In this document: positions 1 through 64,000 of the stretch, piece by piece
Position numbering within the stretch: the first letter of the stretch is position 1
Layout of the letters: each line of letters begins with the position of its first letter
Origin: Elusimicrobiota bacterium
GTDB lineage: Bacteria; Elusimicrobiota; UBA8919
Direction: 5' to 3'
Assembly: GCA_028718185.1 (NCBI GenBank)
Contig: JAQUMH010000004.1
Span: forward strand, 10,334 to 74,333
Length of the DNA stretch: 64,000 nt
The notes under the pieces: model-generated
Databases searched by the model: none
The model's input: the letters and a program-made list of their open reading frames with translations, nothing else
Told to the model about the DNA's origin: nothing
Translations under genes and position numbers: made by a program

Positions 1-241
1 ATATAACATGAGGACTGTAAAATACTCGTTCAAGCATAATTCCTGCATCTTTGACATTTTGTGTATCTTTGGTCCCTTTCATTTTAAATATATGATTAGT
101 ATAACCATTGTATTTTACAAACGTACCTTTGGATTGCGAAAAATCAACAGTTACATCAGCGTTTAAAAAAACACGAGAGCTCATTAATAAAAAGAAAATA
201 GAACTTAAAATTATAAACCTGAATTTAATGTTTTTAATCAT
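1..241 (-). CDS. Partial CDS (N-terminus only, runs off the window start): secreted hypothetical protein with a signal peptide (MIKNIKFRFIILSSIFFLLMSSRVFLNA...).
   Basis: ATG at 241 on the minus strand with an open frame to the window edge. The N-terminus is a hydrophobic signal-like segment. It is absent from the ORF track because it is truncated. Confidence 0.35.
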   Translation of the reverse strand, partial: MIKNIKFRFIILSSIFFLLMSSRVFLNADVTVDFSQSKGTFVKYNGYTNHIFKMKGTKDTQNVKDAGIMLERVFYSPHVI

Positions 242-388
242 ATAATATTTCCTTGTGTTATGTAATATCTAATGGATTGTATCATTCTTGTATTTCTGTT
301 TTATTTTTTTTGTCTCTATTCATCGGAACAAAAAAAATAAAGAAGTCTACTAGAAAACCAGTCAATTAACTTAATTAAGTTTTTCAAC

Positions 389-420
389 TTAATTCATTAA
401 TTCACTAATTCACTAATTCA
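389..420. repeat. Tandem octamer repeat (TTAATTCA/CTAATTCA x4) directly abutting leader-element copy 1.
   Basis: Direct reading shows ttaattca ttaattca ctaattca ctaattca. The same octamer array recurs at 45865-45896 and 56751-56782. Confidence 0.6.
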
Positions 421-741
421 CTTCTTTTGTTTTCGGCAACCTTGCTGGCTTGATAGTTTTTAGTCTTGCCACAAGCGGTTTATCACAAAGCGGTTTACAC
501 GCTTGTGATTTACTTGCTTGTTGTTCGTCGCTTATCGGCAACCTGTGTTGGCATTCACTATCTTAGCCCTTGGTTTTGCGAACTCATCCCACTTTCATGG
601 GAGCAGCCTTTTCGGAATTCGCACTCGCAGGTCGGAGCTACTGCACCGACCGAGTTAATGCTCGGAGTTCGGACCTACTGGACCGAACGAGAACATAACC
701 CCGATGTTAATCGTGGGAATGCAACCCCGCAGTAAGCGGGG
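421..741. repeat. Conserved intergenic structured element, copy 1 of 5. It has a 5' conserved core (cttcttttgttttcggYaaccttgctggcttgatag...ttatcggcaacctgttggc...cttagcccttggttttgcgaactcatccNNtttcNNgggag.agccttttcgga) plus REP-like GC hairpins and a terminal ccccgc-loop-gcgggg hairpin.
   Basis: Near-identical copies occur at 11345-11600, 16222-16605, 45897-46080 and 56783-56965. The small hairpin shows compensatory changes across copies (ccca/tggg, cccga/tcggg, cctga/tcagg, cccg/cggg). The ORF-track ORF 466-735 inside it is not conserved in frame, so this is non-coding. Confidence 0.6.
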
Positions 742-987
742 TAAAACAATACTGTTTACTTTAGTTTCTGCACGTTTCTACTAATGAAGTATAACACATA
801 AATTGAAAAAAGTCAATGACTAATATTGCTAAATAGTTGACTAATATTGTGTTATTTATACCTAAAACTACCCATAGTTGAAAAAAAATATATAAATTAC
901 TTTATGCAGACCTGTTTTATAACATCCTATGGCTTTAGATTTTGAACCCAAAACCCTATAACTCTATAACTCTATAACGCGTCTATC

Positions 988-3900
988 TTACTTTATCAGT
1001 CCTATTTTTCCGGTCTTCTTTTTACCTGTTCCGTCTTCTATCTGGTATATATATACTCCCTTACCTACTTTGTCGCCATCGTCATTCTTTCCATCCCACT
1101 CGAGCCAGCCAAGATTACCAAAATCGAGCTCTTTGAGTTCTCTCACTAATTCACCTGTCACACTATACAACTTCATAACACTGTTTATTGGAAGATTTGT
1201 TACCTTTAACTTACCTAAAACCGCTGTTGACGGATTATACGGGTTCGGATACACTTTAACATTACTCATATCTGCTGATACATAACTGCCCAATATTCTA
1301 TATGTTGAGAAATGTGTGACTGTTGCGGTAACAGTATTGTTAAATTTGTCTACTGTCTGGACACCTGTCACCAAATCCCAATCTGTCCCGTTCCAGTAAT
1401 ATATCCTTAACCCATCTTCGTTTAATGTCCCTATGTCCGTTTTTGTATATGGTATCGTTATGTTTACTGCTCGTGTGAATGTCTGGTTCTCCAGGACAGG
1501 AGCATTTTCAGCACCATATGTTAACTCGCCAAAATCATAACATATAGGATTAACTGTGTTAACATATTTCATCGTATTTCGAACTGCAGGTGCTGCACTC
1601 GTCTTTATTGACGCAAGATACTTGTTCGTAGATAACACGCCTGTAGGTATTAGTATCTTTAATCCATTGGCTCCCCGTATTGTTCCACCCTGGTAGCCTA
1701 CTAACTTTGAGATATACATATCACTGAAATTTATCACTACCGGCGCCGTGGTATCACCTGTTAACTCTATAGTATTTATGTCACTACGGAACGGGATTGA
1801 AACTTCCTTCTCACCTGCATCTGACTCGGTTAATGTTGAATCTGTTGTATTTAGGACACTACTCTTACTGTTCTTAGTTGTAAGAGTTATTGTCCCGGTG
1901 TAATCAGTCGCCAAACTACCCTCATCTATATTATATACCTGCACCTTAAACCTCAAACTCGCTGATGGTGTTGCTCCTACCTTGGTTGTAGTTGTCCCGT
2001 CATCATAGTAATATGTATATATTTTGTGCTTTAAGTTAGATGTTTTGAAACTGTATTGTGATGATGTTGCAAGGTTACCGGATGAGTCACGGCTGTAGAC
2101 TTTGTAATAATAGGTCTTCCCTTTCTGTAGCCCGGTAATAGGGACACTGTGTAATCTTGTAGGTGTTGTATCTAATGCAGTTGTCGTACCCATTGCCGTT
2201 GTAGTTCCGTATGCTACCTGTGAATCTGAGTTCTCATCAGTATTCCACGTTATCACAGCACTATTTATTGTTACTCCGGCTGATACATTGCTTATTACAG
2301 GCGGATTAGGGTCATTAAGAATAGTTGTAAAACTGTAATCGCCGGTCGTTGTCGTGTTACCATTCATATCTACAGACACCATCCTGTAATGATATAATGT
2401 GCTTTGAGTAAGCCCGCTTAATGTAACACTATGCAAATACACCCCAGTGGCATCTGTTACCGGAGTTGCACTGCCATAACTTGTCGTTAATCCATATTCT
2501 ATCTTACTGTTTGCTAACTCATTTGTTGTCCATGTTATAACCGAACCATTGCCGGTTATGTTAGTTGGTATTACTACACTTACTGTTGGCGGTGTTGTAT
2601 CCGGAGTTATACTTATCAACTTGATGTAATCAAAATTACCGGTATCTGTACTACCGGCGTCCATTACTAACTTCATTATCTGGTTGCCTGCAGTAAGCGT
2701 TACTGAGTTTGCGACTGTTATATCTGTAAATGCCTGCCAATTAACAGTATTAGGTACGCTTACCGATGGTGTTATTACAAGTGGTGTTCCATTGTGAGGA
2801 CCAAATTCAATATGGAACGGACTTGCATTTGATATTCCGCAACCTGCTCTTGCTATTACTTTATAGTTGCCACTTTGATTTACATTTATACTATATTCTA
2901 ACCATTCGGTTGGTACTGCAAAACCTATATCGTAACCACCAGTTGTGATTGCTTCAATATCCACTCCCTCGGTTAGCCTGTATGCTCCGCCTAAATTGTC
3001 GGAAGTTGTATCATGATATGATAAGCCCTCACCACTACCTCCGCTTATTATCCAATCAAAATTCTCTGCCTCTATCGTTGTTGTTCCTGTTACTATATTC
3101 CATGGATACCCGCTATTGCCATACGACTGCTGCGTTGAAATGATTGTTACTGTGTATGCTACACTATTTACTGAACTATCGGTCATACCAGTTTTGAACG
3201 CACGGGCACGGACTGTTGCACTCGCAGTTAATGTAAACGGTGCTGAATATAATGTTGACGATGATGTCGGGTCTGTTCCGTTTGTTGTATATCTTATCTC
3301 TGCCCCGCTGGTTGCACAACCTAATGTTACTGTAACAGAACTTATATATGTTCCTGCTGCCGGGCTAATTGTTGGTGTCGCCACTACACTTGGAGTATCT
3401 GCAATTATTTTTACTAATTTAATGAAGTTAATATTACCACAAGTAGTTGCTACATTAGAATCCATTACTAACTTCATTATCTGGTTGCCTGCAGTAAGCG
3501 TTACTCCTGTTGAAAGTGTTACATCCGTCCATGTCTGCCAGCCGGTTGTATTAGGTATACTTACTGATGGTATTGTTTGAACATAAGTAGCATTATTTTT
3601 AGCGAACTCAAGATGTATTGGACCATTACCTGACAGTTGACTGGCTCCTCTAACTAATATCTTATATTGTCCATCCTGATTAACATTTATACTGTATTCC
3701 AGCCACTCGGTTGGTGCTGTATTCTCCACATCGTATCCAGCACCCGTATCGGTGCATGCTTCCACATCTACTCCTTCTGTTGTCCTGTATGCACCACCCT
3801 CATTGCTGGTTGTTAAATCATGGTATGAATTACCTTCTCCGGTACCACTCGTCATCATATCGTAATCTTCTGCCTGTATAGTTGTTGTCCCTGTTCCTAT

Positions 3901-4308
3901 CAACCATGCTACGCCCGCGGGATATGCCTGCTGTTGTGGTGTAACAGCTGTTACTGTATATGCCACACTATTTACTGAACTATCGGTCATTGCAGCTTTG
4001 AACGCACGGGCTTTTACTGTTGCACTCGCAGTTAATGTAAATGGTGTGGAGTATAATGTTGACAATGATGTCGGGTCTGTTCCATTTGTTGTATATCTTA
4101 TTGAAGCTCCACCGGTTGTACAACTAAGTGTTACAGTAACAGAACTTGTATATGTTCCTGCATTTGGACTAATTGTCGGTGTATCTACCATATTAGGTAT
4201 ATCTGCATTTATTTTCACTAAATTAATATAGTTAAAATTACCTGCAGCTTCCAATGTACCTGCGTCCATTACTAATTTAAATATCTGATTGCCTGCAGTA
4301 ATCGCCAC
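988..4308 (-). CDS. C-terminal fragment of giant surface protein A. It contains tandem CBM6 plus chitobiase/beta-hexosaminidase C-terminal (CHB_HEX_C)-like modules, two FN3-like domains, a beta-sandwich region and a T9SS type-A C-terminal sorting domain (ends KIGLIK). It begins mid-domain with a GTG inside a CBM6.
   Basis: CBM6 hallmarks are visible (IxAEDYD...GEG.YHD...YRTTEGVDVE...GEWLEYS.NV...GNYK...HLEF...AGNQIMKLVMD). The CTD motif is YPNPYNP...KLYSVTGELVRELKE...WDGKNDDGDKVGKGVYIYQIE...KIGLIK. The ORF starts in the middle of a CBM6 (VAITAGNQIFKLVMD). Confidence 0.7.
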   Translation of the reverse strand: MAITAGNQIFKLVMDAGTLEAAGNFNYINLVKINADIPNMVDTPTISPNAGTYTSSVTVTLSCTTGGASIRYTTNGTDPTSLSTLYSTPFTLTASATVKARAFKAAMTDSSVNSVAYTVTAVTPQQQAYPAGVAWLIGTGTTTIQAEDYDMMTSGTGEGNSYHDLTTSNEGGAYRTTEGVDVEACTDTGAGYDVENTAPTEWLEYSINVNQDGQYKILVRGASQLSGNGPIHLEFAKNNATYVQTIPSVSIPNTTGWQTWTDVTLSTGVTLTAGNQIMKLVMDSNVATTCGNINFIKLVKIIADTPSVVATPTISPAAGTYISSVTVTLGCATSGAEIRYTTNGTDPTSSSTLYSAPFTLTASATVRARAFKTGMTDSSVNSVAYTVTIISTQQSYGNSGYPWNIVTGTTTIEAENFDWIISGGSGEGLSYHDTTSDNLGGAYRLTEGVDIEAITTGGYDIGFAVPTEWLEYSINVNQSGNYKVIARAGCGISNASPFHIEFGPHNGTPLVITPSVSVPNTVNWQAFTDITVANSVTLTAGNQIMKLVMDAGSTDTGNFDYIKLISITPDTTPPTVSVVIPTNITGNGSVITWTTNELANSKIEYGLTTSYGSATPVTDATGVYLHSVTLSGLTQSTLYHYRMVSVDMNGNTTTTGDYSFTTILNDPNPPVISNVSAGVTINSAVITWNTDENSDSQVAYGTTTAMGTTTALDTTPTRLHSVPITGLQKGKTYYYKVYSRDSSGNLATSSQYSFKTSNLKHKIYTYYYDDGTTTTKVGATPSASLRFKVQVYNIDEGSLATDYTGTITLTTKNSKSSVLNTTDSTLTESDAGEKEVSIPFRSDINTIELTGDTTAPVVINFSDMYISKLVGYQGGTIRGANGLKILIPTGVLSTNKYLASIKTSAAPAVRNTMKYVNTVNPICYDFGELTYGAENAPVLENQTFTRAVNITIPYTKTDIGTLNEDGLRIYYWNGTDWDLVTGVQTVDKFNNTVTATVTHFSTYRILGSYVSADMSNVKVYPNPYNPSTAVLGKLKVTNLPINSVMKLYSVTGELVRELKELDFGNLGWLEWDGKNDDGDKVGKGVYIYQIEDGTGKKKTGKIGLIK

Positions 4309-4376
4309 ATTGGTTGCAACTTCTACATCTATCCATGTTTGCCAACCACCTGTTGCCGGAACAGTGATTGGTGGTG

Positions 4377-7300
4377 TTATACTATAGTACCAAATTCAAG
4401 ATGTATAGGATTACCGGTAGTTGCAAGTCCATTAGCTGTTCTTAGTATAATTTTGTATTCACCACTTTGATTTACATTTACACTATATTCAAGCCATTCA
4501 CCTGGCTGTGTCCAACCTACATCATAACCATTACCGGTATCGGTACATGCTTCCACATCTACTGCCTCTGTTGTCCTGTATGCACCACCTTCATTGCTTG
4601 TTGTTAAATCATGGTATGAATTACCTTCTCCGGTACCACTCGTCATCATATCGTAATCTTCTGCTTGTATTGTTGTTGTCCCTGTTCCTATCAACCATGC
4701 TACGCCCGCGGGATATGCCTGCTGTTGCGGCGTAACGGCTGTTACTGTATATGCTGCGCTATTTACTGAACTGTCGGTCATTGCAACTTTGAACGCACGG
4801 GCTTTTATTGTTGCACTCGCGGTTAATGTAAACGGTGCGGAGTATAATGTTGACAATGATGTCGGGTCTGTGCCGTCAGTTGTATATCTTATTGCGGCCC
4901 CACTGGTTGTACAACTAAGTGTTACAGTAACAGAACTTGTATATGTTCCTGCATTTGGACTAATTGTCGGTATTGAAACCACAGGTAAATCTGCATTTGC
5001 TTTTATTAATTGGATGTAGTTAATATCTCCATTACCGGATGCAGAACTATTGTCCATAACCAACTTCATTGTCTGGTTACCTGCGTTAAGTGTTACTCCG
5101 GGTGAAAGTGTTACATCTGTGAATGTATCGTAACTACCTGTGGGAGGTGTGCCTGCTGACGGTGTTGTTTGAACATAAGTTGCATTATTTTGGACGAATT
5201 CAATGTGTATCGGACCACCGTTGATTGTATCTCCGTTGGCGCCCCTAAGTATTATTTTGTAGTTACCGGCTTGATTCACATTTACGCTGTATTCTAACCA
5301 CTCACCCGGTGCTGTCCAGCCTACCTGGTAACCAGCGCCTGCATCTGAAACAACTTGTCGGACATCTACTCCTTCCGTCGTCCTGTAATCATTACCCATC
5401 GAATTACCTTCATTGAGAGATGCTGTATCATGATATGCCTCACCCTCACCGGTACCACTCGTCATCATATCGTAATCTTCTGCCTGTATAGTTGTTGTCC
5501 CTGCTCCTATTAACCACGCTACGCCGGCAGGATATGCCTGCTGCGTTGCCGGCGTACCTCCGGTTATAGTTACTACTTGTGCTGATGTCGTGGCTGTAGT
5601 ATTATTATTATCTGTTGCTTTCGCCGTTATACTGTAACTTCCCGCAGGAACATTATTCCATACAAACTCATATGGCGAACCGGTGTCTGTTCCAAGCCAT
5701 GTACTGCCGTTGTAAAAATCTACTTGTTTTATACCTAAAGAGCTGGATGCATCTACATCTATAGTTAAAGTTGCAGGTTCCTTACCGCCATTTGAAACGT
5801 TAATTGAGGTTATACTTACATTTGGCGGTATAACAGCTGTTGTATCCAATATCCGCAGAGCTATATCTTCAGTATAAGCCGGTGGTGTTAATACCTTAGA
5901 ACCTGTCGAATTTTGTGTAAAGGTTTCTGTCTTATCTATATTCCCTGTTTTAGTATTAACCCACTCTGCTTTATAATTGCCCGCTACTAAATTAACCGTA
6001 AGCGAAGCTTGACCTCCTGATCCTAAATAATAAGCATACTGTTTGTTACTACTATTACCAACCAGCGCTCTCACAGCCGGAGCTCTTGAACTGTCAGGTG
6101 TCATTTTAACAAAATTAACGGAATGAATAAAATCTTTAGCAATTTTAATAATACCGCGTAAAGACGGGTCACCTGTTGTAAGTCCGCATTGTGTGCCGTC
6201 GGCACACATTGTGCATTTAACCGAACCATCCGGTACCAGATAGGTGAACGAGTCATCACACAAATTCCATAGTGCACCACCGGCTAAAATCCATTTCCAT
6301 AACATTCTGCGAATTTTAAGATAATTATCACCTTGATATGTTACCTCGGTACATGCTAAAGGTTTGTTATAACTTAAGTAATTAGCAGTAAGATCAGATT
6401 GAGCATCGGGTTCTTCATCATAATGATCCCATGCAATCACATTTGCATTTGTAAAAGGAACAGGATCGCCATTATTATCACCGACAGCGTTTTGAACAAT
6501 AAGATGCTTTTTCGGGAGGGATGCCTCTGCTGCGATTATTTTATTCATTGTGTTACTGTCAAATGAACCTGACATAACTCTATTAGTTTCAGTTCCATTG
6601 TAATTAGGTTCCATTGTTAGAAGATACATAACATTGTCAAATCCATTTAATTCTGTAACCACCTTAGTAATCATAGCGTTTATATATGGTGTCAAACCTC
6701 CGTTACTGTTAAGATCCCAAACACTATTTAAACCACTGGTTGTCCAAGAAGCTGTGTTTCCTACGCCGTTGATATTATTAATTGAATTCATGGGATTACG
6801 TTTCCAGAATTCATCACCCGGAAGATCATTCCGGTTCCAAAAAGGAATGAAAAAGACAAAGTCCACTACTATACCGCGGTCACTAGCTTTCTGAACGAAA
6901 TCTTTGAGACGGGGAAAATATGAATTAGCCGACGTGCCTTGATCGTCCCACTTGGACAGATCAAATTTATATGTGTTCAGGTCTACAGTTCTTCTCCAAG
7001 GACAGACAAATTTGTTATCATCCGGACCAAGAGGGTTATCTCTATAATTCCACCAGTTGTGATAACCTGGATGATTCCACCAATTGTTTCCGGCTCCTTC
7101 AGCATACATTCCGGAACAAATTTGCACATAATTAAGTCCTTTGGACTGGAGTTCATTCAAATATGGAACATAATCAAAAGCAAGATTCATTACCGAACCA
7201 TAATGTTCATTGGACCCAACCAGGACTGTCGGTTTGCCTTTATATAAAAAGTAATGCGGATTATCAGGATGAAGTTTTATCGGCTCTGTAGTTATTACTT

Positions 7301-10064
7301 TCGTGCCTGGAGTTCCTATTGTTGCAGTCAAACTGCGCCATGCGGATTCTATCGTATCTTTAGTGGTTGCATAATCGCGACTATCGGCAAAACCTATTGT
7401 AAAATATGCCGGTGTAAAATTCATATTCTTTACTAAATAATCTGCACCTCTACCAAACCCGAACACTGTCATTGGAGTTGTAGGACCTGCCATTGTATAG
7501 TATGTATCATATAAATTATCCGGTTGGTTATGGTTAATTACATATAAACTCCTGTTTATTGTTCCATCAGCAAAATACACCCACTCGGGGTCAGGTAAAT
7601 CTATGTTTGACGCTGTGGTCGCGGTTATATTCATTTGTGTATTGTTTGATTGTACTATATAATCAGAAGCAGTATTTAATGTCCCACCGGGGGTTCCTTC
7701 GTATAAAAACCAATAATTTCTTGAAGGATCTCTCTGATACAGAGTCATTCTTGCATATTTAGGAAATATATCCCAGTAACATTTCCAATTGTTGTCACTA
7801 CTTATTGAGTTTATCCTGACTTTCAATGGTCCCTGACTTACTATGTTACTTGTTGATGCTCCTTTACTTGCTGATGAACCATCAAACCCCGGATGAAAAT
7901 AACAGTTCAGTGTGGTATCATGCACCATATTTGGTATTCCCCGGTATTCGCCTGATGCTTGATTACCTACTGAATAACTAAGCCAATCGTTATTCTGGGA
8001 ATCTACCATGCTGGAAAAACCTGCTCCTATCTTATGATAATAATATGTTGCATTCGCTGTATCAAACTTATAACTTGACTGTCCCTCATCCGTTACATTA
8101 TCCGTTAATGTTACCTGATTTGTAAAATTAACTTTTGTTATTGATGAATCTACATCAAAATATATCCTGAAATATCTCGTTGCGTTTGCATTTGTAGTAC
8201 CACTCATCATAAATGTAACTGTACCGATTGCATTACTTGCCGCATTATATGCAGAATCCTTATCAAACTGAAATACTACACTATCATTTATTATTGTATT
8301 ACCTGTACTATCGGTCTCTCTCACTCTTAAAGAATTTTCATTTAAACTGCCATTTACACTAAGGGCTGTAAGATACTGTGTAAAATTAACTGCTACTTCT
8401 ACAGGTTTATCGGACCTTGCATAACTGCCGACTGCCACTGTTACCGGTACATAATATAATGGGTCACCCTGAGTAGGAAGTGTAATAGTAAATGCCGCTG
8501 TTACGATATTGCTGTCTAACATACCAGATTTATAAGCCATTGCTTTTATTGTAGCATTACCAGATAATGTTATTGGACCGGAATATACATTACCGTTTGT
8601 TGAGGATGGGTTACTGCCATCGGTTGTATACTTTACAACTGCTCCGCCTGTTGCACAATTAATATATACTGTCTGGGCGCTGGTATATGTCCCACCATTG
8701 GGATTTATTACAGGGTCTGCCACCAACTGCATTCCGCCGGTATTATACCGGACAAGAAGCACAGGTCCGGGAAGCAGAACTTCGGTTCCATGTTCAACTG
8801 TCTGGTTAACAACTTTAACAGTCATAGCAGTATTACTCAAAAGTGATTTATCAACGGGTCTTGTTCCAAGTGCATAAGTATAAAGAGTATTGGAATCTTG
8901 AGTGTTGCCGGCATTGACAGCATTAATAGTAAACGGAGCGTTATCACTTGCCCATGTTCTCCAATACATTATACTTTCTATTGCTTTAGTTAAGTCATGC
9001 AAACCGCTCGATTGTGCAGCGGGTATTGTTATAGTACAAGATATATCAACACCTGTACGCTGTGCCCAGTCCGCCGGTAAGCTATTAGGTTTATAAATCA
9101 CTGTTGTGTATCCAGCGTGTGATATTGTAAGATTTGTTATTTCGGGTGTTACATACCAGTAACCATTTGCAGCTTTTATCCTTGCTTTTAGTTTTACACT
9201 GCCTTGGTCGGGTATATATTTAGTATTCCATGTTACTCCCCACGGTGCTGAGGTCGCACTTCCGACATTGTCCCTGATTGTTAAATCAGTGGAACTTTGC
9301 ACGGTTCCTAACCTGTTCCAGAATTCATGCCAATCTAAATAATAATTATTACCATTTTCATCAAACCCGTCATAATATGCAACATAATCTACTTTGGATA
9401 TACTTGAACCTGCCGGAGGTGTAGCGTTTAGTGAAATTGCAACCGATTCACCAATTGTACCGGCAGTTGGTCCTGTAATAGTACCTGATGGTGCTGAAAC
9501 TGCACTGGGTGTATAATATAATCTTAAGATTACACCATATTGTCCCCATTGTCCCCATCCATGAAATCCATCACATCCGGAATTGTCACCGCATGCAAAG
9601 TTAAAATTATTGGTGCCTGCTGTTAGTTGTGATAATTGACTTGTTATATTTATCTCAACATTATCTTGTAGCATATAACTATTTACATCCCCACCGCATG
9701 CTCCAAGATTAGCGATACTAACAGTATTATTAGGTACAGAAATCCAAGAATTACCATTTATATTAATAACTTTATTTATAGTTCCGGCATGTCCGCCCCA
9801 TCTGTCTATGATTATTTCAGCCCTTATTACATTCTGCAAATCTCCCGATACTAAACTTATTGTTTGAGCGTCATTTGGCAAAAAAGTTTTAGCAGTTGCA
9901 TTTGCTGTAGTTGGATCTGTTACGCGCCAGCCGTTATCATTATCAGCACACCTGCTATGAAATTCCTTATACACCTCTCCCGACTGCGGCGACGCATTTG
10001 AAAGCATACTTAATCCTATCATTACTACTGATAACATCATACACCATCTGATAATCTTACCCAT
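4377..10064 (-). CDS. N-terminal fragment of giant surface protein A. It has a signal peptide (MGKIIRWCMMLSVVMIGLSMLSNA), a chitobiase-C-like domain, a putative GH5/GH140-like TIM-barrel region (PIKLHPDNPHYFLYKGKPTVLVGSNEHYG...), an Ig-like domain, then CBM6 plus CHB_HEX_C modules. It ends inside a CBM6 (...NPIHLEFGTIV*).
   Basis: The likely true start is ATG at 10064, preceded by GGAGGG (SD). The ORF-track start at 10118 is an in-frame read of the 5' UTR. The same N-terminus with its SD is conserved in paralog B at 44537. The CDS terminates mid-domain. Confidence 0.7.
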   Translation of the reverse strand: MGKIIRWCMMLSVVMIGLSMLSNASPQSGEVYKEFHSRCADNDNGWRVTDPTTANATAKTFLPNDAQTISLVSGDLQNVIRAEIIIDRWGGHAGTINKVININGNSWISVPNNTVSIANLGACGGDVNSYMLQDNVEINITSQLSQLTAGTNNFNFACGDNSGCDGFHGWGQWGQYGVILRLYYTPSAVSAPSGTITGPTAGTIGESVAISLNATPPAGSSISKVDYVAYYDGFDENGNNYYLDWHEFWNRLGTVQSSTDLTIRDNVGSATSAPWGVTWNTKYIPDQGSVKLKARIKAANGYWYVTPEITNLTISHAGYTTVIYKPNSLPADWAQRTGVDISCTITIPAAQSSGLHDLTKAIESIMYWRTWASDNAPFTINAVNAGNTQDSNTLYTYALGTRPVDKSLLSNTAMTVKVVNQTVEHGTEVLLPGPVLLVRYNTGGMQLVADPVINPNGGTYTSAQTVYINCATGGAVVKYTTDGSNPSSTNGNVYSGPITLSGNATIKAMAYKSGMLDSNIVTAAFTITLPTQGDPLYYVPVTVAVGSYARSDKPVEVAVNFTQYLTALSVNGSLNENSLRVRETDSTGNTIINDSVVFQFDKDSAYNAASNAIGTVTFMMSGTTNANATRYFRIYFDVDSSITKVNFTNQVTLTDNVTDEGQSSYKFDTANATYYYHKIGAGFSSMVDSQNNDWLSYSVGNQASGEYRGIPNMVHDTTLNCYFHPGFDGSSASKGASTSNIVSQGPLKVRINSISSDNNWKCYWDIFPKYARMTLYQRDPSRNYWFLYEGTPGGTLNTASDYIVQSNNTQMNITATTASNIDLPDPEWVYFADGTINRSLYVINHNQPDNLYDTYYTMAGPTTPMTVFGFGRGADYLVKNMNFTPAYFTIGFADSRDYATTKDTIESAWRSLTATIGTPGTKVITTEPIKLHPDNPHYFLYKGKPTVLVGSNEHYGSVMNLAFDYVPYLNELQSKGLNYVQICSGMYAEGAGNNWWNHPGYHNWWNYRDNPLGPDDNKFVCPWRRTVDLNTYKFDLSKWDDQGTSANSYFPRLKDFVQKASDRGIVVDFVFFIPFWNRNDLPGDEFWKRNPMNSINNINGVGNTASWTTSGLNSVWDLNSNGGLTPYINAMITKVVTELNGFDNVMYLLTMEPNYNGTETNRVMSGSFDSNTMNKIIAAEASLPKKHLIVQNAVGDNNGDPVPFTNANVIAWDHYDEEPDAQSDLTANYLSYNKPLACTEVTYQGDNYLKIRRMLWKWILAGGALWNLCDDSFTYLVPDGSVKCTMCADGTQCGLTTGDPSLRGIIKIAKDFIHSVNFVKMTPDSSRAPAVRALVGNSSNKQYAYYLGSGGQASLTVNLVAGNYKAEWVNTKTGNIDKTETFTQNSTGSKVLTPPAYTEDIALRILDTTAVIPPNVSITSINVSNGGKEPATLTIDVDASSSLGIKQVDFYNGSTWLGTDTGSPYEFVWNNVPAGSYSITAKATDNNNTTATTSAQVVTITGGTPATQQAYPAGVAWLIGAGTTTIQAEDYDMMTSGTGEGEAYHDTASLNEGNSMGNDYRTTEGVDVRQVVSDAGAGYQVGWTAPGEWLEYSVNVNQAGNYKIILRGANGDTINGGPIHIEFVQNNATYVQTTPSAGTPPTGSYDTFTDVTLSPGVTLNAGNQTMKLVMDNSSASGNGDINYIQLIKANADLPVVSIPTISPNAGTYTSSVTVTLSCTTSGAAIRYTTDGTDPTSLSTLYSAPFTLTASATIKARAFKVAMTDSSVNSAAYTVTAVTPQQQAYPAGVAWLIGTGTTTIQAEDYDMMTSGTGEGNSYHDLTTSNEGGAYRTTEAVDVEACTDTGNGYDVGWTQPGEWLEYSVNVNQSGEYKIILRTANGLATTGNPIHLEFGTIV

Positions 10065-10119
10065 ACCTTTCCCTCCAGTTTTTCTATATATTTGATTCCT
10101 AATTTGGTTTATTTTCATA

Positions 10120-10200
10120 TTGTAAAGTTATAGAGTTATAGAGTTTTAGAGTTTGTAGAGTTAAAACCCTACAACCCTATAACTCTATAACGCTTTTTCT
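10120..10200. repeat. Long inverted repeat built from GAGTTATAG / CTATAAC units (agttatagagttatagagtt...aaccctataactctataac). It would form an intercistronic stem-loop between the PorV-like gene and the start of giant gene A.
   Basis: Direct reading. The right arm is the reverse complement of the left arm. The same family is seen at 950-985, 17880-17990, 29150-29225 and 36140-36185. Confidence 0.55.
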
Positions 10201-10201
10201 T

Positions 10202-11152
10202 TTACTCTTTCCCTCCAAACCTTATCCCTAACGATATCCTGTGCGTGTCGCCTAAATCTTTTGTCGGAACAAATGCATAATCTATATTAAATGTTGAACT
10301 TTCACCGGCTATCTTAAAACCGCCGCCTAATGTGTATGTCTCTTCGTCATAGCCTATCTTATAGCCTGCCCGGATTCCTATCATCTCGGCTATTACTAAC
10401 TCTAAACCTATATTCTCTCTTGTTGTTGCACTGTCTAATCCATAATTGACATCGGCTGCTACCGTTAAGTTGTTCTCGCCTTCAAATGCCGATAGCTTCT
10501 TGCCTAATCCGGCTTTTATATTGCCGGGTAAATTGTCACTGCCTACTTTACCGCCTATGTTCTGGACTGCTAACCCTAATTGTAATCCGCCTTTTACTGG
10601 AACATACTCTACTCCTAAGTCTATTCCAAAACCTGTTGTGTTGTCACTATCTATCTTCTGGCTCGCCATTTTCAAACTGCCACCTACATTTATTGTCTCA
10701 TCTACCTGTTTGCCGTAACTTATTGCACCACCTATGTCTTTTGCACCGAAAGTGCCTACGCTGCCTACTGTATCATATGCGCCGGCTGCATCTTCTAATG
10801 TTTTGTCTATATTGCCATAATTAAGGTACATTATCTGTAAGCCTATTGTGGAACTCTCATTTATTGGATGCCCGATTGCTAAATACTCGTAACTTATTCC
10901 TTCAAAATATGATAAATGCATAAAGGATAACTCGGTTGCACTTACTGAACCTAATCCCGCGGGATTCCAATATACGCTATTGACATCTTCAGCAACTGCT
11001 ACTTGTGCGCCGCCCATTCCTTCCTGCTTGGCGCCTACTCCTACCTTTAAAAACTGCATAGCTGAGCTGCCAACGCCGGCTTGTACATTGCTTGTACATA
11101 TAATAGGTACAACCAGGACTGCCAACATTACTGCACTTAACATCTTACGCAT
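10202..11152 (-). CDS. PorV/PorQ-family (FadL-like) outer-membrane beta-barrel protein, paralog 1.
   Basis: Signal peptide (MRKMLSAVMLAVLVVPIICTSNVQA), then the motif MQFLKVGVGAKQEGMGGAQVAVAEDVNSVYWNPAGLG typical of the PorV/PorQ / UPF0164 family. It has alternating beta-strand character and ends in a C-terminal aromatic residue (...IRFGGKE). The true start is likely ATG at 11152 after GGAGGT. It lies immediately upstream of CTD cargo gene A. Confidence 0.55.
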   Translation of the reverse strand: MRKMLSAVMLAVLVVPIICTSNVQAGVGSSAMQFLKVGVGAKQEGMGGAQVAVAEDVNSVYWNPAGLGSVSATELSFMHLSYFEGISYEYLAIGHPINESSTIGLQIMYLNYGNIDKTLEDAAGAYDTVGSVGTFGAKDIGGAISYGKQVDETINVGGSLKMASQKIDSDNTTGFGIDLGVEYVPVKGGLQLGLAVQNIGGKVGSDNLPGNIKAGLGKKLSAFEGENNLTVAADVNYGLDSATTRENIGLELVIAEMIGIRAGYKIGYDEETYTLGGGFKIAGESSTFNIDYAFVPTKDLGDTHRISLGIRFGGKE

Positions 11153-11344
11153 TTTAACCTCCATTTTCTGAAATTTATTGAAACTTATTGTAATTTGTTG
11201 TAATTCTTTGTCGTTTAATTTCTTCTAATTTCTATCTATTTCTATTAATTTCTATAACTATTACCAAAAAATAAAAGAAGCTTACTAAAAATTACATACC
11301 TATCTAAATGCGCTATGCACTTTTGGTATATAATTTCTAATACT

Positions 11345-11600
11345 CTTCTTTTGTTTTCGATAACCTAGCTGGCTTGATAGTTAGATCTTTGTAATTTCTA
11401 TTAATTTCTACTTTATTTCCATTTATTACAAGATCTATTTTAATTATTTGTCGCTTATCGGCAACCTGTTGGCTTTCACTATCTTAGCCCTTGGTTTTGC
11501 GAACTCATCCCGATTTCTCGGGAGCAGCCTTTTCGGATTAGCACTCGCAGGTCGGAGCCACTGCACCGACCGAGAATGCAACCCCGCATTAAGCGGGGTA
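11345..11600. repeat. Conserved intergenic structured element, copy 2.
   Basis: It has the same core as 421-741, with hairpin variant cccga/tcggg and terminal hairpin ccccgc attaa gcgggg. ORF 11448-11648 inside it is spurious. Confidence 0.6.
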
Positions 11601-11656
11601 ATCAACATAACTTACTTTCAGTTTCCTCCTTTTCTGTTTTTGGTATAAAATTGCTA

Positions 11657-11684
11657 TTGACAAATTTAAATCTATTTATATAAT
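11657..11684 (+). promoter_or_regulatory. Sigma70-like promoter for AraC paralog 1 (TTGACA-N16-TATAAT).
   Basis: ttgaca at 11657-11662 and tataat at 11679-11684, about 105 nt upstream of ATG 11791. An identical architecture sits upstream of the second AraC at 57505-57532. Confidence 0.45.
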
Positions 11685-11790
11685 GTTTATGTTTCTTACT
11701 GCTCCTTCTAATAAGAGTATAGCGTACAGGGTAAAATAAGTCAATGGCTGAGATTGTTAAATTGTTGTCTGTAATTGTGGTGACTATCGT

Positions 11791-12582
11791 ATGAAACTAG
11801 ATTATAACTGGAAAGTTAAAAAAAACAGTAAATTACTTGTTGTCGATACTCTTGACCCATTTCCTGATTGGGAAGTTAAAAAACATTACCATTCATTTGA
11901 TGAATTAGTAGTTGTTACTAGAGGTTCAGTGCGTGTTGAAATATCTGGAAAAATTATCCAGGCAAATATCGGTGATATTTTATATTATCCTTCAGGATTA
12001 CAACACAAAGAATTGAATGATGCTAATGATCAGGCTGGAATTATTGTTATTCACTGGAAAAAAAAGGGAAAAGTAGAACTTCCTACTTTAATTCACGATT
12101 CAAATAAGAGAGTTTACTCTTTAGCTAACTGGGCATGTGAACAAACTAATTCGAGATATATTCGCAGACATCTACTGCAAGAAAAAATTTTAGATGTTAT
12201 AATAGCTGAATTGACAAAAATAACTACATACAAAGAAAAACATCCTCTTATTGATAAAATAAGAGTTTTTATGAAAAATAATTTAAAGGAACCTTTAACA
12301 TTGGGAAAGCTGGCAAATTACGCCGATATGAGTAAATATCACTTTCTAAAAACATATAAAAAACTGATTGGTCTAACACCAATGGAAGATTTAAGAATTA
12401 TTCGTCTTGAAACTGCTAAAAATTTAATTATTACTACAGATTTGCCGTTAAAATCTATTTTTGCTGAAGTAGGTTTTGCTAACAAATACCACTTTTCAAG
12501 ATTATTCAAAAAATACTTTAATACACCTCCAGGTCACTTCCGCAAAAAAACAACATTTAATAAAAATACTATTTTCATATAA
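11791..12582 (+). CDS. AraC-family transcriptional regulator (N-terminal cupin-like sensor domain plus C-terminal AraC-type HTH).
   Basis: The C-terminus reads LANYADMSKYHFLKTYKKLIGLTPMEDLRIIRLETAKNLI...FANKYHFSRLFKKYFNTPPGHFRKK. It is divergent from the minus-strand PorV-like/cargo cassette. Confidence 0.8.
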   Translation: MKLDYNWKVKKNSKLLVVDTLDPFPDWEVKKHYHSFDELVVVTRGSVRVEISGKIIQANIGDILYYPSGLQHKELNDANDQAGIIVIHWKKKGKVELPTLIHDSNKRVYSLANWACEQTNSRYIRRHLLQEKILDVIIAELTKITTYKEKHPLIDKIRVFMKNNLKEPLTLGKLANYADMSKYHFLKTYKKLIGLTPMEDLRIIRLETAKNLIITTDLPLKSIFAEVGFANKYHFSRLFKKYFNTPPGHFRKKTTFNKNTIFI

Positions 12583-12634
12583 ATATGGATAAATATAAAT
12601 TCTTGAAGCCGAAACTGATTTTACTCGCTAACCT

Positions 12635-15600
12635 TTATTTAATTAATCCTATCTTCCCCGCCTTTTTTTTACCCGCAGTGTCTTCTATTTGATAAATATA
12701 TACTCCTTTACTTACTTTGTCACCATCATCATTCTTACCATCCCACTCGAGCCAGCCAAGGTTACCAAAATCTATCTCTTTGAGTTCACGAACCAACTCA
12801 CCTGTTATGCTATATAATTTCATGACACTATTCATCGGCAGGTTAGTTACTTTTAACTTACCACTTACCGCAGTAGCAGGATTATACGGATTAGGATATA
12901 TTTTAATATTACTCAAATCTATCGTTGAAACTAATTCCAACAACGCAAACTTACTCAAGTGATTACTCCCGGCTACCAGCTTGTTCGTTCCACTCTTTGT
13001 AGTAGGTAATCCTACCCAACTTTTATCATTATCATCATATCTGCCTATTACTAAATTGTCCTTATTATACCCTGATATTGCACTGTCATCATAAGTTATT
13101 GTTATTATTATCCCTTTTACAGGCTGCAGGTTCTTGTCATTTATTATATCTACTCCATATCCAACTACTTTTATCGTTTTGTTATTACTTGCAGGCACTT
13201 CCGTAGAGGTCAATGTTAAAGTTGTTATTAATGAAAAGGCACCCAAAGGCACAGTTACGCTTATCTCGCTGTCTACACTGCTGTTATCTCCCATTGGCGT
13301 TACTGCTATTCCACTGCTTACCTGCACCATCGGATTAACTAACCTTGTCACACTAAACGGTCTGCCTACATAATCCTGATTAACTAGGTTACTGTCAAAC
13401 ATTGTATACTCCATCTTGTTAGGCCAGAACCGCCAACCTGTCTTACTCGGCTCTATTGTGTAAATACCGCTTGTTAAGCCGACAAACTCATAATTATAGT
13501 CCGCTGATAGTTCGTTTGATGTTGTATAATCTGCATCTCTTAACCCGCTTAAACTCATGCTAACTCCGCTTATCCTGTTGTTAGGACTTTTATACTCACT
13601 CACTTTACCCCTGATATCGTAAGTCATCGCTGACACATCAGGTGAATCTTTTGTTGTTGTAGGGACAGATACTCCACCGTTTATGTCCTGGGCATCAAAA
13701 TAATAACTGTAATCACTACCTAATCCGCTTAACTTTGTTGTGTATTTGTATATCCTGCCTACTGTATACGAACTAGTGTCATCAGTAGTAGTCATAACAA
13801 ACGGGTTACCGCTTATCTCAACCCCACCCTTTAATATATGGACCCGCGGATACCCGCTCTTTGGTGCATTGCCATCTACATCTTTGTATAACACTCTATA
13901 CTCGTAATTGGTATTCACATTACCGGTCTCGGGATTTACTCCATCTGCACTATAGCCTGTATCACCTGACCATTCTAATACAGGCGGATTATTGGATGTT
14001 GTTGTTCCGCCGGGACTGTTGGAGATTACTGACCAGTTCGGCACTTCATCTGCCACTTTAATCCCAAAATAGTAATTTGTATCAGGAATTAATCCTTCTA
14101 CTACATAACTCTGGTGTGTCTTACTCAAATCCGGAACAGGCAAGTTAAGACATTGTGTCGCTGTTGCCCAGTTGCTTTCTGTTAAATCACTTACACTGCT
14201 ATAGCGGATATCATATTGTTTTGCTGTCCCTTTTGTACCGTCATCACCTACTGCTGTCCAGCTTAAAGATATTGTTCCGGCAGTTGGATTACTCACTACT
14301 AAATCATTTACTACAGCCGGTTTGGTTACATCAGGTTCTACTACTATGCTTATGTAATTGAAATTACCGCAATCAGCGGCACTGCCGGACTCCATTACTA
14401 ACTTCATTACCTGGGTGCCGGTCGTTAGTACTATTGATTGGGCTAATAATACATCACTCCAGCTGGTCCAGCTGACTGTAGGAATTCTGACAGATTCGGT
14501 TTTACAGTATGCTGCTTCGTTATGTTTCCCAAATTCAAGATGTAAAAGACCGCCGGTGCCGCTGCCGCCACGTGCGCCTCGTAATTTTATTTTGTATTCG
14601 TCACTTTTTGTCACATTTATAGTGTATTCCAGCCACTCACCGGGTTTTGTCCAGCCTACATAATACCCGCCGCCGGTATCTGTGCAATTGCCTACATCTA
14701 CATACTCGGTTGTTCTGTATGCTCCTCCTTGATTATCCAGTGTAGTATCATAGTATGCTTCATTCTGACCTGAACCGGCGGACATCACATCAAAATTCTC
14801 TGATTCTATTTTTGTGGGTGTGATAGTGCTGGTTGTTATCAGCCAGGGGATGCCTGCAGAATACGCCTGCTGGGTTCCACCCCAGATATATCTTACTTTC
14901 TCACCTGCTGTTGCACCCGGTGTGGTGTCATTAGGCCACATTGAAGCGGATGTAGTGAGCCTGCCATGTATGAATATTCGTATAGAATGACCAACAGATT
15001 TAGCCCATTTAACTTGGTCAAAAAATGCCTGGTTCCAGCATGTAGGATTATCCCAATTCGGATACTGAACCTCACAAGCGTCACATAGAGATGACCAATT
15101 TAAATATGTGCAGGAAAAAACCTCAAGATTTGGGAGCCTTGACTGCCATGCTGTAACATTATACTGATAGTCCGATAGAGATTGTGCACTATTCTGAATT
15201 TCAAATGCATTGAATAATTTATTTGCATTAATGTAAACAGTATCAATTCCTATTAAAGAAACGTTAGATGCAGAGTTGGATGCTGAATTGAACGACCATA
15301 CAAAGACGTCGGGTTGGTCAGTAGGTTTATACTTAGCAATTACATTTTTGCATTTAGTGAAAAAACTATTGGTGAACGCACGCCATGCTGCACCACCATC
15401 ATTCGGTACTGGTGAGCCATGAAAATGTGGTTCTTCCATTTCTATACCAGCAAGAGTGGGATAGTGTTGCAATACCCATTCTAAGTCCGAAAGAAACTGG
15501 TTCTGTGCAGAAGTACTATTTTTAAAAGCTTCATAATCGTCACCGGTATATTTGCCTATAACCATAAAAAAATAAGTTTTTACACCTTTTGAATACGCAT

Positions 15601-15859
15601 AAGTGACACCATCGCCAATATAATCATGATTCCCGTTTTTAACACCTGCTATATAAGCTGGTAGTGGGCCGGACGGAGAAAAAGAATCTGCACCGTAGTA
15701 TATTGCCTTATCAATGTCAGCTTTATAATTAGTCAAATCAGCCCAATTGTTTAATACGCCCCTTTTGAAAGCTAACACTGCTGATAATGATTGTGCTGTT
15801 ATAACGCTTATTAATGTCAAACCTGCAAATAAGAAAAATAATTTTATGGATTTATTCAT
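12635..15859 (-). CDS. Secreted multidomain surface protein, 1074 aa. It has a signal peptide, an N-terminal domain of about 330 aa of unknown function (possible hydrolase), CBM6, FN3 domains, beta-sandwich domains and a T9SS type-A CTD (KIGLIK end).
   Basis: N-terminus MNKSIKLFFLFAGLTLISVITAQSLSA. CBM6 motifs are present (IESENFD...GEWLEYTINV...LHLEF...MKLVMES). FN3 reads TKPAVVNDLVV...YDIRYSS...YYFGIKV. The CTD matches genes A and B almost exactly. Confidence 0.7.
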   Translation of the reverse strand: MNKSIKLFFLFAGLTLISVITAQSLSAVLAFKRGVLNNWADLTNYKADIDKAIYYGADSFSPSGPLPAYIAGVKNGNHDYIGDGVTYAYSKGVKTYFFMVIGKYTGDDYEAFKNSTSAQNQFLSDLEWVLQHYPTLAGIEMEEPHFHGSPVPNDGGAAWRAFTNSFFTKCKNVIAKYKPTDQPDVFVWSFNSASNSASNVSLIGIDTVYINANKLFNAFEIQNSAQSLSDYQYNVTAWQSRLPNLEVFSCTYLNWSSLCDACEVQYPNWDNPTCWNQAFFDQVKWAKSVGHSIRIFIHGRLTTSASMWPNDTTPGATAGEKVRYIWGGTQQAYSAGIPWLITTSTITPTKIESENFDVMSAGSGQNEAYYDTTLDNQGGAYRTTEYVDVGNCTDTGGGYYVGWTKPGEWLEYTINVTKSDEYKIKLRGARGGSGTGGLLHLEFGKHNEAAYCKTESVRIPTVSWTSWSDVLLAQSIVLTTGTQVMKLVMESGSAADCGNFNYISIVVEPDVTKPAVVNDLVVSNPTAGTISLSWTAVGDDGTKGTAKQYDIRYSSVSDLTESNWATATQCLNLPVPDLSKTHQSYVVEGLIPDTNYYFGIKVADEVPNWSVISNSPGGTTTSNNPPVLEWSGDTGYSADGVNPETGNVNTNYEYRVLYKDVDGNAPKSGYPRVHILKGGVEISGNPFVMTTTDDTSSYTVGRIYKYTTKLSGLGSDYSYYFDAQDINGGVSVPTTTKDSPDVSAMTYDIRGKVSEYKSPNNRISGVSMSLSGLRDADYTTSNELSADYNYEFVGLTSGIYTIEPSKTGWRFWPNKMEYTMFDSNLVNQDYVGRPFSVTRLVNPMVQVSSGIAVTPMGDNSSVDSEISVTVPLGAFSLITTLTLTSTEVPASNNKTIKVVGYGVDIINDKNLQPVKGIIITITYDDSAISGYNKDNLVIGRYDDNDKSWVGLPTTKSGTNKLVAGSNHLSKFALLELVSTIDLSNIKIYPNPYNPATAVSGKLKVTNLPMNSVMKLYSITGELVRELKEIDFGNLGWLEWDGKNDDGDKVSKGVYIYQIEDTAGKKKAGKIGLIK

Positions 15860-15901
15860 AAATATCTCTGATTAAAATATTTGCAATGTGTAATTGTTTG
15901 T

Positions 15902-16060
15902 CCCGATTTTTATTTATAATGGAATTTGTTATCGGGATTGTGTTCTCGTTCGGTGCAGTAGCTCCGAACTCCGAGCACTAACCCGATTCTTATTTATAAC
16001 TAAATTTGTTATTGGGATTGTTTTATTGAGTCTCCGGTAGGGGACTCAATAAAACAAAAA
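15902..16060. repeat. REP/BIME-like cluster. It holds two tandem units (an AT-loop hairpin cccgat...atcggg plus a GC hairpin cggtgcagtagctccgaac) followed by a perfect hairpin ttgttttattgagtctcc-ggta-ggggactcaataaaacaa.
   Basis: Inverted copies of the same units lie at 16380-16480 and inside element copy 1 (600-700). The GC hairpin shows covariation between copies (ggtcgg/ccgacc vs gttcgg/ccgaac; gc..gc vs cc..gg). The perfect hairpin recurs at 45774-45815 and 56660-56700. Confidence 0.55.
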
Positions 16061-16221
16061 AAGAAGCTTATTAAAAATTAGTGTATTTGTTCCCGCCATT
16101 ACGTCGTTGGCGGGCAAGGATTAGTTTGTTAGTGCTTAGGCTTTCAACCTATCCCACTAACGCACTTGCCCGCCAAAGATTCAGTGGAGGGCTATCCTAC
16201 TATAACACTATTTTCTAACAA

Positions 16222-16605
16222 CTTCTTTTGTTTTCGGTAACCTTGCTGGCTTGATAGTTTTTAGTCTTGATAACATAGATTAATGGCACGATTATCAAGA
16301 CCTTTTGCTTATCGGCAACCTGTGTTGGCATTAACTATCTTAGCCCTTGGTTTTGCGAACTCATCCCGTTTTCACGAGAGTAGCCTTTTCGGATTAGTGC
16401 TCGGAGTTCGGAGCTACTGCACCGAACGAGAACACAATCCCGATCACATATTCAGTTATAAATAAGAATCGGGTTAGTGCGCGGAATCCGGAGCAACTGC
16501 ACCGGATGAGTTAATGCTCGGAGTTCGGAGCTACTGCACCGAACAAGAACATAACCCCGATGTTAATCGTGGGCACATGACCCCGCAGTAAGCGGGGTAA
16601 ACAAT
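16222..16605. repeat. Conserved intergenic structured element, copy 3. It is expanded, with extra inverted REP-like GC hairpin units.
   Basis: It has the same 5' core as the other copies, but the small hairpin is degenerate (cccgttttcacgag). It contains three GC-hairpin units and the terminal ccccgc agtaa gcgggg hairpin. ORF 16283-16465 inside it is spurious. Confidence 0.55.
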
Positions 16606-16782
16606 ATGAAATACTTTTTCCCCCTAACTATTTATATAACACAAAACTACTTTTTTGTCAAGGTCTTTTTATAAATTAATTGCTATTCCTATTATGAAAA
16701 ATATGCCAATAGCTAAAGTTGCCTTTTTTTTAATTAAAATTGCTATTATATACCATTAAAATATTGCTATACTATCAGATAG

Positions 16783-17856
16783 TTATTGGCAATATACCTC
16801 AAACTCAAACAATGAATATCCGTAATTCGTTCCTCTTGCGGTTCCATTCATCCTGACATACCTACCACTGCCTTTTAACGGTATTTCTTCTATACCACCA
16901 ATACCGTCTGTCTTTGTATATATTGTTGTCCATTTATTGTCATCATTTGATACTTGTATATCGTAGTCCTTACCATATGCTGCTTCCCAGTTCAGAACTA
17001 CTTTTTTGATATCGTAAACAGCACCAAGGTCTATTCGTATCCATTGTGGATCACTAGATGCTGATGCCCAGCGTGTTGCCGCATCACCGTCTACTGCTCC
17101 TTCTATCGGTGTCGCCCCACTTTCAATAGACGATGCTGTTACAGGTTTTCCTTTTGCAATATTACCGGCAACACTTGCTTGCTTTTTAACAGCAACTGTT
17201 TTAACCGGTTTTTCTTCCGCTCCGGCATCACTTTGTGCACCTTCGTATTTTAAAGTAATATAATCAAAATTACCGACTGCTTCTGCACCGTTAGTGTCCA
17301 TAGCCAACTTCATTACGTGTTTTCCTTCACTTAAACTTACTCCTGTCTTTGTCAGTGTTTGCCAAGTCTGCCAGCTGCCTGTATCAGGTACTGTTATAGG
17401 TCCTGTCTTGTCCACATCATCAAACTCTATGTGAAAAGTACCGCCTTTACCACCTGCTGCCGCTTGTATTTCTATCGTATATGTCCCTGCTGTCTTTATA
17501 TCTACCGTATATTTTAACCACTCACCTGCCGTAACCCAGCCAACATCATAACCTCCGGCAGTACCATTGGTTTCTATATCTACTCCTTCATCAAGACGAT
17601 ATTGTTCCCCATAATTCCTTGCTTCTTTGTCGTGATATCCTACACCTTCTCCGCCCTTGTCAAAATCTTCTGCTTCAATCTTTATATCTGCTACTGACCC
17701 TTTCTTTTTAGCAGCAGTTTTACTTGTTTTATCGTCACTTTGCTTAGCAGCAGTTGTCTTTTTACTGATAACTTTCTTCTTCGCCTCAACTTGCCCCACG
17801 CAAGTCAAACAAATCCCAAACACTATCCCTAAAACTATCCAGTTCCTCATCTTCAA
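16783..17856 (-). CDS. Secreted lectin-like protein with CBM6 plus an F5/8 type C (discoidin) domain.
   Basis: Signal peptide MKMRNWIVLGIVFGICLTCVGQVEA. CBM6 reads IEAEDFD...GEWLKYTVDI...FHIEF...MKLAMD. The discoidin region reads ATRWAS...WIRIDLGAVYDIKKVVLNWEAAYGKDYDIQVS...GRYVRMNG...YSLFEFEVY. A strong SD (AAGGAGGT) is present. Confidence 0.7.
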   Translation of the reverse strand: MKMRNWIVLGIVFGICLTCVGQVEAKKKVISKKTTAAKQSDDKTSKTAAKKKGSVADIKIEAEDFDKGGEGVGYHDKEARNYGEQYRLDEGVDIETNGTAGGYDVGWVTAGEWLKYTVDIKTAGTYTIEIQAAAGGKGGTFHIEFDDVDKTGPITVPDTGSWQTWQTLTKTGVSLSEGKHVMKLAMDTNGAEAVGNFDYITLKYEGAQSDAGAEEKPVKTVAVKKQASVAGNIAKGKPVTASSIESGATPIEGAVDGDAATRWASASSDPQWIRIDLGAVYDIKKVVLNWEAAYGKDYDIQVSNDDNKWTTIYTKTDGIGGIEEIPLKGSGRYVRMNGTARGTNYGYSLFEFEVYCQ

Positions 17857-17879
17857 CTACCTCCTTTTAAAAATTATGT

Positions 17880-17990
17880 AACGCGTAATGTGTGTTATAG
17901 CGTTTTAGAGTTATAGGGTTTTAGGGTTTGACTTTAAAATTAGTTGAACCCCATAAACTCTATAACACTACGAACCCTATAACTCTTTTC
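17880..17990. repeat. CTATAAC/GTTATAG-family inverted repeat between the start of the lectin gene and the stop of the next gene.
   Basis: gttatagcgttttagagttatagggttttagggtt ... aaccccataaactctataacactacgaaccctataactc. Confidence 0.5.
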
Positions 17991-20701
17991 TACTTTACCG
18001 TCACATTTACCTGGCTCACACCGGTTAGATAATTATCATCTACAGCATGAACCGTTATTATGTGTTTCCCTTTTGAATGACCGGCGGTATTCCATTGATA
18101 TTCAGGACTTGACGATATTTTGACAAGTTTATTATCTATAAAATAACGGTAAGAAACTACAGGGTTGTCTGATTCAGAATTTTTTGTGGCACTAACCGCA
18201 ATTTTGGTTGTTCCGCCTAATTTGGCATTTTTTAACGGTGCAGTTATTGTAACAGACGGCGATAATTTAAAGAAGTTATCATCAAACACTTTGTCATATT
18301 TTGCTCTTTCTTCCGGACTTAAAGCATAGAGCTTAAATATTCCCATGCCAAGACCAGCCATTCGAGGTGATTCTGCACGTAAATATTTTATCCACAAATC
18401 AATATCCGCCGGATGACCGTGAAAATCATCTCCACCGCTTAGTATACCTAAGGTTTTACCTTCAAGGTCAAAGTACTTTACCCAGTCAGTATATTTCTTG
18501 ATATATGTTCTGTATTCCTTGGTCCCCGGGTAAATATATATCTCCGGTTTGTAAAGACTTACTATATCGCTTGCACTAGCCATTAATTCATCAAAAGCAT
18601 CACCATAATATGCAGCAACTATAAAAAAATCGGGGAATTGTTTTTTCACCCGCCTGAGCGCTGCAATGGATTCTTTGACCCGGTTATCCCAATCCCCGGC
18701 AGACCATTCGTCAATTGATAGACCATAATATCCTTCATTGGCAATCTTGAAATAGGTATTATACATTTTTTCTTCAGTGTCAAGATATCCCGGATTATCA
18801 GCTTTTGATGCATCATCCCTGCTAGCATATGTAAACGGTATCGGTAGTTTACCTTTTGCAATCATTTCATCGTGCCATGATTTAGTCATCCACTTATAAC
18901 CGGAAAAATTCATGGTTTCATGAGGTTGCTCGCCACTTCCTGCACACCAATAAATAACATATGGCGGGTTTATAGGTGCAAGATTAGGATTTGGGAATAC
19001 TGCTCCTTCATGAAAAAGCAAATTATTGTTTGGCGGTGTAAGAGAAATTTTAAAATTATTATCTGATATGTCCCCGGGACTTCCCGTTACATCCTGTACA
19101 CGTATCTTGCAAGCAATACTATCAGTATCTGGAACTATTATTGTTTCGCTACCATCATTAGCTATATTCGGAACTATTGTTGTCCAGTTAGTTCCACCGT
19201 CTGTTGATAAATCTACATTTACATTTCCTACTGTACCTTGCGTTGACCATGTTACTGCTTTCTTACTGCCTGCTACCCAATTTTCACTGCCATTAGGTGC
19301 TGTTACTTTTATTTCCGGATTTAGTTGCCCTTCACTTAATATATTAATATAATCAAAATTACCAATAGCCTCGTTACCTACAGTATCCATTACCAACTTC
19401 ATTATATGTTTCCCCGCACTTAAACTTATCCCTGTCTTCTTTAGTGTTTGAAAATTCTGCCAACTACCCGTATTAGGAACTGTTATTTGTCCTGTTTTAT
19501 CTATGTCATCAAACTCTATGTGAAAATTACCGCCATTGCCTTCACATCCTGCACTAACTTCTATAGTATATGTTCCAGCTGTCTTTGCATTTATCGTATA
19601 TTTTAACCATTCACCTGCCATAACCCAGCCAATATCATTACCCCCACTCGCTCCACTATAGGACTCGACATCTACATCCATTTTTTTTCGGTAAGCGTTC
19701 TCCGGCTCACCTGTCGGTATATCGCGATACATTGCGTTACCTTTCGTTGTATCGTAATATGATATACCTTGACCGCCATTATCAAAATCTTCGGCTTCTA
19801 TCTTGCATGGAATCTGAAATGGGACTCCCTTATATGGAACAGTTACACTTATAGCTTTTGTAGTGTTACTAGGACTATTTGATACAACTGACCAGTTTGG
19901 GACTTCATCTGCTGTCTTTATTCCAAAATAGTATTTTGTTGAAGGTGAAAGTCCAACAATTGTGAATGCCTCCTGATTAAATACCTGTTGTGCTGCCGGT
20001 GTCCCCTGAACTTTAGTTGCAGAATCCCAGTTTGCATCTGTTATCGGCGAAAGTGAGTATCGTATATCATACGGTATATACCGTGAAGCCAGATGATATA
20101 ACCATTGTGATTGCGGAGTAGGTTTTTGACGATTCATATCATATGGTATATATTTTGCAGCCTGACCATTACTGTTGTCATCGTTGCCTGGAGCGGACCA
20201 TGTAAGAGTTATTGAATTCGGCGTCGGGTCACTTGTTGCAAGGTCTGTTATTTTGCCGGGTGGTGTTGTATCTGTAAGAGCAGATGTTGTTGCACTCGGT
20301 GATTTGGATAATGGAGACCAGTTTGGAACTTCATCTCCTGCTTTTATTGCAAAGTAGTATTTTGTTGAAGGTGTAAGTCCAAAAACAATAAATGATTCCG
20401 CAGAACCGGCAAGATTTGGAACCATATTTACTGTAGCCTTAGTAGCTGAATTCCAGTCTGCTTCTGTGTTTATCGGTGAAAGTGAATATCTGATATCATA
20501 TTTGGCTGCTGTGCCTGAATTACCATCGTCGCCAACAGACCGCCATACTAGCGTGATTGTTTTAGGAGTCGGAAATGCAGTAAGAAAATATGTTATTTTA
20601 GCAGGTGGTGTTGTGTCAGCTATACCGAACAAGACACTAACACTTGTAAATATACCCAACATAAAAATGCATACTACTTTCAACAAATTTTGTCTGGACA
20701 T
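17990..20701 (-). CDS. Secreted FN3 x3, CBM6, GEVED-like beta-sandwich protein with a C-terminal conserved domain of about 330 aa of unknown function (possible TIM-barrel glycoside-hydrolase-like). Paralog 1 of 3; no CTD.
   Basis: Signal peptide MSRQNLLKVVCIFMLGIFTSVSVLFG. FN3 reads TPPAKITYF...YDIRYSLSP...YYFAIKAGDEVPNWS. CBM6 reads IEAEDFDNGGQG...GEWLKYTIN...FHIEF...MKLVMD. The conserved C-terminal domain contains ...YWCAGSGEQPHETMNFSGYKW...GYYGLSIDEW...FFIVAAYYGD...ADIDLWIKYLRAESP.... SD is GGGGGG. Confidence 0.65.
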   Translation of the reverse strand: MSRQNLLKVVCIFMLGIFTSVSVLFGIADTTPPAKITYFLTAFPTPKTITLVWRSVGDDGNSGTAAKYDIRYSLSPINTEADWNSATKATVNMVPNLAGSAESFIVFGLTPSTKYYFAIKAGDEVPNWSPLSKSPSATTSALTDTTPPGKITDLATSDPTPNSITLTWSAPGNDDNSNGQAAKYIPYDMNRQKPTPQSQWLYHLASRYIPYDIRYSLSPITDANWDSATKVQGTPAAQQVFNQEAFTIVGLSPSTKYYFGIKTADEVPNWSVVSNSPSNTTKAISVTVPYKGVPFQIPCKIEAEDFDNGGQGISYYDTTKGNAMYRDIPTGEPENAYRKKMDVDVESYSGASGGNDIGWVMAGEWLKYTINAKTAGTYTIEVSAGCEGNGGNFHIEFDDIDKTGQITVPNTGSWQNFQTLKKTGISLSAGKHIMKLVMDTVGNEAIGNFDYINILSEGQLNPEIKVTAPNGSENWVAGSKKAVTWSTQGTVGNVNVDLSTDGGTNWTTIVPNIANDGSETIIVPDTDSIACKIRVQDVTGSPGDISDNNFKISLTPPNNNLLFHEGAVFPNPNLAPINPPYVIYWCAGSGEQPHETMNFSGYKWMTKSWHDEMIAKGKLPIPFTYASRDDASKADNPGYLDTEEKMYNTYFKIANEGYYGLSIDEWSAGDWDNRVKESIAALRRVKKQFPDFFIVAAYYGDAFDELMASASDIVSLYKPEIYIYPGTKEYRTYIKKYTDWVKYFDLEGKTLGILSGGDDFHGHPADIDLWIKYLRAESPRMAGLGMGIFKLYALSPEERAKYDKVFDDNFFKLSPSVTITAPLKNAKLGGTTKIAVSATKNSESDNPVVSYRYFIDNKLVKISSSPEYQWNTAGHSKGKHIITVHAVDDNYLTGVSQVNVTVK

Positions 20702-20867
20702 TTACCCCCCAATGAAAACAGTGCGATAGTGAGATAGTGCGATGGTGCTATAGTGGAACAAGAAGCAATAACAAGTATTAAAAATCTTACTTCTTGCATC
20801 TTGTTTCTTGCTTCCAATGTTTCTGACATCGGACATTGGACTTCGGACGCCTCTGCTTTTTTTTATT

Positions 20868-23357
20868 TTACTCTGCTGTCTTGAACTGCATTTTGGTTAA
20901 ATATCTTAATTGGTATACGGTGAATCCTATTAATATAAAACCTATTAACCAGCTCATTGCTGTTGCCATTCCAAATCTTAAGTTAAAAAATGCTGTTTTA
21001 AATATTAATAATTCCGATACGTTTGTTTTTCCGGCTGGTCCGCCATCTGTCATTGCTAATATAAAATCTACTGACCTAAATGCTGATATAAATGCACCTA
21101 CAAAACTTATCGTGATTAACGGTTTGATTGTAGGTATAGTTACATTCCATAATTTTTGCCAGATGTTAGAACCATCTATGTCTGCTGCTTCATATAAATC
21201 TTCAGGTATAGTCTTTAGTGCAGCCAGATAAATGAGACAACCAGGTCCCACAGATGCCCAAATAATAGGTATTATTACACAAAACATAGCAAAATTGGGG
21301 CTTTGGAGCCAATCCTGAGGAAGGATTTTACTTCCAGAAATAAGAGTTAAAATTTTGTTTAATATTCCATTATTTGATGGTTCATAGAAACTTTTCCATA
21401 ATAATACTACTATTATGCTACTTATTACGCTGGGTAAATAAAATATTACTCTGAAAAATACTTTACCTTTTGGTACTTCATGTAACATTATAGCAAGGAA
21501 TATTGGCGAGAAAAAACCTAAACCAAGCATTAAACCTGCAAAATATATACTATGCCACAACGTCAGCCAGAATTCTTGATTAAAAAGTACATTTACAAAA
21601 TTATCTAAACCTACGAAAGTGCTTCCCCCAAGTACTTTGTAATCCAAAAAAGCCATAATAGTACCGCGTATCGTAGGAACATACTGCCACAGTACCATAC
21701 CAAACACAGCCGGAACGAGTATCAAATATGCAATCCAGTATTTCTTGAATCCCCATCCTGTTTTGGTTCCTTCAGGAGTAAATACTTTCATAATATATAT
21801 AAACGCAAAAATGAAAGTTAAAAAAATAACAATAGCTAAAGATAATGCCACTTTTCGTCTAAATGCCATTTTCTTCGGCGGAATTATTCCTATCATCTTC
21901 TCATTTGTCTTAGCAACTGCTATGTCTAATAGTTCTTTTATACGTTTTTTTGCAACTTCAGGCGGTTTAGTACCAAGTTTTTCTAATATTGCTAATTCTA
22001 AAGGTTCAGATACATAACCATAAGCCTCAGCACAGTTTTTACCATATGGCTCAGGAACACCGTTGTATAATGCTTCCTTGTATTTCTCTTCCCACCCTTT
22101 AGGTACATATTTTAAGTATTCGGTATAACCATATTTTCTAAGTAGTGCAGGATTAATAAAATTACCGTAACCATTCTCTACATATACTTTAGTGCGAATT
22201 TTATCTGCTTCAGGACTTCCCCAAAAATATACAAATTTCCATGCTGCATCAAGAACATCAGGGTCTTTTATTCCTGAAAATATACCCATCATAGAACAAT
22301 TAAGTTCCGAACCCCTTAATCCGGTAGGACCTTTTGGTACCGGAGCTATTCCGACAATTTGCGGATCTACCTCAGCGATCATTTCTGCATTAAAATAAAA
22401 TTGGAGCATACCCATCTTACCTGTTTTCCATTTTGTATAATACCAATCAGTGCCATAGAAAGCTGCACCATCAATAGTTTTACCATTTTTCACAAAAGGT
22501 TGTTGTATGAGTCGAAGCCAAAAATAAACTGCTTCCACCGCTTCTGGTGTATTAAAAACTGCGTGCCATTCTCCGGTCTTATCTTGTTCAACAAATCTTG
22601 CGCCTGCAGATAAAAGTAGAAAATAAAAATTCCATGAAGCACCTCCACCACTTGTGAATTGAGTGCCATAAATGCCTTTTTCAGGATCGGCAATTTTGCG
22701 GGCGTATTCTATATATTCTTCCCATGTTTCGGGTGGATGTTCAGGGTTAAGGCCGGCATCATAAAATAAATCTTTACGGTAAGCAAAACCCATAATCCAA
22801 TTTTCATATGGGACTGCCCACCAGTGTTTAGTCCCCCCATCCGGTCCTTCACGATATACTACCGGGATTGCACCGGGAACGATTCTTTCTTTAAGTTCTT
22901 CTTTAGGCATTTGTTCTATAAATTTATCAAGTGGCTGCAAAAACCCCTGTTGAATAAAAAAATCTGACTTTTTAAAATTAACGCTAATAATATCCGGAGC
23001 AATGCCGCCTGCTATTGACATAAGTGTTCCATTTTCAGGTCCCAGAACCGATTGATTAGAAGCAACACCGCCGGACTCTATAATTTCTATCCAGGGATAT
23101 TTTTCTTTGAATGCCCGAAGAACGTGCCTATTACACATTGTTGGCGCTCTTGAATCATCAGGTCTTGGAAGACCGACACTTTTTTCAACAACCAATCTTA
23201 CTTTTTTGTGGTTTTCCTGTGTATATGAGGGTGTTGTAGAAAAAACATTCAAAAGCGAGGTAATTGTTAGCAGAAAAAAAACTTTTTTTAACAAGAAATG
23301 ATCACCACTTTTATTTTTCATTTTCCATAACTCCTTTTTTAATATTAATGGACTCAT
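20868..23357 (-). CDS. Single-polypeptide fusion of a family-1 extracellular solute-binding protein (sugar-type SBP) with a MalF/UgpA-like ABC permease domain. Copy 1.
   Basis: The N-terminal roughly 480 aa show SBP_bac_1-like features (TWEEYIEYARKI, WNFYFLLLSAG). There is then a TM segment and a permease with the EAA loop (EAADIDGSNIWQKLWNVTIPT). The likely true start is ATG at 23321 (MKNKSGDHFLLKKVFFLLTITSLL, a signal peptide after AAGGAG). Confidence 0.65.
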   Translation of the reverse strand: MSPLILKKELWKMKNKSGDHFLLKKVFFLLTITSLLNVFSTTPSYTQENHKKVRLVVEKSVGLPRPDDSRAPTMCNRHVLRAFKEKYPWIEIIESGGVASNQSVLGPENGTLMSIAGGIAPDIISVNFKKSDFFIQQGFLQPLDKFIEQMPKEELKERIVPGAIPVVYREGPDGGTKHWWAVPYENWIMGFAYRKDLFYDAGLNPEHPPETWEEYIEYARKIADPEKGIYGTQFTSGGGASWNFYFLLLSAGARFVEQDKTGEWHAVFNTPEAVEAVYFWLRLIQQPFVKNGKTIDGAAFYGTDWYYTKWKTGKMGMLQFYFNAEMIAEVDPQIVGIAPVPKGPTGLRGSELNCSMMGIFSGIKDPDVLDAAWKFVYFWGSPEADKIRTKVYVENGYGNFINPALLRKYGYTEYLKYVPKGWEEKYKEALYNGVPEPYGKNCAEAYGYVSEPLELAILEKLGTKPPEVAKKRIKELLDIAVAKTNEKMIGIIPPKKMAFRRKVALSLAIVIFLTFIFAFIYIMKVFTPEGTKTGWGFKKYWIAYLILVPAVFGMVLWQYVPTIRGTIMAFLDYKVLGGSTFVGLDNFVNVLFNQEFWLTLWHSIYFAGLMLGLGFFSPIFLAIMLHEVPKGKVFFRVIFYLPSVISSIIVVLLWKSFYEPSNNGILNKILTLISGSKILPQDWLQSPNFAMFCVIIPIIWASVGPGCLIYLAALKTIPEDLYEAADIDGSNIWQKLWNVTIPTIKPLITISFVGAFISAFRSVDFILAMTDGGPAGKTNVSELLIFKTAFFNLRFGMATAMSWLIGFILIGFTVYQLRYLTKMQFKTAE

Positions 23358-23563
23358 TATAACAAATTTTCTTTATTTGTCAAATAATATTAAAAAAGTT
23401 TTTTAATAGCCTATGTAGTGATTAATGTACAATAAAACAAGAAGCAAGTATTCTAAATCTTACTTCTTGCATCTTGTTTCTTGCTTCAAGTGTTAGTACG
23501 TCGAACCTAACCCACCACTAAACCGTGCGTGCAAGGACATAGACTAAGGACATTGGATTGTCT

Positions 23564-26239
23564 TTATAACTTTACATTTACCTGGCTTACGCCGGCAAGG
23601 TAGTCATCTGCCACTGCATGCACAGTTATTATATGATTGCCTTTTGAATAACCGGTAGTATTCCATAAGTACTCAGGGCTTGATGATATTTTTACGAGTT
23701 TATTATCTATAAAATAACGATAAGACACAACAGGATTACCTGTTTCAGAATTTTTAGTAGCATTTACTGAAATTTTAACTGTGCCTTTAACTAAAGCATT
23801 TTTAGCCGGTGAAATTATAGAAACAGATGGTGATTGCTTGAAGAAATCATCATCCATCACCTTATCATATTTTGCTCTTTCAGGAGCAGATAAAGCATAG
23901 AGTTTAAATATTGATATCCCAAGACTAGCCATCCTTGGTGATTCTGCACGCAAGTACTTTATCCATAAGTCAATGTCTGCCGGCTGTCCGTGGAAGTCGT
24001 CTCCACCGCTCAATATGCCGATATTCTTACTTTCTAGTCCATAATATTTTAACCAGTCAGTCCACTTCTTGATATACGATCCGTAGTCCTTGGACCCGGG
24101 ATAAATATATATCTCCGATTCATAAATATTTATTATATCGCTTGCACTCGCCATTGTATCATCAAAACCATCACCATAGTAAGCAGCAACCATGAACGTA
24201 TTTGGATATTGTTTTCTAACCCTCCTTAACGCGTTGATAGATTCCTTGACACGGTCATCCGTTTCCCATGTAACCCATTCGTCTATTTCTATACCATAAT
24301 ATCCTTCCTGTGCAATCTTTAAATATTTATTATACATCTTTTCTTCAGTATCAAGAAACTCAGGATTAGCGCTTTGTGAAGCGTTATTTCTTGATGCATA
24401 TGTAAATGGTATCGGTAGTTTTCCTTTTGCTATCATTTCATCATGCCACGTTTTGTCAGCCCATTTATAACCTGCATAATTTACCGTTTCGTGAGGCTGC
24501 TCGCCGGGACCGGCTCGCCAGGAAATAAGATATGGCGGATTTACAGGTGCGAGATTGGGATTTGGGAATACTGCTCCTTCGTAAAAAAGTAATTTGTCAT
24601 TTGGCGGAGTAAGAGAAATTTTAAAATTAGCATTTGACGTGTCACTATACTTACCATTAATATCTCGTACCCGTATCTTACAATTACTGCTCGCTTTATT
24701 TGGAACTATTATTGGCTCACTACCATCATTTGCTGTATTTGAGACTATTGTTATCCAGTTCGCTCCCCCGTCTGTTGATAAATCTATATTTATATTCCCC
24801 AAGTTACCTTGACTTGTCCATGTCACTTTGCTTTGATTACCTGTTATCCAATTCTCCCCGCCGTTAGGTGATGTAACTGTTATGCCCGGTTTTAATTGCC
24901 CTTCACTTATTATATTTATATAATCAAAATTACCGGTTGCCTCGTTACCGGTTGTATCCATTGCTAACTTCATAATATGTTTTCCTGCACTTAAACTTAC
25001 CCCTGTCTTCTTTATAGTTTGCCAAATCTGAAACCCGCCTGTATTAGGAACCGTCATTGTACCTGTTTTATCAACGTCATCAAACTCTATATGAAAATTA
25101 CCGCCACTACCACCACATCCTACTCTCACTTCTACTGTATATGTCCCTGCTGTTTTTACATTGACTGTATATTTTAGAAATTCATTTGCATAAACCCAGC
25201 CAATATCATAACCTCCGCCTGCATCATTACAAGGTTCAATATCAACATCTTCTGCTGTACGGTACGAATTTCCTGAATTACGAGGTGTTGTATCATAATA
25301 TGCTACGCCTTGTCCGCCATTATCAAAATCTTCAGCTTCTATCTTACAGGGTATCTGAAACGGGATTCCTTTATATGGAGTAGTTATACCTATAGCTTTT
25401 GTAGTGCCACTAGGACTATTTGATACGACTGACCAGTTAGGAACTTCATCTGCCGTCTTTATAGCAAAATAATACTTCGTTGAAGGTTTAAGACCAACAA
25501 CGCTGAATGTCACTTGATTAAATACCTCTTGTGCTGTCGGTGTATCTTTTACTTTAGTTGCAGAATCCCAGTTTGCATCAGTTATCGGTGTCAACGAGTA
25601 TCTAATATCATATGGTATATATCTTGAAGCTAGACGAAGTAGAAATTGTGATTCCGGGATTGGTTTTTCACGATTCATATCATATGGAATATATCCTGCA
25701 GCTTGACCTTTACTATTGTCATCGTTGCCGGGAGTGGTCCATGTAAGAGTTATTGAGTTTGCAGTTGGGTTACTTGCTGCAAGGTCTGTTATTTTACCGG
25801 GTGGTGTTGTATCTGTAAGAGCAGGTGTTGTTGCACTCAGTGATTTAGATAATGGTGACCAGTTAGGAACTTCATCTCCTGCTTTAATTGCAAAATAGTA
25901 TTTGGTTGAAGGTGTAAGTCCAAAGACAATAAATGATTCCGCAGAACCCGCAGAATTTGGAGTGAGGTCACATTTAATCTTTGTAGCTGAACTCCATTCT
26001 GCTTCTGTTGTTATAGGTGAAAGGGAATACCTGATATCATATTTTGTTGCTGTACCTGAATTACCATCATTCCCGACAGACCGCCATACAAGCGTGACTG
26101 TCTTGGCAGTCGGATATGCAGTCGTAAAATACGTTATCTTGGCAGGTGGTGTAGTATCAGTTATACCAAGTAATACATTTCCCGCAAACATACTTACAAA
26201 AAACATACAACATAATCTTAACAATTTTTGCATGAACAT
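23564..26239 (-). CDS. FN3 x3, CBM6, GEVED-like protein with the unknown 330 aa C-terminal domain. Paralog 2 of 3.
   Basis: About 70-80% identical to 17990-20701 throughout. Signal peptide MFMQKLLRLCCMFFVSMFAGNVLLG. SD is AAGGGGGT. Confidence 0.65.
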   Translation of the reverse strand: MFMQKLLRLCCMFFVSMFAGNVLLGITDTTPPAKITYFTTAYPTAKTVTLVWRSVGNDGNSGTATKYDIRYSLSPITTEAEWSSATKIKCDLTPNSAGSAESFIVFGLTPSTKYYFAIKAGDEVPNWSPLSKSLSATTPALTDTTPPGKITDLAASNPTANSITLTWTTPGNDDNSKGQAAGYIPYDMNREKPIPESQFLLRLASRYIPYDIRYSLTPITDANWDSATKVKDTPTAQEVFNQVTFSVVGLKPSTKYYFAIKTADEVPNWSVVSNSPSGTTKAIGITTPYKGIPFQIPCKIEAEDFDNGGQGVAYYDTTPRNSGNSYRTAEDVDIEPCNDAGGGYDIGWVYANEFLKYTVNVKTAGTYTVEVRVGCGGSGGNFHIEFDDVDKTGTMTVPNTGGFQIWQTIKKTGVSLSAGKHIMKLAMDTTGNEATGNFDYINIISEGQLKPGITVTSPNGGENWITGNQSKVTWTSQGNLGNINIDLSTDGGANWITIVSNTANDGSEPIIVPNKASSNCKIRVRDINGKYSDTSNANFKISLTPPNDKLLFYEGAVFPNPNLAPVNPPYLISWRAGPGEQPHETVNYAGYKWADKTWHDEMIAKGKLPIPFTYASRNNASQSANPEFLDTEEKMYNKYLKIAQEGYYGIEIDEWVTWETDDRVKESINALRRVRKQYPNTFMVAAYYGDGFDDTMASASDIINIYESEIYIYPGSKDYGSYIKKWTDWLKYYGLESKNIGILSGGDDFHGQPADIDLWIKYLRAESPRMASLGISIFKLYALSAPERAKYDKVMDDDFFKQSPSVSIISPAKNALVKGTVKISVNATKNSETGNPVVSYRYFIDNKLVKISSSPEYLWNTTGYSKGNHIITVHAVADDYLAGVSQVNVKL

Positions 26240-26418
26240 TAAAATACCCCCTTTTTGAAATATGCTTCGCGTAATTTATTGTAATTTATAGTAATATGTT
26301 GTTTAATTTCTATAAATTTCTTAATTTCCATAAGTTTCAATATTTAATTTTTTTGAACATTGAACCTCGCCCACCACTAAATCGTCGGTGGGCAGGGACA
26401 TCAGACTAATGACTGTCT

Positions 26419-29139
26419 TTATAACCTTACATTTACTTGGCTTACTCCAGCAAGATAATCATCTGCTACTGCGTGAACTGTTATTATATGATTGCCTTTT
26501 GAATATCCGGTAGTATTCCAGATGTACTCAGGATTTGATGATATCTTTACAAGTTTGTTATCTATGAAATAACGATAAGATACAACAGGATTACCTGTTT
26601 CTGAATTTTTTGCAGCACTTACCGCAATTTTGACCGTTCCTCTTAGTTTTGCATTGTTTGTCGGTGTGGTTATAGAAACAGATGGTGATAGTTTAAAGAA
26701 GTTATCATCCATCACCTTGTCAAACTCTGCCCTTTCAGGAGTAGACAATGCATAAAGTTTAAATATTGATATCCCAAGACCTGCCATTTGAGGCGATTCT
26801 GCACGCAAGTACTTTATCCATAAGTCAATATCTGCAGGATGGCCATGGAAGTCGTCTCCACCACTCAGTATTCCGATATTCTTACCTTCGAATCCGTAGT
26901 ACTTTATCCAATCAGTCCATTTCTTGATATATGTTCTGTAGTCCTTGGACCCGGGATAAATATATATCTCCGGCTCATAAATATTTATTATATCGCTTGC
27001 ACTCGCCATCGTATCATCAAAACCATCACCATAATAACCAGCAGTCATGAAAACATTGGGGTATTGCTTTTTCACTCGTCTGAGTGCATTAATAGATTCC
27101 TTGACCCGGTCGTCAGTTTCCCATGCAACCCATTCGTCAATTTCTATGCCATAATATCCTTCCTGTGCGATCTTTATATATTTATTATACATCTTTTCTT
27201 CAGTATCAAGAAACTCCGGATTAGCACTTTGTTTTGCATCATTTCTTGAAGCATATGTAAACGGTATCGGTAATTTTCCTTTTGTTATCATTTCATCATG
27301 CCATGACTTGTCAGCCCATTTATAGCCGGCATAATTTACTGTTTCGTGAGGCTGTTCGCCGGGACCGGCTCGCCAAGAAATAAGATATGGCGGATTTACA
27401 GGTGCGAGATTGGGATTTGGATATACTGCACCTTCATAGAAAAGTAACTTGTCATTCGGCGGAGTAAGAGAAATTTTAAAATTATTATTTGATATACCAA
27501 CAGGACTGCCGTTTATATCTTGTACCCGTATCTTGCAAGCACTACTATCTATATTTGGAACTATTATTGTTTCACTACCATCATTAGCTGTATTAGATAC
27601 TATTGTTGTCCATTTCGTTCCCCCATCTGTTGATAAATCTATATTTACATTCCCTACTGTCCCTTGTGTTGTCCATGTCACTACCTTTTTGCTACTTGCT
27701 ACCCAATTCTCGTTTCCATAAGGTAATGTTACTATTATAACTGGTTTTAATTGGCCTTCACTTATTATATTTATATAATCAAAATTACCGGTTGCCTCAG
27801 TGCCGGAAGTATCCATTATCAACTTCATAATATGCTTCCCTGCACTTAAACTTACCCCTGTCTTCTTTAGTGTTTGAAAAGTCTGCCATCCACCGGTATT
27901 AGGAACTGTCATTTGCCCTGTTTTATCAACATCATCAAACTCTATATGGAAATTACCGCCATTACCTCCACATCCTACTTGTACTTCTATTGTGTATGTT
28001 CCTGCGGCTTTTGTATTTATTGTATATTTTAACCATTCACCAGCCATAACCCAGCCAATATCATAACCCCCGCTCGCTCCGCTATAGGGTTCAACATCAA
28101 CATCTACTTTTTTCCTGTATGCATTTTCCGGTTCACCTGTCGGAATATCGCGATACACTGCGTTACCTTTTGTTGTATCGTAATATGATACGCCTTGACC
28201 GCCATTATCAAAATCTTCTAATTCTATTTTACAGGGTATCTGAAACGGGACTCCTTTATATGGCGTAGTTAGACCTAAAGCTTTTGTAGTTTCACATGGA
28301 CTGTTTGATACAACTGACCAGTTTGGGACTTCATCTGCCGTCTTTATTGCAAAATAATATTTTGTTGAAGGCGAAAGACCGACAACTGTGAACATCTCTT
28401 GATTGAATACCTGTTGTGCTGCCGGTGTCCCCTGGACTTTAGTTGCAGAATCCCAGTTTGCATCTGTTATCGGAGACAATGAGTATCGTATATCATACGG
28501 TATATACCGTGAAGCTAAACGATATAACCATTGTGATTGAGGGGTTGGATTTTGGCGGTTCATATCATATGGTATATATCTTGCAGCCTGACCATTACTG
28601 TTATCATCGTTGGCTGGAGCGGACCATTTAAGTGTTATTGAGTTTGGTGTCGGGTCGTTTGTTGTAAGGTCTGTTATTTTACCGGGTGGTATTGTATCTG
28701 TAAGAGCAGGTGTTGTCCCGCTCGGTGATTTAGATAACGGTGACCAGTTAGGGACTTCATCTCCTGCCTTGATTGCAAAGTAATATTTGGTTGAAGGTGA
28801 AAGACCAAAAACAATAAATGATTCCGCAGAACTCGCAGAACTTGGAGTGAGGTCACATATAATCTTTGTAGCTGAATTCCATTCTGCTTCTGTTGTTATC
28901 GGTGAAAGTGAATACCTGATATCATATTTTGTTGCAGTACCTGAATTACCATCATCCCCGACAGATCGCCATACAAGCGTGACTGTCTTGGCAGTCGGAT
29001 ATGCAGTTAGAAAATACGTTATCTTGGCAGGTGGTGTAGTATCAGTTATACCAAACAATACATTTCCCGCAAACATACCCAATACAAACATGCATACTAC
29101 AAAATTGCATACTACTTTCAACAACTTTTGCATAGACAT
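26419..29139 (-). CDS. FN3 x3, CBM6, GEVED-like protein with the unknown 330 aa C-terminal domain. Paralog 3 of 3.
   Basis: Same architecture. Signal peptide MSMQKLLKVVCNFVVCMFVLGMFAGNVLFG. SD is GGGGGT. Confidence 0.65.
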   Translation of the reverse strand: MSMQKLLKVVCNFVVCMFVLGMFAGNVLFGITDTTPPAKITYFLTAYPTAKTVTLVWRSVGDDGNSGTATKYDIRYSLSPITTEAEWNSATKIICDLTPSSASSAESFIVFGLSPSTKYYFAIKAGDEVPNWSPLSKSPSGTTPALTDTIPPGKITDLTTNDPTPNSITLKWSAPANDDNSNGQAARYIPYDMNRQNPTPQSQWLYRLASRYIPYDIRYSLSPITDANWDSATKVQGTPAAQQVFNQEMFTVVGLSPSTKYYFAIKTADEVPNWSVVSNSPCETTKALGLTTPYKGVPFQIPCKIELEDFDNGGQGVSYYDTTKGNAVYRDIPTGEPENAYRKKVDVDVEPYSGASGGYDIGWVMAGEWLKYTINTKAAGTYTIEVQVGCGGNGGNFHIEFDDVDKTGQMTVPNTGGWQTFQTLKKTGVSLSAGKHIMKLIMDTSGTEATGNFDYINIISEGQLKPVIIVTLPYGNENWVASSKKVVTWTTQGTVGNVNIDLSTDGGTKWTTIVSNTANDGSETIIVPNIDSSACKIRVQDINGSPVGISNNNFKISLTPPNDKLLFYEGAVYPNPNLAPVNPPYLISWRAGPGEQPHETVNYAGYKWADKSWHDEMITKGKLPIPFTYASRNDAKQSANPEFLDTEEKMYNKYIKIAQEGYYGIEIDEWVAWETDDRVKESINALRRVKKQYPNVFMTAGYYGDGFDDTMASASDIINIYEPEIYIYPGSKDYRTYIKKWTDWIKYYGFEGKNIGILSGGDDFHGHPADIDLWIKYLRAESPQMAGLGISIFKLYALSTPERAEFDKVMDDNFFKLSPSVSITTPTNNAKLRGTVKIAVSAAKNSETGNPVVSYRYFIDNKLVKISSNPEYIWNTTGYSKGNHIITVHAVADDYLAGVSQVNVRL

Positions 29140-29149
29140 TAAATACCCC

Positions 29150-29225
29150 CAATTAGGTTATAGAGTTATAGGGTTTTTAACTCTATAAACTCTACGAACC
29201 CTATGAACACTATAACTCTTTTTTT
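29150..29225. repeat. CTATAAC/GTTATAG-family inverted repeat.
   Basis: gttatagagttatagggtt ... aactctataaactctacgaaccctatgaacactataactc. Confidence 0.5.
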
Positions 29226-31666
29226 TATTCCGCCGTTTTGAATTGCATTTTAGTTAAATATCTTAATTGGTATACGGTAAATCCTATTAAAATAAAACCT
29301 AATAACCAGCTCATGGCGGTTGCTATCCCGAATTTTAAATATACAAATGCATTATAAAATATTTCTAAATCCAATACATTTGTTGCTCTAGCCGGCCCGC
29401 CACCTGTCATTATCAATATATAACCTGCTGACTGGAATGCTCCTATAAAAGCACCTACAAAACTTATTATGATTAAAGGTCTAATTGTGGGAATAGTAAC
29501 ATTCCATAATTTTTGCCATATGTTAGAACCATCTATGTCCGCTGCTTCGTATAAATCTTCAGGTATCGTCTTTAATGCAGCAAGATAAATAAGACACCCC
29601 GGTCCGACAGACGCCCAGACAATTGGTATAACAACACATAGCATAGCCAAATTGGGATCTTGAAGCCATTTCACCGGAAGTATTTTACCCCCGGAAATAA
29701 GAGCTAAAATTATATTTAATATTCCATTTGGTGTGGGGTCATAGAAACTTTTCCATAAAAGGATCACTACTATACCACTTATCACAGCAGGTAAATAAAA
29801 TATTACCCTAAAAAATATTTTGCCTTTTGGTATTTCATGTAACATTACAGCAAGAATTATCGGCGAGAAAAAACTTAAACCAAGAATTAAACTTGCATAA
29901 TATACAGTATGCCACAATGCCTGCCAGAATAATTTATCAAAAAGCACATTTGCAAAATTATCTATACCTATAAACTTGCTTCCCCCAAGTATCTTGTAAT
30001 CCAAAAAAGCCATAATAACACCGCGAAGTGTGGGAATATACTGCCATATTATCATACTTAATGCAGCAGGAAGAAGTATTAAATATGCAATCCAGTATTT
30101 CTTGAATCCCCAGCCGGCTTTGGCTCCTTCCGGCGTAAATACTTTCATAATATATATTAAAGCAAAAATGAAACTTAAAAAAACTACGATAGCTAAAGAT
30201 AATGCTACTCTCCTTCTAAATGCCAATTTCTTCGGTGGAACTATTCCTATCATTTTCTCATTTGTCTCAGCGACTGCTATATCCAATAGTTGCTTTATGC
30301 GTTTTCTTGCAATTTCAGGAGGTTTGCTGCCTAAGTTTTCTATCAATGCTAATTCTAATGGTTGTGATACATAGCCGTATGTCTCAGCGCAGTTTTTACC
30401 GTATGGTTCAGGAACACCGTTGTATAATGCTTCTTTGTATTTATCTTCCCATCCCTTTGGAGCGTATTTTAAGTATTCTGTATAACCGTATTTTCTAAGT
30501 TGTACAGGATTTAGAAAATTACCATAACCGTTCTCAACATATACTTTAGTGCGTATTTTTTCTGCTTCAGGACCGCCCCAAAAATACACAAATTTCCACG
30601 CTGCATCAAGAACATCCGGGTCTTTAATACCTGAAAATATTCCAAGCATTGAACAATTAAGTTCTGAACCTCTTATGCCTGTTGGTCCTTTTGGAACCGG
30701 TGCTATTCCGATAAGTTGCGGATTTACTTCGGCTATCATTTCTGACTTAAAATAAAATTGACGCATACCTACTCTGCCGGCATTCCAGTCAGCATAAGCA
30801 TCAGGACCGTAGTATGACGTACCATGGATAGTCTTACCATTTTTTACAAACGGTTGTTGTATAAGGCGAGTATAAAAATAAACTGCTTCTACTGCTTCGG
30901 GCGTATTATAAACTGCTCTCCATTCGCCATTTTTATTTTGTTCAACAAATCTTGCTCCTGCAGATAAAAGAAGAAAATAAAAATTCCAGGAAGCAGCCCC
31001 ACCGTTTATAAATTGAGTACCATAAATACCCTTATCAGGATTTGTAATTTTGCGTGCGTATTCCAAATATTCTTCCCATGTATCAGGCGGACGGTCCGGA
31101 TCAAGTCCGGCATCATAAAACAAATCTTTGCGATAGATAAAACCCATAATTTCTTTTGTATATGGAAACGCCCACCAGTGTTTTTCATCAGTCGGTCCAT
31201 CACGGTACATTACAGGAACTGCGGCAGGTAGAACTCTGTCTTCAACTTCTTTTTTAGGCAATTTCTCTATGAACCCGTCAAGCGGATACAAAAGACCTTC
31301 ACGGATAAAAAAATCTGATGTAGCGAAACCAAGACCGAAAATATCAGGAGCGAGACCGCTTGCTATTAACATAAGTCGTCCAACTTCAGGTCCCAAAGCT
31401 GAAGCACTGGAAGATACACCGCCGGACTCTACAATTTCTATCCAGGGATATTTTTCTTTGAATGCCCGTAGAACAGCCCTGTTGCACATTGTCGGCGGTC
31501 TTGAATCATCAGGTCTCGGAAGACCGACCCCTTTTTCAACGACCAATCTGACTTTTTTATGATTTTCCTGCGAAGCAAAGAGTGTTACGCGGAAAATATT
31601 GAATAGTAAAACAATCACCGATAAAAAACGTATTTTTTTTATTAATAAATATTTTTTACTTTTCAT
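29225..31666 (-). CDS. SBP plus MalF-like permease fusion. Copy 2, paralog of 20868-23357.
   Basis: Collinear with copy 1 at high identity. It shares the EAADIDGSNIWQKLWNVTIPT motif and the same C-terminal ...YQLRYLTKMQFKTAE. Confidence 0.65.
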   Translation of the reverse strand: MKSKKYLLIKKIRFLSVIVLLFNIFRVTLFASQENHKKVRLVVEKGVGLPRPDDSRPPTMCNRAVLRAFKEKYPWIEIVESGGVSSSASALGPEVGRLMLIASGLAPDIFGLGFATSDFFIREGLLYPLDGFIEKLPKKEVEDRVLPAAVPVMYRDGPTDEKHWWAFPYTKEIMGFIYRKDLFYDAGLDPDRPPDTWEEYLEYARKITNPDKGIYGTQFINGGAASWNFYFLLLSAGARFVEQNKNGEWRAVYNTPEAVEAVYFYTRLIQQPFVKNGKTIHGTSYYGPDAYADWNAGRVGMRQFYFKSEMIAEVNPQLIGIAPVPKGPTGIRGSELNCSMLGIFSGIKDPDVLDAAWKFVYFWGGPEAEKIRTKVYVENGYGNFLNPVQLRKYGYTEYLKYAPKGWEDKYKEALYNGVPEPYGKNCAETYGYVSQPLELALIENLGSKPPEIARKRIKQLLDIAVAETNEKMIGIVPPKKLAFRRRVALSLAIVVFLSFIFALIYIMKVFTPEGAKAGWGFKKYWIAYLILLPAALSMIIWQYIPTLRGVIMAFLDYKILGGSKFIGIDNFANVLFDKLFWQALWHTVYYASLILGLSFFSPIILAVMLHEIPKGKIFFRVIFYLPAVISGIVVILLWKSFYDPTPNGILNIILALISGGKILPVKWLQDPNLAMLCVVIPIVWASVGPGCLIYLAALKTIPEDLYEAADIDGSNIWQKLWNVTIPTIRPLIIISFVGAFIGAFQSAGYILIMTGGGPARATNVLDLEIFYNAFVYLKFGIATAMSWLLGFILIGFTVYQLRYLTKMQFKTAE

Positions 31667-31834
31667 TTTTCAGTTCTATCCTTTTTTCTTATTAAGTTCT
31701 TATGTTTCTTAATACAATTAGCCAAAATATTTATAATGTACAACGTATTTATTATTTTAATCTTACCTATTGCATCTTATCTTTTGCTTCTGATGTTAGA
31801 CATCGGACATCGGACTACGGACAGTCATTCTTTT

Positions 31835-33310
31835 CTAAATCATTCTAATAGACACTTTATGTTTTCCTTTATGTTTTGCCGTAAAAAAATATTGTTTAGA
31901 TTTTTTTCCGTCAATACTGAAAACACCAATCTTATTTCCTGAACCTATAATTTCAATATTCAACAAGGAATCGCGATAACTCAGATTTTTAAGAATAACC
32001 GATTTTAATACTTTCGGGATAGCAGGTTTAAATTCAATTCCGTCACATTTAAAATTCATTCCCAGAAGTCCCATAAAAATCATTCGTATATAAGCTGTCG
32101 CGCTCCATGTCTGTCTTGAACAGGACTTATATTCCACCATTTTCCCATTTTGTTCCTGTAGTCCGCCGTATATTTCACCGGTATCAGGATGATATATTTC
32201 AGCGAATTGACCGTCTCTATAAACAAATTTTGACAAGTGGAATAGCTCGTTGAAAAACATTTCTGTTTTGTTCTCAAACGAAGCGGCAGTTGCCCAAAAA
32301 CCCTGTATGTGCGGCCATACAGTTCCGGAATGTCTCCCGTAACTTTTTTTACCAATGCCTTTATTTTTATACCGGTCAAATGTCGGCCAGACACAAGGGA
32401 TACCATTTGGAGTAATATGAATATTTTTTAAAATTGAATTACGCTGGTTTTTATCGGCAACCCCAAAAATAACTGCAAAACTGTTCCCCATTCCCTCCTG
32501 GTGTTTACATAAACCCCATTGGTCTATAAAATAATTATATATGCCTGCCTTGGGATTCCAGAGATGTTTATTTATGGATTCTTTTAATTTTTGGGCTTTT
32601 TTCTCTGAACATATTTTATTTTTTATCTTTAATTCATCAGACATTTTTTGAAGTAAGACATATCCATAGAAATAAAGACAATTTGTGGATAGTGTGCACA
32701 TAGGAATACCATAACCTTTGTTGGCTTTTTTATCCGGATTTTCTTTGGTCCATTCAAGGATACAATCTGAGTTACCTGTTTTTGAATAGAAATCAGGATA
32801 TGCAGCTATACCGTCACCGGAACAGGCAGGACCACGAAAAAGATTAAACGTATCATCATATTCCGTAGATTCATAATACTTTATTGAATTTTGTGCAGCT
32901 TCATAGGAAAGTAAAAGAAATTCTTTGTCGCCGGTATAAAGATAATACCACCAAGCACCGATTATCCATATTATTGCATCCCAATATTGATTATATTGTC
33001 CGCCAATATATACCTTTTTATCTTTATATTTAAGTACTGATAACAAAGTATTGCGGGTAATATCCGGAAAAAGTAATCCTGTCCCGTTCCACGAATTTAC
33101 AGCAGAATCTCTTGTCCATGTGACATCATATTCAAGTCCTGCAAGAAAGACCGGTTTTTCTTCTTTTAATAGTCCATCTTTGAATTGAACAATATTTCCG
33201 ACAATATCACCGATTGCTATCCGGAATGCAGAATCAATAATAATATTTCCTGTTTTAAGATTTGGTAATATGTTGGAAGTTGTTGTTGATGTTGCATTCC
33301 CAATAACCAT
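31835..33310 (-). CDS. Glycoside hydrolase of the (alpha/alpha)6-barrel type (GH15/GH63/GH100-like), apparently cytoplasmic.
   Basis: No signal peptide. Motifs such as YDVTWTRDSA and a W-rich helical segment (AIIWIIGAWWYYLYTGD) are typical of six-hairpin glycosidases. The family assignment is tentative. Confidence 0.45.
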   Translation of the reverse strand: MVIGNATSTTTSNILPNLKTGNIIIDSAFRIAIGDIVGNIVQFKDGLLKEEKPVFLAGLEYDVTWTRDSAVNSWNGTGLLFPDITRNTLLSVLKYKDKKVYIGGQYNQYWDAIIWIIGAWWYYLYTGDKEFLLLSYEAAQNSIKYYESTEYDDTFNLFRGPACSGDGIAAYPDFYSKTGNSDCILEWTKENPDKKANKGYGIPMCTLSTNCLYFYGYVLLQKMSDELKIKNKICSEKKAQKLKESINKHLWNPKAGIYNYFIDQWGLCKHQEGMGNSFAVIFGVADKNQRNSILKNIHITPNGIPCVWPTFDRYKNKGIGKKSYGRHSGTVWPHIQGFWATAASFENKTEMFFNELFHLSKFVYRDGQFAEIYHPDTGEIYGGLQEQNGKMVEYKSCSRQTWSATAYIRMIFMGLLGMNFKCDGIEFKPAIPKVLKSVILKNLSYRDSLLNIEIIGSGNKIGVFSIDGKKSKQYFFTAKHKGKHKVSIRMI

Positions 33311-33335
33311 TCTATTAATTTTCCTTAGTAGTAAT

Positions 33336-34589
33336 CTATTGTTTTAGTATCATATCCTTCACTTCTTTAACGAGCACATCTCCGACATCATTTCTGAATT
33401 TAAAAAATCCCGCCATATATGGAACCATGCTTGATGCATAATTCTTTTTTTCAAAATCTTTTTTATCCGGTATATAACCTATATAATCATTTGAATAGCA
33501 AACCACAAATATGTTTTTTAACCCGGATATTTTTTTTATTCTCATACCAAATTCTGTGAATAATTCACAGGGCAGAATAACAAACGATGCGTATTCTCCT
33601 AACTTCAATAATTGTATTTCCGTAGATAATGTATTCCTGGGGTTTTTGCTTAATTCATTCAATATATCTTTTTTCCAATCCCCAAAAAATCTTTTCCATT
33701 CTTTGGTTTTGCAATCTCTTGCAGAAAAATATTTTATTTCATCATCTACTTCTGATTCAGTAGGTATAACTAAAGGCAAATTAATGATTTTAGATTTAAC
33801 TGAAATTTTATTAATGTTTTTTGTTTTTGTATTTGCAATAACTTTCAACACTTCATCTGCGGTTCTGTCTCCATATAATTTTGCCGAATCAAATGTGGGT
33901 CGTAGATAAATAGGGTCAATGTCACCGCAGAATCCCTGTAAAAATATAGCAATAGATTTATTGCCAGTCTCTGTCTCTATTTTCTTTGATGCATAGCCAG
34001 GATAATCTGCTGATATTGAAAAATTCCTTTCTCTTAACACTACTGCATGGCAATTATAATTATAAAAAACAGCAGCTGGCTCTCCTTTTTTATCTTCAAC
34101 TTTCATTACCATTATCTCGTCATCTACTTTGCCGTTATCTACCACTCGGTTATAATTTATTTTTAATTTTCCTTTACCAAATCCTATGGTTACCGGTTTC
34201 GTCTTTTTACTTGATTCTATTCCTACTTCAATAATTTTACGGATTAATTCTTTTATATATCCCTTGTCTATCTTCCCCCATCCTCTTAAATATATCGTCG
34301 CCGGTCCCGAATGTGTATGAGTAGCTGAAATAATTATATTCTCTTCCTTAAGACCTTCTATTTTAGCGGATAATTCTTTTTTACAATCTACAACGATTCC
34401 TCTATTTAAACCTACTAAGTCACATATTATCCATAATACTTTAGTTTTATTATCATCAAAAAATATTGCTTTCGCATACAAATCATCATGTACATCTTTA
34501 GCTGTTCTTCTAAGATATGGACCATAACCTGACAATTCTACTCCTAATGGAGGAGTTATTTTTATTATCGAGATACCCGTTTTAATCAT
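33336..34589 (-). CDS. Neutral/alkaline ceramidase N-terminal-domain-like hydrolase.
   Basis: The N-terminus IKITPPLGVELSGYG and SATHTHSGP resemble the neutral-ceramidase family (DITPP.G..LAGY; H.HS.P). The assignment rests on memory of motifs only. Confidence 0.4.
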   Translation of the reverse strand: MIKTGISIIKITPPLGVELSGYGPYLRRTAKDVHDDLYAKAIFFDDNKTKVLWIICDLVGLNRGIVVDCKKELSAKIEGLKEENIIISATHTHSGPATIYLRGWGKIDKGYIKELIRKIIEVGIESSKKTKPVTIGFGKGKLKINYNRVVDNGKVDDEIMVMKVEDKKGEPAAVFYNYNCHAVVLRERNFSISADYPGYASKKIETETGNKSIAIFLQGFCGDIDPIYLRPTFDSAKLYGDRTADEVLKVIANTKTKNINKISVKSKIINLPLVIPTESEVDDEIKYFSARDCKTKEWKRFFGDWKKDILNELSKNPRNTLSTEIQLLKLGEYASFVILPCELFTEFGMRIKKISGLKNIFVVCYSNDYIGYIPDKKDFEKKNYASSMVPYMAGFFKFRNDVGDVLVKEVKDMILKQ

Positions 34590-35846
34590 TTATTTTATGT
34601 TTGTAACCTTTTTCAATTCATCTAAATTCTCTTTTATCTTTACAATAGCATCAATAATTCTTTGTATTTCAGTTCGAGGCATAAGTAATGCAGGGTGCCA
34701 TAACGTCATCTGTTGATTGGCACAAAAATTTTCCGCTACCGGCAAATAGATTTTTTCATAATCCGGTAATTTACCTAATACCCGGGAAGGCAAAACTTTC
34801 TCAATTTGTGATTTGCGAAAAGCATCATTTTTATACAGTGGTACTCCATATCCTGCACCAAAATACACTCCTTCAGCATCCAAAGCTTTTAAAAATATAT
34901 CCCTATGGACACCCGCAAATTGCCTGCTGTCATATTTAACAATAAAAGAGTAATACCCGCGTTTTGTAATTCTTTTATCTCTAGGTAACGGGTCTACACC
35001 ACCAATCTTTTGCAATTCCTTGGCAAGAAACTCACCCATTTGGTATTTATAATTTGTTTGCTGGGGTAGCCGTCTAAATTGAGAAAGTAAAATTCCCGCC
35101 TGGAATTCTGACAAGCGATAATTTGAAGAAAGAATATAATGAATATACCCGGGTTTACCTATCACCCTGCCAATATTATGGACAAGAGATGCTTTTTCAT
35201 ATAAATCTTTGTTGTTAGTTAAAACTATCCCACCGTCACCACAGGCTAATGATTTACTCCCTTGAAATGAAAATGAACTAAAATCACCATAGGAACCCAC
35301 CTGCCTACCTTTCCACTCAGTTCCATGTGCATGTGCACAATCTTGAATCAGTAACAATTTATGTTTTCGTACAATAGGAATTATTTTATCTAAATCAACA
35401 GGATAACCGCCATAGTTTACAACAATCACCGCTTTGGTACGTTTAGTTATTGATGCTTCAAGTGCTTTTGGACTTATTTGCAATGTTTCCGGATCAGAAT
35501 CTACAAAAATAGGTATCGCCCCTACATCACTTATTGCACTTGCTGAAGCAATAAAAGTTACTGCCGGAACAAGTACTTCATCTCCAATTCTAACACCTCC
35601 GGCTCTAAGCGACAATTCAAGTGAAACTGTTCCATTTGCAACTGCAACAGCATGTTTCGTACCAATCCATTTTGCATATATTCTCTCAAATTTCTCTGCC
35701 CAGGAATTAGGATAAAGTCTGCACCAGTTTCCCCTTCTTAAGACATCTAAAACCATCTTTTCATCACTTTTATCTGCGATTGGCCATCGCGGAATTTTCA
35801 ACTCACTTGCTGCTTTTTTTCCTCCAAGAATCGCTAACTTTGACAT
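34590..35846 (-). CDS. DegT/DnrJ/EryC1/StrS-family PLP-dependent aminotransferase (sugar aminotransferase).
   Basis: GTKHAVAVANGTVSLELSL...DEVLVPAVTF.ASA...VDSDPETLQISP and a catalytic-lysine region FSFQGSKSLACGDGG. The start overlaps the stop of the upstream gene. Confidence 0.8.
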   Translation of the reverse strand: MSKLAILGGKKAASELKIPRWPIADKSDEKMVLDVLRRGNWCRLYPNSWAEKFERIYAKWIGTKHAVAVANGTVSLELSLRAGGVRIGDEVLVPAVTFIASASAISDVGAIPIFVDSDPETLQISPKALEASITKRTKAVIVVNYGGYPVDLDKIIPIVRKHKLLLIQDCAHAHGTEWKGRQVGSYGDFSSFSFQGSKSLACGDGGIVLTNNKDLYEKASLVHNIGRVIGKPGYIHYILSSNYRLSEFQAGILLSQFRRLPQQTNYKYQMGEFLAKELQKIGGVDPLPRDKRITKRGYYSFIVKYDSRQFAGVHRDIFLKALDAEGVYFGAGYGVPLYKNDAFRKSQIEKVLPSRVLGKLPDYEKIYLPVAENFCANQQMTLWHPALLMPRTEIQRIIDAIVKIKENLDELKKVTNIK

Positions 35847-35957
35847 TATAAATTACCCTCCTTATTATGAGCTTGATTTCAATGAATTTTATATCAAGTT
35901 CTATTATACTTTTTTCTAAAAATATTACAATAAATTTTACTTTTTTTACAGATATTA

Positions 35958-35996
35958 AACAGAAGGTGCTGAAACGAACAGCACCTTCTGTTTTTA
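35958..35996. terminator. Bidirectional intrinsic terminator-like hairpin (13 bp stem acagaaggtgctg / cagcaccttctgt, followed by TTTTT on plus and flanked by an A/T run on minus). It sits 3' of giant gene B.
   Basis: Direct reading. The loop is aaacgaa. It lies about 190 nt beyond the gene B stop, next to the conserved block atgtataggaatttcaatgtt...cacgccgagggcgtg, which is also found at 46670-46707. Confidence 0.5.
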
Positions 35997-36188
35997 TAAC
36001 TTGATGTATAGGAATTTCAATGTTATCACGCCGAGGGCGTGAAACTACAATTTAATTATAGTTTTGTAGTTGTCGCCAGACCCTTGGCAAGTCTAACTTG
36101 TTCAAGTATGTCTTAGCGTCATTGGGTCTTAGTGTTTTGTCTTAAAACTCTATGACCCTACGACCCTACGAACTCTATGACGCTTTTC

Positions 36189-39100
36189 TTATTTGATTAA
36201 TCCTATCTTCCCGCTTTTCTTGCTACCGGCAGCGTCTTCTATCTGGTATATGTATATTCCTCTGCCTACCTTGTCACCATCACTATCCTTGCCATCCCAT
36301 TCTATCCAACCCAAATTACCAAAATCTATTTCTTTAAGTTCCCGGACTAATTCACCTGTCACATTATACAATTTCATATTGCTGTTCATTGGTAAATTGA
36401 TTATCTTCAATTTGCCAAGGACCGCTGTCGCCGGATTATACGGGTTAGGGTAGATTTTCACGTTACTCATATCAGCAGATACATAACTACCCAATATACG
36501 GTATGTTGAGAAATGTTTGACTGTCGCTGTTATTGTATTATTTACTTTGTCTACTGTCTGGACTCCTGAAACCAAATCCCAGTCTGTCCCTGTCCAGTAA
36601 TAGATTCTAAGTCCATCCTCATTTAATGTTCCTATATCTGCTGCTGTATATGGTATTGTTATGTTTACTGCTCTTGTAAATACCTGATTTTGTAATACCG
36701 GCGCATTATTATTAAATGTTAACTCTCCAAAATCATAACATATCGGATTCACTGTGTTAACATATTTCATTGAGTTTTGGACTGCCGGAGCTGCACTTGT
36801 CTTTATTGATGCAAGATACTTGTTTGCAGACAGGACACCTGTGGGTATCAGTATCTTTAAACCGTTGGAGCCTCGTATTGACCCGCCCTGATAACCAACT
36901 AATTTAGCAATATACATATCATTGAAACTTATCACTACTGGTGCTGTTACATCACCGGTCAGTTCAATTGTATTTATATCACTACGGAATGGGATTGCGA
37001 CTTCCTTCTCTCCTGCATCTGCTGTAATTAGTGTCGAATCTGTTGTATCAAGGACACTACTTTTGCTGTTCTTGGTTGTAAGCGTTAATGTTCCTGTGTA
37101 ATCGGTCGCAATACTGTTCTCATCTACATTATATACCTGAACCTTGAACTTCAAACTCGCAGCTGCTGATGCACCTACCTTTGTTGTTGTTGTCCCGTCA
37201 TCGTAATAATAGGTATATATTCTGTGCTTTAAGTTATATGTCTTGAAACTGTATTGTGCTGATGTAGCAAGATTATTAGATGAGTCACGGCTGTAGACCT
37301 TATAATAGTAGGTTTTGCCTTTCTGTAACCCGCTAATGGGAACACTGTGTAGTCTTGTAGATGTCGGATCTAACGTGGTTATGGTGCCCATCGCCGTTGT
37401 AGTTCCGTACGCAACCTGTGAATCTGAATTTTCATCAGTTGTCCATTTTATTACTGCACTGTTTAGCGTTACACCGGCTACTACGTTGCTTATCACAGGT
37501 GGATTAGGATCATTAGATGTTGTTGTAAAACTATAATCTCCGGTTGTTGTTGGGTTACCATTCATATCTACGGACACCATCCGGTAATGATATAATGTGT
37601 TCTGAGTAAGCCCACTTAGTGTAACACTGTGTGAATATACTCCATCGGCATCTGTTACCGGAGTTGCACTGCCATAACCAGTAGTTAATCCATACTCTAC
37701 TTTACTGTTCGCAGGTTCATTTGTTGTCCATGTTATAACTACTCCACTGCCAGTTACATTCGTTGGTGTTACGACACTTACTGATGGCGGTGTTGTATCT
37801 GTAGTTAAACTTATTAACTTGATGTAGTCAAAATTACCTACATCTGTACTACCGGCGTCCATTACTAATTTCATTATCTGGTTACCCGCAGTAAGCGTTA
37901 TTGATTCTGCGACTGTTACATCTGTAAATGCCTGCCATTCAACAGTATTAGGTACACTTACTGATGGAGTTACAAGATTTGTTGCATTGTGCGGACCAAA
38001 TTCAATATGGAACGGGGTTGCACCTGAAATTCCACAACCGGCTCTTGCTATTACTTTGTAGTCACCACCTTGATTTACATTTATACTGTATTCTAACCAC
38101 TCGCCAGGTTGAACGTACCCGATATCGTAGCCACCGTTACCAATGATGACATTCTCTACATCTACACCTTCAGTTGTCCTGTATGCTCCACCCCTGTTTG
38201 TAGCATCCATATCATGATATGCTAAACCCTCACCACTACCACCAGTTGTTATCCAATCATAATTTTCTGCTTCTATCGTTGACGTTCCTGTTATTATAGC
38301 CCATGGATTTCCACTGTTTCCATATGACTGTTGAGTTGAAACACTTGTTACCGTGTAAGCTGCACTATTTATTGAACTGTCAGTCATTGCAGTTTTAAAC
38401 GCACGCGCTCTGACTGTTGCACTTGCAGTTAATGTAAACGGTGCTGAATATAATGTTGATGATGATGTCGGGTCTGTTCCGTTTGTTGTATATCTTATCT
38501 CTGCCCCGCTGGTTGCACAGCCCAATGTTACTGTAACATAGCTTGCATATGACCCTGTTCCAGGAGTAATTGTCGGTGTTTCTACTGTATTAGGTGTCTC
38601 AGCACTTACCCTTACTAACTTTATGTAATCAAAATTGCCTGTATCTGTACTACCGGCGTCCATTACTAATTTCATTATCTGATTACCTGAAGGAAGCGTT
38701 ACTGAGTCAGCGACTGTTACGTCTGTAAATGCCTGCCAATCAACAGTATTGGGTATACTTACTGACGGTGTTACAAGAGAACCAATTTCAATGTGGAACG
38801 GACTTGCGTTTGATACCCCACAACCTGCGCTTGCTATTATTTTATAGTTGCCGCCTTGATTCACATTTATACTGTATTCTAACCACTCGCCAGGTTGTAC
38901 CCACCCTACATCATAACCATTACTGGCGCTAGCGACTATCTCTACATCCACATTCTCGGTTGTCCTGTATGTGTTTGCGTGGTCTTGTTGACCGACTGTT
39001 GTATCGTGATATGCTTCGCCTTCACCTATACCGGTTGTTAACATATCATAATTTTCTGCCTCTATAGTTGTCGTTCCTGCTCCTATTGACCATGCAACTC

Positions 39101-42100
39101 CGCTTGGATATGCTTGCTGTGTTGAAACGCCTGTTATTGTATATGCCACGCTATTTACTGAACTATCTGTCATTGCTGCTTTGAATGCACGCGCTTTTAC
39201 TGTCGCACTAGCAGTTAATGCAAACGGTGCAGAATATAGTGTTGATGATGATGTTGGATCTGTTCCATTTGTCGTGTATCTTATTTCTGCCCCACTGGTT
39301 GCGCAGCCTAATGTTACTGTGACAGAACCTGTAAATGTTCCTGCTCCCGGGCTAATTGTAGGTGTCGCTACTATATTAGGATCTTCTGCACTTAACTTTA
39401 TTAATTTGATGCAATCAAAATTACCTACATCAGTAGTGCCGGAATCCAGGACTAACTTCATTATCTGGTTGCCTGCAGTAAGCGTCACCGATTCTGCAAC
39501 AGTTACTTCTGTATAAGTCACCCAATCACCGGTATTAGGTACACTTACTAATGGTGTTGCAGTACTTGTTGCTCCATGCGGACCGAATTCGATATGGAAA
39601 GTACTTGCATTTGTTATTCCACTACCCGCGACTGCTATTACCTTGTAGTTGCCACCCTGATTTACATTAATACTATATTCTAACCATTCACCAGGATGTG
39701 CCCAACCTACATCATAACCATTACTTGCACCAGGGATTGCTTCTATATCTACACCTTCTGTTGTTCTGTATGCATTACCCTTATTAGCAGTATCAATATC
39801 GTGGTATGTCTCACCCTCACCTACACCACTTGTTAACATATCGTAATTTTCTGCTTCTATAGTTGTCGTTCCTGCTCCTATTGTCCATGCTACGCCATTA
39901 GGATATGCCTGTTGCGTTGATGGAGGAACGCTACCTCCGGTTATTGTTACTATTTGAGATGCAGACATCGCTGTAGTATTACCGCTACTATTATCTGTTG
40001 CTTTCGCTGTTATACTGTAACTTCCTGCAGGAACATTATTCCATATGTACTCATATGGCGAACTACTATCTGTTCCAAGCCAGTTACCACCATTGTAAAA
40101 ATCTACTTGCTTTATGCCGTCGCTGCTGGATGCATTTACATCTATCGTTAAAGTAGCAGGTGCATTACTACCATTTATAACACCAATTGTGCTTATGCTT
40201 ACAACCGGCGGAACATGAACGGCTGTATCAAGTATCCTCAGTGCTATATCCCCACTATAACTTGGAGCATTCAGTGTCTTGTTACCTCCGGGGTGACTCG
40301 CAATTGTTTCTGTCTTAACTACTAACAATTGATTATCTGCTGTCATACTTTTTGTATCAATCCATTCTGCTTTATAATCGCCTGCCAGTAAATTAACCGT
40401 AACAGAAGTCGGACCTGTTAAATAAAAAGCATACTGTTTATTAGTGCTATCACCAACCAGTCCCCAAGCATTTATACCTCTTGAAACGTCACGAGTCATT
40501 TTTATAAAATTAACAGAATGAATAAAATCTCTCAAAATATGATAGCACTTACGTAATGCCGGATTCCCTGACCCGATGGATTGTGTCCCGCATGCAGTCG
40601 GAGGAATTAAATTCCACGAACCATCTGCTTTAGTTGTGGTAAATGATAAGTCAAGGTAGTTATATAACGCTCCGCCATAGATAATCCAGCGCCATCCTGT
40701 ACGGCGATACCAGGCATCATCTTGCTTGTGATATGTTATTTCATCATTTGCTATGGGTTTAGGATAACCGTTATATGCGCTAACACGAACATCACTAGGA
40801 TCTTCGCTATAGAAATCCCAGGAAAGAATATCCACATTCGCAAGCGGTGTATCACTGCCATTATTATCACCGACAGCGTTTTGAGAAATAAGATGCTTTT
40901 TAGGTGTGTCTGCCGCTACTATTTTAGAAATGATGTCATTATCAAATGTAACTGACATAACTTGATTGGTTTCAGTTCCATTATAGTTAGGCTCAATACT
41001 CGGCTGATAAATGACATTGTCATATGTATTCAATTCCTGAACTATCTTCGTTACCATTGCTTCCTGATATGGTCTCAAACCGTCATTACCGTTAATATCC
41101 CAAACACTATTTAAACCACTGGTAGTCCATGATGCTGTATTACCTACACCATTAATATTATTACTTGCTTTAAATGGAGAACGAATCCACATGACTTGAC
41201 CAGGATTGTCATTAGTATTCCAATAAGGAGTGAAAAATGTAACTTCTACTACTATACCTCTATCACCAGCCATCTTAACGAAACCCTTGAGGCGGGCGAA
41301 ATAGTTATCGTCCCACTTGGTCAGGTCAAACTTATTGCTTGGATGTTTGGGTGAAACTGCTGACGGAGTATCATCATAAAAACCGGGAGTTGTACTTCTT
41401 GCAAAAGGACAGCTAAGTTTGTCGCTTTTTGGACCAAGCGTATTTTCATCAATAATCCACCATGGTGGATTACACATTGTATATGACGGCTCTACATAGA
41501 CACCGGTAAATATACGGGTATAATTAAGCCCATTAGCCTGGAGTGTGTCTAAATATGTTGTAGTGTTAAAATCAAGATTCAGTACTGCACCATAATGTTC
41601 ATTAGAACCAATCAGGACTGTCGGCTGACCTTTATATAGAAAGTAACGCGGATTATCAGGATGAAGTTTTATCGGTACGGCTGATGATACGCTATCTTTT
41701 TTCTCTGCTGTCCGCTGTACCACACCCAAATCACGGTATGATGATTCTATCACTTTACTCATTACCGGGTATGTTTTATCGTTATAAAGTCCCATTGTGA
41801 AATGTGCCGGGACTGCACTCATATACTTAGTTACATTAACAGCGTCATTTCCTGCAATATAGTTTCTTCCAAACCCAAATACTGTTAAATCTGACTTAAC
41901 CACATCATGAAGAATAGGCCAGTAAGATTCCGGTTGAGAATCATCTTCACTATGTGCAAAGAAAATTGAACGGTTAAGCGAACCATCTTTAAAGTACGCC
42001 CACTCAGGAGTTATGTCGCCTGCCCATATACCTGTGGCTGAAAGCGGTGTTTCTACACCATTTGCTCCACCAGGACGGACACAGGCATCTGTACTCGGGT

Positions 42101-44537
42101 CTAATGTGCCGCCAGGTGTTCCTTCATATAAAAACCAATAGTTGTGACCGACAGATGTTAGTGTCATCTTTGCGTACTCAGGATATATTTCCCAATAACA
42201 TTCCCAACCACCGCCTACTACTGAATGAATTTTCGCTTTAATAGGACCTGAACTAACTAAATCAGTTGTACCGTTAGTTGCATTAGGATGAAAACCGGGT
42301 AGTGCATCACCGTGAATCATATTAGGTATCCCGCGATATATATCACCTTCATTGCCGGCTGTTGGCGCACTATGATAGTTTATCCAGTCGTTGCCGGCAC
42401 TATCTACAAGACTTGAAAATCCTGCGCCTGCTTTCTGGTAATAATATGTCCCCTGGTCTGTCACTATTTTATAACAGTCCTTGCCTTCATCCGTTGAGTT
42501 TGTTAGTGCTACATGTGCTGTTACTGAAGGAACTGTTAAATTTGTACCTGTGTTAAAATATATATGATAATATCTTGTAGCATTCGCTACTGTCGTATTG
42601 TCCATAATAAACACAAGTGTCCCAGCCGCATTTGTAGTTGCGTTATATGTGCTTGACTGGTCAAACTGGAACGGAACTGATGCATTGACTACCGTACCAT
42701 CTCCAAGAACTTCTACTACACGGATAGAACCTGGGTCGAATGCTCCACTTCCTCCCAATCCGGTTATTAATGTCGTGAAATTTATATCTTTTTCTACGGG
42801 TTTATTTTTCCTTTCATATGCGCCTGCCTGGATATCCAACCCTACGCGATAATTCCAGCTATCATTCCACCAATTACCTACGGTTGAACCTCCGGTTACG
42901 GTTATACTAACAAGATTGGATACTCCTATGTTCCCAAGATTATCAGTTGATTTTACTGAAATAACATAACTTCCTGCGGCAACATTTGACCATGTGTAGT
43001 TATATGGAGAACTAGTATCTTCTCCTAACTTAGTAGAACCATTATAAAATTCTACTTTACTTATTGTTCCATCACTGTCTGTTGCCGTTGCATTGATTGT
43101 TATATTCGCAGGTGAATCAAATGATGCATTATTACTTGGAGCTGTTATACTCGCGGTTGGTATTCCTTGAGTTGTATATTTAACTAATAGTACCGGTCCG
43201 GGCCAGTTTACTTCAAGTGCATGATGCTGTGTATTGCAACTCATATAAAAGTCATTTGTGCCGGTGTGTAATAAATTTGGATTAAAATCATATGTATTAA
43301 ATGCGGGGGCTACCACTGCGCCAATCGGTCCTGCTAATTGACCTCCGGCATCCACTATCCTCACGTTATTAATACCAAATTCACGGATACTGGCTGCAGC
43401 ACAAGGAACAAGGCTTTCCTGTCCTGCACCACACCAGGTTGCTATCATAAGTTTTGCACCTGTCGCATTGGTTAATTGTTCATTTATAGTATAAGAACAT
43501 GTCCTTGGATTAGATGTAAAACTAGCAGCACAAAAACCCGGTGGAACATTATTTGAAGCATATAGTTTTACAGAATAGCTGGTTCTGGAAAAGGTAAGAT
43601 TATCTACAGCATCTGTTATATAACACATACCATCATTACCTACTATACGAGCTACTACCTTCATTGGCTGATCCTGGTCAGGTATCCAGCGAGTATCCCA
43701 TGTTGCCGAATAGGGACTGGTAGTATCAGTGCCTATATGTTTATCAAGTACTCCGTCTTTATATGTATGATGCCAGTTTTGAAAACGGCCATCGCCTTCC
43801 CAGTTAAAGTCTTTATACCAGCCAATAAAATCTACTTGTCTTATTCCACCTGTATATGTAGGCACATTGGCTGTGAAAGTCTGACTATCTCCTAATGCAC
43901 TCCCTGAAGTCGGTGATGTGATGCTGCCTGTTGGATGAGTTTTGGAACTGCTATAATATACTCGAATTGTAACTGAATATACCCAGAAAAATGGCATACC
44001 GCCACCTTGTGAACCGGCAGTAAAAGAAATATTATTGTTACCTGCAATTAGCGAGCCTGCTCCACTTAACGGAACAACTGTTGGTACTGTATTATATAAT
44101 GTCCTGAAGTAATAACTCCCGCTTGTTGGTGTTGTAGGCAGCGGTAAAGGTTTCCAGTCGTTATCGCTTGTGCTATTTACACGGAACTTCTGGTCTTGTG
44201 TGCCATCATGACCACCCCAATATGATATATATACTTCTGCTTTTGTTGCTCCGGTAGTATCTACTGAATTCACTGTCGCAGTAACTGCCGAATTTCCCCC
44301 ACAACTTGTTAAAGTACAGCCTCCATATCCTGCGCATGGATCTGATGAAGTAGTGTCGTGAGCAGTGTACGGATTTCCACAAATAGCTGTACCGCCATAC
44401 CAACCTGTGGATACTCGCGTAAAATCTTTGTAAATATTGTCTGTTCCGGGATAAAAATCTGCCCAACTTTTAGTTACAATGCCACTCGCAAATATTAACG
44501 CCGCTAAAAACATACACCATCTAATAATCTTACCCAT
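36189..44537 (-). CDS. Giant surface protein B (about 2780 aa). It has a signal peptide, Ig-like domains, a putative GH5/GH140-like TIM-barrel region, (CBM6 plus CHB_HEX_C) x3 plus CBM6, FN3 x2, a beta-sandwich region and a T9SS type-A CTD. It is the intact paralog of gene A.
   Basis: Likely true start ATG at 44537 (MGKIIRWCMFLAALIFASGIVTKSWA), preceded by GGGAGGAAAAGGT. The ORF track start at 44591 reads the UTR in frame. The domain order is collinear with A. The C-terminus ends ...KIYPNPYNPATAVLGKLKIINLPMNSNMKLYNVTGELVRELKE...WDGKDSDGDKVGRGIYIYQIE...KIGLIK. Confidence 0.8.
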   Translation of the reverse strand: MGKIIRWCMFLAALIFASGIVTKSWADFYPGTDNIYKDFTRVSTGWYGGTAICGNPYTAHDTTSSDPCAGYGGCTLTSCGGNSAVTATVNSVDTTGATKAEVYISYWGGHDGTQDQKFRVNSTSDNDWKPLPLPTTPTSGSYYFRTLYNTVPTVVPLSGAGSLIAGNNNISFTAGSQGGGMPFFWVYSVTIRVYYSSSKTHPTGSITSPTSGSALGDSQTFTANVPTYTGGIRQVDFIGWYKDFNWEGDGRFQNWHHTYKDGVLDKHIGTDTTSPYSATWDTRWIPDQDQPMKVVARIVGNDGMCYITDAVDNLTFSRTSYSVKLYASNNVPPGFCAASFTSNPRTCSYTINEQLTNATGAKLMIATWCGAGQESLVPCAAASIREFGINNVRIVDAGGQLAGPIGAVVAPAFNTYDFNPNLLHTGTNDFYMSCNTQHHALEVNWPGPVLLVKYTTQGIPTASITAPSNNASFDSPANITINATATDSDGTISKVEFYNGSTKLGEDTSSPYNYTWSNVAAGSYVISVKSTDNLGNIGVSNLVSITVTGGSTVGNWWNDSWNYRVGLDIQAGAYERKNKPVEKDINFTTLITGLGGSGAFDPGSIRVVEVLGDGTVVNASVPFQFDQSSTYNATTNAAGTLVFIMDNTTVANATRYYHIYFNTGTNLTVPSVTAHVALTNSTDEGKDCYKIVTDQGTYYYQKAGAGFSSLVDSAGNDWINYHSAPTAGNEGDIYRGIPNMIHGDALPGFHPNATNGTTDLVSSGPIKAKIHSVVGGGWECYWEIYPEYAKMTLTSVGHNYWFLYEGTPGGTLDPSTDACVRPGGANGVETPLSATGIWAGDITPEWAYFKDGSLNRSIFFAHSEDDSQPESYWPILHDVVKSDLTVFGFGRNYIAGNDAVNVTKYMSAVPAHFTMGLYNDKTYPVMSKVIESSYRDLGVVQRTAEKKDSVSSAVPIKLHPDNPRYFLYKGQPTVLIGSNEHYGAVLNLDFNTTTYLDTLQANGLNYTRIFTGVYVEPSYTMCNPPWWIIDENTLGPKSDKLSCPFARSTTPGFYDDTPSAVSPKHPSNKFDLTKWDDNYFARLKGFVKMAGDRGIVVEVTFFTPYWNTNDNPGQVMWIRSPFKASNNINGVGNTASWTTSGLNSVWDINGNDGLRPYQEAMVTKIVQELNTYDNVIYQPSIEPNYNGTETNQVMSVTFDNDIISKIVAADTPKKHLISQNAVGDNNGSDTPLANVDILSWDFYSEDPSDVRVSAYNGYPKPIANDEITYHKQDDAWYRRTGWRWIIYGGALYNYLDLSFTTTKADGSWNLIPPTACGTQSIGSGNPALRKCYHILRDFIHSVNFIKMTRDVSRGINAWGLVGDSTNKQYAFYLTGPTSVTVNLLAGDYKAEWIDTKSMTADNQLLVVKTETIASHPGGNKTLNAPSYSGDIALRILDTAVHVPPVVSISTIGVINGSNAPATLTIDVNASSSDGIKQVDFYNGGNWLGTDSSSPYEYIWNNVPAGSYSITAKATDNSSGNTTAMSASQIVTITGGSVPPSTQQAYPNGVAWTIGAGTTTIEAENYDMLTSGVGEGETYHDIDTANKGNAYRTTEGVDIEAIPGASNGYDVGWAHPGEWLEYSINVNQGGNYKVIAVAGSGITNASTFHIEFGPHGATSTATPLVSVPNTGDWVTYTEVTVAESVTLTAGNQIMKLVLDSGTTDVGNFDCIKLIKLSAEDPNIVATPTISPGAGTFTGSVTVTLGCATSGAEIRYTTNGTDPTSSSTLYSAPFALTASATVKARAFKAAMTDSSVNSVAYTITGVSTQQAYPSGVAWSIGAGTTTIEAENYDMLTTGIGEGEAYHDTTVGQQDHANTYRTTENVDVEIVASASNGYDVGWVQPGEWLEYSINVNQGGNYKIIASAGCGVSNASPFHIEIGSLVTPSVSIPNTVDWQAFTDVTVADSVTLPSGNQIMKLVMDAGSTDTGNFDYIKLVRVSAETPNTVETPTITPGTGSYASYVTVTLGCATSGAEIRYTTNGTDPTSSSTLYSAPFTLTASATVRARAFKTAMTDSSINSAAYTVTSVSTQQSYGNSGNPWAIITGTSTIEAENYDWITTGGSGEGLAYHDMDATNRGGAYRTTEGVDVENVIIGNGGYDIGYVQPGEWLEYSINVNQGGDYKVIARAGCGISGATPFHIEFGPHNATNLVTPSVSVPNTVEWQAFTDVTVAESITLTAGNQIMKLVMDAGSTDVGNFDYIKLISLTTDTTPPSVSVVTPTNVTGSGVVITWTTNEPANSKVEYGLTTGYGSATPVTDADGVYSHSVTLSGLTQNTLYHYRMVSVDMNGNPTTTGDYSFTTTSNDPNPPVISNVVAGVTLNSAVIKWTTDENSDSQVAYGTTTAMGTITTLDPTSTRLHSVPISGLQKGKTYYYKVYSRDSSNNLATSAQYSFKTYNLKHRIYTYYYDDGTTTTKVGASAAASLKFKVQVYNVDENSIATDYTGTLTLTTKNSKSSVLDTTDSTLITADAGEKEVAIPFRSDINTIELTGDVTAPVVISFNDMYIAKLVGYQGGSIRGSNGLKILIPTGVLSANKYLASIKTSAAPAVQNSMKYVNTVNPICYDFGELTFNNNAPVLQNQVFTRAVNITIPYTAADIGTLNEDGLRIYYWTGTDWDLVSGVQTVDKVNNTITATVKHFSTYRILGSYVSADMSNVKIYPNPYNPATAVLGKLKIINLPMNSNMKLYNVTGELVRELKEIDFGNLGWIEWDGKDSDGDKVGRGIYIYQIEDAAGSKKSGKIGLIK

Positions 44538-44693
44538 ACCTTTTCCTCCCGTTTTGCCATATATTTTATTAAAATTTTGTTTTATTTTCATATTTTAATC
44601 TTTTTGACATCGGGCTATCTTTATTTACATCTTACCATTTATTCTTTAATTTTTCAATCTTTTTTGACCTCGGACATTGGACATCGGACTGCT

Positions 44694-45647
44694 TTATTCT
44701 TTTCCGCCCCCAAACCTTATACCTAGCGATACTCTGTGCGTGTCGCCTAAATCTTTTGTCGGAACAAACGCATAATCAAGATTAAATGTTGAACTCTCTC
44801 CACCCATCTTAAACCCGCCGCCTAATGTATAACTCTCCTCATGATAACCTATCTTGTAGCCTGCACGAATTGCTATCATCTCTGCTACTATTAACTCCAT
44901 TCCGATGTTCTCTTTTGTTATCGCACTGTCTAATCCATAATTAACGTCGGCAGCTATTGTTAAATTATTCTCACCTTCAAATGCTGATAGCTTCTTGCCT
45001 AACCCAGCTTTTATATTTCCGGGTAAACTATCACTTCCTACCTTACCACCTATGTTCTGAACTGCCAGTCCTAATTGTATTCCGCCTTTATTGGGAACAT
45101 ATTCTACACCTAAATCTAACCCAAATCCGGATGCAGTATCACTGTCTATCTTCTCACTTACCATCTTTAAACTGCCACCTACATTTATTGTTTCATCTAC
45201 CTGCTTGCCGTAACTTATCGCACCACCCATATCATTTGCACTATAACTGCCTACGCTGCCTACCGCATCATATGCGCCATTGGCATCTTCTAATGTCTTG
45301 TCCATACTGCCATAATTAAGGTACATTACCTGTAACCCTATTGTTGAACTTTCGTTTATTGGGTGTCCTATAGCCAGATATTCGTAATTTATTCCTTCAA
45401 AATATGATAAATGCATAAATGATAACTCGGTTGCGCTGACTGAACCTAATCCTGCCGGATTCCAATATACGCTATTGACATCTTCAGCTACTGCTACCTG
45501 TGCACCACCCATAGCTTCCTGTTTCGCACCTATGCCTACTTTCAAAAACTGCATAGCAGAACTACTAATGTTAGCTTCTAAATTGCCTGTACATATAGTA
45601 CCTACTACCATTACTGCAAATATCACAGTGCTAAGCACTTTGCGCAT
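44694..45647 (-). CDS. PorV/PorQ-family outer-membrane beta-barrel protein, paralog 2.
   Basis: About 80% identical to paralog 1 (MQFLKVGIGAKQEAMGGAQVAVAEDVNSVYWNPAGLG...). Likely start ATG at 45647 (MRKVLSTVIFAVMVVGTICTG) after AAGGGGGAAAAT. It is directly upstream of gene B. Confidence 0.55.
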   Translation of the reverse strand: MRKVLSTVIFAVMVVGTICTGNLEANISSSAMQFLKVGIGAKQEAMGGAQVAVAEDVNSVYWNPAGLGSVSATELSFMHLSYFEGINYEYLAIGHPINESSTIGLQVMYLNYGSMDKTLEDANGAYDAVGSVGSYSANDMGGAISYGKQVDETINVGGSLKMVSEKIDSDTASGFGLDLGVEYVPNKGGIQLGLAVQNIGGKVGSDSLPGNIKAGLGKKLSAFEGENNLTIAADVNYGLDSAITKENIGMELIVAEMIAIRAGYKIGYHEESYTLGGGFKMGGESSTFNLDYAFVPTKDLGDTHRVSLGIRFGGGKE

Positions 45648-45734
45648 ATTTTCCCCCTTATAGTTTTTAATTTCGCTTATTGTTATTTTCATAAAGCTCT
45701 CCAATTTAGTACTGTTCTTGTGTTCTCGGTTTAT

Positions 45735-45815
45735 TATCCCGATTTTTATTTATAACTTAATATGTAATCGGGATTGTTTTATTGGTCTCCGGTAGGGGAC
45801 TCAATAAAACAAAAA
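45735..45815. repeat. REP-like unit (AT-loop hairpin cccgat...atcggg) plus the perfect hairpin ttgttttattggtctcc-ggta-ggggactcaataaaacaa.
   Basis: It matches the units at 15902-16060 and 56640-56700. Confidence 0.5.
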
Positions 45816-45864
45816 AGAAGTATATTAGAAAACTAGTTAATAATTAGTTGATTAAGTTTTTAAC

Positions 45865-45896
45865 CTAATTCGCTAATTCACTAATTTACTAATCCA
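45865..45896. repeat. Tandem octamer array (ctaattcg ctaattca ctaattta ctaatcca).
   Basis: The same array occurs at 389-420 and 56751-56782, always abutting the 5' end (plus-strand sense) of the conserved leader element. Confidence 0.55.
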
Positions 45897-46080
45897 CTTC
45901 TTTTGTTTTCGGTAACCTTGTTAGCTTGATAGTTAGATCTTTGTAATTTCTACTTTATTTCTATTTATTACAAGATCTATTTTAATTATTTGTCGTTTAT
46001 CGGCAACCTGTTGGCTTTCACTATCTTAGCCCTTGGTTTTGCGAACTCATCCTGATTTCTCAGGAGTAGCCTTTTCGGAG
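45897..46080. repeat. Conserved intergenic structured element, copy 4 (core only).
   Basis: Core identical to the other copies. The hairpin variant cctga/tcagg is compensatory relative to cccga/tcggg. Confidence 0.6.
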
Positions 46081-46410
46081 TTTTACTTTATTTTATCTTT
46101 GCCTCCTTTCGATTATTTATCTTATTTACTATTTCTTAAGGTTTTTATTATTTAAATATTCTTTTTAATTTGTATCTTCTAATAGTAGTATAACGTATAG
46201 TTACAAAAATGTCAATATCCATAATTGCCGTTATCTTATCTATAATTGCTAAAGAACATTAATTAGCTATAATTACTTTTTACGTGTAAAACTAAATCTT
46301 ATTTAAAAACTCTCCGTTGGTTGATGCTCACATCTTGCTAACATATAATCACTTCTTGTGCTTCACTATATATATAACACACTATTGATTTTCTGTCAAG
46401 GTCTTTTTTT
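46081..46410 (-). promoter_or_regulatory. Conserved 330 nt regulatory block, copy 1. It holds a minus-strand sigma70-like promoter (TTGACA at 46216-46211, N17, TATACT at 46193-46188). Immediately upstream of its -35 lies a direct repeat ATAATTGC-N13-ATAATTGC (46222-46250, 21 bp periodicity) that looks like an AraC/XylS-type operator.
   Basis: About 85% identical to 56966-57297, including the promoter hexamers and the direct repeat. The transcript would run through leader-element copy 4 into the PorV-like/gene B operon. Confidence 0.45.
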
Positions 46411-46721
46411 TATGATAAATTGTCGCAATAAATATCATTATTTTTTTAATTATTTTTCATTTCTCGTCGGATTATCAAATGTGTTGTTATCGGCAATTGT
46501 TATATCTTTATCTATTATTGTTATATATTAATTTTAACAATATGCTATAAAAACTAAATAATGCTCGGTAATATAAACGGTGCCACTTTTTACTACTATA
46601 CTTTTATCTAATATTAGGGTTTCTAAAAAAACGATATTGCTTAAAAATTAAATATTATTTTAATGTATAGGAATTTCAATGTTTGTAGTTGCACGCCCTT
46701 GGCGTGCCTAACTTAAAACAA

Positions 46722-46748
46722 AAGGTGCTAAAATCAACTTAGCACCTT
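46722..46748 (-). terminator. Intrinsic terminator-like hairpin for the minus-strand gene 46919-50749 (stem aaggtgcta/tagcacctt, then TTTGTTTT on minus).
   Basis: Direct reading. It is preceded by a GC palindrome gcacgcccttggcgtgc (46691-46707) and the conserved atgtataggaatttcaatgtt block. Confidence 0.45.
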
Positions 46749-46918
46749 AAATATTTATTATTTATTCGAGTAACCTTTCAACCACATTAGACTTTGAACA
46801 TTGACATCAGACTTCGGACGCCTTTATTTTACTTCTCAAACTTAATATTAGTCTCAATCTTTTTTCAAATTAACTAAGTCTCTAATCAACTAATTAACTG
46901 GCACCATAAGATGGTGCG

Positions 46919-49900
46919 CTACTTCTCTATCGCAATTTTTACTTTCTTTATTCCTGTGGTACCTTCTATATATATTATATATACTCCACTTGCTACTAAC
47001 TTGCCACCATTATTCTTGCCATCCCATACAACATTACCACTATTACCACTTTCTACTAACTCCCTTGCTAACTCGCCGCCTAGTGTATATATTTTTACCG
47101 GTGCTCCTGCTGTTAATCCTTCTATCGTCATTCCTTGAACATGTTTCGCAGGATTATACGGACTAGGATATATATTCACATTACTTAAATCTTTTGCTGA
47201 CAATACTGATTCCAATAACGCAAACATACTTAAATGACTACTTCTTCCCACGACCTTGTTATCACTAGGATAAACTGTCGTAGGCAATGCTTCCCACTGC
47301 TGGTTATTCTCATCATAGTAACCTACTACAAATTTGTTCTCATCATAGCCAACTATCTCACTTTCATCATAATTTATTGTGATAGTTATTTCTTTTAATG
47401 GTTGGAGATTCTTGTCATTTAAGATATCTACTCCATAGCCTACTACTTTTGTTGATGTTATATCACTTATCGGCGCATTTATCGCTGTTAGTGTTAAATT
47501 CACTGTCGTAGAAAATGCTTCTTTGGGTACAAGAACACTTATCTCACTATCCACACTGCTATTCTCACTTATTGGTGTTACTGCCATTCCACTGCTTATC
47601 TGTATCTGCGGACTAACTATTCTTGTCACACTTAACGGTTTGCCAATAAAATTTTGTTCTTCCTTGTCACTGTGCAAACCTATATATTCCATCTTATTCG
47701 GCCAGAACCGCCAATTGCTATTTACAGGTTCTACACTGTAATTACCAATTCCTAAATCTGCAAACTCATAATAGCCATCTTCTCCAGTGGTATAACTACC
47801 ATTTATATTATCTGCCATCGGTTCAATGGCGGACACTCTATTTAACTTCATTGCCACTTCGCTTATCCCACTTTTGCTCTTGTATACTTGCAGATTACCT
47901 TTAATACTATATAATGTCGCAGCTGGTACATATGTTATTGTTATTGTCGTCACCATTATATTATCTGATGTGTCCGTCACTCTCGCATATACTATGTTTA
48001 ACCCACTCGTCAATATTATACTTTTACTCCATGGAGATAATGTTCCGGCTACCGCTTCGTACTTTATTTCTCCCGTTCCTACTTCTAAATTTTTCAATCC
48101 TACGTTGTCGAATGCTGTACCACTTACAGTTAATAATGATGTCGTTACTGTTGAGTTATCTTCAGGTGAAGTGATCTTTATTACTGGTAATATATTATCA
48201 GGTTCGGCTATCGTAAAAATACTATCAGATATATCTGTAGGGTTACCGTCAATTTCCTGAACTCTTATTCGACAGGTTGTGCTTGGAGTGTTTGGAATAG
48301 TTACAAGCTGACTGCCATCATTAGCAGTATTAAGGACTAATGATGTCCATGTAGTCCCGCTATTTGTTGATATATCTATATTAATATTTCCTACTGTTCC
48401 TGCATTTGTCCATTTTACTGTCTGGTTGCTATTTGTCGGCCATGTTTCATTACCATTTGGTGATGTTACGGTTATACCCGGTGTTTCTGAACCTCCACTG
48501 CAAAATAGTGCGCTAGACGGAATATCCTGCCACGACAGACCGGGTCCTTCCCACCTGACATTGAGTCCGTCAGGTCCGGAACGTTCTGTTAAAATTACTC
48601 TAATAAAATGTTTACCAGCTTTGAGACCCACATTGCCAGATGCTTCTAAAAAGACGTTATAGTTGCCGCCACATACCGCAGGTATCTTAGTAGTTCGTGA
48701 AACAACTAACGTAGAGCCGATGTAGAGCTGACTCGCCTCTTTCGAGACTATAGAAAATGAGTATCCGCCATCAACCGGAATATCGATATAACCGGTGAAA
48801 ACCAAGCCATAATTGTCAGCCCTTCTGTTCGGAATAGAAACTGTAAATTGGGAAATTATTCCGGTTCGAACAGACGTCATTGCATCAAAATTAGGTATAT
48901 TATCCCATATTCCTTCATAATATTTATAGTCCAGACCCTGAGTTAATCCAGTAGGATTTTCAGGATTTCTAAAAGAATTTACAACCATGACAGTCCTGGA
49001 TGTCCAGACGATTTTTCCGCTATTATCGGTAACCTTCAACAACACCCGGTATTTTCCCGTATTGTCCCAGAGCGTTCCTGTTGTATCGGAATAGGAATGA
49101 GTCACGACTTTTCCGCTTCCGCTTGTCCCATCTCCGAAAAACCATTCATAAGAAGAAATGGTTCCATCGGGATCATGAGAACCGGATGCATCAAACGTTA
49201 CCTGCTGAAGAGGAACGATTGCGGAAGGCGAAAAAGTAAATGAGGCACGCGGTATACTATCACTTACCACAAACTGGATATTATTCACCGTGCCTTGCGT
49301 CGTGAGTGGGATATCCTGATTAGATGCAGCGATTTTATTGGCAATCTCGACATTCTCAAAAACAAGTGTATCGATAGATGCGGCTCTTACTGTAGATGGT
49401 ACCATTGTCATTTTTTCAATTGCCCAGATGTTCTTATAACGGATATTGCTCCAATTCGTATACGGACTGTCAATTATCAGCAAATTATACCAGCTCTCGA
49501 GCCGGATATTCTCAAAAAGATATCCCGTATTGGTCCCGCTTCCGCCGGACTGCCAGTTACAGAGAAGTGAAAAAGGTACAGTGCATGAACCTAATCCCAT
49601 GTGAATAACATCGCAGTTTCTCATGACAAAGTTACTGGAATTGGTGACTTCAGTACTCCAGCCGACCCTGACTATATTAGAAATACTTGTTGACAGGACA
49701 CAATTTGTGATAGTGACATCTTTAATACTATTAGAAATAGCGCCAGGAGAACCTACTATATCGTTTTGTTCTATCGCGATGATATCGTCTGCGGCTCTGA
49801 TAAAACAGTCATTGATAACGATATTGTTTGCATTCCTCTTGATATGTATCCCGTCTACGTTGGCGTTAACTTGGCATGCCCCGACTTCTGTGACATTGTC

Positions 49901-50749
49901 AAATGTAATGTTACTTGAATTATCCCCTATTATTACATGATATGTCCTGCTTTGGGTGACTATATGAATACCTTCAACGGTAACAGACTGAGCGTTGTAC
50001 ATGGTAATAGCCCGAACGTTGGGTTGCGGTGCGTCGATACCTTCGGTATTCACGTCATTATGAATAATTGTTCCTCGCCCAAGGATTTTCACATTCTGTG
50101 CATTAAAAATATTTATACTTCCTTTGACCACAGCTCCTCCATGAAGATACAAGGTCGTTCCGCTTGTCAAATCAATATTCTCCTCATAGTATCCGGGACC
50201 GTAATAACGCACCCCGGAATCGCCCTGCTTGGGCTGATTTACTTCGGGCTTACTTGCAAAGACAAAAAGCATATCGTCGGAAACAACACCGCCTGAAGAA
50301 GGATTAGAATATTTTCCCGGTTTAACTATTGCAAGCTTGGCGGGGTTTGACAAGGAAAATGTTATTGTATTTCCGCTGACAGTTGGCCTGATACATTGTA
50401 TCCATGGCTGCACTTCAACTCCCTGCGACCAGTAATCAGGTGTAGAAGCGGTGATCTTGATTTCAACGGTTCCTTCAAAGTCAAAAGACAAAGAGTAGTA
50501 TTTATCCCAAGCCTTGAATATTTGTGCCGGCTGTCCATTAATAGTTGCAGTAAAATAAGTGGTTTGCACCTGGGAAGGAAGCGGATAAATAGTCACCGTT
50601 GAAAAGACGTTTGAGATAAGCATCAATACAAGCAGAGAAGTACAACAAAGTCCTAACAATAATCCATTTTTTGAATGAAGTTTTGTAGCCACAACATAAT
50701 ATATGGTGACTATGACGACTAATAAAAACCACTTGCTGGTTTTATTCAT
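46919..50749 (-). CDS. Large secreted protein (1276 aa). It has a right-handed parallel beta-helix domain (GH28/GH49/pectate-lyase-like), a PKD domain, a PA14 domain, GEVED-like and Ig-like beta-sandwiches and a variant T9SS-type CTD (type 2, ends KIAIEK).
   Basis: Beta-helix repeats read ...NVTEVGACQVNANVDGIHIKRNANNIVINDCFIRAADDIIAIEQND.... PKD reads VTFDASGSHDPDGTISSYEWFFGDG. PA14 reads GLDYKYYEGIWDNIPNFDAMTSV...GYSFSIVSKEASQLYIG. CTD reads YPSPYNPAKHVQGMTIEGLTAGAPVKIYTLGGELARELVESGNSGNVVWDGKNNGGKLVASGVYIIYIEG...KIAIEK. Confidence 0.65.
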   Translation of the reverse strand: MNKTSKWFLLVVIVTIYYVVATKLHSKNGLLLGLCCTSLLVLMLISNVFSTVTIYPLPSQVQTTYFTATINGQPAQIFKAWDKYYSLSFDFEGTVEIKITASTPDYWSQGVEVQPWIQCIRPTVSGNTITFSLSNPAKLAIVKPGKYSNPSSGGVVSDDMLFVFASKPEVNQPKQGDSGVRYYGPGYYEENIDLTSGTTLYLHGGAVVKGSINIFNAQNVKILGRGTIIHNDVNTEGIDAPQPNVRAITMYNAQSVTVEGIHIVTQSRTYHVIIGDNSSNITFDNVTEVGACQVNANVDGIHIKRNANNIVINDCFIRAADDIIAIEQNDIVGSPGAISNSIKDVTITNCVLSTSISNIVRVGWSTEVTNSSNFVMRNCDVIHMGLGSCTVPFSLLCNWQSGGSGTNTGYLFENIRLESWYNLLIIDSPYTNWSNIRYKNIWAIEKMTMVPSTVRAASIDTLVFENVEIANKIAASNQDIPLTTQGTVNNIQFVVSDSIPRASFTFSPSAIVPLQQVTFDASGSHDPDGTISSYEWFFGDGTSGSGKVVTHSYSDTTGTLWDNTGKYRVLLKVTDNSGKIVWTSRTVMVVNSFRNPENPTGLTQGLDYKYYEGIWDNIPNFDAMTSVRTGIISQFTVSIPNRRADNYGLVFTGYIDIPVDGGYSFSIVSKEASQLYIGSTLVVSRTTKIPAVCGGNYNVFLEASGNVGLKAGKHFIRVILTERSGPDGLNVRWEGPGLSWQDIPSSALFCSGGSETPGITVTSPNGNETWPTNSNQTVKWTNAGTVGNINIDISTNSGTTWTSLVLNTANDGSQLVTIPNTPSTTCRIRVQEIDGNPTDISDSIFTIAEPDNILPVIKITSPEDNSTVTTSLLTVSGTAFDNVGLKNLEVGTGEIKYEAVAGTLSPWSKSIILTSGLNIVYARVTDTSDNIMVTTITITYVPAATLYSIKGNLQVYKSKSGISEVAMKLNRVSAIEPMADNINGSYTTGEDGYYEFADLGIGNYSVEPVNSNWRFWPNKMEYIGLHSDKEEQNFIGKPLSVTRIVSPQIQISSGMAVTPISENSSVDSEISVLVPKEAFSTTVNLTLTAINAPISDITSTKVVGYGVDILNDKNLQPLKEITITINYDESEIVGYDENKFVVGYYDENNQQWEALPTTVYPSDNKVVGRSSHLSMFALLESVLSAKDLSNVNIYPSPYNPAKHVQGMTIEGLTAGAPVKIYTLGGELARELVESGNSGNVVWDGKNNGGKLVASGVYIIYIEGTTGIKKVKIAIEK

Positions 50750-50929
50750 AATATTATTTATTTATTTATACCTGTCTATGGTAAGCAACTACAAAACTGG
50801 ATTTTTGACCAAGGACTACGGACTTCGGACGCTTTTATTTTACTTCTCAAACTTAATATTAGTCTCAATATTTTTCCCAATTAGCTAATTCTCTAATCAA
50901 CTAATTAACTGGCACCATAAGATAGTGCG

Positions 50930-53900
50930 CTACTTTTCCACACCAATCTTTATTTTCTTTGTTTCGCCTGTACCTTTTATATATAATACATATACACCAC
51001 TCGCCACTGTCTTACCACCTTCATTCTTACCATCCCATACTATACTGCCTCTTTCTCCGGTTTCTACCAACTCCCTTGCTAATTCTCCAACTAATGTGTA
51101 TATTTTTACCACTGCTCCGGCTGTTAAATTATCTATAGTCATTCCTTGAGCGTGCTTCATCGGATTAAATGGACTTGGATACACTTTTACATTACTTAAA
51201 TCAGTTACCGGAACTAATTCCAGTAACGCAAATTTGCTTAAATGATTACTTTTGGCTATTACCTTATTATAACTTGAATATACTGTTGATTGTAACGCTT
51301 CCCACCTCTTGTTATTTTCATCATACCAGCCTACTACTAACTTACTCTCGTCATAACCAGCTATTGAAATGTCGTCATAACTTATCGTTATAAGCATTTC
51401 CTTTGGCTGCAGGTTCTTGTCATTTACTATTTCTATTCCATAGCCTAATACCTTTATTGCCCGCCTGTCACTTACAGGCACATCTATTGCTTTTAACGTT
51501 AAATTCGCTGTAGTAGAAAACGCACCTATTGGCACCAAAACACTTATCTCACTATCCACACTGCTATTCTCACTTATTGGTGTTACCGCCATCCCGCTTG
51601 ATATCTGTATCTGCGGACTCACTATCCTTGTTACACTTAACGGCTTGCATATATAATTCTGTCCTTCCATATCAATACTTAAACTTGTGTATTCCATCTT
51701 CTTAGGCCAGAACCGCCAATCTTCTTTTTTAGGCTCTACACTGTAATCGCCGATTCCTAAATCCATAAACTCGTAATATCCATCTTCTCCAGTAATATAA
51801 CTGTTAATAATGCCACCACTTAAATTCATTGTTATCCCGCTTATACTGCTGCTGCTCTTGTATACTTGCACATTGCCAATGATATTGGATACTGTGGTAG
51901 TAGGAGCATATGTTACTGTTATTGTTGTTTCTTTCTGATTACTATGTGTAGATATATCAGTCGCTCTGACATATACCGTATTGGGACCTTTCTTCAATCG
52001 CACGGTTCCGCTCCATGTTTCTAATCCATTAACTGCTGAATATGTCCCGCTTTCACCTACCTTTATTTCTACTTTGCTTAATCCTAAATTATCTGATGCT
52101 GTTCCTCTTAAAGATAATAATGAGTTCGTTACTGTTGTGTTGTTTCCTGGTGTTGTAATTATTATTATTGGAGGAGTGGTCTCGGATAGTGCCGGGATAC
52201 CATATACTTCAAATTCATATAATGAATATCCATAAGGTCCTCTCGCAAGCCCGTTCATACGGACATATCTGCCACTACCATTTAACGCTATATCGTCTGT
52301 TCCGCCTGTTCCGCCTATCTTTGTGGCTACTGTTGTCCAGTCCATACGATTGTCTGATACTTGTATCTGGTAATCTTTTCCATATGCTGCTTCCCATCTT
52401 AATATTACTTCTGTTATGGTACACGTTATACCTAAATCTACATATATCCATTCCGAGTCACGGTACGGCGATTGTGATGCCCATCGGGTCCCAAGTTTCC
52501 CGTCTATTACATAATTAGGATTATCATTGCCATTTCCTGCTTCTACTGAAGATGCATAAGCAGTCGTACCTATTGCAAGATTTGCCGTCCCTTCTGTAGT
52601 TTTCCCACTTGCACAGTTGGATATTCCTGTCCAATTCGTAGCTACTTCATCTACTACCTTCATTGCAAAATAATAAACAGTATCTGCATTTAAGCCGTTT
52701 ACCGTATAACTCTGGTTACTACCGGCTATTAATGGCGTCGGTTCACCACTACACTGTGCTACACTTACCCAATCCCAGTTGATACTTGTTATACTATATG
52801 TCGCATAACGGATATCATAATCACTCGCCGTACCTGTGCCCCCATCATCGCCTACTGTTGACCAATTTAATACTATTGTTCTTCCTCCGGGATTACTGGT
52901 AGTTAAATCGTTTACTGTTGAAGGCGGTATCGTATCTGTCGGATCTGTTTCTTTGTTTACTATATTAGATATCCCTGACCAGTTATTTACATCGTCACCC
53001 GCCTTAATCGCAAAGTAATATATTGTACTTGAATTTAACCCTTTCACTGTGTAGGTTTGATTTGTCCCTACTGCTTGAGGAATTGGTTCATTACTGCATT
53101 GTGTAGCTGTAGCCCAATTACTGTTTGTTATAGGTGTCAATGCGTAGCGAATATCATAATTACTCGCTGTACCTATGTTACCATCGTCGCCTACTGCTGT
53201 CCAACTTAATTGGAGACTATTGCTGGTTGCAGTTGCACTCGCTAATGTGTTTATATCTGTTGGCGGGGTTGTGTCATTAAATGTTACGGTTACCTGGCTT
53301 GCTCCGGCAAGGTAATCATCCGATACGGCATGAACTGTTATTATATGATTACCTTGTGTATAGCCGGCTGTATTCCATGTGTATGTCGGACTTGCAGATA
53401 TCTTAACTAGTTTGTTATCTATAAAATAACGATATGAGACAACTGGATTGGTTGTCTCAGAATTAGGTGTAGCTGTTACTGATATATTTACGCTAGCACT
53501 TACTACAGCACCATTTACAGGAGAATTTATAGAAACGGACGGTGATAGCTTAAAAAAGTCGTCATCCATAACTTTATCATACACTGCTCTTTCTTCAGTG
53601 GTTAAATTATAAAGTTTAAATATTCCTATTCCAAGACCGGCAATCTGAGGTGAGTCTGCTCTCAAGTATTTTATCCACAAGTCATCATCCGGTGCATATC
53701 CGTCATAGATGTTTCCGCCACCAAGGATAGGAAATGTTTTTCCATCAAGCCTACGGTATTTTGCCCAGTTAGTATTCCTCTTAGTAAATGTTCTATAATC
53801 TTTGATTCCATGGTAGAAATATAACTCAGGTACATAAAAATCTATTACATCGGCTCCATTCGTCATCATTTCATCAAAACCATCTCCAAAATAAGCAGCA

Positions 53901-55447
53901 GTCACAAAAAAATTGGGATATTGTTGTTTCACCCGCCTAAGTGCATTTATGGATTTTTGGACTCGAGTATCCGAATCATTAGAAGCCCATTCGTCAATGG
54001 ATAACCCGTAATATCCTTCTTGAGCAGCCTCTAAGTAATTGTTATACATTTTTTCTTCAGTGTCAAGATACCATTCGTTAGTAATTGTATATGTCGGCAC
54101 CCTGCAAGCATAACTATATGGTATCGGAAGTTTCCCTTTTGCTATCATCCCATCGTGCCATGACTTGGTAGCCCACATTAAACCGGAAAAATTCATAGTT
54201 TCGTGAGGTTGCTCGCCAGGACCGGCACACCAGTAAATAATATATGGTATTTTTATAGGTGCGAGAGTAGGATTTGGATATATAGCACCTTCATGAAAAA
54301 GAAAATTGTTGTTCGGCAAAGTAACAAGCGGAGAAGTTGTTCCACCTGGTGAATTTGATATTGGTGACCAATTCGGCACTTCATCCGCAGCCTTTATTGC
54401 AAAGTAATATTGGGTGTTTGGAGAAAGTCCAAGTGCCATAATTGACTGGTTTGTACCAGCCCATTCTATCGGTAGCCAGTAAATGTCAATCGGTGTAGCT
54501 AAGTTCCAATCTGTTTCTGTTAATATAGGAAAAGTATAATATCTTATATCATACTTTGAAACTCTGTAGTCATTACCATCATCGCCGGGAGCAGTCCATG
54601 TAAGCGTAACTGAAGTAGGTGTGGGATTGATTGCAGCTAAATTATTTATTTGGGCCGGTGGTGTGGAGTCTGTAAGAGCTGATGTTGTCGCGCTCGGTGA
54701 ATTTGATGAAGATGACCAATTGGGCACATCATCTGCTGTTTTTATTGCAAAGTAATATTTAGTTGAAGGTGAAAGTCCGGCAATAGTGAATGTTTCTGTC
54801 CTGGACATTTCTTGCGGTGTTGGTGTAACTGCGACTTTAGTCGCAGAATCCCAGTTTGCATCTGTTATCGGTGAAAGTGAATATCTAATATCATATGAGA
54901 TATATCTTGATGCGACTATCCTTGAACTGTTGTTATCACCGGGTGCGGTCCATGTAAGTGTAACTGATTTTGCTGTTGTTCCGCTTACTATCAAATTATT
55001 TATTTTATCAGGTGGTATAGTATCTGTGAGAGCAAGAGTTGTTGCACTCGGTGATTTAGATATTGGTGACCAGTTAGACAATTTATCGCTTGCTTTGATT
55101 GCAAAATAATATTGTGTTGAAGGTGAAAGTCCAAAGACAATAAACGATTCAGCACAACCTGCAGGCTTTGGATTCGACTCACCTGTAACCTGAGTTGCAG
55201 AATCCCAGTTAGCATCCGATATTGGTGAAAGAGAGTACCTGATATCATATGTTATCGCTGTTCCTGTGTTGCCGTTATCGCCGACAGACCTCCATACAAG
55301 TGTTATTGTCTTGGATGTCGGGTATGCCGTCAGAAAATATGTTATCTTACCGGGCACACCGGATAATACACTTGTTGTAAACATACATGCTACAAAAATG
55401 CATATTATAAACATACAATATTTTTTTACCAATTTCTGTCTGAACAT
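50930..55447 (-). CDS. Large secreted protein (1505 aa). It has FN3 x3, the conserved unknown 330 aa domain (the same family as the C-termini of the three 900 aa paralogs), FN3 x2, an F5/8 type C discoidin domain, Ig-like domains and a type-2 CTD (ends KIGVEK).
   Basis: The unknown domain reads NNNFLFHEGAIYPNPTLAPIKIPYIIYWCAGPGEQPHETMNFSGLMW...GYYGLSIDEW...FFVTAAYFGD...DDDLWIKYLRADSP. The discoidin region reads GTRWASQSPYRDSEWIYVDLG...YGKDYQIQVSDNRMDWTTV...GRYVRMNG...YSLYEFEVYG. The CTD resembles that of 46919-50749. Confidence 0.7.
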   Translation of the reverse strand: MFRQKLVKKYCMFIICIFVACMFTTSVLSGVPGKITYFLTAYPTSKTITLVWRSVGDNGNTGTAITYDIRYSLSPISDANWDSATQVTGESNPKPAGCAESFIVFGLSPSTQYYFAIKASDKLSNWSPISKSPSATTLALTDTIPPDKINNLIVSGTTAKSVTLTWTAPGDNNSSRIVASRYISYDIRYSLSPITDANWDSATKVAVTPTPQEMSRTETFTIAGLSPSTKYYFAIKTADDVPNWSSSSNSPSATTSALTDSTPPAQINNLAAINPTPTSVTLTWTAPGDDGNDYRVSKYDIRYYTFPILTETDWNLATPIDIYWLPIEWAGTNQSIMALGLSPNTQYYFAIKAADEVPNWSPISNSPGGTTSPLVTLPNNNFLFHEGAIYPNPTLAPIKIPYIIYWCAGPGEQPHETMNFSGLMWATKSWHDGMIAKGKLPIPYSYACRVPTYTITNEWYLDTEEKMYNNYLEAAQEGYYGLSIDEWASNDSDTRVQKSINALRRVKQQYPNFFVTAAYFGDGFDEMMTNGADVIDFYVPELYFYHGIKDYRTFTKRNTNWAKYRRLDGKTFPILGGGNIYDGYAPDDDLWIKYLRADSPQIAGLGIGIFKLYNLTTEERAVYDKVMDDDFFKLSPSVSINSPVNGAVVSASVNISVTATPNSETTNPVVSYRYFIDNKLVKISASPTYTWNTAGYTQGNHIITVHAVSDDYLAGASQVTVTFNDTTPPTDINTLASATATSNSLQLSWTAVGDDGNIGTASNYDIRYALTPITNSNWATATQCSNEPIPQAVGTNQTYTVKGLNSSTIYYFAIKAGDDVNNWSGISNIVNKETDPTDTIPPSTVNDLTTSNPGGRTIVLNWSTVGDDGGTGTASDYDIRYATYSITSINWDWVSVAQCSGEPTPLIAGSNQSYTVNGLNADTVYYFAMKVVDEVATNWTGISNCASGKTTEGTANLAIGTTAYASSVEAGNGNDNPNYVIDGKLGTRWASQSPYRDSEWIYVDLGITCTITEVILRWEAAYGKDYQIQVSDNRMDWTTVATKIGGTGGTDDIALNGSGRYVRMNGLARGPYGYSLYEFEVYGIPALSETTPPIIIITTPGNNTTVTNSLLSLRGTASDNLGLSKVEIKVGESGTYSAVNGLETWSGTVRLKKGPNTVYVRATDISTHSNQKETTITVTYAPTTTVSNIIGNVQVYKSSSSISGITMNLSGGIINSYITGEDGYYEFMDLGIGDYSVEPKKEDWRFWPKKMEYTSLSIDMEGQNYICKPLSVTRIVSPQIQISSGMAVTPISENSSVDSEISVLVPIGAFSTTANLTLKAIDVPVSDRRAIKVLGYGIEIVNDKNLQPKEMLITISYDDISIAGYDESKLVVGWYDENNKRWEALQSTVYSSYNKVIAKSNHLSKFALLELVPVTDLSNVKVYPSPFNPMKHAQGMTIDNLTAGAVVKIYTLVGELARELVETGERGSIVWDGKNEGGKTVASGVYVLYIKGTGETKKIKIGVEK

Positions 55448-55561
55448 ACTAATTATCTCCTGTAAATCAATTAAAAGATTTGAGAAACATTAAAAAATTG
55501 GAAAGATTAGAAAAATTAAAATCTTTAAATCTTTTAATATTTAATCTTTTAATTGTCTCTA

Positions 55562-56596
55562 TTAGAATTTCACATTCAATGCTACTCTATGTGTATCGCC
55601 TAAATCGCCAAACGGAACAAATGCATAATCTAACCCATATCCCTTATAATCTAAACCAGCTCCTACACTTATCCCTTTTAATCCACTTATGTCTTTTGTT
55701 TTGGTGTTGTATCCTGCCCTGCCTATTAGTGTCGTTCCTTCACCCGCGTCATACTTATACTCAGTCCCTGCTCCTATTCCTATCCCACTGTCATTTACTG
55801 CTGTTATATCTAACCCGACTAACCATTCCGGTTGAATATTATATCCTCCACCTACACGTATTGTCATAGGTAAATTATCACTCTCTTCTACATACTTCAT
55901 CTTACTGCCTACATTCTGAACTGCTAACCCTATACTCATTCCGCTATCTATTGGCTTATATAACATTCCTACATCACCGGCTATCGCTGTCGCACTCTCC
56001 TTTATCTTGCTGCTTATATACTTTACTCCTACTCCTAATGACACATCGTCACTTACTATATTCCCATAACTTAACGTAACAGACATATCTGTTGGACTAT
56101 AATTACCACCTAATATTCCATTTATATCGCTTTCTTTTATATTACCATAATTTATATATTGCACACCTAACCCTATTACTCCTACACCTGCTATCGGCTG
56201 TCCATAACCTACCCAACTATAACCTATATCTTCAAACCAGACCGCATGCATTACACTTATTGATGTTTTTTCTATTCCAGCTAATCCTGCTGTATTCCAA
56301 TATATACTACTTGCTCCTTCACATACTCCTACTCCGATATCGCCCATCCCACTACTACGGGCGCCGGCTCCTATTTTTAAAAACTGGACTGCACTTGTCC
56401 CTGTATCATCTTTGCTAAAGGCAGCGTATGTGCTGCTTGAAACAAGAAGCAAGAAGCAAGAGGCAAGAAGCAAGAAACAAGATAACATCTGATTTCTGAC
56501 TTCTGGTTTCTGACTTCTAATTTCTGACATTGGACATTGTCCGCCACTAAACATTGGTGAAGCAGGGACTTTTGACTGTCTCTTTAAATTTTTCAT
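55562..56596 (-). CDS. PorV/PorQ-family outer-membrane beta-barrel protein, paralog 3. It is divergent (about 30-35% identity to paralogs 1 and 2) and has an unusual repeat-encoded N-terminal extension.
   Basis: VQFLKIGAGARSSGMGDIGVGVCEGASSIYWNTAGLAG... aligns with the PorV-like motif of paralogs 1 and 2. The C-terminus ends in F. ATG 56596 has a good SD (AGAGGT). An alternative start is ATG at 56488 (MLSCFLLLASCFLLLVSSSTYAAF). Confidence 0.5.
   Translation of the reverse strand: MKNLKRQSKVPASPMFSGGQCPMSEIRSQKPEVRNQMLSCFLLLASCFLLLVSSSTYAAFSKDDTGTSAVQFLKIGAGARSSGMGDIGVGVCEGASSIYWNTAGLAGIEKTSISVMHAVWFEDIGYSWVGYGQPIAGVGVIGLGVQYINYGNIKESDINGILGGNYSPTDMSVTLSYGNIVSDDVSLGVGVKYISSKIKESATAIAGDVGMLYKPIDSGMSIGLAVQNVGSKMKYVEESDNLPMTIRVGGGYNIQPEWLVGLDITAVNDSGIGIGAGTEYKYDAGEGTTLIGRAGYNTKTKDISGLKGISVGAGLDYKGYGLDYAFVPFGDLGDTHRVALNVKF
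56439..56530. repeat. Simple-sequence repeats inside the 5' coding region of PorV-like paralog 3: heptamer CAAGAAG/CTTGCTT x about 6 (56439-56481), then 13-mer tttctgacttct(g/a)(g/a) x about 2.5 (56491-56530).
   Basis: Direct reading. On the sense strand it reads cttgttt cttgctt cttgcct cttgctt cttgctt cttgttt, encoding the hydrophobic core of the signal peptide. Related caagaagcaag repeats occur at 20760-20810 and 23430-23480. Confidence 0.6.
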
Positions 56597-56659
56597 AAAT
56601 ACCTCTAATTTTATACTTTAAAGTGTAACATATAATTGATAATTTCTCGGCTGCGTTCG

Positions 56660-56700
56660 GGATTGTTTTATTGGTCTCCAGTAGGGGACTCAATAAAACA
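56660..56700. repeat. Perfect hairpin ttgttttattggtctcc-agta-ggggactcaataaaacaa (third copy).
   Basis: Matches 16018-16060 and 45774-45815. Confidence 0.5.
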
Positions 56701-56750
56701 AAAAAGAAGTATATTAGAAAATCAATCAATTAGTTAATTAAGTTTTTAAC

Positions 56751-56782
56751 CTAATTCGCTAATTCACTAATTTACTAATCCA
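56751..56782. repeat. Tandem octamer array (ctaattcg ctaattca ctaattta ctaatcca).
   Basis: Identical to 45865-45896. Confidence 0.55.
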
Positions 56783-56965
56783 CTTCTTTTGTTTTCGGTA
56801 ACCTTGCTGGCTTAATAGCCACAAGCGGTTTATCACAAAGCGGTTTACACGCTTGTGATTTACTTGCTTGTGGTTTGTCGTTTATCGGCAACCTGTTGGC
56901 GTTATCTATCTTAGCCCTTGGTTTTGCGAACTCATCCCGCTTTCACGGGAGTAGCCTTTTCGGAG
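56783..56965. repeat. Conserved intergenic structured element, copy 5 (core only).
   Basis: The core is conserved. The hairpin variant cccg ctttca cggg has an extra insertion (acaagcggtttatcacaaagcggtttacacgcttgtgatttacttgcttg) that is shared with copy 1. Confidence 0.6.
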
Positions 56966-57297
56966 TCTTACTTTCTTATACCTTTACCCCCTTTTGATTA
57001 CTTATCTTATTTGCTATTTCTTAAGGTCTTTAGTATCTAAACATTACTTTTTGATTTGTATCTTCAAACAGTAGTATAACGCATAGTTACATAAATGTCA
57101 ATATCTATAATTGCCGTTATCTTATCTATAATTGCTAAAGAATGCTAATTAGTTATAATTACATTTTATGAGTAAAACTAAATCTTATTTAAAAACCCTC
57201 TGATAGTTAATGCTCATATCTTGCTAATACATAATAACTTCTTGTGCTTTACTATATATATAACACACTATTGATTTTCTGTCAAGGTCTTTTTTTT
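56966..57297 (-). promoter_or_regulatory. Conserved 330 nt regulatory block, copy 2. It has a minus-strand promoter (TTGACA at 57102-57097, N17, TATACT at 57079-57074) and the direct repeat ATAATTGC-N13-ATAATTGC (57107-57135) abutting the -35.
   Basis: About 85% identical to 46081-46410. It lies between the divergent AraC paralog 2 and the leader / PorV-like 3 / cargo operon. Confidence 0.45.
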
Positions 57298-57504
57298 ACT
57301 TAATATTGTCATATATAACATAATCATTTTTTGCATTACTATTATATTTACCGTCTTATTACAAAAATATTATTACCGGTGACTTCTATTCTTTTATCCG
57401 TTATTGTATATCACCTGTATTCTACTTTGTTGCAAAAATAATGTATTATCGGAAATTTAAAAGCGATATACAGATTATATACAATTATTGTGTAATATCA
57501 AGAA

Positions 57505-57532
57505 TTGACAATTTTATAATTCTTTGTATAAT
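57505..57532 (+). promoter_or_regulatory. Sigma70-like promoter for AraC paralog 2 (TTGACA-N16-TATAAT).
   Basis: ttgaca at 57505-57510 and tataat at 57527-57532, about 45 nt upstream of ATG 57578. Confidence 0.45.
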
Positions 57533-57577
57533 AATCCTGCTATTATCAATTAAAATTATTATATTTCTCTCCAAATT

Positions 57578-58375
57578 ATGAAAATAGAACGCTATCAGAA
57601 AGAAAAAAAAGATATTAAATTAATTGAAGTAACATATCTTAACCCAGATCCTAACTGGAAAATCAGAAAACACTATCATACTTTTCACGAACTTGTAATT
57701 GTTACGAAAGGTTTGATGCATGTTGAAATATTAGGAAAAAACATTCATGCAAATGCCGGAGATATACTTTTTTATCAGGCAGGAATAGCTCACAAAGAAC
57801 AATCCGATCATAAAAAACCGGTTGAAACTGTCGGTTTCACTTGGAAAGAGAAAAGAAAAGTTAATTTTCCTGTTTTAACTCATGATATAAACGGCAAAAT
57901 ATGTGTTTTATCTAAATGGGCGTGCGAACAAGGACAAATAAGTTATCCTTACAAACGTTTACAACAAGAGAATATTTTTGAAGTTATAAGAATTGAATTA
58001 ATAAAAATCATCGAATCTGAAGTAGAAAATCAACTTGTAAGTAAAGTAAAAAGTTTTATGCTGGGGAACTTAAATTTAGACAAATCCATGACTCTTGATA
58101 ATCTTGCGAATTATGTTCATATGAGTAAATATCATTTTATAAAAAAATATAGAGTAATTACCGGAAGGACACCAATGGAAGATTTAAGAAATATTCGCCT
58201 TGAAGTTGCCAAAGACTTGTTTTTGACCACATGTATGCCTATAAAAGCTGTTGCAACTAAAGTGGGGTTCAGCAATGTGTTCATCTTCTCAAGACTGTTT
58301 CAGAAATATTTTAACTTACCACCGGGACACTACCGAAACAACACAGACTTTAATAAAAATACTATTTATTTATAA
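57578..58375 (+). CDS. AraC-family transcriptional regulator (cupin-like N-domain plus AraC HTH). Paralog of 11791-12582.
   Basis: ...LANYVHMSKYHFIKKYRVITGRTPMEDLRNIRLEVAKDLF...FSNVFIFSRLFQKYFNLPPGHYRNN. It is about 50% identical to paralog 1 and has the same length. Confidence 0.8.
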   Translation: MKIERYQKEKKDIKLIEVTYLNPDPNWKIRKHYHTFHELVIVTKGLMHVEILGKNIHANAGDILFYQAGIAHKEQSDHKKPVETVGFTWKEKRKVNFPVLTHDINGKICVLSKWACEQGQISYPYKRLQQENIFEVIRIELIKIIESEVENQLVSKVKSFMLGNLNLDKSMTLDNLANYVHMSKYHFIKKYRVITGRTPMEDLRNIRLEVAKDLFLTTCMPIKAVATKVGFSNVFIFSRLFQKYFNLPPGHYRNNTDFNKNTIYL

Positions 58376-58470
58376 ATATTAGGATTTATTTGGCGTGATA
58401 TATTATAATAAGAAATAATATATTTAATATGACATCTAACATCAGACATTGGACTTCGGACTAAAGGTCA

Positions 58471-60246
58471 CTATTTCCGCATGAATTCTTTATACATTTG
58501 AGTATAAACACCGGATTGCTTAAGCAAACTATGATGAGTCCCTCTCTCCACAATCATACCGTCTTTTACAACTAATACCTGACTGGCTTTTCGGACAGTA
58601 GAAAGTCTCTGTGCTATAACAAATGATGTTCTATCTGCTAATAATTTCTGAAGAGCGTTCTGAAGAATATGTTCGGTATGCGCATCAACAGAGCTTGTTG
58701 CTTCATCTAAAATAAGTATGTTTGGATTTGATATCAATGCCCTTGTAAAACATATTAACTGTCGCTCCCCAAGACTTAATCCAATTCCACGTTCTTTAAC
58801 TTCAGTGTTATACCCATCCGGATTTTTTATAATAAATTTATCTGCACCTATGAATTTTGAGGCATTTATAACTTCTTCATCAGTAGCTTCCGGTCTGGCG
58901 TATTTTATGTTAGACATTATTGTGCCGGAAAACAAAAAATTTTCTTGTAAAACAATAGCCATATGACTATGCAGATATTTTAGGGATATTTTTGACATAT
59001 CAATGCCGTCAAGAAGTATCTTACCTTTTTGAGGTTCGTATAATCTTGCTATAAGACTTACTATTGAGGTTTTTCCTGCACCAGTCTGTCCGACTAACGC
59101 AATAGTTTCACCTGGTTTAGCAGTAAAATTAATATCTTTTAATATCCAATGGCTATCTTTTGAATCTTTATATTTTAAAAATACATTTTGAAAAACGACT
59201 TCGCCTTTAATATTAGGTAAGACTATCGGTTGCGGTACATCTTTAATTTCAGGCTTGGTATCTAACAAATTAAATATTTTTTCTGCAGCTGCAGAAGTAG
59301 AAAGTAATGAATTATAAAGTTCACTCATCATATATATAGGTCCAAAAAACATACCGATATATAATATATAAGCACTTAGTTCTCCTATCTTTAATTCATT
59401 GTTTATTACAAGTTTATAACCGGACAGAAAAGTTATGGCAACACCTATGCCTGCCATAAGACCTAAAAAAGGAAAGTAAGTAGACCACACTTTTGCTGCT
59501 CCTACTGTATTAGATACGTGAGATAAATTAATTTGTTCATATTCCGTTAGATTTTCTTCTTCCCGTGCAAAAGACTGAATAATCCTTATTCCTGATACTG
59601 TTTCTGCAAAATTAGCTATTAAACGGGAGGCACTTTCCTGAACTCTTCTATAATTTTGCATACCTTTAATCCGAAAAATATTTGTTGCAATTATTATTGG
59701 CGGTAATATTATCCCTACTATAACACACAATCTCCAATCATATTTACTCATAAAATAAATGGCACCGAATAACGTTAAAACACTATTAATTAATACTCCG
59801 ATACCCCAGGTTAAACACCATTCCATTGTAGTAATATCATTGTCCAACCTGGCAATTATTCTACCTTGTTTTGTCCTGTCAAAAAACGCCATTGATAAAA
59901 TTTGAACATGTTTAAACAATTCCATCCTTATATCATTTATAACATATTGTCCGAGATTTATGGTGGTCCTTGTTTGATAAACAGAAAAAATCCAGTTTAA
60001 AAGCGTAACACCAAGAAAAAGTAAACTCATATACATAACGCCGGATACATCGCTATTGGAAATATATTTATCAATACATATTTTAATTATATGCGGTCCC
60101 ATTACAGCAGTAATCGTTGTTAAAATATTAAAAATTATATTTTTAGTAACAAGGGTTTTGTACGGATAAATATAACATAGCAGTCTTTTTAACAATTTAG
60201 GTGTAATTTGTTTTTGTTCAAGATGTTCTAAATCATCATATTTCAT
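58471..60246 (-). CDS. ABC exporter half-transporter (TMD-NBD fusion), subunit 1 of a probable heterodimer.
   Basis: Six predicted TM helices in the N-terminal half, Walker A GQTGAGKTS, a degenerate signature LSLGERQ, and Walker B ILILDEATS. Confidence 0.8.
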   Translation of the reverse strand: MKYDDLEHLEQKQITPKLLKRLLCYIYPYKTLVTKNIIFNILTTITAVMGPHIIKICIDKYISNSDVSGVMYMSLLFLGVTLLNWIFSVYQTRTTINLGQYVINDIRMELFKHVQILSMAFFDRTKQGRIIARLDNDITTMEWCLTWGIGVLINSVLTLFGAIYFMSKYDWRLCVIVGIILPPIIIATNIFRIKGMQNYRRVQESASRLIANFAETVSGIRIIQSFAREEENLTEYEQINLSHVSNTVGAAKVWSTYFPFLGLMAGIGVAITFLSGYKLVINNELKIGELSAYILYIGMFFGPIYMMSELYNSLLSTSAAAEKIFNLLDTKPEIKDVPQPIVLPNIKGEVVFQNVFLKYKDSKDSHWILKDINFTAKPGETIALVGQTGAGKTSIVSLIARLYEPQKGKILLDGIDMSKISLKYLHSHMAIVLQENFLFSGTIMSNIKYARPEATDEEVINASKFIGADKFIIKNPDGYNTEVKERGIGLSLGERQLICFTRALISNPNILILDEATSSVDAHTEHILQNALQKLLADRTSFVIAQRLSTVRKASQVLVVKDGMIVERGTHHSLLKQSGVYTQMYKEFMRK

Positions 60247-60407
60247 AATTTATAGGTTTCCACTTAAACTATCGTAGGATAGTTGTCATTGCGAGCCCAA
60301 AAGGGCGTGGCAATCTTGCCTTTTTAATATAAAAATTCAGATTCCCATGGTCACTCTTTTCACTCGTTCCCTCGGAATGACAGTAAAACATACTATGTGT
60401 TTACCAA

Positions 60408-62183
60408 TTAGTTTTCCTCACCGGACTCTATATCGTACATCTTTTTGTAAACCTCACACCGTCTTAGCAAGTCATCATGCGAACCTTTATCTACAATTAT
60501 TCCACTATCCATTACAAAAATCTGTGGGAAATTAGTTATTAAGCTTAATTTATGAGTTATAACAATAGAGGTAATATTCTTAAATACTTCTTTTTCAAGA
60601 GCGGCAAAAATATGACGTTCAGTTTCGGAATCAACACTGGCTGTAGCATTATCAAGAATTAATATTGCCGGTTTCATGATAATTGCACGGGCCAACGCTA
60701 TTCTCTGTCTCTGACCACCGCTTAAAGTAACACCACGTTCACCAATTATAGTATCGTATCCATCTTCAAACATTGTAATAAATTCGTGTGCTTGTGCTAT
60801 CTGTGCATAAAATTCAATATCTTTCTGATTTGTATTTTTAACACCAAAAGAAATATTTTCCGATACAGTATCGGAAAAAAGGAAACTCTCCTGGAATACT
60901 ATGCTTACAGATTTTCTTAAAGAATTTAGTTCTATATCATCAACATTTATCCCGTTAATGGTAATCTGACCAGAGTTTACATTGTAAAATTTTGGTATGA
61001 GATTTACTAATGTTGTTTTTCCCGCTGATGTTGGTCCTACAATTGCTATAGGAATACCGGGTTCTATTGCTAAAGAAATATTATTTAAGACGGATTTTTT
61101 ACTTGTATAAAAAAAATTAACTTCATTAAAGTTTATTTGCACTTTTCCGCTAGGAAATTTAACAGCATTCTTTTTACTTGTTATTATTGGTTTTTTATCC
61201 AATATTTCTAATATTTTTTCACCGCTTGAAACAGCATTATTTGTGATGTTAATAATCCTACCCAACCTTCCGATTCTCATACCTACACCGGTAAGATAAA
61301 GAACGAATTTTGTTATATCTCCTATATTAAGCTGTTTGTGAATAATTAAAAATCCGCCATACCCAAGGGCAATTGGAACACTTAGTCCGAACACAAATTC
61401 TGTCAGTGGAATTTTTGCTGACCAGTAATCTATAACTTTAATAACATGCTTAACAAAACTATTTGATTTTTCATTAAATTTAGTGATTTCTGTTTCTTCT
61501 TTCCCGAAAACTTTTACTATACGTATACCAGCAATGTTTTCCTGAATAACTGTAGATAATTCGCTATATTTATCACGAACACTTCTCCAGAGTAAACGCA
61601 TTTTTCCTGAAGATTTTAATAATATTAAAACGGTAGGCACAGCAGGCAAGAGTGCAAAAAGCGTTAGTTTGTAATTTATTGTGAGCATTATAATAATAGA
61701 ACCAATAACATAAAAAACCATTTCCATCACAAAGACTAATGCAGTACCATACAACTCTCCCACCATTCCGATATCACGAGTTACCCTTGATATGAGTTCT
61801 CCAGAACTACGATTATCATGAAAAGTGAAAGACAGTCTCTGGACAGCGTTATACAAAGCATATCTAATATCCATTAATGCACTTTGTATCATTTTAGTAT
61901 GTAAAATTCCTCTACAAACACGCAATGCGGTATGTAAAATTGTAAGTACAAGATAAAGCATAATTAATTTCATTAATACGGAAGGATTGCTATTGTGAAA
62001 TTTCACCATGTCACTTATTACATTAATAGCGTTACCTGAAATTTGAGGCAAAAGTACTTCTATCGTAAGAAACATGATAAGCAGTAATATTGTGAAAAAC
62101 AAATATAAAGGATATGCCAATAGATAACTTAGAAGCCGTTTTAAGATATGTAAGGTAGTAGTTTGCTTGCCGTCTTTTTCCAT
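60408..62183 (-). CDS. ABC exporter half-transporter (TMD-NBD fusion), subunit 2.
   Basis: Walker A GPTSAGKTT, a canonical signature LSGGQRQRIALARAI, and Walker B ILILDNATAS. It is adjacent to and co-oriented with subunit 1. Confidence 0.8.
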   Translation of the reverse strand: MEKDGKQTTTLHILKRLLSYLLAYPLYLFFTILLLIMFLTIEVLLPQISGNAINVISDMVKFHNSNPSVLMKLIMLYLVLTILHTALRVCRGILHTKMIQSALMDIRYALYNAVQRLSFTFHDNRSSGELISRVTRDIGMVGELYGTALVFVMEMVFYVIGSIIIMLTINYKLTLFALLPAVPTVLILLKSSGKMRLLWRSVRDKYSELSTVIQENIAGIRIVKVFGKEETEITKFNEKSNSFVKHVIKVIDYWSAKIPLTEFVFGLSVPIALGYGGFLIIHKQLNIGDITKFVLYLTGVGMRIGRLGRIINITNNAVSSGEKILEILDKKPIITSKKNAVKFPSGKVQINFNEVNFFYTSKKSVLNNISLAIEPGIPIAIVGPTSAGKTTLVNLIPKFYNVNSGQITINGINVDDIELNSLRKSVSIVFQESFLFSDTVSENISFGVKNTNQKDIEFYAQIAQAHEFITMFEDGYDTIIGERGVTLSGGQRQRIALARAIIMKPAILILDNATASVDSETERHIFAALEKEVFKNITSIVITHKLSLITNFPQIFVMDSGIIVDKGSHDDLLRRCEVYKKMYDIESGEEN

Positions 62184-62229
62184 ATAAGAATTATTTACAT
62201 TTTTCCTGTTTGAGAGGAGAGAAACAACG

Positions 62230-63264
62230 TCACATCGTTTGGGTTATTTTATTTAGTCCACGAGGTTTGTCCGGATTAAAACCTTTTTTTAGACAAAGAT
62301 AGTATGCAAAAAGTTGTCCTGAAATAATATATGTTATTGGTGTTAATATTGTATTCATTTTTGGCATAGTTATTGGCAAAGTTGCAAGCTTTAATATTTT
62401 TTCCTCGGAAGACATAATAATTCTCTCAGCTTGTTTCTGTTTAAGTTTTTCGGTTATTTCAAGCATGCTTTGAAATGTGGCATCAGGTGGAGCAATCATT
62501 ATTACCGGAAAACTTCTATCAATAATAGCAATTGGACCATGCAGGAAATCTGCACCTGATAAAGCTTCTGATTCTAGATAACTGGTTTCTTTTATTTTCA
62601 AAGCAGTTTCTAAAGCTGTAGCATAATTTAGTCCCCTTCCCAATACAATACATTTATTCATATATTTATATTGTTCAACTTTTTCTTTTATATATGTTTT
62701 TTGGGAAATAACTTCCATCATTTGGTAAGATATTTTATTTAACTCTTTCAATTCTTTTTTTCTTCCGGCAAGATGGAGTGACAGAAGATATAACAAAGCT
62801 AACTCTCCTGTGTATGTTTTAGTAGCAGGAACACTTTTTTCTTTACCGGCATGGCAATATAGACTTATATTGGCATTTCTTGTAATTTCTGAGTTTTTCT
62901 GGTTGGTTATAGCTACACAATAAGTACCCTGTTTTTTTGCCTGTCTCAAAACTTCAACAACATCAGGAGATTCGCCTGATTGTGATATCCCTATTACAAG
63001 TGCGTTTTTTAAGTTAAAATTCTTTTTGTATAAAGTAAAAAGTGATGATGCAGCAAGACCTACAACGATTCCATTTATGTAACCAAATAAATACTTTCCA
63101 AAAACAGCTGCATTATCAGATGTACCACGGGCAGCAAAAAGAATAAAATGAATATCCCGTTTAATTATCTCCCTACAAATTGCTTCAACATCAGCCTCAT
63201 TTTCTTGAAGTATGTTACTAATTACTTCTGGCTGTTGTTCAATCTCACCAAGCATGTAAGACAT
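62230..63264 (-). CDS. Double-SIS-domain sugar phosphate isomerase/aminotransferase-like protein (AgaS / GlmS isomerase-domain-like).
   Basis: The SIS motif GISQSGESPDVV is present, with a second SIS-like half (LGRGLNYATALETALKIKETSY...). Length is about 340 aa. Confidence 0.65.
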   Translation of the reverse strand: MSYMLGEIEQQPEVISNILQENEADVEAICREIIKRDIHFILFAARGTSDNAAVFGKYLFGYINGIVVGLAASSLFTLYKKNFNLKNALVIGISQSGESPDVVEVLRQAKKQGTYCVAITNQKNSEITRNANISLYCHAGKEKSVPATKTYTGELALLYLLSLHLAGRKKELKELNKISYQMMEVISQKTYIKEKVEQYKYMNKCIVLGRGLNYATALETALKIKETSYLESEALSGADFLHGPIAIIDRSFPVIMIAPPDATFQSMLEITEKLKQKQAERIIMSSEEKILKLATLPITMPKMNTILTPITYIISGQLFAYYLCLKKGFNPDKPRGLNKITQTM

Positions 63265-63383
63265 ATTGTTTTGTTCCTTTTCTTCATATCTGTATGCAAA
63301 AGTATTATAATATTCCCCTCACCTTTCGTCCTCTCCCCTCAGGGGAGAGGAAAGAGGTGAGGGGTGGACATCTATGTACTTTT

Positions 63384-64000
63384 TTACAGATACTGTTTTG
63401 CAGTTTCGGCTGTTGTTGAAAAAGTTGGTGTATTAACCAGTTTTTTCGCCAAAGATTCAAGTTCTTTATATCCTTGACTCAGCGGAAGTTTTATCTGGCC
63501 GCCTTCTATTACCGAGCGGCAAACTCCCATCATAATTTCGAATCCTTTATATGCACTTTCACCGTTGCAAGGATGAACTTTGTTTTCATTATCAAGCCAC
63601 TCGGCAATATCTTGTATATACGGCGGCATATCAAGGTCATAGTTCATGCATCCGGGTCCCGAAATTACACCTTTTGAATTTTTTGTAATAGCACGCCATC
63701 CACCGCCGGTTAAAACTTCTGCAAAACCTTCGGTACCTTGAGCCCCGATACGACACTTCCTCCACCAATAATCAACCTCTGGAACATCCGGTGCACCGGC
63801 ACCACATTCAATAATTCCGCGAACTCCATTAGTAAAATGGATAATTCCGGCAATATAATCCGGGGAAACATGTATATCCTTGAACTTAGTTGTTCCACTA
63901 GCCTGACCCATAACCCATTCTGCTCCTGCATTATCATTAAACCAACGACAATAATCTATAAGATGGGTCATCATATGCATCATCCACCCGGTTGCTGTTC
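63384..64000 (-). CDS. Partial CDS (C-terminal part; the N-terminus lies beyond the window end): Gfo/Idh/MocA-family oxidoreductase C-terminal-domain-like protein.
   Basis: The frame is open to the window edge upstream of the ORF-track Met. The C-terminal pattern ...SAYKGFEIMMGVCRSVIEGGQIKLPL resembles the end of the Gfo/Idh/MocA family. Confidence 0.4.
   Translation of the reverse strand, partial: TATGWMMHMMTHLIDYCRWFNDNAGAEWVMGQASGTTKFKDIHVSPDYIAGIIHFTNGVRGIIECGAGAPDVPEVDYWWRKCRIGAQGTEGFAEVLTGGGWRAITKNSKGVISGPGCMNYDLDMPPYIQDIAEWLDNENKVHPCNGESAYKGFEIMMGVCRSVIEGGQIKLPLSQGYKELESLAKKLVNTPTFSTTAETAKQYL

Follow-up and report, generated by a model that had tools for sequence, protein, structure and literature searches.

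The window analysed here, a 64-kb stretch of DNA from the metagenome-assembled genome of an uncultured member of the Elusimicrobia, contains three genes for outer-membrane barrels (P1, P2 and P3), each followed by the gene for a giant sugar-binding surface protein, referred to below as the cargo. The barrels and all cargo genes are encoded on the minus strand, and the gene content around the barrels points to the use of glycans, with domains of the CBM6 and CBM35 families, a glycoside hydrolase and a sugar transporter of the ABC type. [quoted passage not shown] The cargo proteins carry one of two types of C-terminal domain (CTD), and the features relevant to the relationship between barrel and CTD are the following.

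988..10118, minus strand: P1 cargo, about 3040 aa, in two ORFs (4377-10118 and 988-4308); type-1 CTD at 988-1275
10202..11164, minus strand: P1, PorV/PorQ-family barrel, type 1 (NF033709, 172.1 bits)
11457..11539, minus strand: c-di-GMP-I-like aptamer in the P1 leader (RF01051, 26.3 bits, model positions 1-87)
11791..12582, plus strand: AraC-family regulator, divergent from P1 (HTH_18, HTH_AraC and cupin domains)
12635..15859, minus strand: chimeric cargo, 1074 aa; type-1 CTD at 12635-12922, pre-CTD module of the type-2 cargo lineage
36189..44591, minus strand: P2 cargo, 2800 aa, after a 102 bp gap; type-1 CTD at 36189-36476
44694..45704, minus strand: P2, PorV/PorQ-family barrel, type 1 (NF033709, 178.0 bits)
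45999..46081, minus strand: c-di-GMP-I (GEMM-I)-like aptamer in the P2 leader (RF01051, 29.5 bits, model positions 1-87)
46187..46215, minus strand: sigma-70-like promoter TTGACA-N17-TATACT, 11/12 matches (consensus match only)
46722..46748, minus strand: terminator-like hairpin, 11-bp stem and T run, after cargo 46919-50749
46919..50749, minus strand: second P3 cargo, 1276 aa (PKD, PA14); type-2 CTD at 46919-47194
50930..55447, minus strand: first P3 cargo, 1505 aa (Fn3, F5/8-type-C, Big_7), after a 114 bp gap
50930-51205, minus strand: type-2 CTD of the first P3 cargo, its last 91 aa
55562..56596, minus strand: P3, PorV/PorQ-family outer-membrane barrel, divergent type 2 (NF033709, 204.8 bits)
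56884..56966, minus strand: c-di-GMP-I-like aptamer in the P3 leader (RF01051, 32.0 bits, model positions 1-87)
57073-57101, upstream of P3: sigma-70-like promoter site identical to that of P2 (consensus match only)
57578..58375, plus strand: AraC-family regulator, divergent from P3, 50% identical to the regulator at 11791-12582

Judged by profile scores, the three barrels are members of the PorV/PorQ family and orthologues of neither PorV nor PorQ. All of them exceed the curated, whole-protein cut-off of 90 bits for NF033709, and none reaches that of the PorV equivalog NF033710 (250; 65.6, 67.4 and 122.1 bits for P1, P2 and P3, respectively) or of the PorQ equivalog NF033711 (220; 128.1, 133.2 and 121.0 bits). 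The Pfam PorV score of P3 is 54 bits. Matches of the barrels to Pfam PorP_SprF are marginal (25.4 and 21.5 bits versus a cut-off of 22.3). P1 and P2 are 84.7% identical over 314 columns and P3 shares 34.9% identity with P1 and 34.3% with P2, in agreement with a preliminary description of this locus that had put these values at about 80% and 30–35%; P2 is also 100% identical to protein P0121 of an Elusimicrobia MAG. An AF2 model of P3 (pLDDT 76) has as its top PDB matches the PorV chains 8gl6_F and 6h3i_F (E 1e-14 and 1e-12; TM ~0.63-0.66), the solved F. johnsoniae PorV being the best match, followed by FadL, and a profile of the P3 clade matches PorV 6h3i_F at E 2e-20; the P2 model has low confidence (pLDDT 61) and is too uncertain for fold comparison. 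The FadL-like fold of the P3 model and the glycan-use surroundings would also suit uptake channels for the products of the neighbouring glycan-binding proteins, with no contact to the CTDs. We regard this as highly improbable, since PorV is the best match in both sequence and structure, the linkage described below tracks the CTD and not the type of cargo body, and homologues are fused to peptidoglycan-anchoring modules. In these homologues from outside the window the barrel is joined to PorE-like modules (CarboxypepD_reg plus OmpA, OmpA, or TPR), an arrangement that supports a role of the barrel as an anchor.

Hydrophobic, Sec signal-like N-terminal segments are present in 5/5 cargos. The tails end in ...KKxGKIGLIK or ...KKxKIxxEK, with a lysine near the C terminus, and the tail sequences quoted for the two types in the preliminary description are indeed found at the ends of the cargo ORFs. 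The CTDs are about 90 aa long and located at the extreme C terminus, in keeping with the type A pattern of 70–100 aa, Sec signal and lysine. Profile matches place them at the border of the T9SS type A family: with TIGR04183 (cut-off 23 bits), 988-4308 falls just above at 23.8 and 12635-15859 just below at 22.4, the two CTD2 cargos give no match at E<=0.01, and PF18962 reaches 20.8 bits versus a cut-off of 27. Matches to FlgD_ig and CHU_C are weak, and the type B profile TIGR04131 has no match on the cargos at E<=0.01. The best solved match of the CTD profile is the C-terminal domain of PorZ (5m11_A residues 671-749, E 4e-7); NCBIfam matches to the C-termini of PorZ and PorU also occur among the cargo tails, and the CTD of cargo 46919-50749 matches the PorZ C-terminus with 49.7 bits. 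A census with the CTD profiles for CTD1 and CTD2 proteins yielded short fragments only.

The type-1 CTDs of 988-4308, 36189-44591 and 12635-15859 are mutually 82–87% identical, the type-2 CTDs of 50930-55447 and 46919-50749 are 72% identical, in line with the earlier remark that the type-2 tail recurs on the latter, and identity between the types is 43–49%. CTD1 is under strong purifying selection (dN/dS ~0.05). The final 330 codons of 46919..50749 and the 109 bp that follow them duplicate 50821-51802 with 79% DNA identity. A sliding identity comparison of the cargo 12635..15859 changes sides at the boundary of the CTD: ahead of it, identity is 45–70% to CTD2 cargos and ~20% to CTD1 cargos, and within the CTD it is 75–92% to type 1. 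The P1 cargo is split by a frameshift near 4380, inside a CBM6 domain, and thus represents either a disrupted gene or an assembly error; the ORF immediately downstream of P1, 4377-10118, is without a CTD.

In front of each barrel operon lies a sub-threshold c-di-GMP-I-like riboswitch. Four such leaders were recovered, the fourth at the left edge of the window, with scores spanning 21.8–32.0 bits, all under the RF01051 gathering score of 35 bits; an Rfam scan of the window at gathering thresholds accordingly gave no match, and the riboswitch surfaced at relaxed thresholds only. The four leaders align over the full 87-position model; like RF01051, they have a first hairpin with a GAAA cap and compensatory changes, and a terminator-like hairpin lies behind them. 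Compensatory changes occur at three stem pairs among the four aptamer copies. A fourth barrel gene was sought behind the fourth leader, where the ORF has a signal peptide and is not PorV-like. The P3 leader (56657-57332) and the P2 leader (45768-46444) are 85% identical, and an exact search of metagenome contigs for the conserved aptamer core found no match. Taken together, the leaders suggest that the barrel–cargo units may be under c-di-GMP control.

The gaps between each barrel and its downstream cargo measure 83–114 bp, and a terminator search in them found none. Upstream of P2, by comparison, lies a gap of 1214 bp that contains the terminator, the promoter and the aptamer. The terminator at 46722..46748 marks the boundary between the P3 operon and the P2 unit, and tblastn found no AraC remnant in this 1.2-kb spacer. 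With the units delimited in this way, every barrel is followed by a tail of the matching type, type 1 after P1 and P2 and type 2 after P3. The match between barrel paralogue and downstream CTD reported in the preliminary description therefore holds within the window, with qualifications: the type-1 CTD joins P1 only across the frameshift near 4380, the segment 44694-56596 that was described includes neither P1 nor the two type-1 operon cargos, and no barrel gene stands directly upstream of the third type-1 cargo, 12635-15859.

To place these units in a wider context, we compared them with 159 loci outside the window, drawn from other genomes and from metagenomes and covering about 15 phyla. 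The immediate upstream neighbour of the barrel gene bears a CTD in 89/153 loci (58%), versus 3.3% of background genes (odds ratio 41, p 6e-61, for a CTD in the gene adjoining a PorV-like gene), and the median gap from this upstream CTD gene to the barrel gene is 13 bp. The linkage is present in Elusimicrobiota, Zixibacteria, Ignavibacteria, Cloacimonadota, KSB1, Firestonebacteria and others, and no other conserved neighbour was found in these loci, nor any conserved third gene of the unit on the downstream side of the barrel. A CTD gene downstream of the barrel occurs in 9/145 cases, and in other Elusimicrobiota the CTD cargo is upstream in 14/20 and downstream in none. The order in the window, barrel first and then cargo, is thus the reverse of the usual one, and so is the pairing rule of the preliminary description.

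This reversal raises the question of whether a barrel in fact partners the cargo upstream of it, which would pair P2 with 46919-50749 and P1 with 12635-15859 and make the type match partly accidental. The prevailing order elsewhere, in the whole sample and among other Elusimicrobiota alike, speaks for such a pairing. Against it stand the 1214 bp upstream of P2 with their terminator, promoter and aptamer, the opposite-strand AraC gene that intervenes in the case of P1, the short downstream gaps in which no terminator was found, and the much tighter spacing (median 13 bp) of the canonical upstream arrangement. We consider the upstream pairing decidedly improbable, and the downstream rule is upheld in the window by the terminator, promoter and riboswitch-like leader in front of P2.

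How much weight the type match carries depends on the history of the units. The P1 and P2 barrels differ by a dS of 0.82 (dN/dS 0.09) and the C-terminal 898 codons of their cargos by a dS of 0.80; barrel, leader and the C-terminal third of the cargo retain 81–89% DNA identity between the two cassettes, and the cargo proteins are collinear throughout, with N-terminal two-thirds that are 46% identical. These values show an en bloc duplication, with barrel and cargo of equal age, behind the P1 and P2 cassettes. As products of one duplication event they leave only two independent lineages in the window, and two diverged cassettes will always "covary", so the match of barrel and tail within the window is without statistical weight; permuting the labels of the three cassettes gives a perfect match with a probability of 1/3, no better than chance. 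The proposal that this covariation reflects receptor–ligand co-evolution consequently loses its basis in the window, where it reduces to two independent data points.

The stronger form of that proposal, in which type-1 and type-2 barrels and CTDs have co-evolved as orthogonal pairs and each barrel accepts its own tail only, has to be weighed against the outside loci and the known barrels. In its favour, the tails of 4/4 operon cargos match the type of their own barrel, and the chimera 12635-15859 combines a type-1 tail with a body of the type-2 lineage and has the type-1 barrel P1 as its nearest barrel. P3-clade barrels stand beside CTD2-like tails in 12/15 outside loci, so that the P3/CTD2 pairing has been kept in distant relatives despite the reversed order here, and barrel distances correlate with adjacent-CTD distances (Mantel r 0.58-0.76), CTD similarity following barrel similarity even where the cargo bodies are unrelated. 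Furthermore, many barrel paralogues exist although a single generic carrier would suffice, and CTD1 is kept under strong purifying selection. On the other hand, the CTD-coding end adjoins the barrel gene in most outside loci, and co-inheritance of adjacent DNA by itself predicts both the Mantel correlation and the 12/15, and so explains them equally well. The relative similarity of a barrel to P3 or to P1/P2 had no predictive value for CTD type in an initial set of 48 outside pairs (rho -0.13); a modest correlation (rho 0.32) emerged only with 98 pairs, once P3-clade metagenome loci had been added, and these points are not phylogenetically independent. In seven loci (L059, L060, L065, L074, L146, L149 and L150) one barrel lies between two CTDs only 18–44% identical. 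Canonical PorV has a plastic hydrophobic pocket that accommodates type A CTDs of diverse kinds (PMC10994853), and there is crosstalk even among type B pairs (PMC12618676). With only two independent lineages in the window besides, we view strict orthogonality as rather unlikely.

Several of these observations would be equally at home with the opposite extreme, in which any barrel handles any of these CTDs and linkage serves matched co-production only. The plasticity of PorV recognition (PMC10994853), the very different CTDs that flank one barrel in the seven loci, the single barrel that serves two cargos in the P3 operon, the cargo 12635-15859 without a barrel of its own, and the leader sequence common to all three units, which suggests co-regulation, are all compatible with it. 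A generic partner is harder to reconcile with the maintenance side by side of barrels only 35% identical, with CTD types that remain distinct even though the leaders of P2 and P3 share 85% identity across 688 bp, and with the strong purifying selection on CTD1; we hold it, too, to be rather unlikely.

The reading that we favour, and regard as fairly probable, is that the barrel is a dedicated carrier or anchor of the cargo and that the type match stems from co-inheritance of the cassette. Its two parts differ in strength: a dedicated barrel–cargo partnership is well supported, whereas a co-evolved type specificity of barrel and tail is possible. Of the interaction between outer-membrane protein and CTD claimed in the preliminary description, the tie between barrel and CTD cargo is borne out by the outside loci (89/153 versus 3.3%), and type specificity does not follow from covariation. 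Each of the three units has a promoter, a c-di-GMP-I-like leader and the barrel gene, to which one or two giant cargo genes are appended. The cargo is a glycan-binding surface protein that starts with a Sec signal peptide and ends in an Ig-like sorting domain, the CTD. In the mechanism we propose, the barrel would act as the dedicated carrier or anchor for the cargo of its own transcript, binding the CTD at the outer membrane and so holding the cargo on the cell surface, analogous to the holding of PorZ by PorQ, of PorU by PorV and of type B cargo by PorP/SprF. Barrel and tail would have been inherited jointly as cassettes, so that the covariation is real and due to descent, and the P3/CTD2 pairing would represent an older lineage that is present in distant relatives too. 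Weighing against this reading are the description of the T9SS translocon (SprA/Sov) and motor for Bacteroidota only (PMC12618676), the fact that the usual gene order would pair the CTD2 cargo 46919-50749 with the type-1 barrel P2, and the low pLDDT of the P2 model, the borderline type A membership and the sub-gathering riboswitch scores.

Physical binding of the CTD by the barrel, and with it surface anchoring, is suggested for this system by analogy. Direct binding of barrel and CTD is established for PorV, PorQ and PorP/SprF (PMC10994853, PMC10202324, PMC9143113); the PorZ CTD is retained on PorQ and the PorU CTD on PorV (PMC10202324), and type B CTDs have cognate PorP/SprF-like barrels (PMC9143113, PMC12618676). 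The nearest known parallels are the pairing of PorP/SprF with type B CTDs and that of PorQ with PorZ. In the former (Flavobacterium johnsoniae SprB/SprF; P. gingivalis PorP-PG1035-PorE), as here, a dedicated barrel gene adjoins the cargo gene and several paralogous pairs occur per genome; the surface-held cargo has its C-terminal domain bound by the barrel, as we propose for the window. Like the barrels of the outside loci, sprF lies directly downstream of its cargo (PMC12618676), and the PorP-PorE complex (PMC9143113) is echoed by the CarboxypepD_reg/OmpA modules on some outside homologues. The window differs in that its barrels are of the PorV/PorQ family (TIGR03519, PorP/SprF, cut-off 90.55 bits: 20.3 for P1, 19.5 for P2, no score for P3), its tails of ~90 aa are type-A-like or FlgD-Ig-like, its barrels precede the cargo, and its host belongs to the Elusimicrobia and not to the Bacteroidota. 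In the PorQ-PorZ and PorV-PorU pairs of the P. gingivalis attachment complex, barrels of the same family as ours stably hold an uncleaved Ig-like CTD (PMC10202324, PMC10947112), and it is the PorZ CTD that best matches the window CTD profile among solved structures; the window cargos, in contrast, are giant glycan-binding proteins, and the barrels miss the PorQ and PorV equivalog cut-offs. With the PorV shuttle of the Bacteroidota T9SS the window shares barrel family and fold, an Ig-like C-terminal signal, a near-terminal lysine and the Sec signal peptide. There, one PorV serves all type A cargo and is unlinked to the cargo genes (PMC10994853, PMC12618676), whereas here several diverged paralogues each share an operon with their cargo.

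An extended version of the model, in which the two-gene unit is a self-contained surface-display module of phyla without a described T9SS, such as Elusimicrobia, its diverged barrel paralogues form orthogonal co-evolved pairs with their own type-A-like tails and, in this lineage, its expression is set by a c-di-GMP riboswitch, is in our judgement quite unlikely as a whole; if true, it would carry the principle of cognate carriers beyond PorP/SprF and type B CTDs into the PorV/PorQ branch. With its two types of tail, two types of barrel and a natural chimera in which the tail has been swapped, this window offers a testable set of pairs. The covariation within the window adds little on its own. 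In the view gained from Bacteroidota, a single PorV handles every type A tail and private carriers exist for type B only. The occurrence of PorV/PorQ-family barrels beside type-A-like cargo, here and across about 15 mostly uncultured phyla, suggests that private barrel–cargo partnerships are older and more widespread than in the studied model organisms, and that they may operate where type 9 machinery is undescribed.

The window encodes three outer-membrane barrel proteins of the PorV/PorQ family, P1, P2 and P3, on the minus strand, which holds nearly all long ORFs. All score above the 90-bit cut-off of the family model NF033709, none reaching the equivalog thresholds for PorV proper or PorQ proper. 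An Ig-like C-terminal sorting domain (CTD) of roughly 90 aa, present as two types, terminates five ORFs, and the cargos that carry it are giant secreted proteins with CBM6/CBM35, Fn3, F5/8-type-C, PKD, PA14 and Big_7 modules.

10202-11164, minus strand: P1, PorV/PorQ family, NF033709 172 bits
44694-45704, minus strand: P2, PorV/PorQ family, NF033709 178 bits
55562-56596, minus strand: P3, PorV/PorQ family, NF033709 205 bits
988-4308, 36189-44591 and 12635-15859: type-1 CTD, 82-87% identical among themselves
50930-55447 and 46919-50749: type-2 CTD, 72% identical to each other

P1 and P2 are 84.7% identical and P3 shares 34-35% with either; identity between the two CTD types is 43-49%. A protein encoded in an Elusimicrobia MAG (225,942-bp contig) matches P2 at 100% identity. 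The covariation of barrel type with the CTD subtype of the downstream cargo, noted in the preliminary description, is thus confirmed, with three caveats; it had been placed at 44694-56596, an interval outside which P1 and both type-1 operon cargos fall. The P1 cargo (~3040 aa) is split by a one-base frameshift in a CBM6 domain near 4380 (4370-4390) into ORFs 4377-10118 and 988-4308, pointing to a pseudogene or else to an error in the assembly, and the third type-1 cargo, 12635-15859, has no barrel gene in front.

Barrel and CTD genes are very strongly and directionally linked. At 159 outside loci with barrel relatives, 80 of them in species-representative genomes and 79 in metagenomes, the immediate upstream, same-strand neighbour of the barrel gene encodes a CTD in 89 of 153 cases (58%), the immediate downstream neighbour in 9 of 145 (6%), and background genes of the same loci in 29 of 892 (3.3%). 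CTD genes are enriched at the upstream position (odds ratio 41, p 6e-61), where the median gap is 13 bp. Elusimicrobiota loci have the CTD upstream in 14/20 and never downstream, and the same pattern recurs in Zixibacteria, Ignavibacteria, Cloacimonadota, KSB1, Firestonebacteria, Aerophobetes, Krumholzibacteriota and others. No conserved neighbour other than the CTD gene was found beside the barrel at these loci. Gene order in the window is the reverse, with the barrel first and the cargo downstream. Pairing each barrel with its downstream cargo, as originally proposed, is nevertheless the better choice here, because the gaps are short (83-114 bp) and because the 1.2-kb spacer from cargo 46919-50749 to P2 contains first a strong terminator-like hairpin (46748-46722), then a promoter, TTGACA-N17-TATACT (46215-46187), and finally a structured leader (46081-45999).

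That leader is one of four conserved copies that align to the full Rfam c-di-GMP-I model, all scoring under its gathering score of 35.

45999-46081, minus strand: c-di-GMP-I (GEMM-I)-like aptamer before P2, 29.5 bits
56884-56966, minus strand: c-di-GMP-I (GEMM-I)-like aptamer before P3, 32.0 bits
11457-11539, minus strand: c-di-GMP-I (GEMM-I)-like aptamer before P1, 26.3 bits
534-618, minus strand: c-di-GMP-I (GEMM-I)-like aptamer, 21.8 bits, before a signal-peptide ORF that runs past the left edge of the window

Compensatory changes occur among them at three pairs of a GAAA-capped hairpin, and a long AT-rich terminator-like hairpin follows the aptamer-like element. The P2 and P3 leaders (45768-46444 and 56657-57332), spanning promoters, aptamer and terminator-like hairpin, are 85% identical across 688 bp, whereas the proteins share just 35%; this implies that copying or homogenisation of the regulatory region took place independently of the coding parts. 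AraC-family regulators, 50% identical, lie divergent from the P1 and P3 operons (11791-12582 and 57578-58375, plus strand); neither such a regulator nor a remnant was found at P2.

Collinearity of the P1 and P2 cassettes extends across leader, barrel and cargo, with 81-89% DNA identity in the leader, the barrel and the C-terminal third of the cargo; the N-terminal two-thirds of the cargos are collinear at the protein level only (46% identity). Synonymous divergence is equal in barrel (0.82) and cargo (0.80, 898 codons). The two cassettes derive from a single en bloc duplication, so the window holds only two independent cassette lineages, and within it the match between barrel and tail is no better than chance, since two cassettes that have diverged will inevitably differ in barrel and cargo alike. 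The type-2 cargos are a tandem duplicate too, over the last 330 codons and 109 bp past the stop. A further duplicated block covers 17990-31666 (18003-20677 and 26429-29100, 82.5%; 20861-23219 and 29219-31570, 81.5%). It includes three CTD-less Fn3/CBM6/Big_7 proteins of ~900 aa (17990-20701, 23564-26239, 26419-29139), whose N-terminal parts resemble type-2 cargo 50930-55447, and a single 829-aa ORF, 20868-23357, fusing SBP_bac_1 (ABC solute-binding) to BPD_transp_1 (permease) by Pfam; the 813-aa ORF 29225-31666 is its 81% DNA duplicate.

Beyond the window, the distance matrices of barrels and adjacent CTDs correlate (Mantel r 0.58 for 101 pairs, no permutation exceeding 0.135; r 0.76 for the first 51 pairs), and CTD similarity tracks that of the barrels, including cases with unrelated cargo bodies. 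Among barrels of the P3 clade (at least 42% identical to P3), the adjacent tail is nearer type 2 than type 1 in 12/15; the remaining barrels have no preference (33 versus 42). These patterns agree with functional pairing. Co-inheritance predicts precisely the same, since the cargo gene usually borders the barrel gene with its CTD-coding end. The receptor-ligand co-evolution originally read from the window is unproven. Two observations favour selection for matched types: P3 retains a type-2 partner despite the reversed gene order, and cargo 12635-15859 is a natural chimera whose nearest barrel, P1, is of the type matching its tail. In this chimera a type-2-lineage body and pre-CTD module (45-70% identical to type-2 cargos over the 250 aa before the CTD) joins a type-1 tail (75-92%) exactly at the CTD boundary. 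Local gene conversion could also explain the chimera. Three observations point the other way: P3 serves two cargos; at seven outside loci (L059, L060, L065, L074, L146, L149, L150) one barrel is closely flanked on both sides by cargos with CTDs only 18-44% identical; and in solved T9SS complexes PorV accommodates a variety of type A CTDs in a plastic pocket that is mainly hydrophobic and has a poorly conserved contact surface (PMC10994853).

The model of P3 (pLDDT 76) best matches Flavobacterium johnsoniae PorV from translocon structures, followed by FadL, and PorV is the sole solved relative found by a profile of the P3 clade. The CTD profile has as its top solved match the PorZ C-terminal domain (5m11_A, E 4e-7); FlgD and PorU match it weakly. 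The PorZ CTD is kept and bound to PorQ and that of PorU is bound to PorV (PMC10202324), and type B cargos bind a cognate PorP/SprF-like barrel encoded directly downstream, sometimes with the peptidoglycan-binding PorE (PMC9143113, PMC12618676). In other lineages, outside barrel homologues are joined to modules from which PorE is built: CarboxypepD_reg together with OmpA, OmpA, or TPR repeats. These PorE-like peptidoglycan-anchoring modules lie C-terminal to the barrel (loci L012:2105-3700, L040:10016-11896, L001:9992-11977, L049:1349-3343; proteins P0094, P0097, P0114), and some OmpA-fused barrels also carry a FlgD_ig domain. At seven loci (L007, L012, L016, L040, L054, L056, L063), the gene directly upstream of the PorV-like gene encodes a tiny CTD protein (178-192 aa, hardly more than a signal peptide plus the sorting domain), and 4/7 barrels have an OmpA-type extension (Pfam-scanned directly or via a close homologue).

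The T9SS has been described for Bacteroidota only (PMC12618676). That a tail has its own cognate PorV-like barrel is well established for type B tails with PorP/SprF, and the same has been suggested for PorZ with PorQ; here, in contrast to both, the linkage is between type-A-like tails and paralogues of the PorV/PorQ family, in many phyla outside Bacteroidota, and full-text literature searches found no description of it. The NCBI pipeline already gives these proteins correct names. Because of the PorV and PorZ matches, the PorQ, PorV and PorP/SprF precedents and the PorE-type fusions, we infer that each barrel is probably a dedicated carrier or anchor for the cargo produced with it, which would bind the cargo CTD and so retain a giant glycan-binding protein on the cell surface.

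What the first reader, a model, noticed from the sequence alone, without database searches (positions are those of the whole stretch)
46081..46410. Duplicated regulatory block with promoter and an AraC-style direct-repeat operator abutting the -35
Regions 46081-46410 and 56966-57297 are about 85% identical non-coding DNA.

Both carry a minus-strand TTGACA-N17-TATACT promoter. Immediately upstream of its -35 they carry two ATAATTGC half-sites in direct repeat spaced 21 bp apart. This is the geometry of class-II AraC/XylS activator sites. One block is divergent from AraC paralog 2. The other has no adjacent regulator, which implies regulation in trans.

This defines a candidate regulon linking the giant CTD cargo cassettes to a sugar-responsive AraC regulator.
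Basis: partly seen in the sequence, partly recalled or inferred. Interest (0 to 1): 0.55.

Follow-up and report, generated by a model that had tools for sequence, protein, structure and literature searches.

The report
AraC-type operator plus c-di-GMP riboswitch leader
The duplicated block is the promoter and operator end of a regulatory module, reused at least five times in this Elusimicrobiota region, that pairs an AraC-style activator site with a cyclic-di-GMP-riboswitch-like RNA leader in front of operons for large secreted carbohydrate-binding surface proteins.

Summary
Window 46081-46410 and 56966-57297 are 88.6% identical non-coding DNA. Each carries a minus-strand TTGACA-N17-TATACT promoter (P2) and two direct repeats in 21-bp register ending at the -35.

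The repeat unit is 13 bp (RCAAT-NNN-AG-NNA), not 8. The same 13-8-13 layout abutting -35 recurs at two more diverged promoters in the window (817-850, 11745-11778). It also recurs next to a 41%-identical AraC homologue in another metagenome. AraC paralogues lie divergent from five of eight such leaders. So an AraC/XylS-type class II operator is well supported by comparison, though binding is untested.

An 83-nt element present five times in the window, and in two outside loci, aligns full-length to Rfam c-di-GMP-I at 21.8-32.0 bits, below the cut-off of 35. It has a covarying GAAA hairpin and canonical G20, A47 and C92. It lacks the conserved G83.

A second, mutually exclusive copy of its 3' half lies about 100 nt downstream, before a terminator-like hairpin with a U-tract.

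Best reading: two-layer control, with AraC acting at initiation and c-di-GMP in the leader, of PorV-like and T9SS-cargo operons. How the aptamer couples to output is unresolved.

The parts
46488..46521 (-). Upstream operator-like 13-8-13 site of cassette A: ACAATAATAGATA-N8-ACAATTGCCGATA. It lies about 270 bp upstream of the P2 operator and is an auxiliary-site candidate.
   Evidence: The generalised operator pattern matches with 1 mismatch, against 0.02 expected per window. A homologous position in L007 carries a similar site 80 nt upstream of its P1 -35.
46371..46399 (-). P1-type promoter of cassette A: A8-GACC-TTGACA-N17(TGT)-TATATA. The A/B homology begins here.
   Evidence: The same promoter type with the TAGTGAAG start region occurs at 57257-57285 and 16633-16661, and in L007, L008 and L009. 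The -10 lacks the T at its last position, so the consensus scanner did not list it.
46237..46249 (-). Distal 13-bp half-site GCAATTATAGATA (about -69 to -57 of P2).
46216..46228 (-). Proximal 13-bp half-site GCAATTATGGATA, ending at the base before the -35 (about -48 to -36).
46187..46215 (-). P2 promoter of cassette A: TTGACA-N17-TATACT.
   Evidence: 11/12 match to consensus. The promoter type is conserved at four leaders.
45997..46081 (-). c-di-GMP-I-like aptamer of cassette A, formed with the proximal 3' half.
   Evidence: Rfam RF01051, full-length 1-87, 29.5 bits against a cut-off of 35. Fold z-score -2.0. P2-hairpin covariation.
45905..45932 (-). Distal mimic of the aptamer 3' half (CUAUCAAGCUAACAAGGUUACCGAAAAC). 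It pairs with GGCUAAGAUAG and AACC of the aptamer and excludes the proximal 3' half.
   Evidence: RNAalifold. MFE folds of all five leaders. Forced-state energies.
45795..45904 (-). T1: a long AU-rich hairpin with base AAAAGAAG/CUUCUUUU, followed by the U-rich tract UUGUUUUAUU. It is terminator-like and is the candidate effector.
   Evidence: L009 has a compensatory G-C to A-U change in the base.
44694..45692 (-). PorV/PorQ-family outer-membrane barrel gene of cassette A (ATG at 45692 after GGAGAG). The 2800-aa CBM/Ig protein with a T9SS C-terminal domain follows at 36189-44591.
   Evidence: NCBIfam NF033709 178 bits; TIGR04183 28.8 bits on the giant protein's C-terminus. Pfam.
57073..57135 (-). 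Cassette B P2 promoter (57073-57101) with two GCAATTATAGATA half-sites (57102-57114 and 57123-57135).
57257..57285 (-). Cassette B P1-type promoter.
56882..56966 (-). Cassette B c-di-GMP-I-like aptamer. Its distal mimic is at 56791-56818 and T1 at 56702-56790.
   Evidence: RF01051, 32.0 bits. Coordinates.
57578..58375 (+). AraC paralogue 2 (cupin plus two HTH), with its own promoter at 57505-57532.
   Evidence: Pfam. Promoter 12/12. Identical to an Elusimicrobia MAG protein on a 226-kb contig.
11716..11778 (-). Third P2 promoter (TTGACT-N17-TATACT) with half-sites ACAATTACAGACA and ACAATCTCAGCCA. It lies 13 bp from the start codon of AraC paralogue 1 (11791-12582, + strand).
11455..11539 (-). 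Aptamer copy in front of the PorV-like gene 10202-11164. Its distal mimic is at 11353-11380 and T1 at 11273-11352.
   Evidence: RF01051, 26.3 bits. Coordinates.
788..850 (-). Fourth P2 promoter with half-sites ACAATATTAGTCA and GCAATATTAGTCA. No AraC gene is adjacent.
532..618 (-). Aptamer copy. Its distal mimic is at 429-456 and T1 at 338-428. The downstream gene starts at about 240 and runs off the window.
   Evidence: RF01051, 21.8 bits..
16309..16395 (-). Aptamer copy behind a P1-type promoter (16633-16661), in front of the 1074-aa CBM6/T9SS-CTD protein gene 12635-15859. Its distal mimic is at 16230-16257.
   Evidence: RF01051, 26.9 bits..

Best explanation
The block is the promoter and operator part of a roughly 0.7-kb regulatory module. 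The module heads at least five operons in this window and at least three more loci from the same or related Elusimicrobiota. It has two layers.

**Layer 1, DNA**
- A sigma-70-type promoter (P2) has two 13-bp direct repeats (RCAAT-NNN-AG-NNA) in 21-bp register, and the proximal repeat ends at the -35.
- This is the layout of a class II AraC/XylS activator site.
- The most likely binder at A and B is AraC paralogue 2 (57578-58375), acting in cis at B and in trans at A.
- Other promoters carry their own variant words and probably answer to other paralogues.

**Layer 2, RNA**
- About 100 nt into the transcript lies a c-di-GMP-I (GEMM-I)-like aptamer.
- It is followed by a variable hairpin, a second copy of the aptamer's 3' half that competes for the same 5' strand, and a long hairpin with a U-tract (T1).
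- The aptamer most likely senses c-di-GMP and sets how much transcript reaches the PorV-like gene and the giant carbohydrate-binding T9SS cargo genes.

**Shown versus inferred**
- Shown: the sequences, their recurrence, the covariation, the geometry and the gene neighbourhoods.
- Inferred: who binds the repeats, the ligand, and the direction and mechanism of RNA control.
For: **Operator**
- Four P2 promoters share the 13-8-13 layout abutting -35. Per-promoter P ranges from 4e-8 to 2e-4, and no other TTGAC[AT] site in the window shows it.
- The two half-sites co-vary within each promoter: TAT-AG-ATA, ATT-AG-TCA, and TAC/CTC-AG-ACA/CCA.
- The positions match XylS and FoxR sites (PMC9804782).
- AraC genes are divergent neighbours at 11791, at 57578, and in L007, L008, L009 and L010.
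- L010, from a different organism and without a riboswitch, keeps RCAAT in 21-bp register abutting -35.
- L007 carries GCAATATTAGGCA-N8-GCAACTATGGACA, close to the words of the orphan promoter at 817-850.
- RNA of the P1-P2 spacer is not structured (z = +1.17). This favours a DNA-level reason for its conservation.

**Riboswitch**
- A 28-mer core is exact in five minus-strand copies, with 0 expected by chance.
- Full-length RF01051 alignments score 21.8-32.0 bits in the window, 27.0 in L009 and 22.4 in L007.
- The GAAA-capped hairpin has three pairs with changes on both sides and 99% of cells paired.
- G20, C44, A47 and C92 equivalents are invariant (residue roles from PMC4744006).
- All copies sit in 5' leaders on the coding strand.

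**Switch**
- The MFE of every leader pairs the aptamer's P3 5' strand with the distal mimic.
- The proximal version forms first as the transcript grows.
- The two states differ by 1.3-9.1 kcal/mol.
Against: - No Rfam hit reaches the gathering score.
- The proximal 3' half has A where the 'universally conserved' G83 should be.
- No P1 stem is evident.
- The conserved GGCAAA is GGCUAC or GGCUGC here.
- Thermodynamic folding shows T1, the next hairpin and the ribosome-binding site unchanged between the two aptamer states. No coupling to an output is demonstrated.
- T1 has only two G-C pairs at its base and was not called by the terminator scanner.
- P1-type promoters in L008, L009 and at 16633-16661 lack a clear 13-8-13 site although AraC genes are adjacent to L008 and L009. 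The operator rule is therefore not universal.
- All window copies are paralogues that appear to recombine, so some shared features may reflect descent or gene conversion rather than selection.
- Distant PorV-like loci have no such RNA.
Confidence: 0.65

Rival explanations
1. The repeats are a real operator, but the binder is not an AraC paralogue. It is another transcription factor encoded elsewhere in the genome, and the AraC genes control something else or act at other sites.
For: Two of the four P2 promoters have no adjacent AraC gene. AraC2's start is 443 bp from the B operator. L008 and L009 have adjacent AraC genes but no clear 13-8-13 site. The RCAAT-to-AG spacing (7 nt) is shorter than the roughly 10 nt between the two recognition elements of XylS or MarA sites (own knowledge).
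Against: AraC homologues co-occur with the same layout in three independent settings: 11745-11778, 57102-57135 and L010. In two of them the start codon lies within 15 bp of the distal repeat. The 21-bp direct-repeat register abutting -35 is the family's signature (PMC9804782).
Confidence: 0.15
2. The block is simply a recent segmental duplication or gene conversion of a promoter region. The internal repeats have no regulatory role.
For: A and B are 88.6% identical while their genes are 58% identical. The leaders are mosaics, because variable-hairpin types are shared in a pattern that cuts across the rest of the sequence. This shows recombination among copies. Any 8-mer repeat is common in AT-rich DNA.
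Against: The 13-8-13 layout survives in promoters whose spacers and flanks have diverged beyond recognition, and in another organism. The unit is not a 21-bp tandem duplication, because only the first 13 of 21 positions match. The fixed-register statistics are strong.
Confidence: 0.08
3. The RNA element is a GEMM-I relative that no longer senses c-di-GMP. It senses another ligand such as a different cyclic dinucleotide, or it is a purely structural or protein-binding leader element.
For: Scores are below the Rfam cut-off. G83 and the GGCAAA adenines are altered. The distal 3' half has U at the C92 position in two copies. Known GEMM-I variants change ligand through pocket substitutions (PMC9481103). 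Bc1 binds c-di-GMP yet does not regulate (PMC11218506).
Against: The three ligand-contacting positions G20, A47 and C92 are canonical and invariant in the proximal aptamer of all seven copies. The known c-AMP-GMP variants change the position-20 nucleotide, which is G here. The target genes are surface and adhesion-type proteins, which fits c-di-GMP biology (PMC4744006).
Confidence: 0.15
4. In A and B the main promoter is P1. The stretch holding the repeats and P2 is then part of a long 5' UTR, conserved for an RNA-level reason.
For: The A/B homology starts exactly at P1's A-tract and -35. P1-type promoters alone drive the leaders at 16633-16661 and in L007-L009.
Against: RNA of the P1-P2 interval folds worse than shuffled sequence (z = +1.17). 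P2 and its repeats recur without any P1 at 788-850 and 11716-11778. A short ORF in A's interval is not kept in B (seen by reading).
Confidence: 0.1

Closest known systems
XylS at the Pm promoter; also AraC at araI1-I2 and FoxR at foxA (AraC/XylS class II activation)
   Same: Two direct-repeat half-sites in 21-bp register, with the proximal one touching the -35. Here they lie at about -69/-57 and -48/-36, against -70/-56 and -49/-35 for XylS and CGCATAG-N14-CGCATAG for FoxR (PMC9804782). The regulator has an N-terminal cupin ligand domain and a C-terminal double HTH, and is encoded divergently.
   Different: The word RCAAT-NNN-AG-NNA is new. Several paralogue and operator pairs with co-varying half-sites sit in one genome. 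One operator (A) has no local regulator. No binding or inducer data exist. A possible far-upstream auxiliary site (46488-46521) is only a pattern match.
c-di-GMP-I (GEMM-I) riboswitch, Rfam RF01051, for example Vc2 and Vc1 of Vibrio cholerae
   Same: Two adjacent hairpins, a GAAA tetraloop, the CUAAG receptor strand, the CGCAAA junction, the GGUUNCCGA 3' end, and canonical G20/A47/C92 (PMC4744006). It sits in a 5' UTR of surface-protein genes. Vc1 controls the chitin-binding protein GbpA.
   Different: Scores are 21.8-32.0 bits against a cut-off of 35. There is a 4-nt insertion before CGCAAA. GGCAAA is replaced by GGCUAC or GGCUGC. The upper P3 stem is nearly absent, A replaces G83, and no P1 is evident. 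A second alternative 3' half lies about 100 nt downstream. The host phylum is Elusimicrobiota, and full-text searches found no paper pairing 'c-di-GMP riboswitch' with either 'Elusimicrobia' or 'type IX secretion'.
Bc1 c-di-GMP-I riboswitch of the Bacillus cereus group, which has a long expression platform
   Same: A class I aptamer followed by an unusually long, multi-hairpin expression platform whose response to ligand is not obvious from structure. A DNA-binding protein also acts on the same region (PMC11218506).
   Different: Bc1 has two typical terminators 28 bp apart. Here there is one atypical long AU-rich hairpin with a U-tract, a duplicated aptamer 3' half, and 100-250 nt more leader before the start codon.
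Tandem c-di-GMP-I riboswitches (doublets and triplets)
   Same: Repeated use of class I aptamer sequence within one leader, possibly to sharpen the response (PMC9481103).
   Different: Here only the 3' half is duplicated, and the two copies compete for a single 5' half. At most one aptamer exists at a time.

Membership tests
c-di-GMP-I riboswitch (Rfam RF01051) | Covariance-model score at or above the curated gathering score (35 bits). | tested here: not met
   No hit at gathering threshold. Full-length sub-threshold hits of 32.0, 29.5, 26.9, 26.3 and 21.8 bits in the window, 27.0 in L009 and 22.4 in L007.
c-di-GMP-I riboswitch (Rfam RF01051) | First hairpin (P2/P1a) capped by a GNRA tetraloop. 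| tested here: met
   GAAA in 7/7 copies. The 6-bp stem is 97.6% paired, with three pairs changed on both sides.
c-di-GMP-I riboswitch (Rfam RF01051) | Tetraloop receptor in the second hairpin (P3/P1b). | tested here: inconclusive
   The 5' strand GCUAAG is invariant. The 3' strand reads xAxGCC (consensus uAuGac) in both the proximal and distal versions. The upper P3 stem is missing with the proximal 3' half and is supplied as GAUAGU/ACUAUC with the distal one.
c-di-GMP-I riboswitch (Rfam RF01051) | Ligand-contacting nucleotides G20, A47 and C92 (Vc2 numbering; PMC4744006). | tested here: met
   Columns 16, 47 and 86 of alignment A4 are invariant G, A and C in seven copies, mapped through the cmscan alignment. 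The distal 3' half has U at the C92 position in 2 of 6 copies.
c-di-GMP-I riboswitch (Rfam RF01051) | Interhelical C44-G83 Watson-Crick pair, described as universally conserved (PMC4744006). | tested here: not met
   C44 is present. The G83 position is A in the proximal 3' half in 7/7 copies (GCC-AA-C). It is G in the distal 3' half in 5/6 copies (GCC-AG-C).
c-di-GMP-I riboswitch (Rfam RF01051) | P1 stem between the 5' and 3' flanks of the aptamer. | tested here: not met
   Both flanks are purine-rich (CCGAAAAG and CCGAUAA or CCGAAAAC). Only a 2-bp CG/CG pairing is conserved, and the candidate outer pairs do not hold across copies.
c-di-GMP-I riboswitch (Rfam RF01051) | Binds c-di-GMP and changes downstream expression. 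| not testable with these tools
   Needs in-line probing or ITC and reporter assays. Thermodynamic folds show no coupling to T1 or the RBS.
AraC/XylS class II activator site | Two half-sites in direct repeat, about 21 bp centre to centre. | tested here: met
   13-8-13 at four window promoters and in L010, and with 2 mismatches in L007. Statistics.
AraC/XylS class II activator site | Proximal half-site adjacent to or overlapping the -35 hexamer. | tested here: met
   The proximal 13-mer ends at the base before TTGAC[AT] in all four window promoters and in L010.
AraC/XylS class II activator site | A cognate AraC-family regulator (ligand domain plus double HTH), typically encoded next to the target. 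| tested here: met
   Pfam AraC_binding/Cupin_2 plus HTH_18/HTH_AraC for 57578-58375 and 11791-12582. Further paralogues next to leaders in L007-L009. Cassette A and the 788-850 promoter have none adjacent.
AraC/XylS class II activator site | Sequence-specific binding and ligand-dependent activation. | not testable with these tools
   Needs EMSA or DAP-seq and reporter assays.

The most novel reading that the evidence does not exclude
The leaders carry a previously undescribed form of the class I c-di-GMP riboswitch. One aptamer 5' half can close with either of two 3' halves.
- The proximal 3' half keeps C92 but lacks G83.
- The distal 3' half lies about 100 nt downstream, keeps G83, adds the missing upper P3 stem, and sits directly against a terminator-like hairpin.
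- This would make a built-in bistable switch.

Together with a family of AraC paralogues, each with its own operator word, the module would integrate a carbohydrate cue and c-di-GMP. The output would be which PorV-like and T9SS-cargo cassette an Elusimicrobiota cell displays.
Probability: 0.3. Interest if true: 0.7.

Novelty: new variant of a known kind. Interest (0 to 1): 0.5.

Why it matters
- **Regulatory insight for an uncultivated lineage.** It would give the first concrete, testable regulatory logic for giant secreted carbohydrate-binding proteins here. Initiation would be controlled by paralogue-specific AraC-type activators, and leader control by the second messenger c-di-GMP.
- **Reach of current models.** It shows that class I c-di-GMP riboswitch relatives exist below the Rfam cut-off in Elusimicrobiota, in front of T9SS-type cargo and PorV-like genes. 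Full-text searches found no paper pairing 'c-di-GMP riboswitch' with 'Elusimicrobia' or with 'type IX secretion'.
- **Tractable test cases.** The duplicated, competing 3' half is a compact case for how riboswitch platforms achieve bistability. The co-varying half-site words offer a natural set of operator and regulator specificity pairs.

Tried and rejected
**Searches that found nothing useful**
- Rfam at gathering threshold found nothing. Only the permissive search exposed the c-di-GMP-I match.
- The exact-word scan of genome contigs with the aptamer core gave one chance hit, inside a Rheinheimera coding region. The scan of metagenome contigs gave none. L009, which holds the word, is evidently not in that collection.
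- The two closest PorV-like homologues (82% and 72% identity, Elusimicrobia MAGs) and AraC homologue P0124 could not be fetched.
- Three distant PorV-like loci (45-50% identity) were fetched. They have the barrel gene after, not before, the large gene and carry no GEMM-like RNA. The module is therefore lineage-restricted.

**Ideas tested and dropped**
- I looked for an anti-terminator or anti-SD partner of T1 or the RBS that would differ between the two aptamer states. Forced-state folds gave the same downstream structure in four of six leaders and 82-92% identical structure in the other two. The only complement found by eye is CGAAAAGG (aptamer 5' flank) against CUUUUUUG in the T1 3' strand. 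It is too remote to rely on.
- P1 as a canonical sigma-70 promoter was rejected in the strict sense, because its -10 TATATA lacks the final T. It is kept as a conserved promoter type because it recurs in six loci.
- A leader peptide in the P1-P2 interval was rejected: the 13-codon ORF in A is stopped after 2 codons in B.
- A simple 21-bp tandem duplication as the origin of the repeats was rejected, because only 13 of the 21 positions match.
Full report
**1.

Window 46081-46410 and 56966-57297 align at 88.6% identity and contain no ORF of 80 aa or more. Both carry, on the minus strand, TTGACA-N17-TATACT, which matches the sigma-70 consensus in 11 of 12 positions. Both also carry GCAATTAT twice, 21 bp apart, directly upstream of the -35.

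The homology is larger than reported. It spans about 45778-46413 against 56665-57300, with one internal hairpin exchanged. The regulatory DNA is much better conserved than the genes behind it, which are about 58% identical.

**2. Setting**

The best protein matches are Elusimicrobia MAG proteins. AraC2 is identical to a protein on a 226-kb Elusimicrobia MAG contig.

Both blocks sit upstream, on the minus strand, of PorV/PorQ-family barrel genes: 44694-45692 and 55562-56596 (NF033709, 178 and 205 bits). These are followed by 1276- to 2800-aa proteins full of CBM6/CBM35, Ig and fn3 domains. T9SS type A C-terminal domains are above the cut-off in three of six C-termini tested and just below it in two.

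A third cassette of this kind lies at 988-11164. A good terminator at 46748-46722 separates cassette B from block A, so A heads its own transcription unit.

AraC-type genes (cupin plus double HTH) lie at 11791-12582 and 57578-58375. They are 50% identical.

**3. The repeats are a conserved operator-like site**

TTGAC[AT]-N17-TATACT occurs four times in the window, always on the minus strand and always at the head of the same kind of leader. The -35 elements are at 57101, 46215, 11744 and 816.

In each case the 13 bases ending at the -35 match the 13 bases that start 21 bp further upstream:

| Promoter | Distal half-site | Proximal half-site |
|---|---|---|
| B | GCAATTATAGATA | GCAATTATAGATA |
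| A | GCAATTATAGATA | GCAATTATGGATA |
| 11745-11778 | ACAATTACAGACA | ACAATCTCAGCCA |
| 817-850 | ACAATATTAGTCA | GCAATATTAGTCA |

- The shared skeleton is RCAAT-NNN-AG-NNA, while spacers and flanks have diverged.
- In this fixed register the matches have P between 4e-8 and 2e-4. None of the other 63 TTGAC[AT] sites reaches 9/13.
- By contrast, an 8-mer repeat anywhere in the block is common by chance (42% of shuffles). The evidence is therefore the 13-mer in a fixed register and its recurrence, not the 8-mer alone.
- Only 13 of each 21 positions repeat, so this is not a simple tandem duplication.
- The skeleton pattern has 0.02 expected hits per shuffled window. It finds one further site at 46488-46521, about 270 bp upstream of A's operator.

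**4. Link to AraC**

With +1 placed 7 nt after the -10, the repeats cover about -69/-57 and -48/-36. XylS repeats at Pm lie at -70/-56 and -49/-35, and FoxR binds CGCATAG-N14-CGCATAG at -62/-56 and -41/-35 (PMC9804782).

AraC paralogues are the divergent neighbours of this kind of leader in several places:
- At 11791, the start codon is 13 bp from the distal repeat.
- At 57578.
- In L007 and L008, from the same sample.
- In L009, from another metagenome.

Two further loci add support:
- L007 has GCAATATTAGGCA-N8-GCAACTATGGACA 80 nt upstream of its promoter. This is close to the words of the orphan promoter at 817-850.
- L010 holds a 41%-identical AraC from a different organism. GCAATAAATGACA-N8-GCAATAACCGGCA abuts TTGACT of the divergent promoter, and no riboswitch follows.

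The AraC-plus-repeat layout therefore exists independently of the RNA element.

Within each promoter the two half-sites share their variable letters. This fits a different paralogue for each word (inference).

AraC1's own consensus promoter (11657-11684, + strand) fires through the 11745-11778 operator. This would allow autoregulation (inference).

**5.

Exactly at the 3' edge of the block an RNA element begins.

- The 28-mer GAGTTCGCAAAACCAAGGGCTAAGATAG is exact in five minus-strand copies, at 558, 11479, 16335, 46021 and 56906. None are expected by chance.
- Permissive Rfam searches align each copy end to end (model positions 1-87 of 87) to c-di-GMP-I (RF01051). Scores are 32.0, 29.5, 26.9, 26.3 and 21.8 bits. 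L009 scores 27.0 and L007 scores 22.4. The cut-off is 35.
- Seven copies share invariant AAAAGGC, GAAA, CGCAAAACC, GGCUAAG and GGUUGCCGAU.
- The GAAA-capped hairpin covaries: three pairs change on both sides, 99% of cells are paired, and register-shifted controls give 19-42%.
- The nucleotides that contact c-di-GMP in Vc2 (G20, A47, C92; PMC4744006) are canonical.

The departures from the family are:
- a sub-threshold score;
- GGCUAC or GGCUGC in place of GGCAAA;
- a 4-nt insertion before CGCAAA;
- almost no upper P3 stem;
- A at the position of G83;
- no evident P1.

By the membership rules this is a variant, not a plain member.

**6. The leader downstream of the aptamer**

After the aptamer come four elements.

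- **A hairpin of three unrelated sequence types.** The types are shared among copies in a pattern that cuts across the rest of the sequence. This points to recombination between leaders.
- **A distal mimic of the aptamer's 3' half,** ACUAUCAAGCCAGCAAGGUUACCGAAAAC.
  - It pairs with GGCUAAGAUAGU and AACC of the aptamer.
  - It matches the family consensus AG-C..GGUU-ACCGAA better than the proximal half, and it keeps G83 in 5 of 6 copies.
  - It has U at the C92 position in two copies.
  - Its three substitutions are C-to-U changes that keep G-U pairs.
- **T1, a long AU-rich hairpin.** Its base AAAAGAAG/CUUCUUUU shows one compensatory G-C to A-U change in L009. A U-rich tract follows it in all six full copies.
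- **In most copies, a further hairpin** that pairs this U-tract with a downstream A-tract. It has compensatory changes in L009 and in the copy at 278-337.

Every MFE fold uses the distal mimic. As the transcript is lengthened in silico, the proximal pairing appears first and then gives way. The forced states differ by 1.3-9.1 kcal/mol, which is less than a tight ligand could contribute (own knowledge).

T1, the following hairpin and the RBS are predicted the same in both states in four of the six leaders, and 82-92% the same in the other two. How the aptamer state reaches gene expression, and in which direction, is therefore not resolved. A U-tract hairpin next to the mimic makes transcription termination the most likely effector (inference). 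Long, puzzling platforms are known for class I, as in Bc1 (PMC11218506).

**7. A second promoter type, P1**

P1 reads A-tract-GACC-TTGACA-N17-TATAWA-TAGTGAAG. It sits at the exact start of the A/B homology (46371-46399 and 57257-57285). It is the only promoter at 16633-16661 and in L007-L009.

A and B thus have P1 and P2 in tandem, about 185 bp apart. RNA of the interval is not structured (z = +1.17). This argues that the repeats act as DNA.

**8. Verdict**

- The AraC-style operator reading is supported by comparative evidence but remains untested biochemically.
- The 'regulon' is wider, with several operator words and probably several paralogues.
- 'Sugar-responsive' remains a guess.
- The cassettes also carry a c-di-GMP-I-like riboswitch variant. 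This probably makes expression depend on c-di-GMP as well, in line with the known role of this messenger in surface and adhesion functions (PMC4744006, PMC9481103).
- Full-text searches found no paper pairing 'c-di-GMP riboswitch' with 'Elusimicrobia' or with 'type IX secretion'.

Noticed in passing
window 15902-15986 and 16389-16473: An 85-nt inverted repeat (93% complementary) flanks the whole aptamer-to-T1 segment of the 16335 leader, with 402 nt between the arms. It could clamp the riboswitch in a long RNA duplex. At DNA level it could mark an invertible or inserted segment.
   Followed up: partly
window 620-745, 11545-11600 and 16400-16600; L008 1-70; L009 485-625 (all minus strand): One to three copies of a hairpin module lie between the promoter and the aptamer in some leaders but not in A or B. 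Examples are CUCGGUCGG-UGCAGURGCU-CCGACCUGCGAG and ACCCCGCUUAMUGCGGGGU. The loop is conserved and the stems covary (GUCGG/CCGAC versus UUCGG/CCGAA versus AUCCGG/CCGGAU). There is no Rfam match.
   Followed up: partly
window 45865-45900, 56750-56788 and 385-425; L009 about 290-325: The 5' arm of T1 consists of four tandem 8-nt units, RAAUUAGN, so UAG recurs every 8 nt. Regularly spaced UAG triplets recall the binding sites of the RNA-binding antiterminator proteins HutP and TRAP (own knowledge). This was not tested.
   Followed up: no
window 45933-45996, 56819-56881, 457-531, 11381-11454 and 16258-16308: The hairpin between the aptamer and its distal mimic comes in three unrelated sequence types. 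A shares its type with the 11479 copy, B with the 558 copy, and 16335 with L009. This mosaic pattern indicates recombination among leaders.
   Followed up: partly
window 11657-11684 (+) versus 11716-11744 (-): AraC1's perfect-consensus promoter lies inside the leader region of the divergent operon and fires through the P2 operator. The two predicted start sites are about 18 nt apart and face each other. This arrangement would suit autoregulation or transcriptional interference.
   Followed up: no
window 10119-10194 and about 950-990; L008 3513-3588: Long perfect hairpins built from GUUAUAGAG-type repeats sit between the PorV-like gene and the giant genes, and after the giant genes. Rfam reports them only as spurious miRNA-like hits. 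They may be intergenic terminators or REP-like repeats.
   Followed up: no
window 20868-23357 and 29225-31666: Two genes encode apparent fusions of an extracellular solute-binding protein (SBP_bac_1) with an ABC permease domain (BPD_transp_1). They alternate with about 900-aa CBM6/fn3/Ig proteins.
   Followed up: no
window 46264-46276 and 57150-57162 (minus strand): A third related 13-mer lies 27 bp upstream of the distal half-site: GTAATTATAGCTA in A and GTAATTATAACTA in B. It has T in place of the core C, so it does not fit the RCAAT skeleton or the 21-bp register.
   Followed up: no
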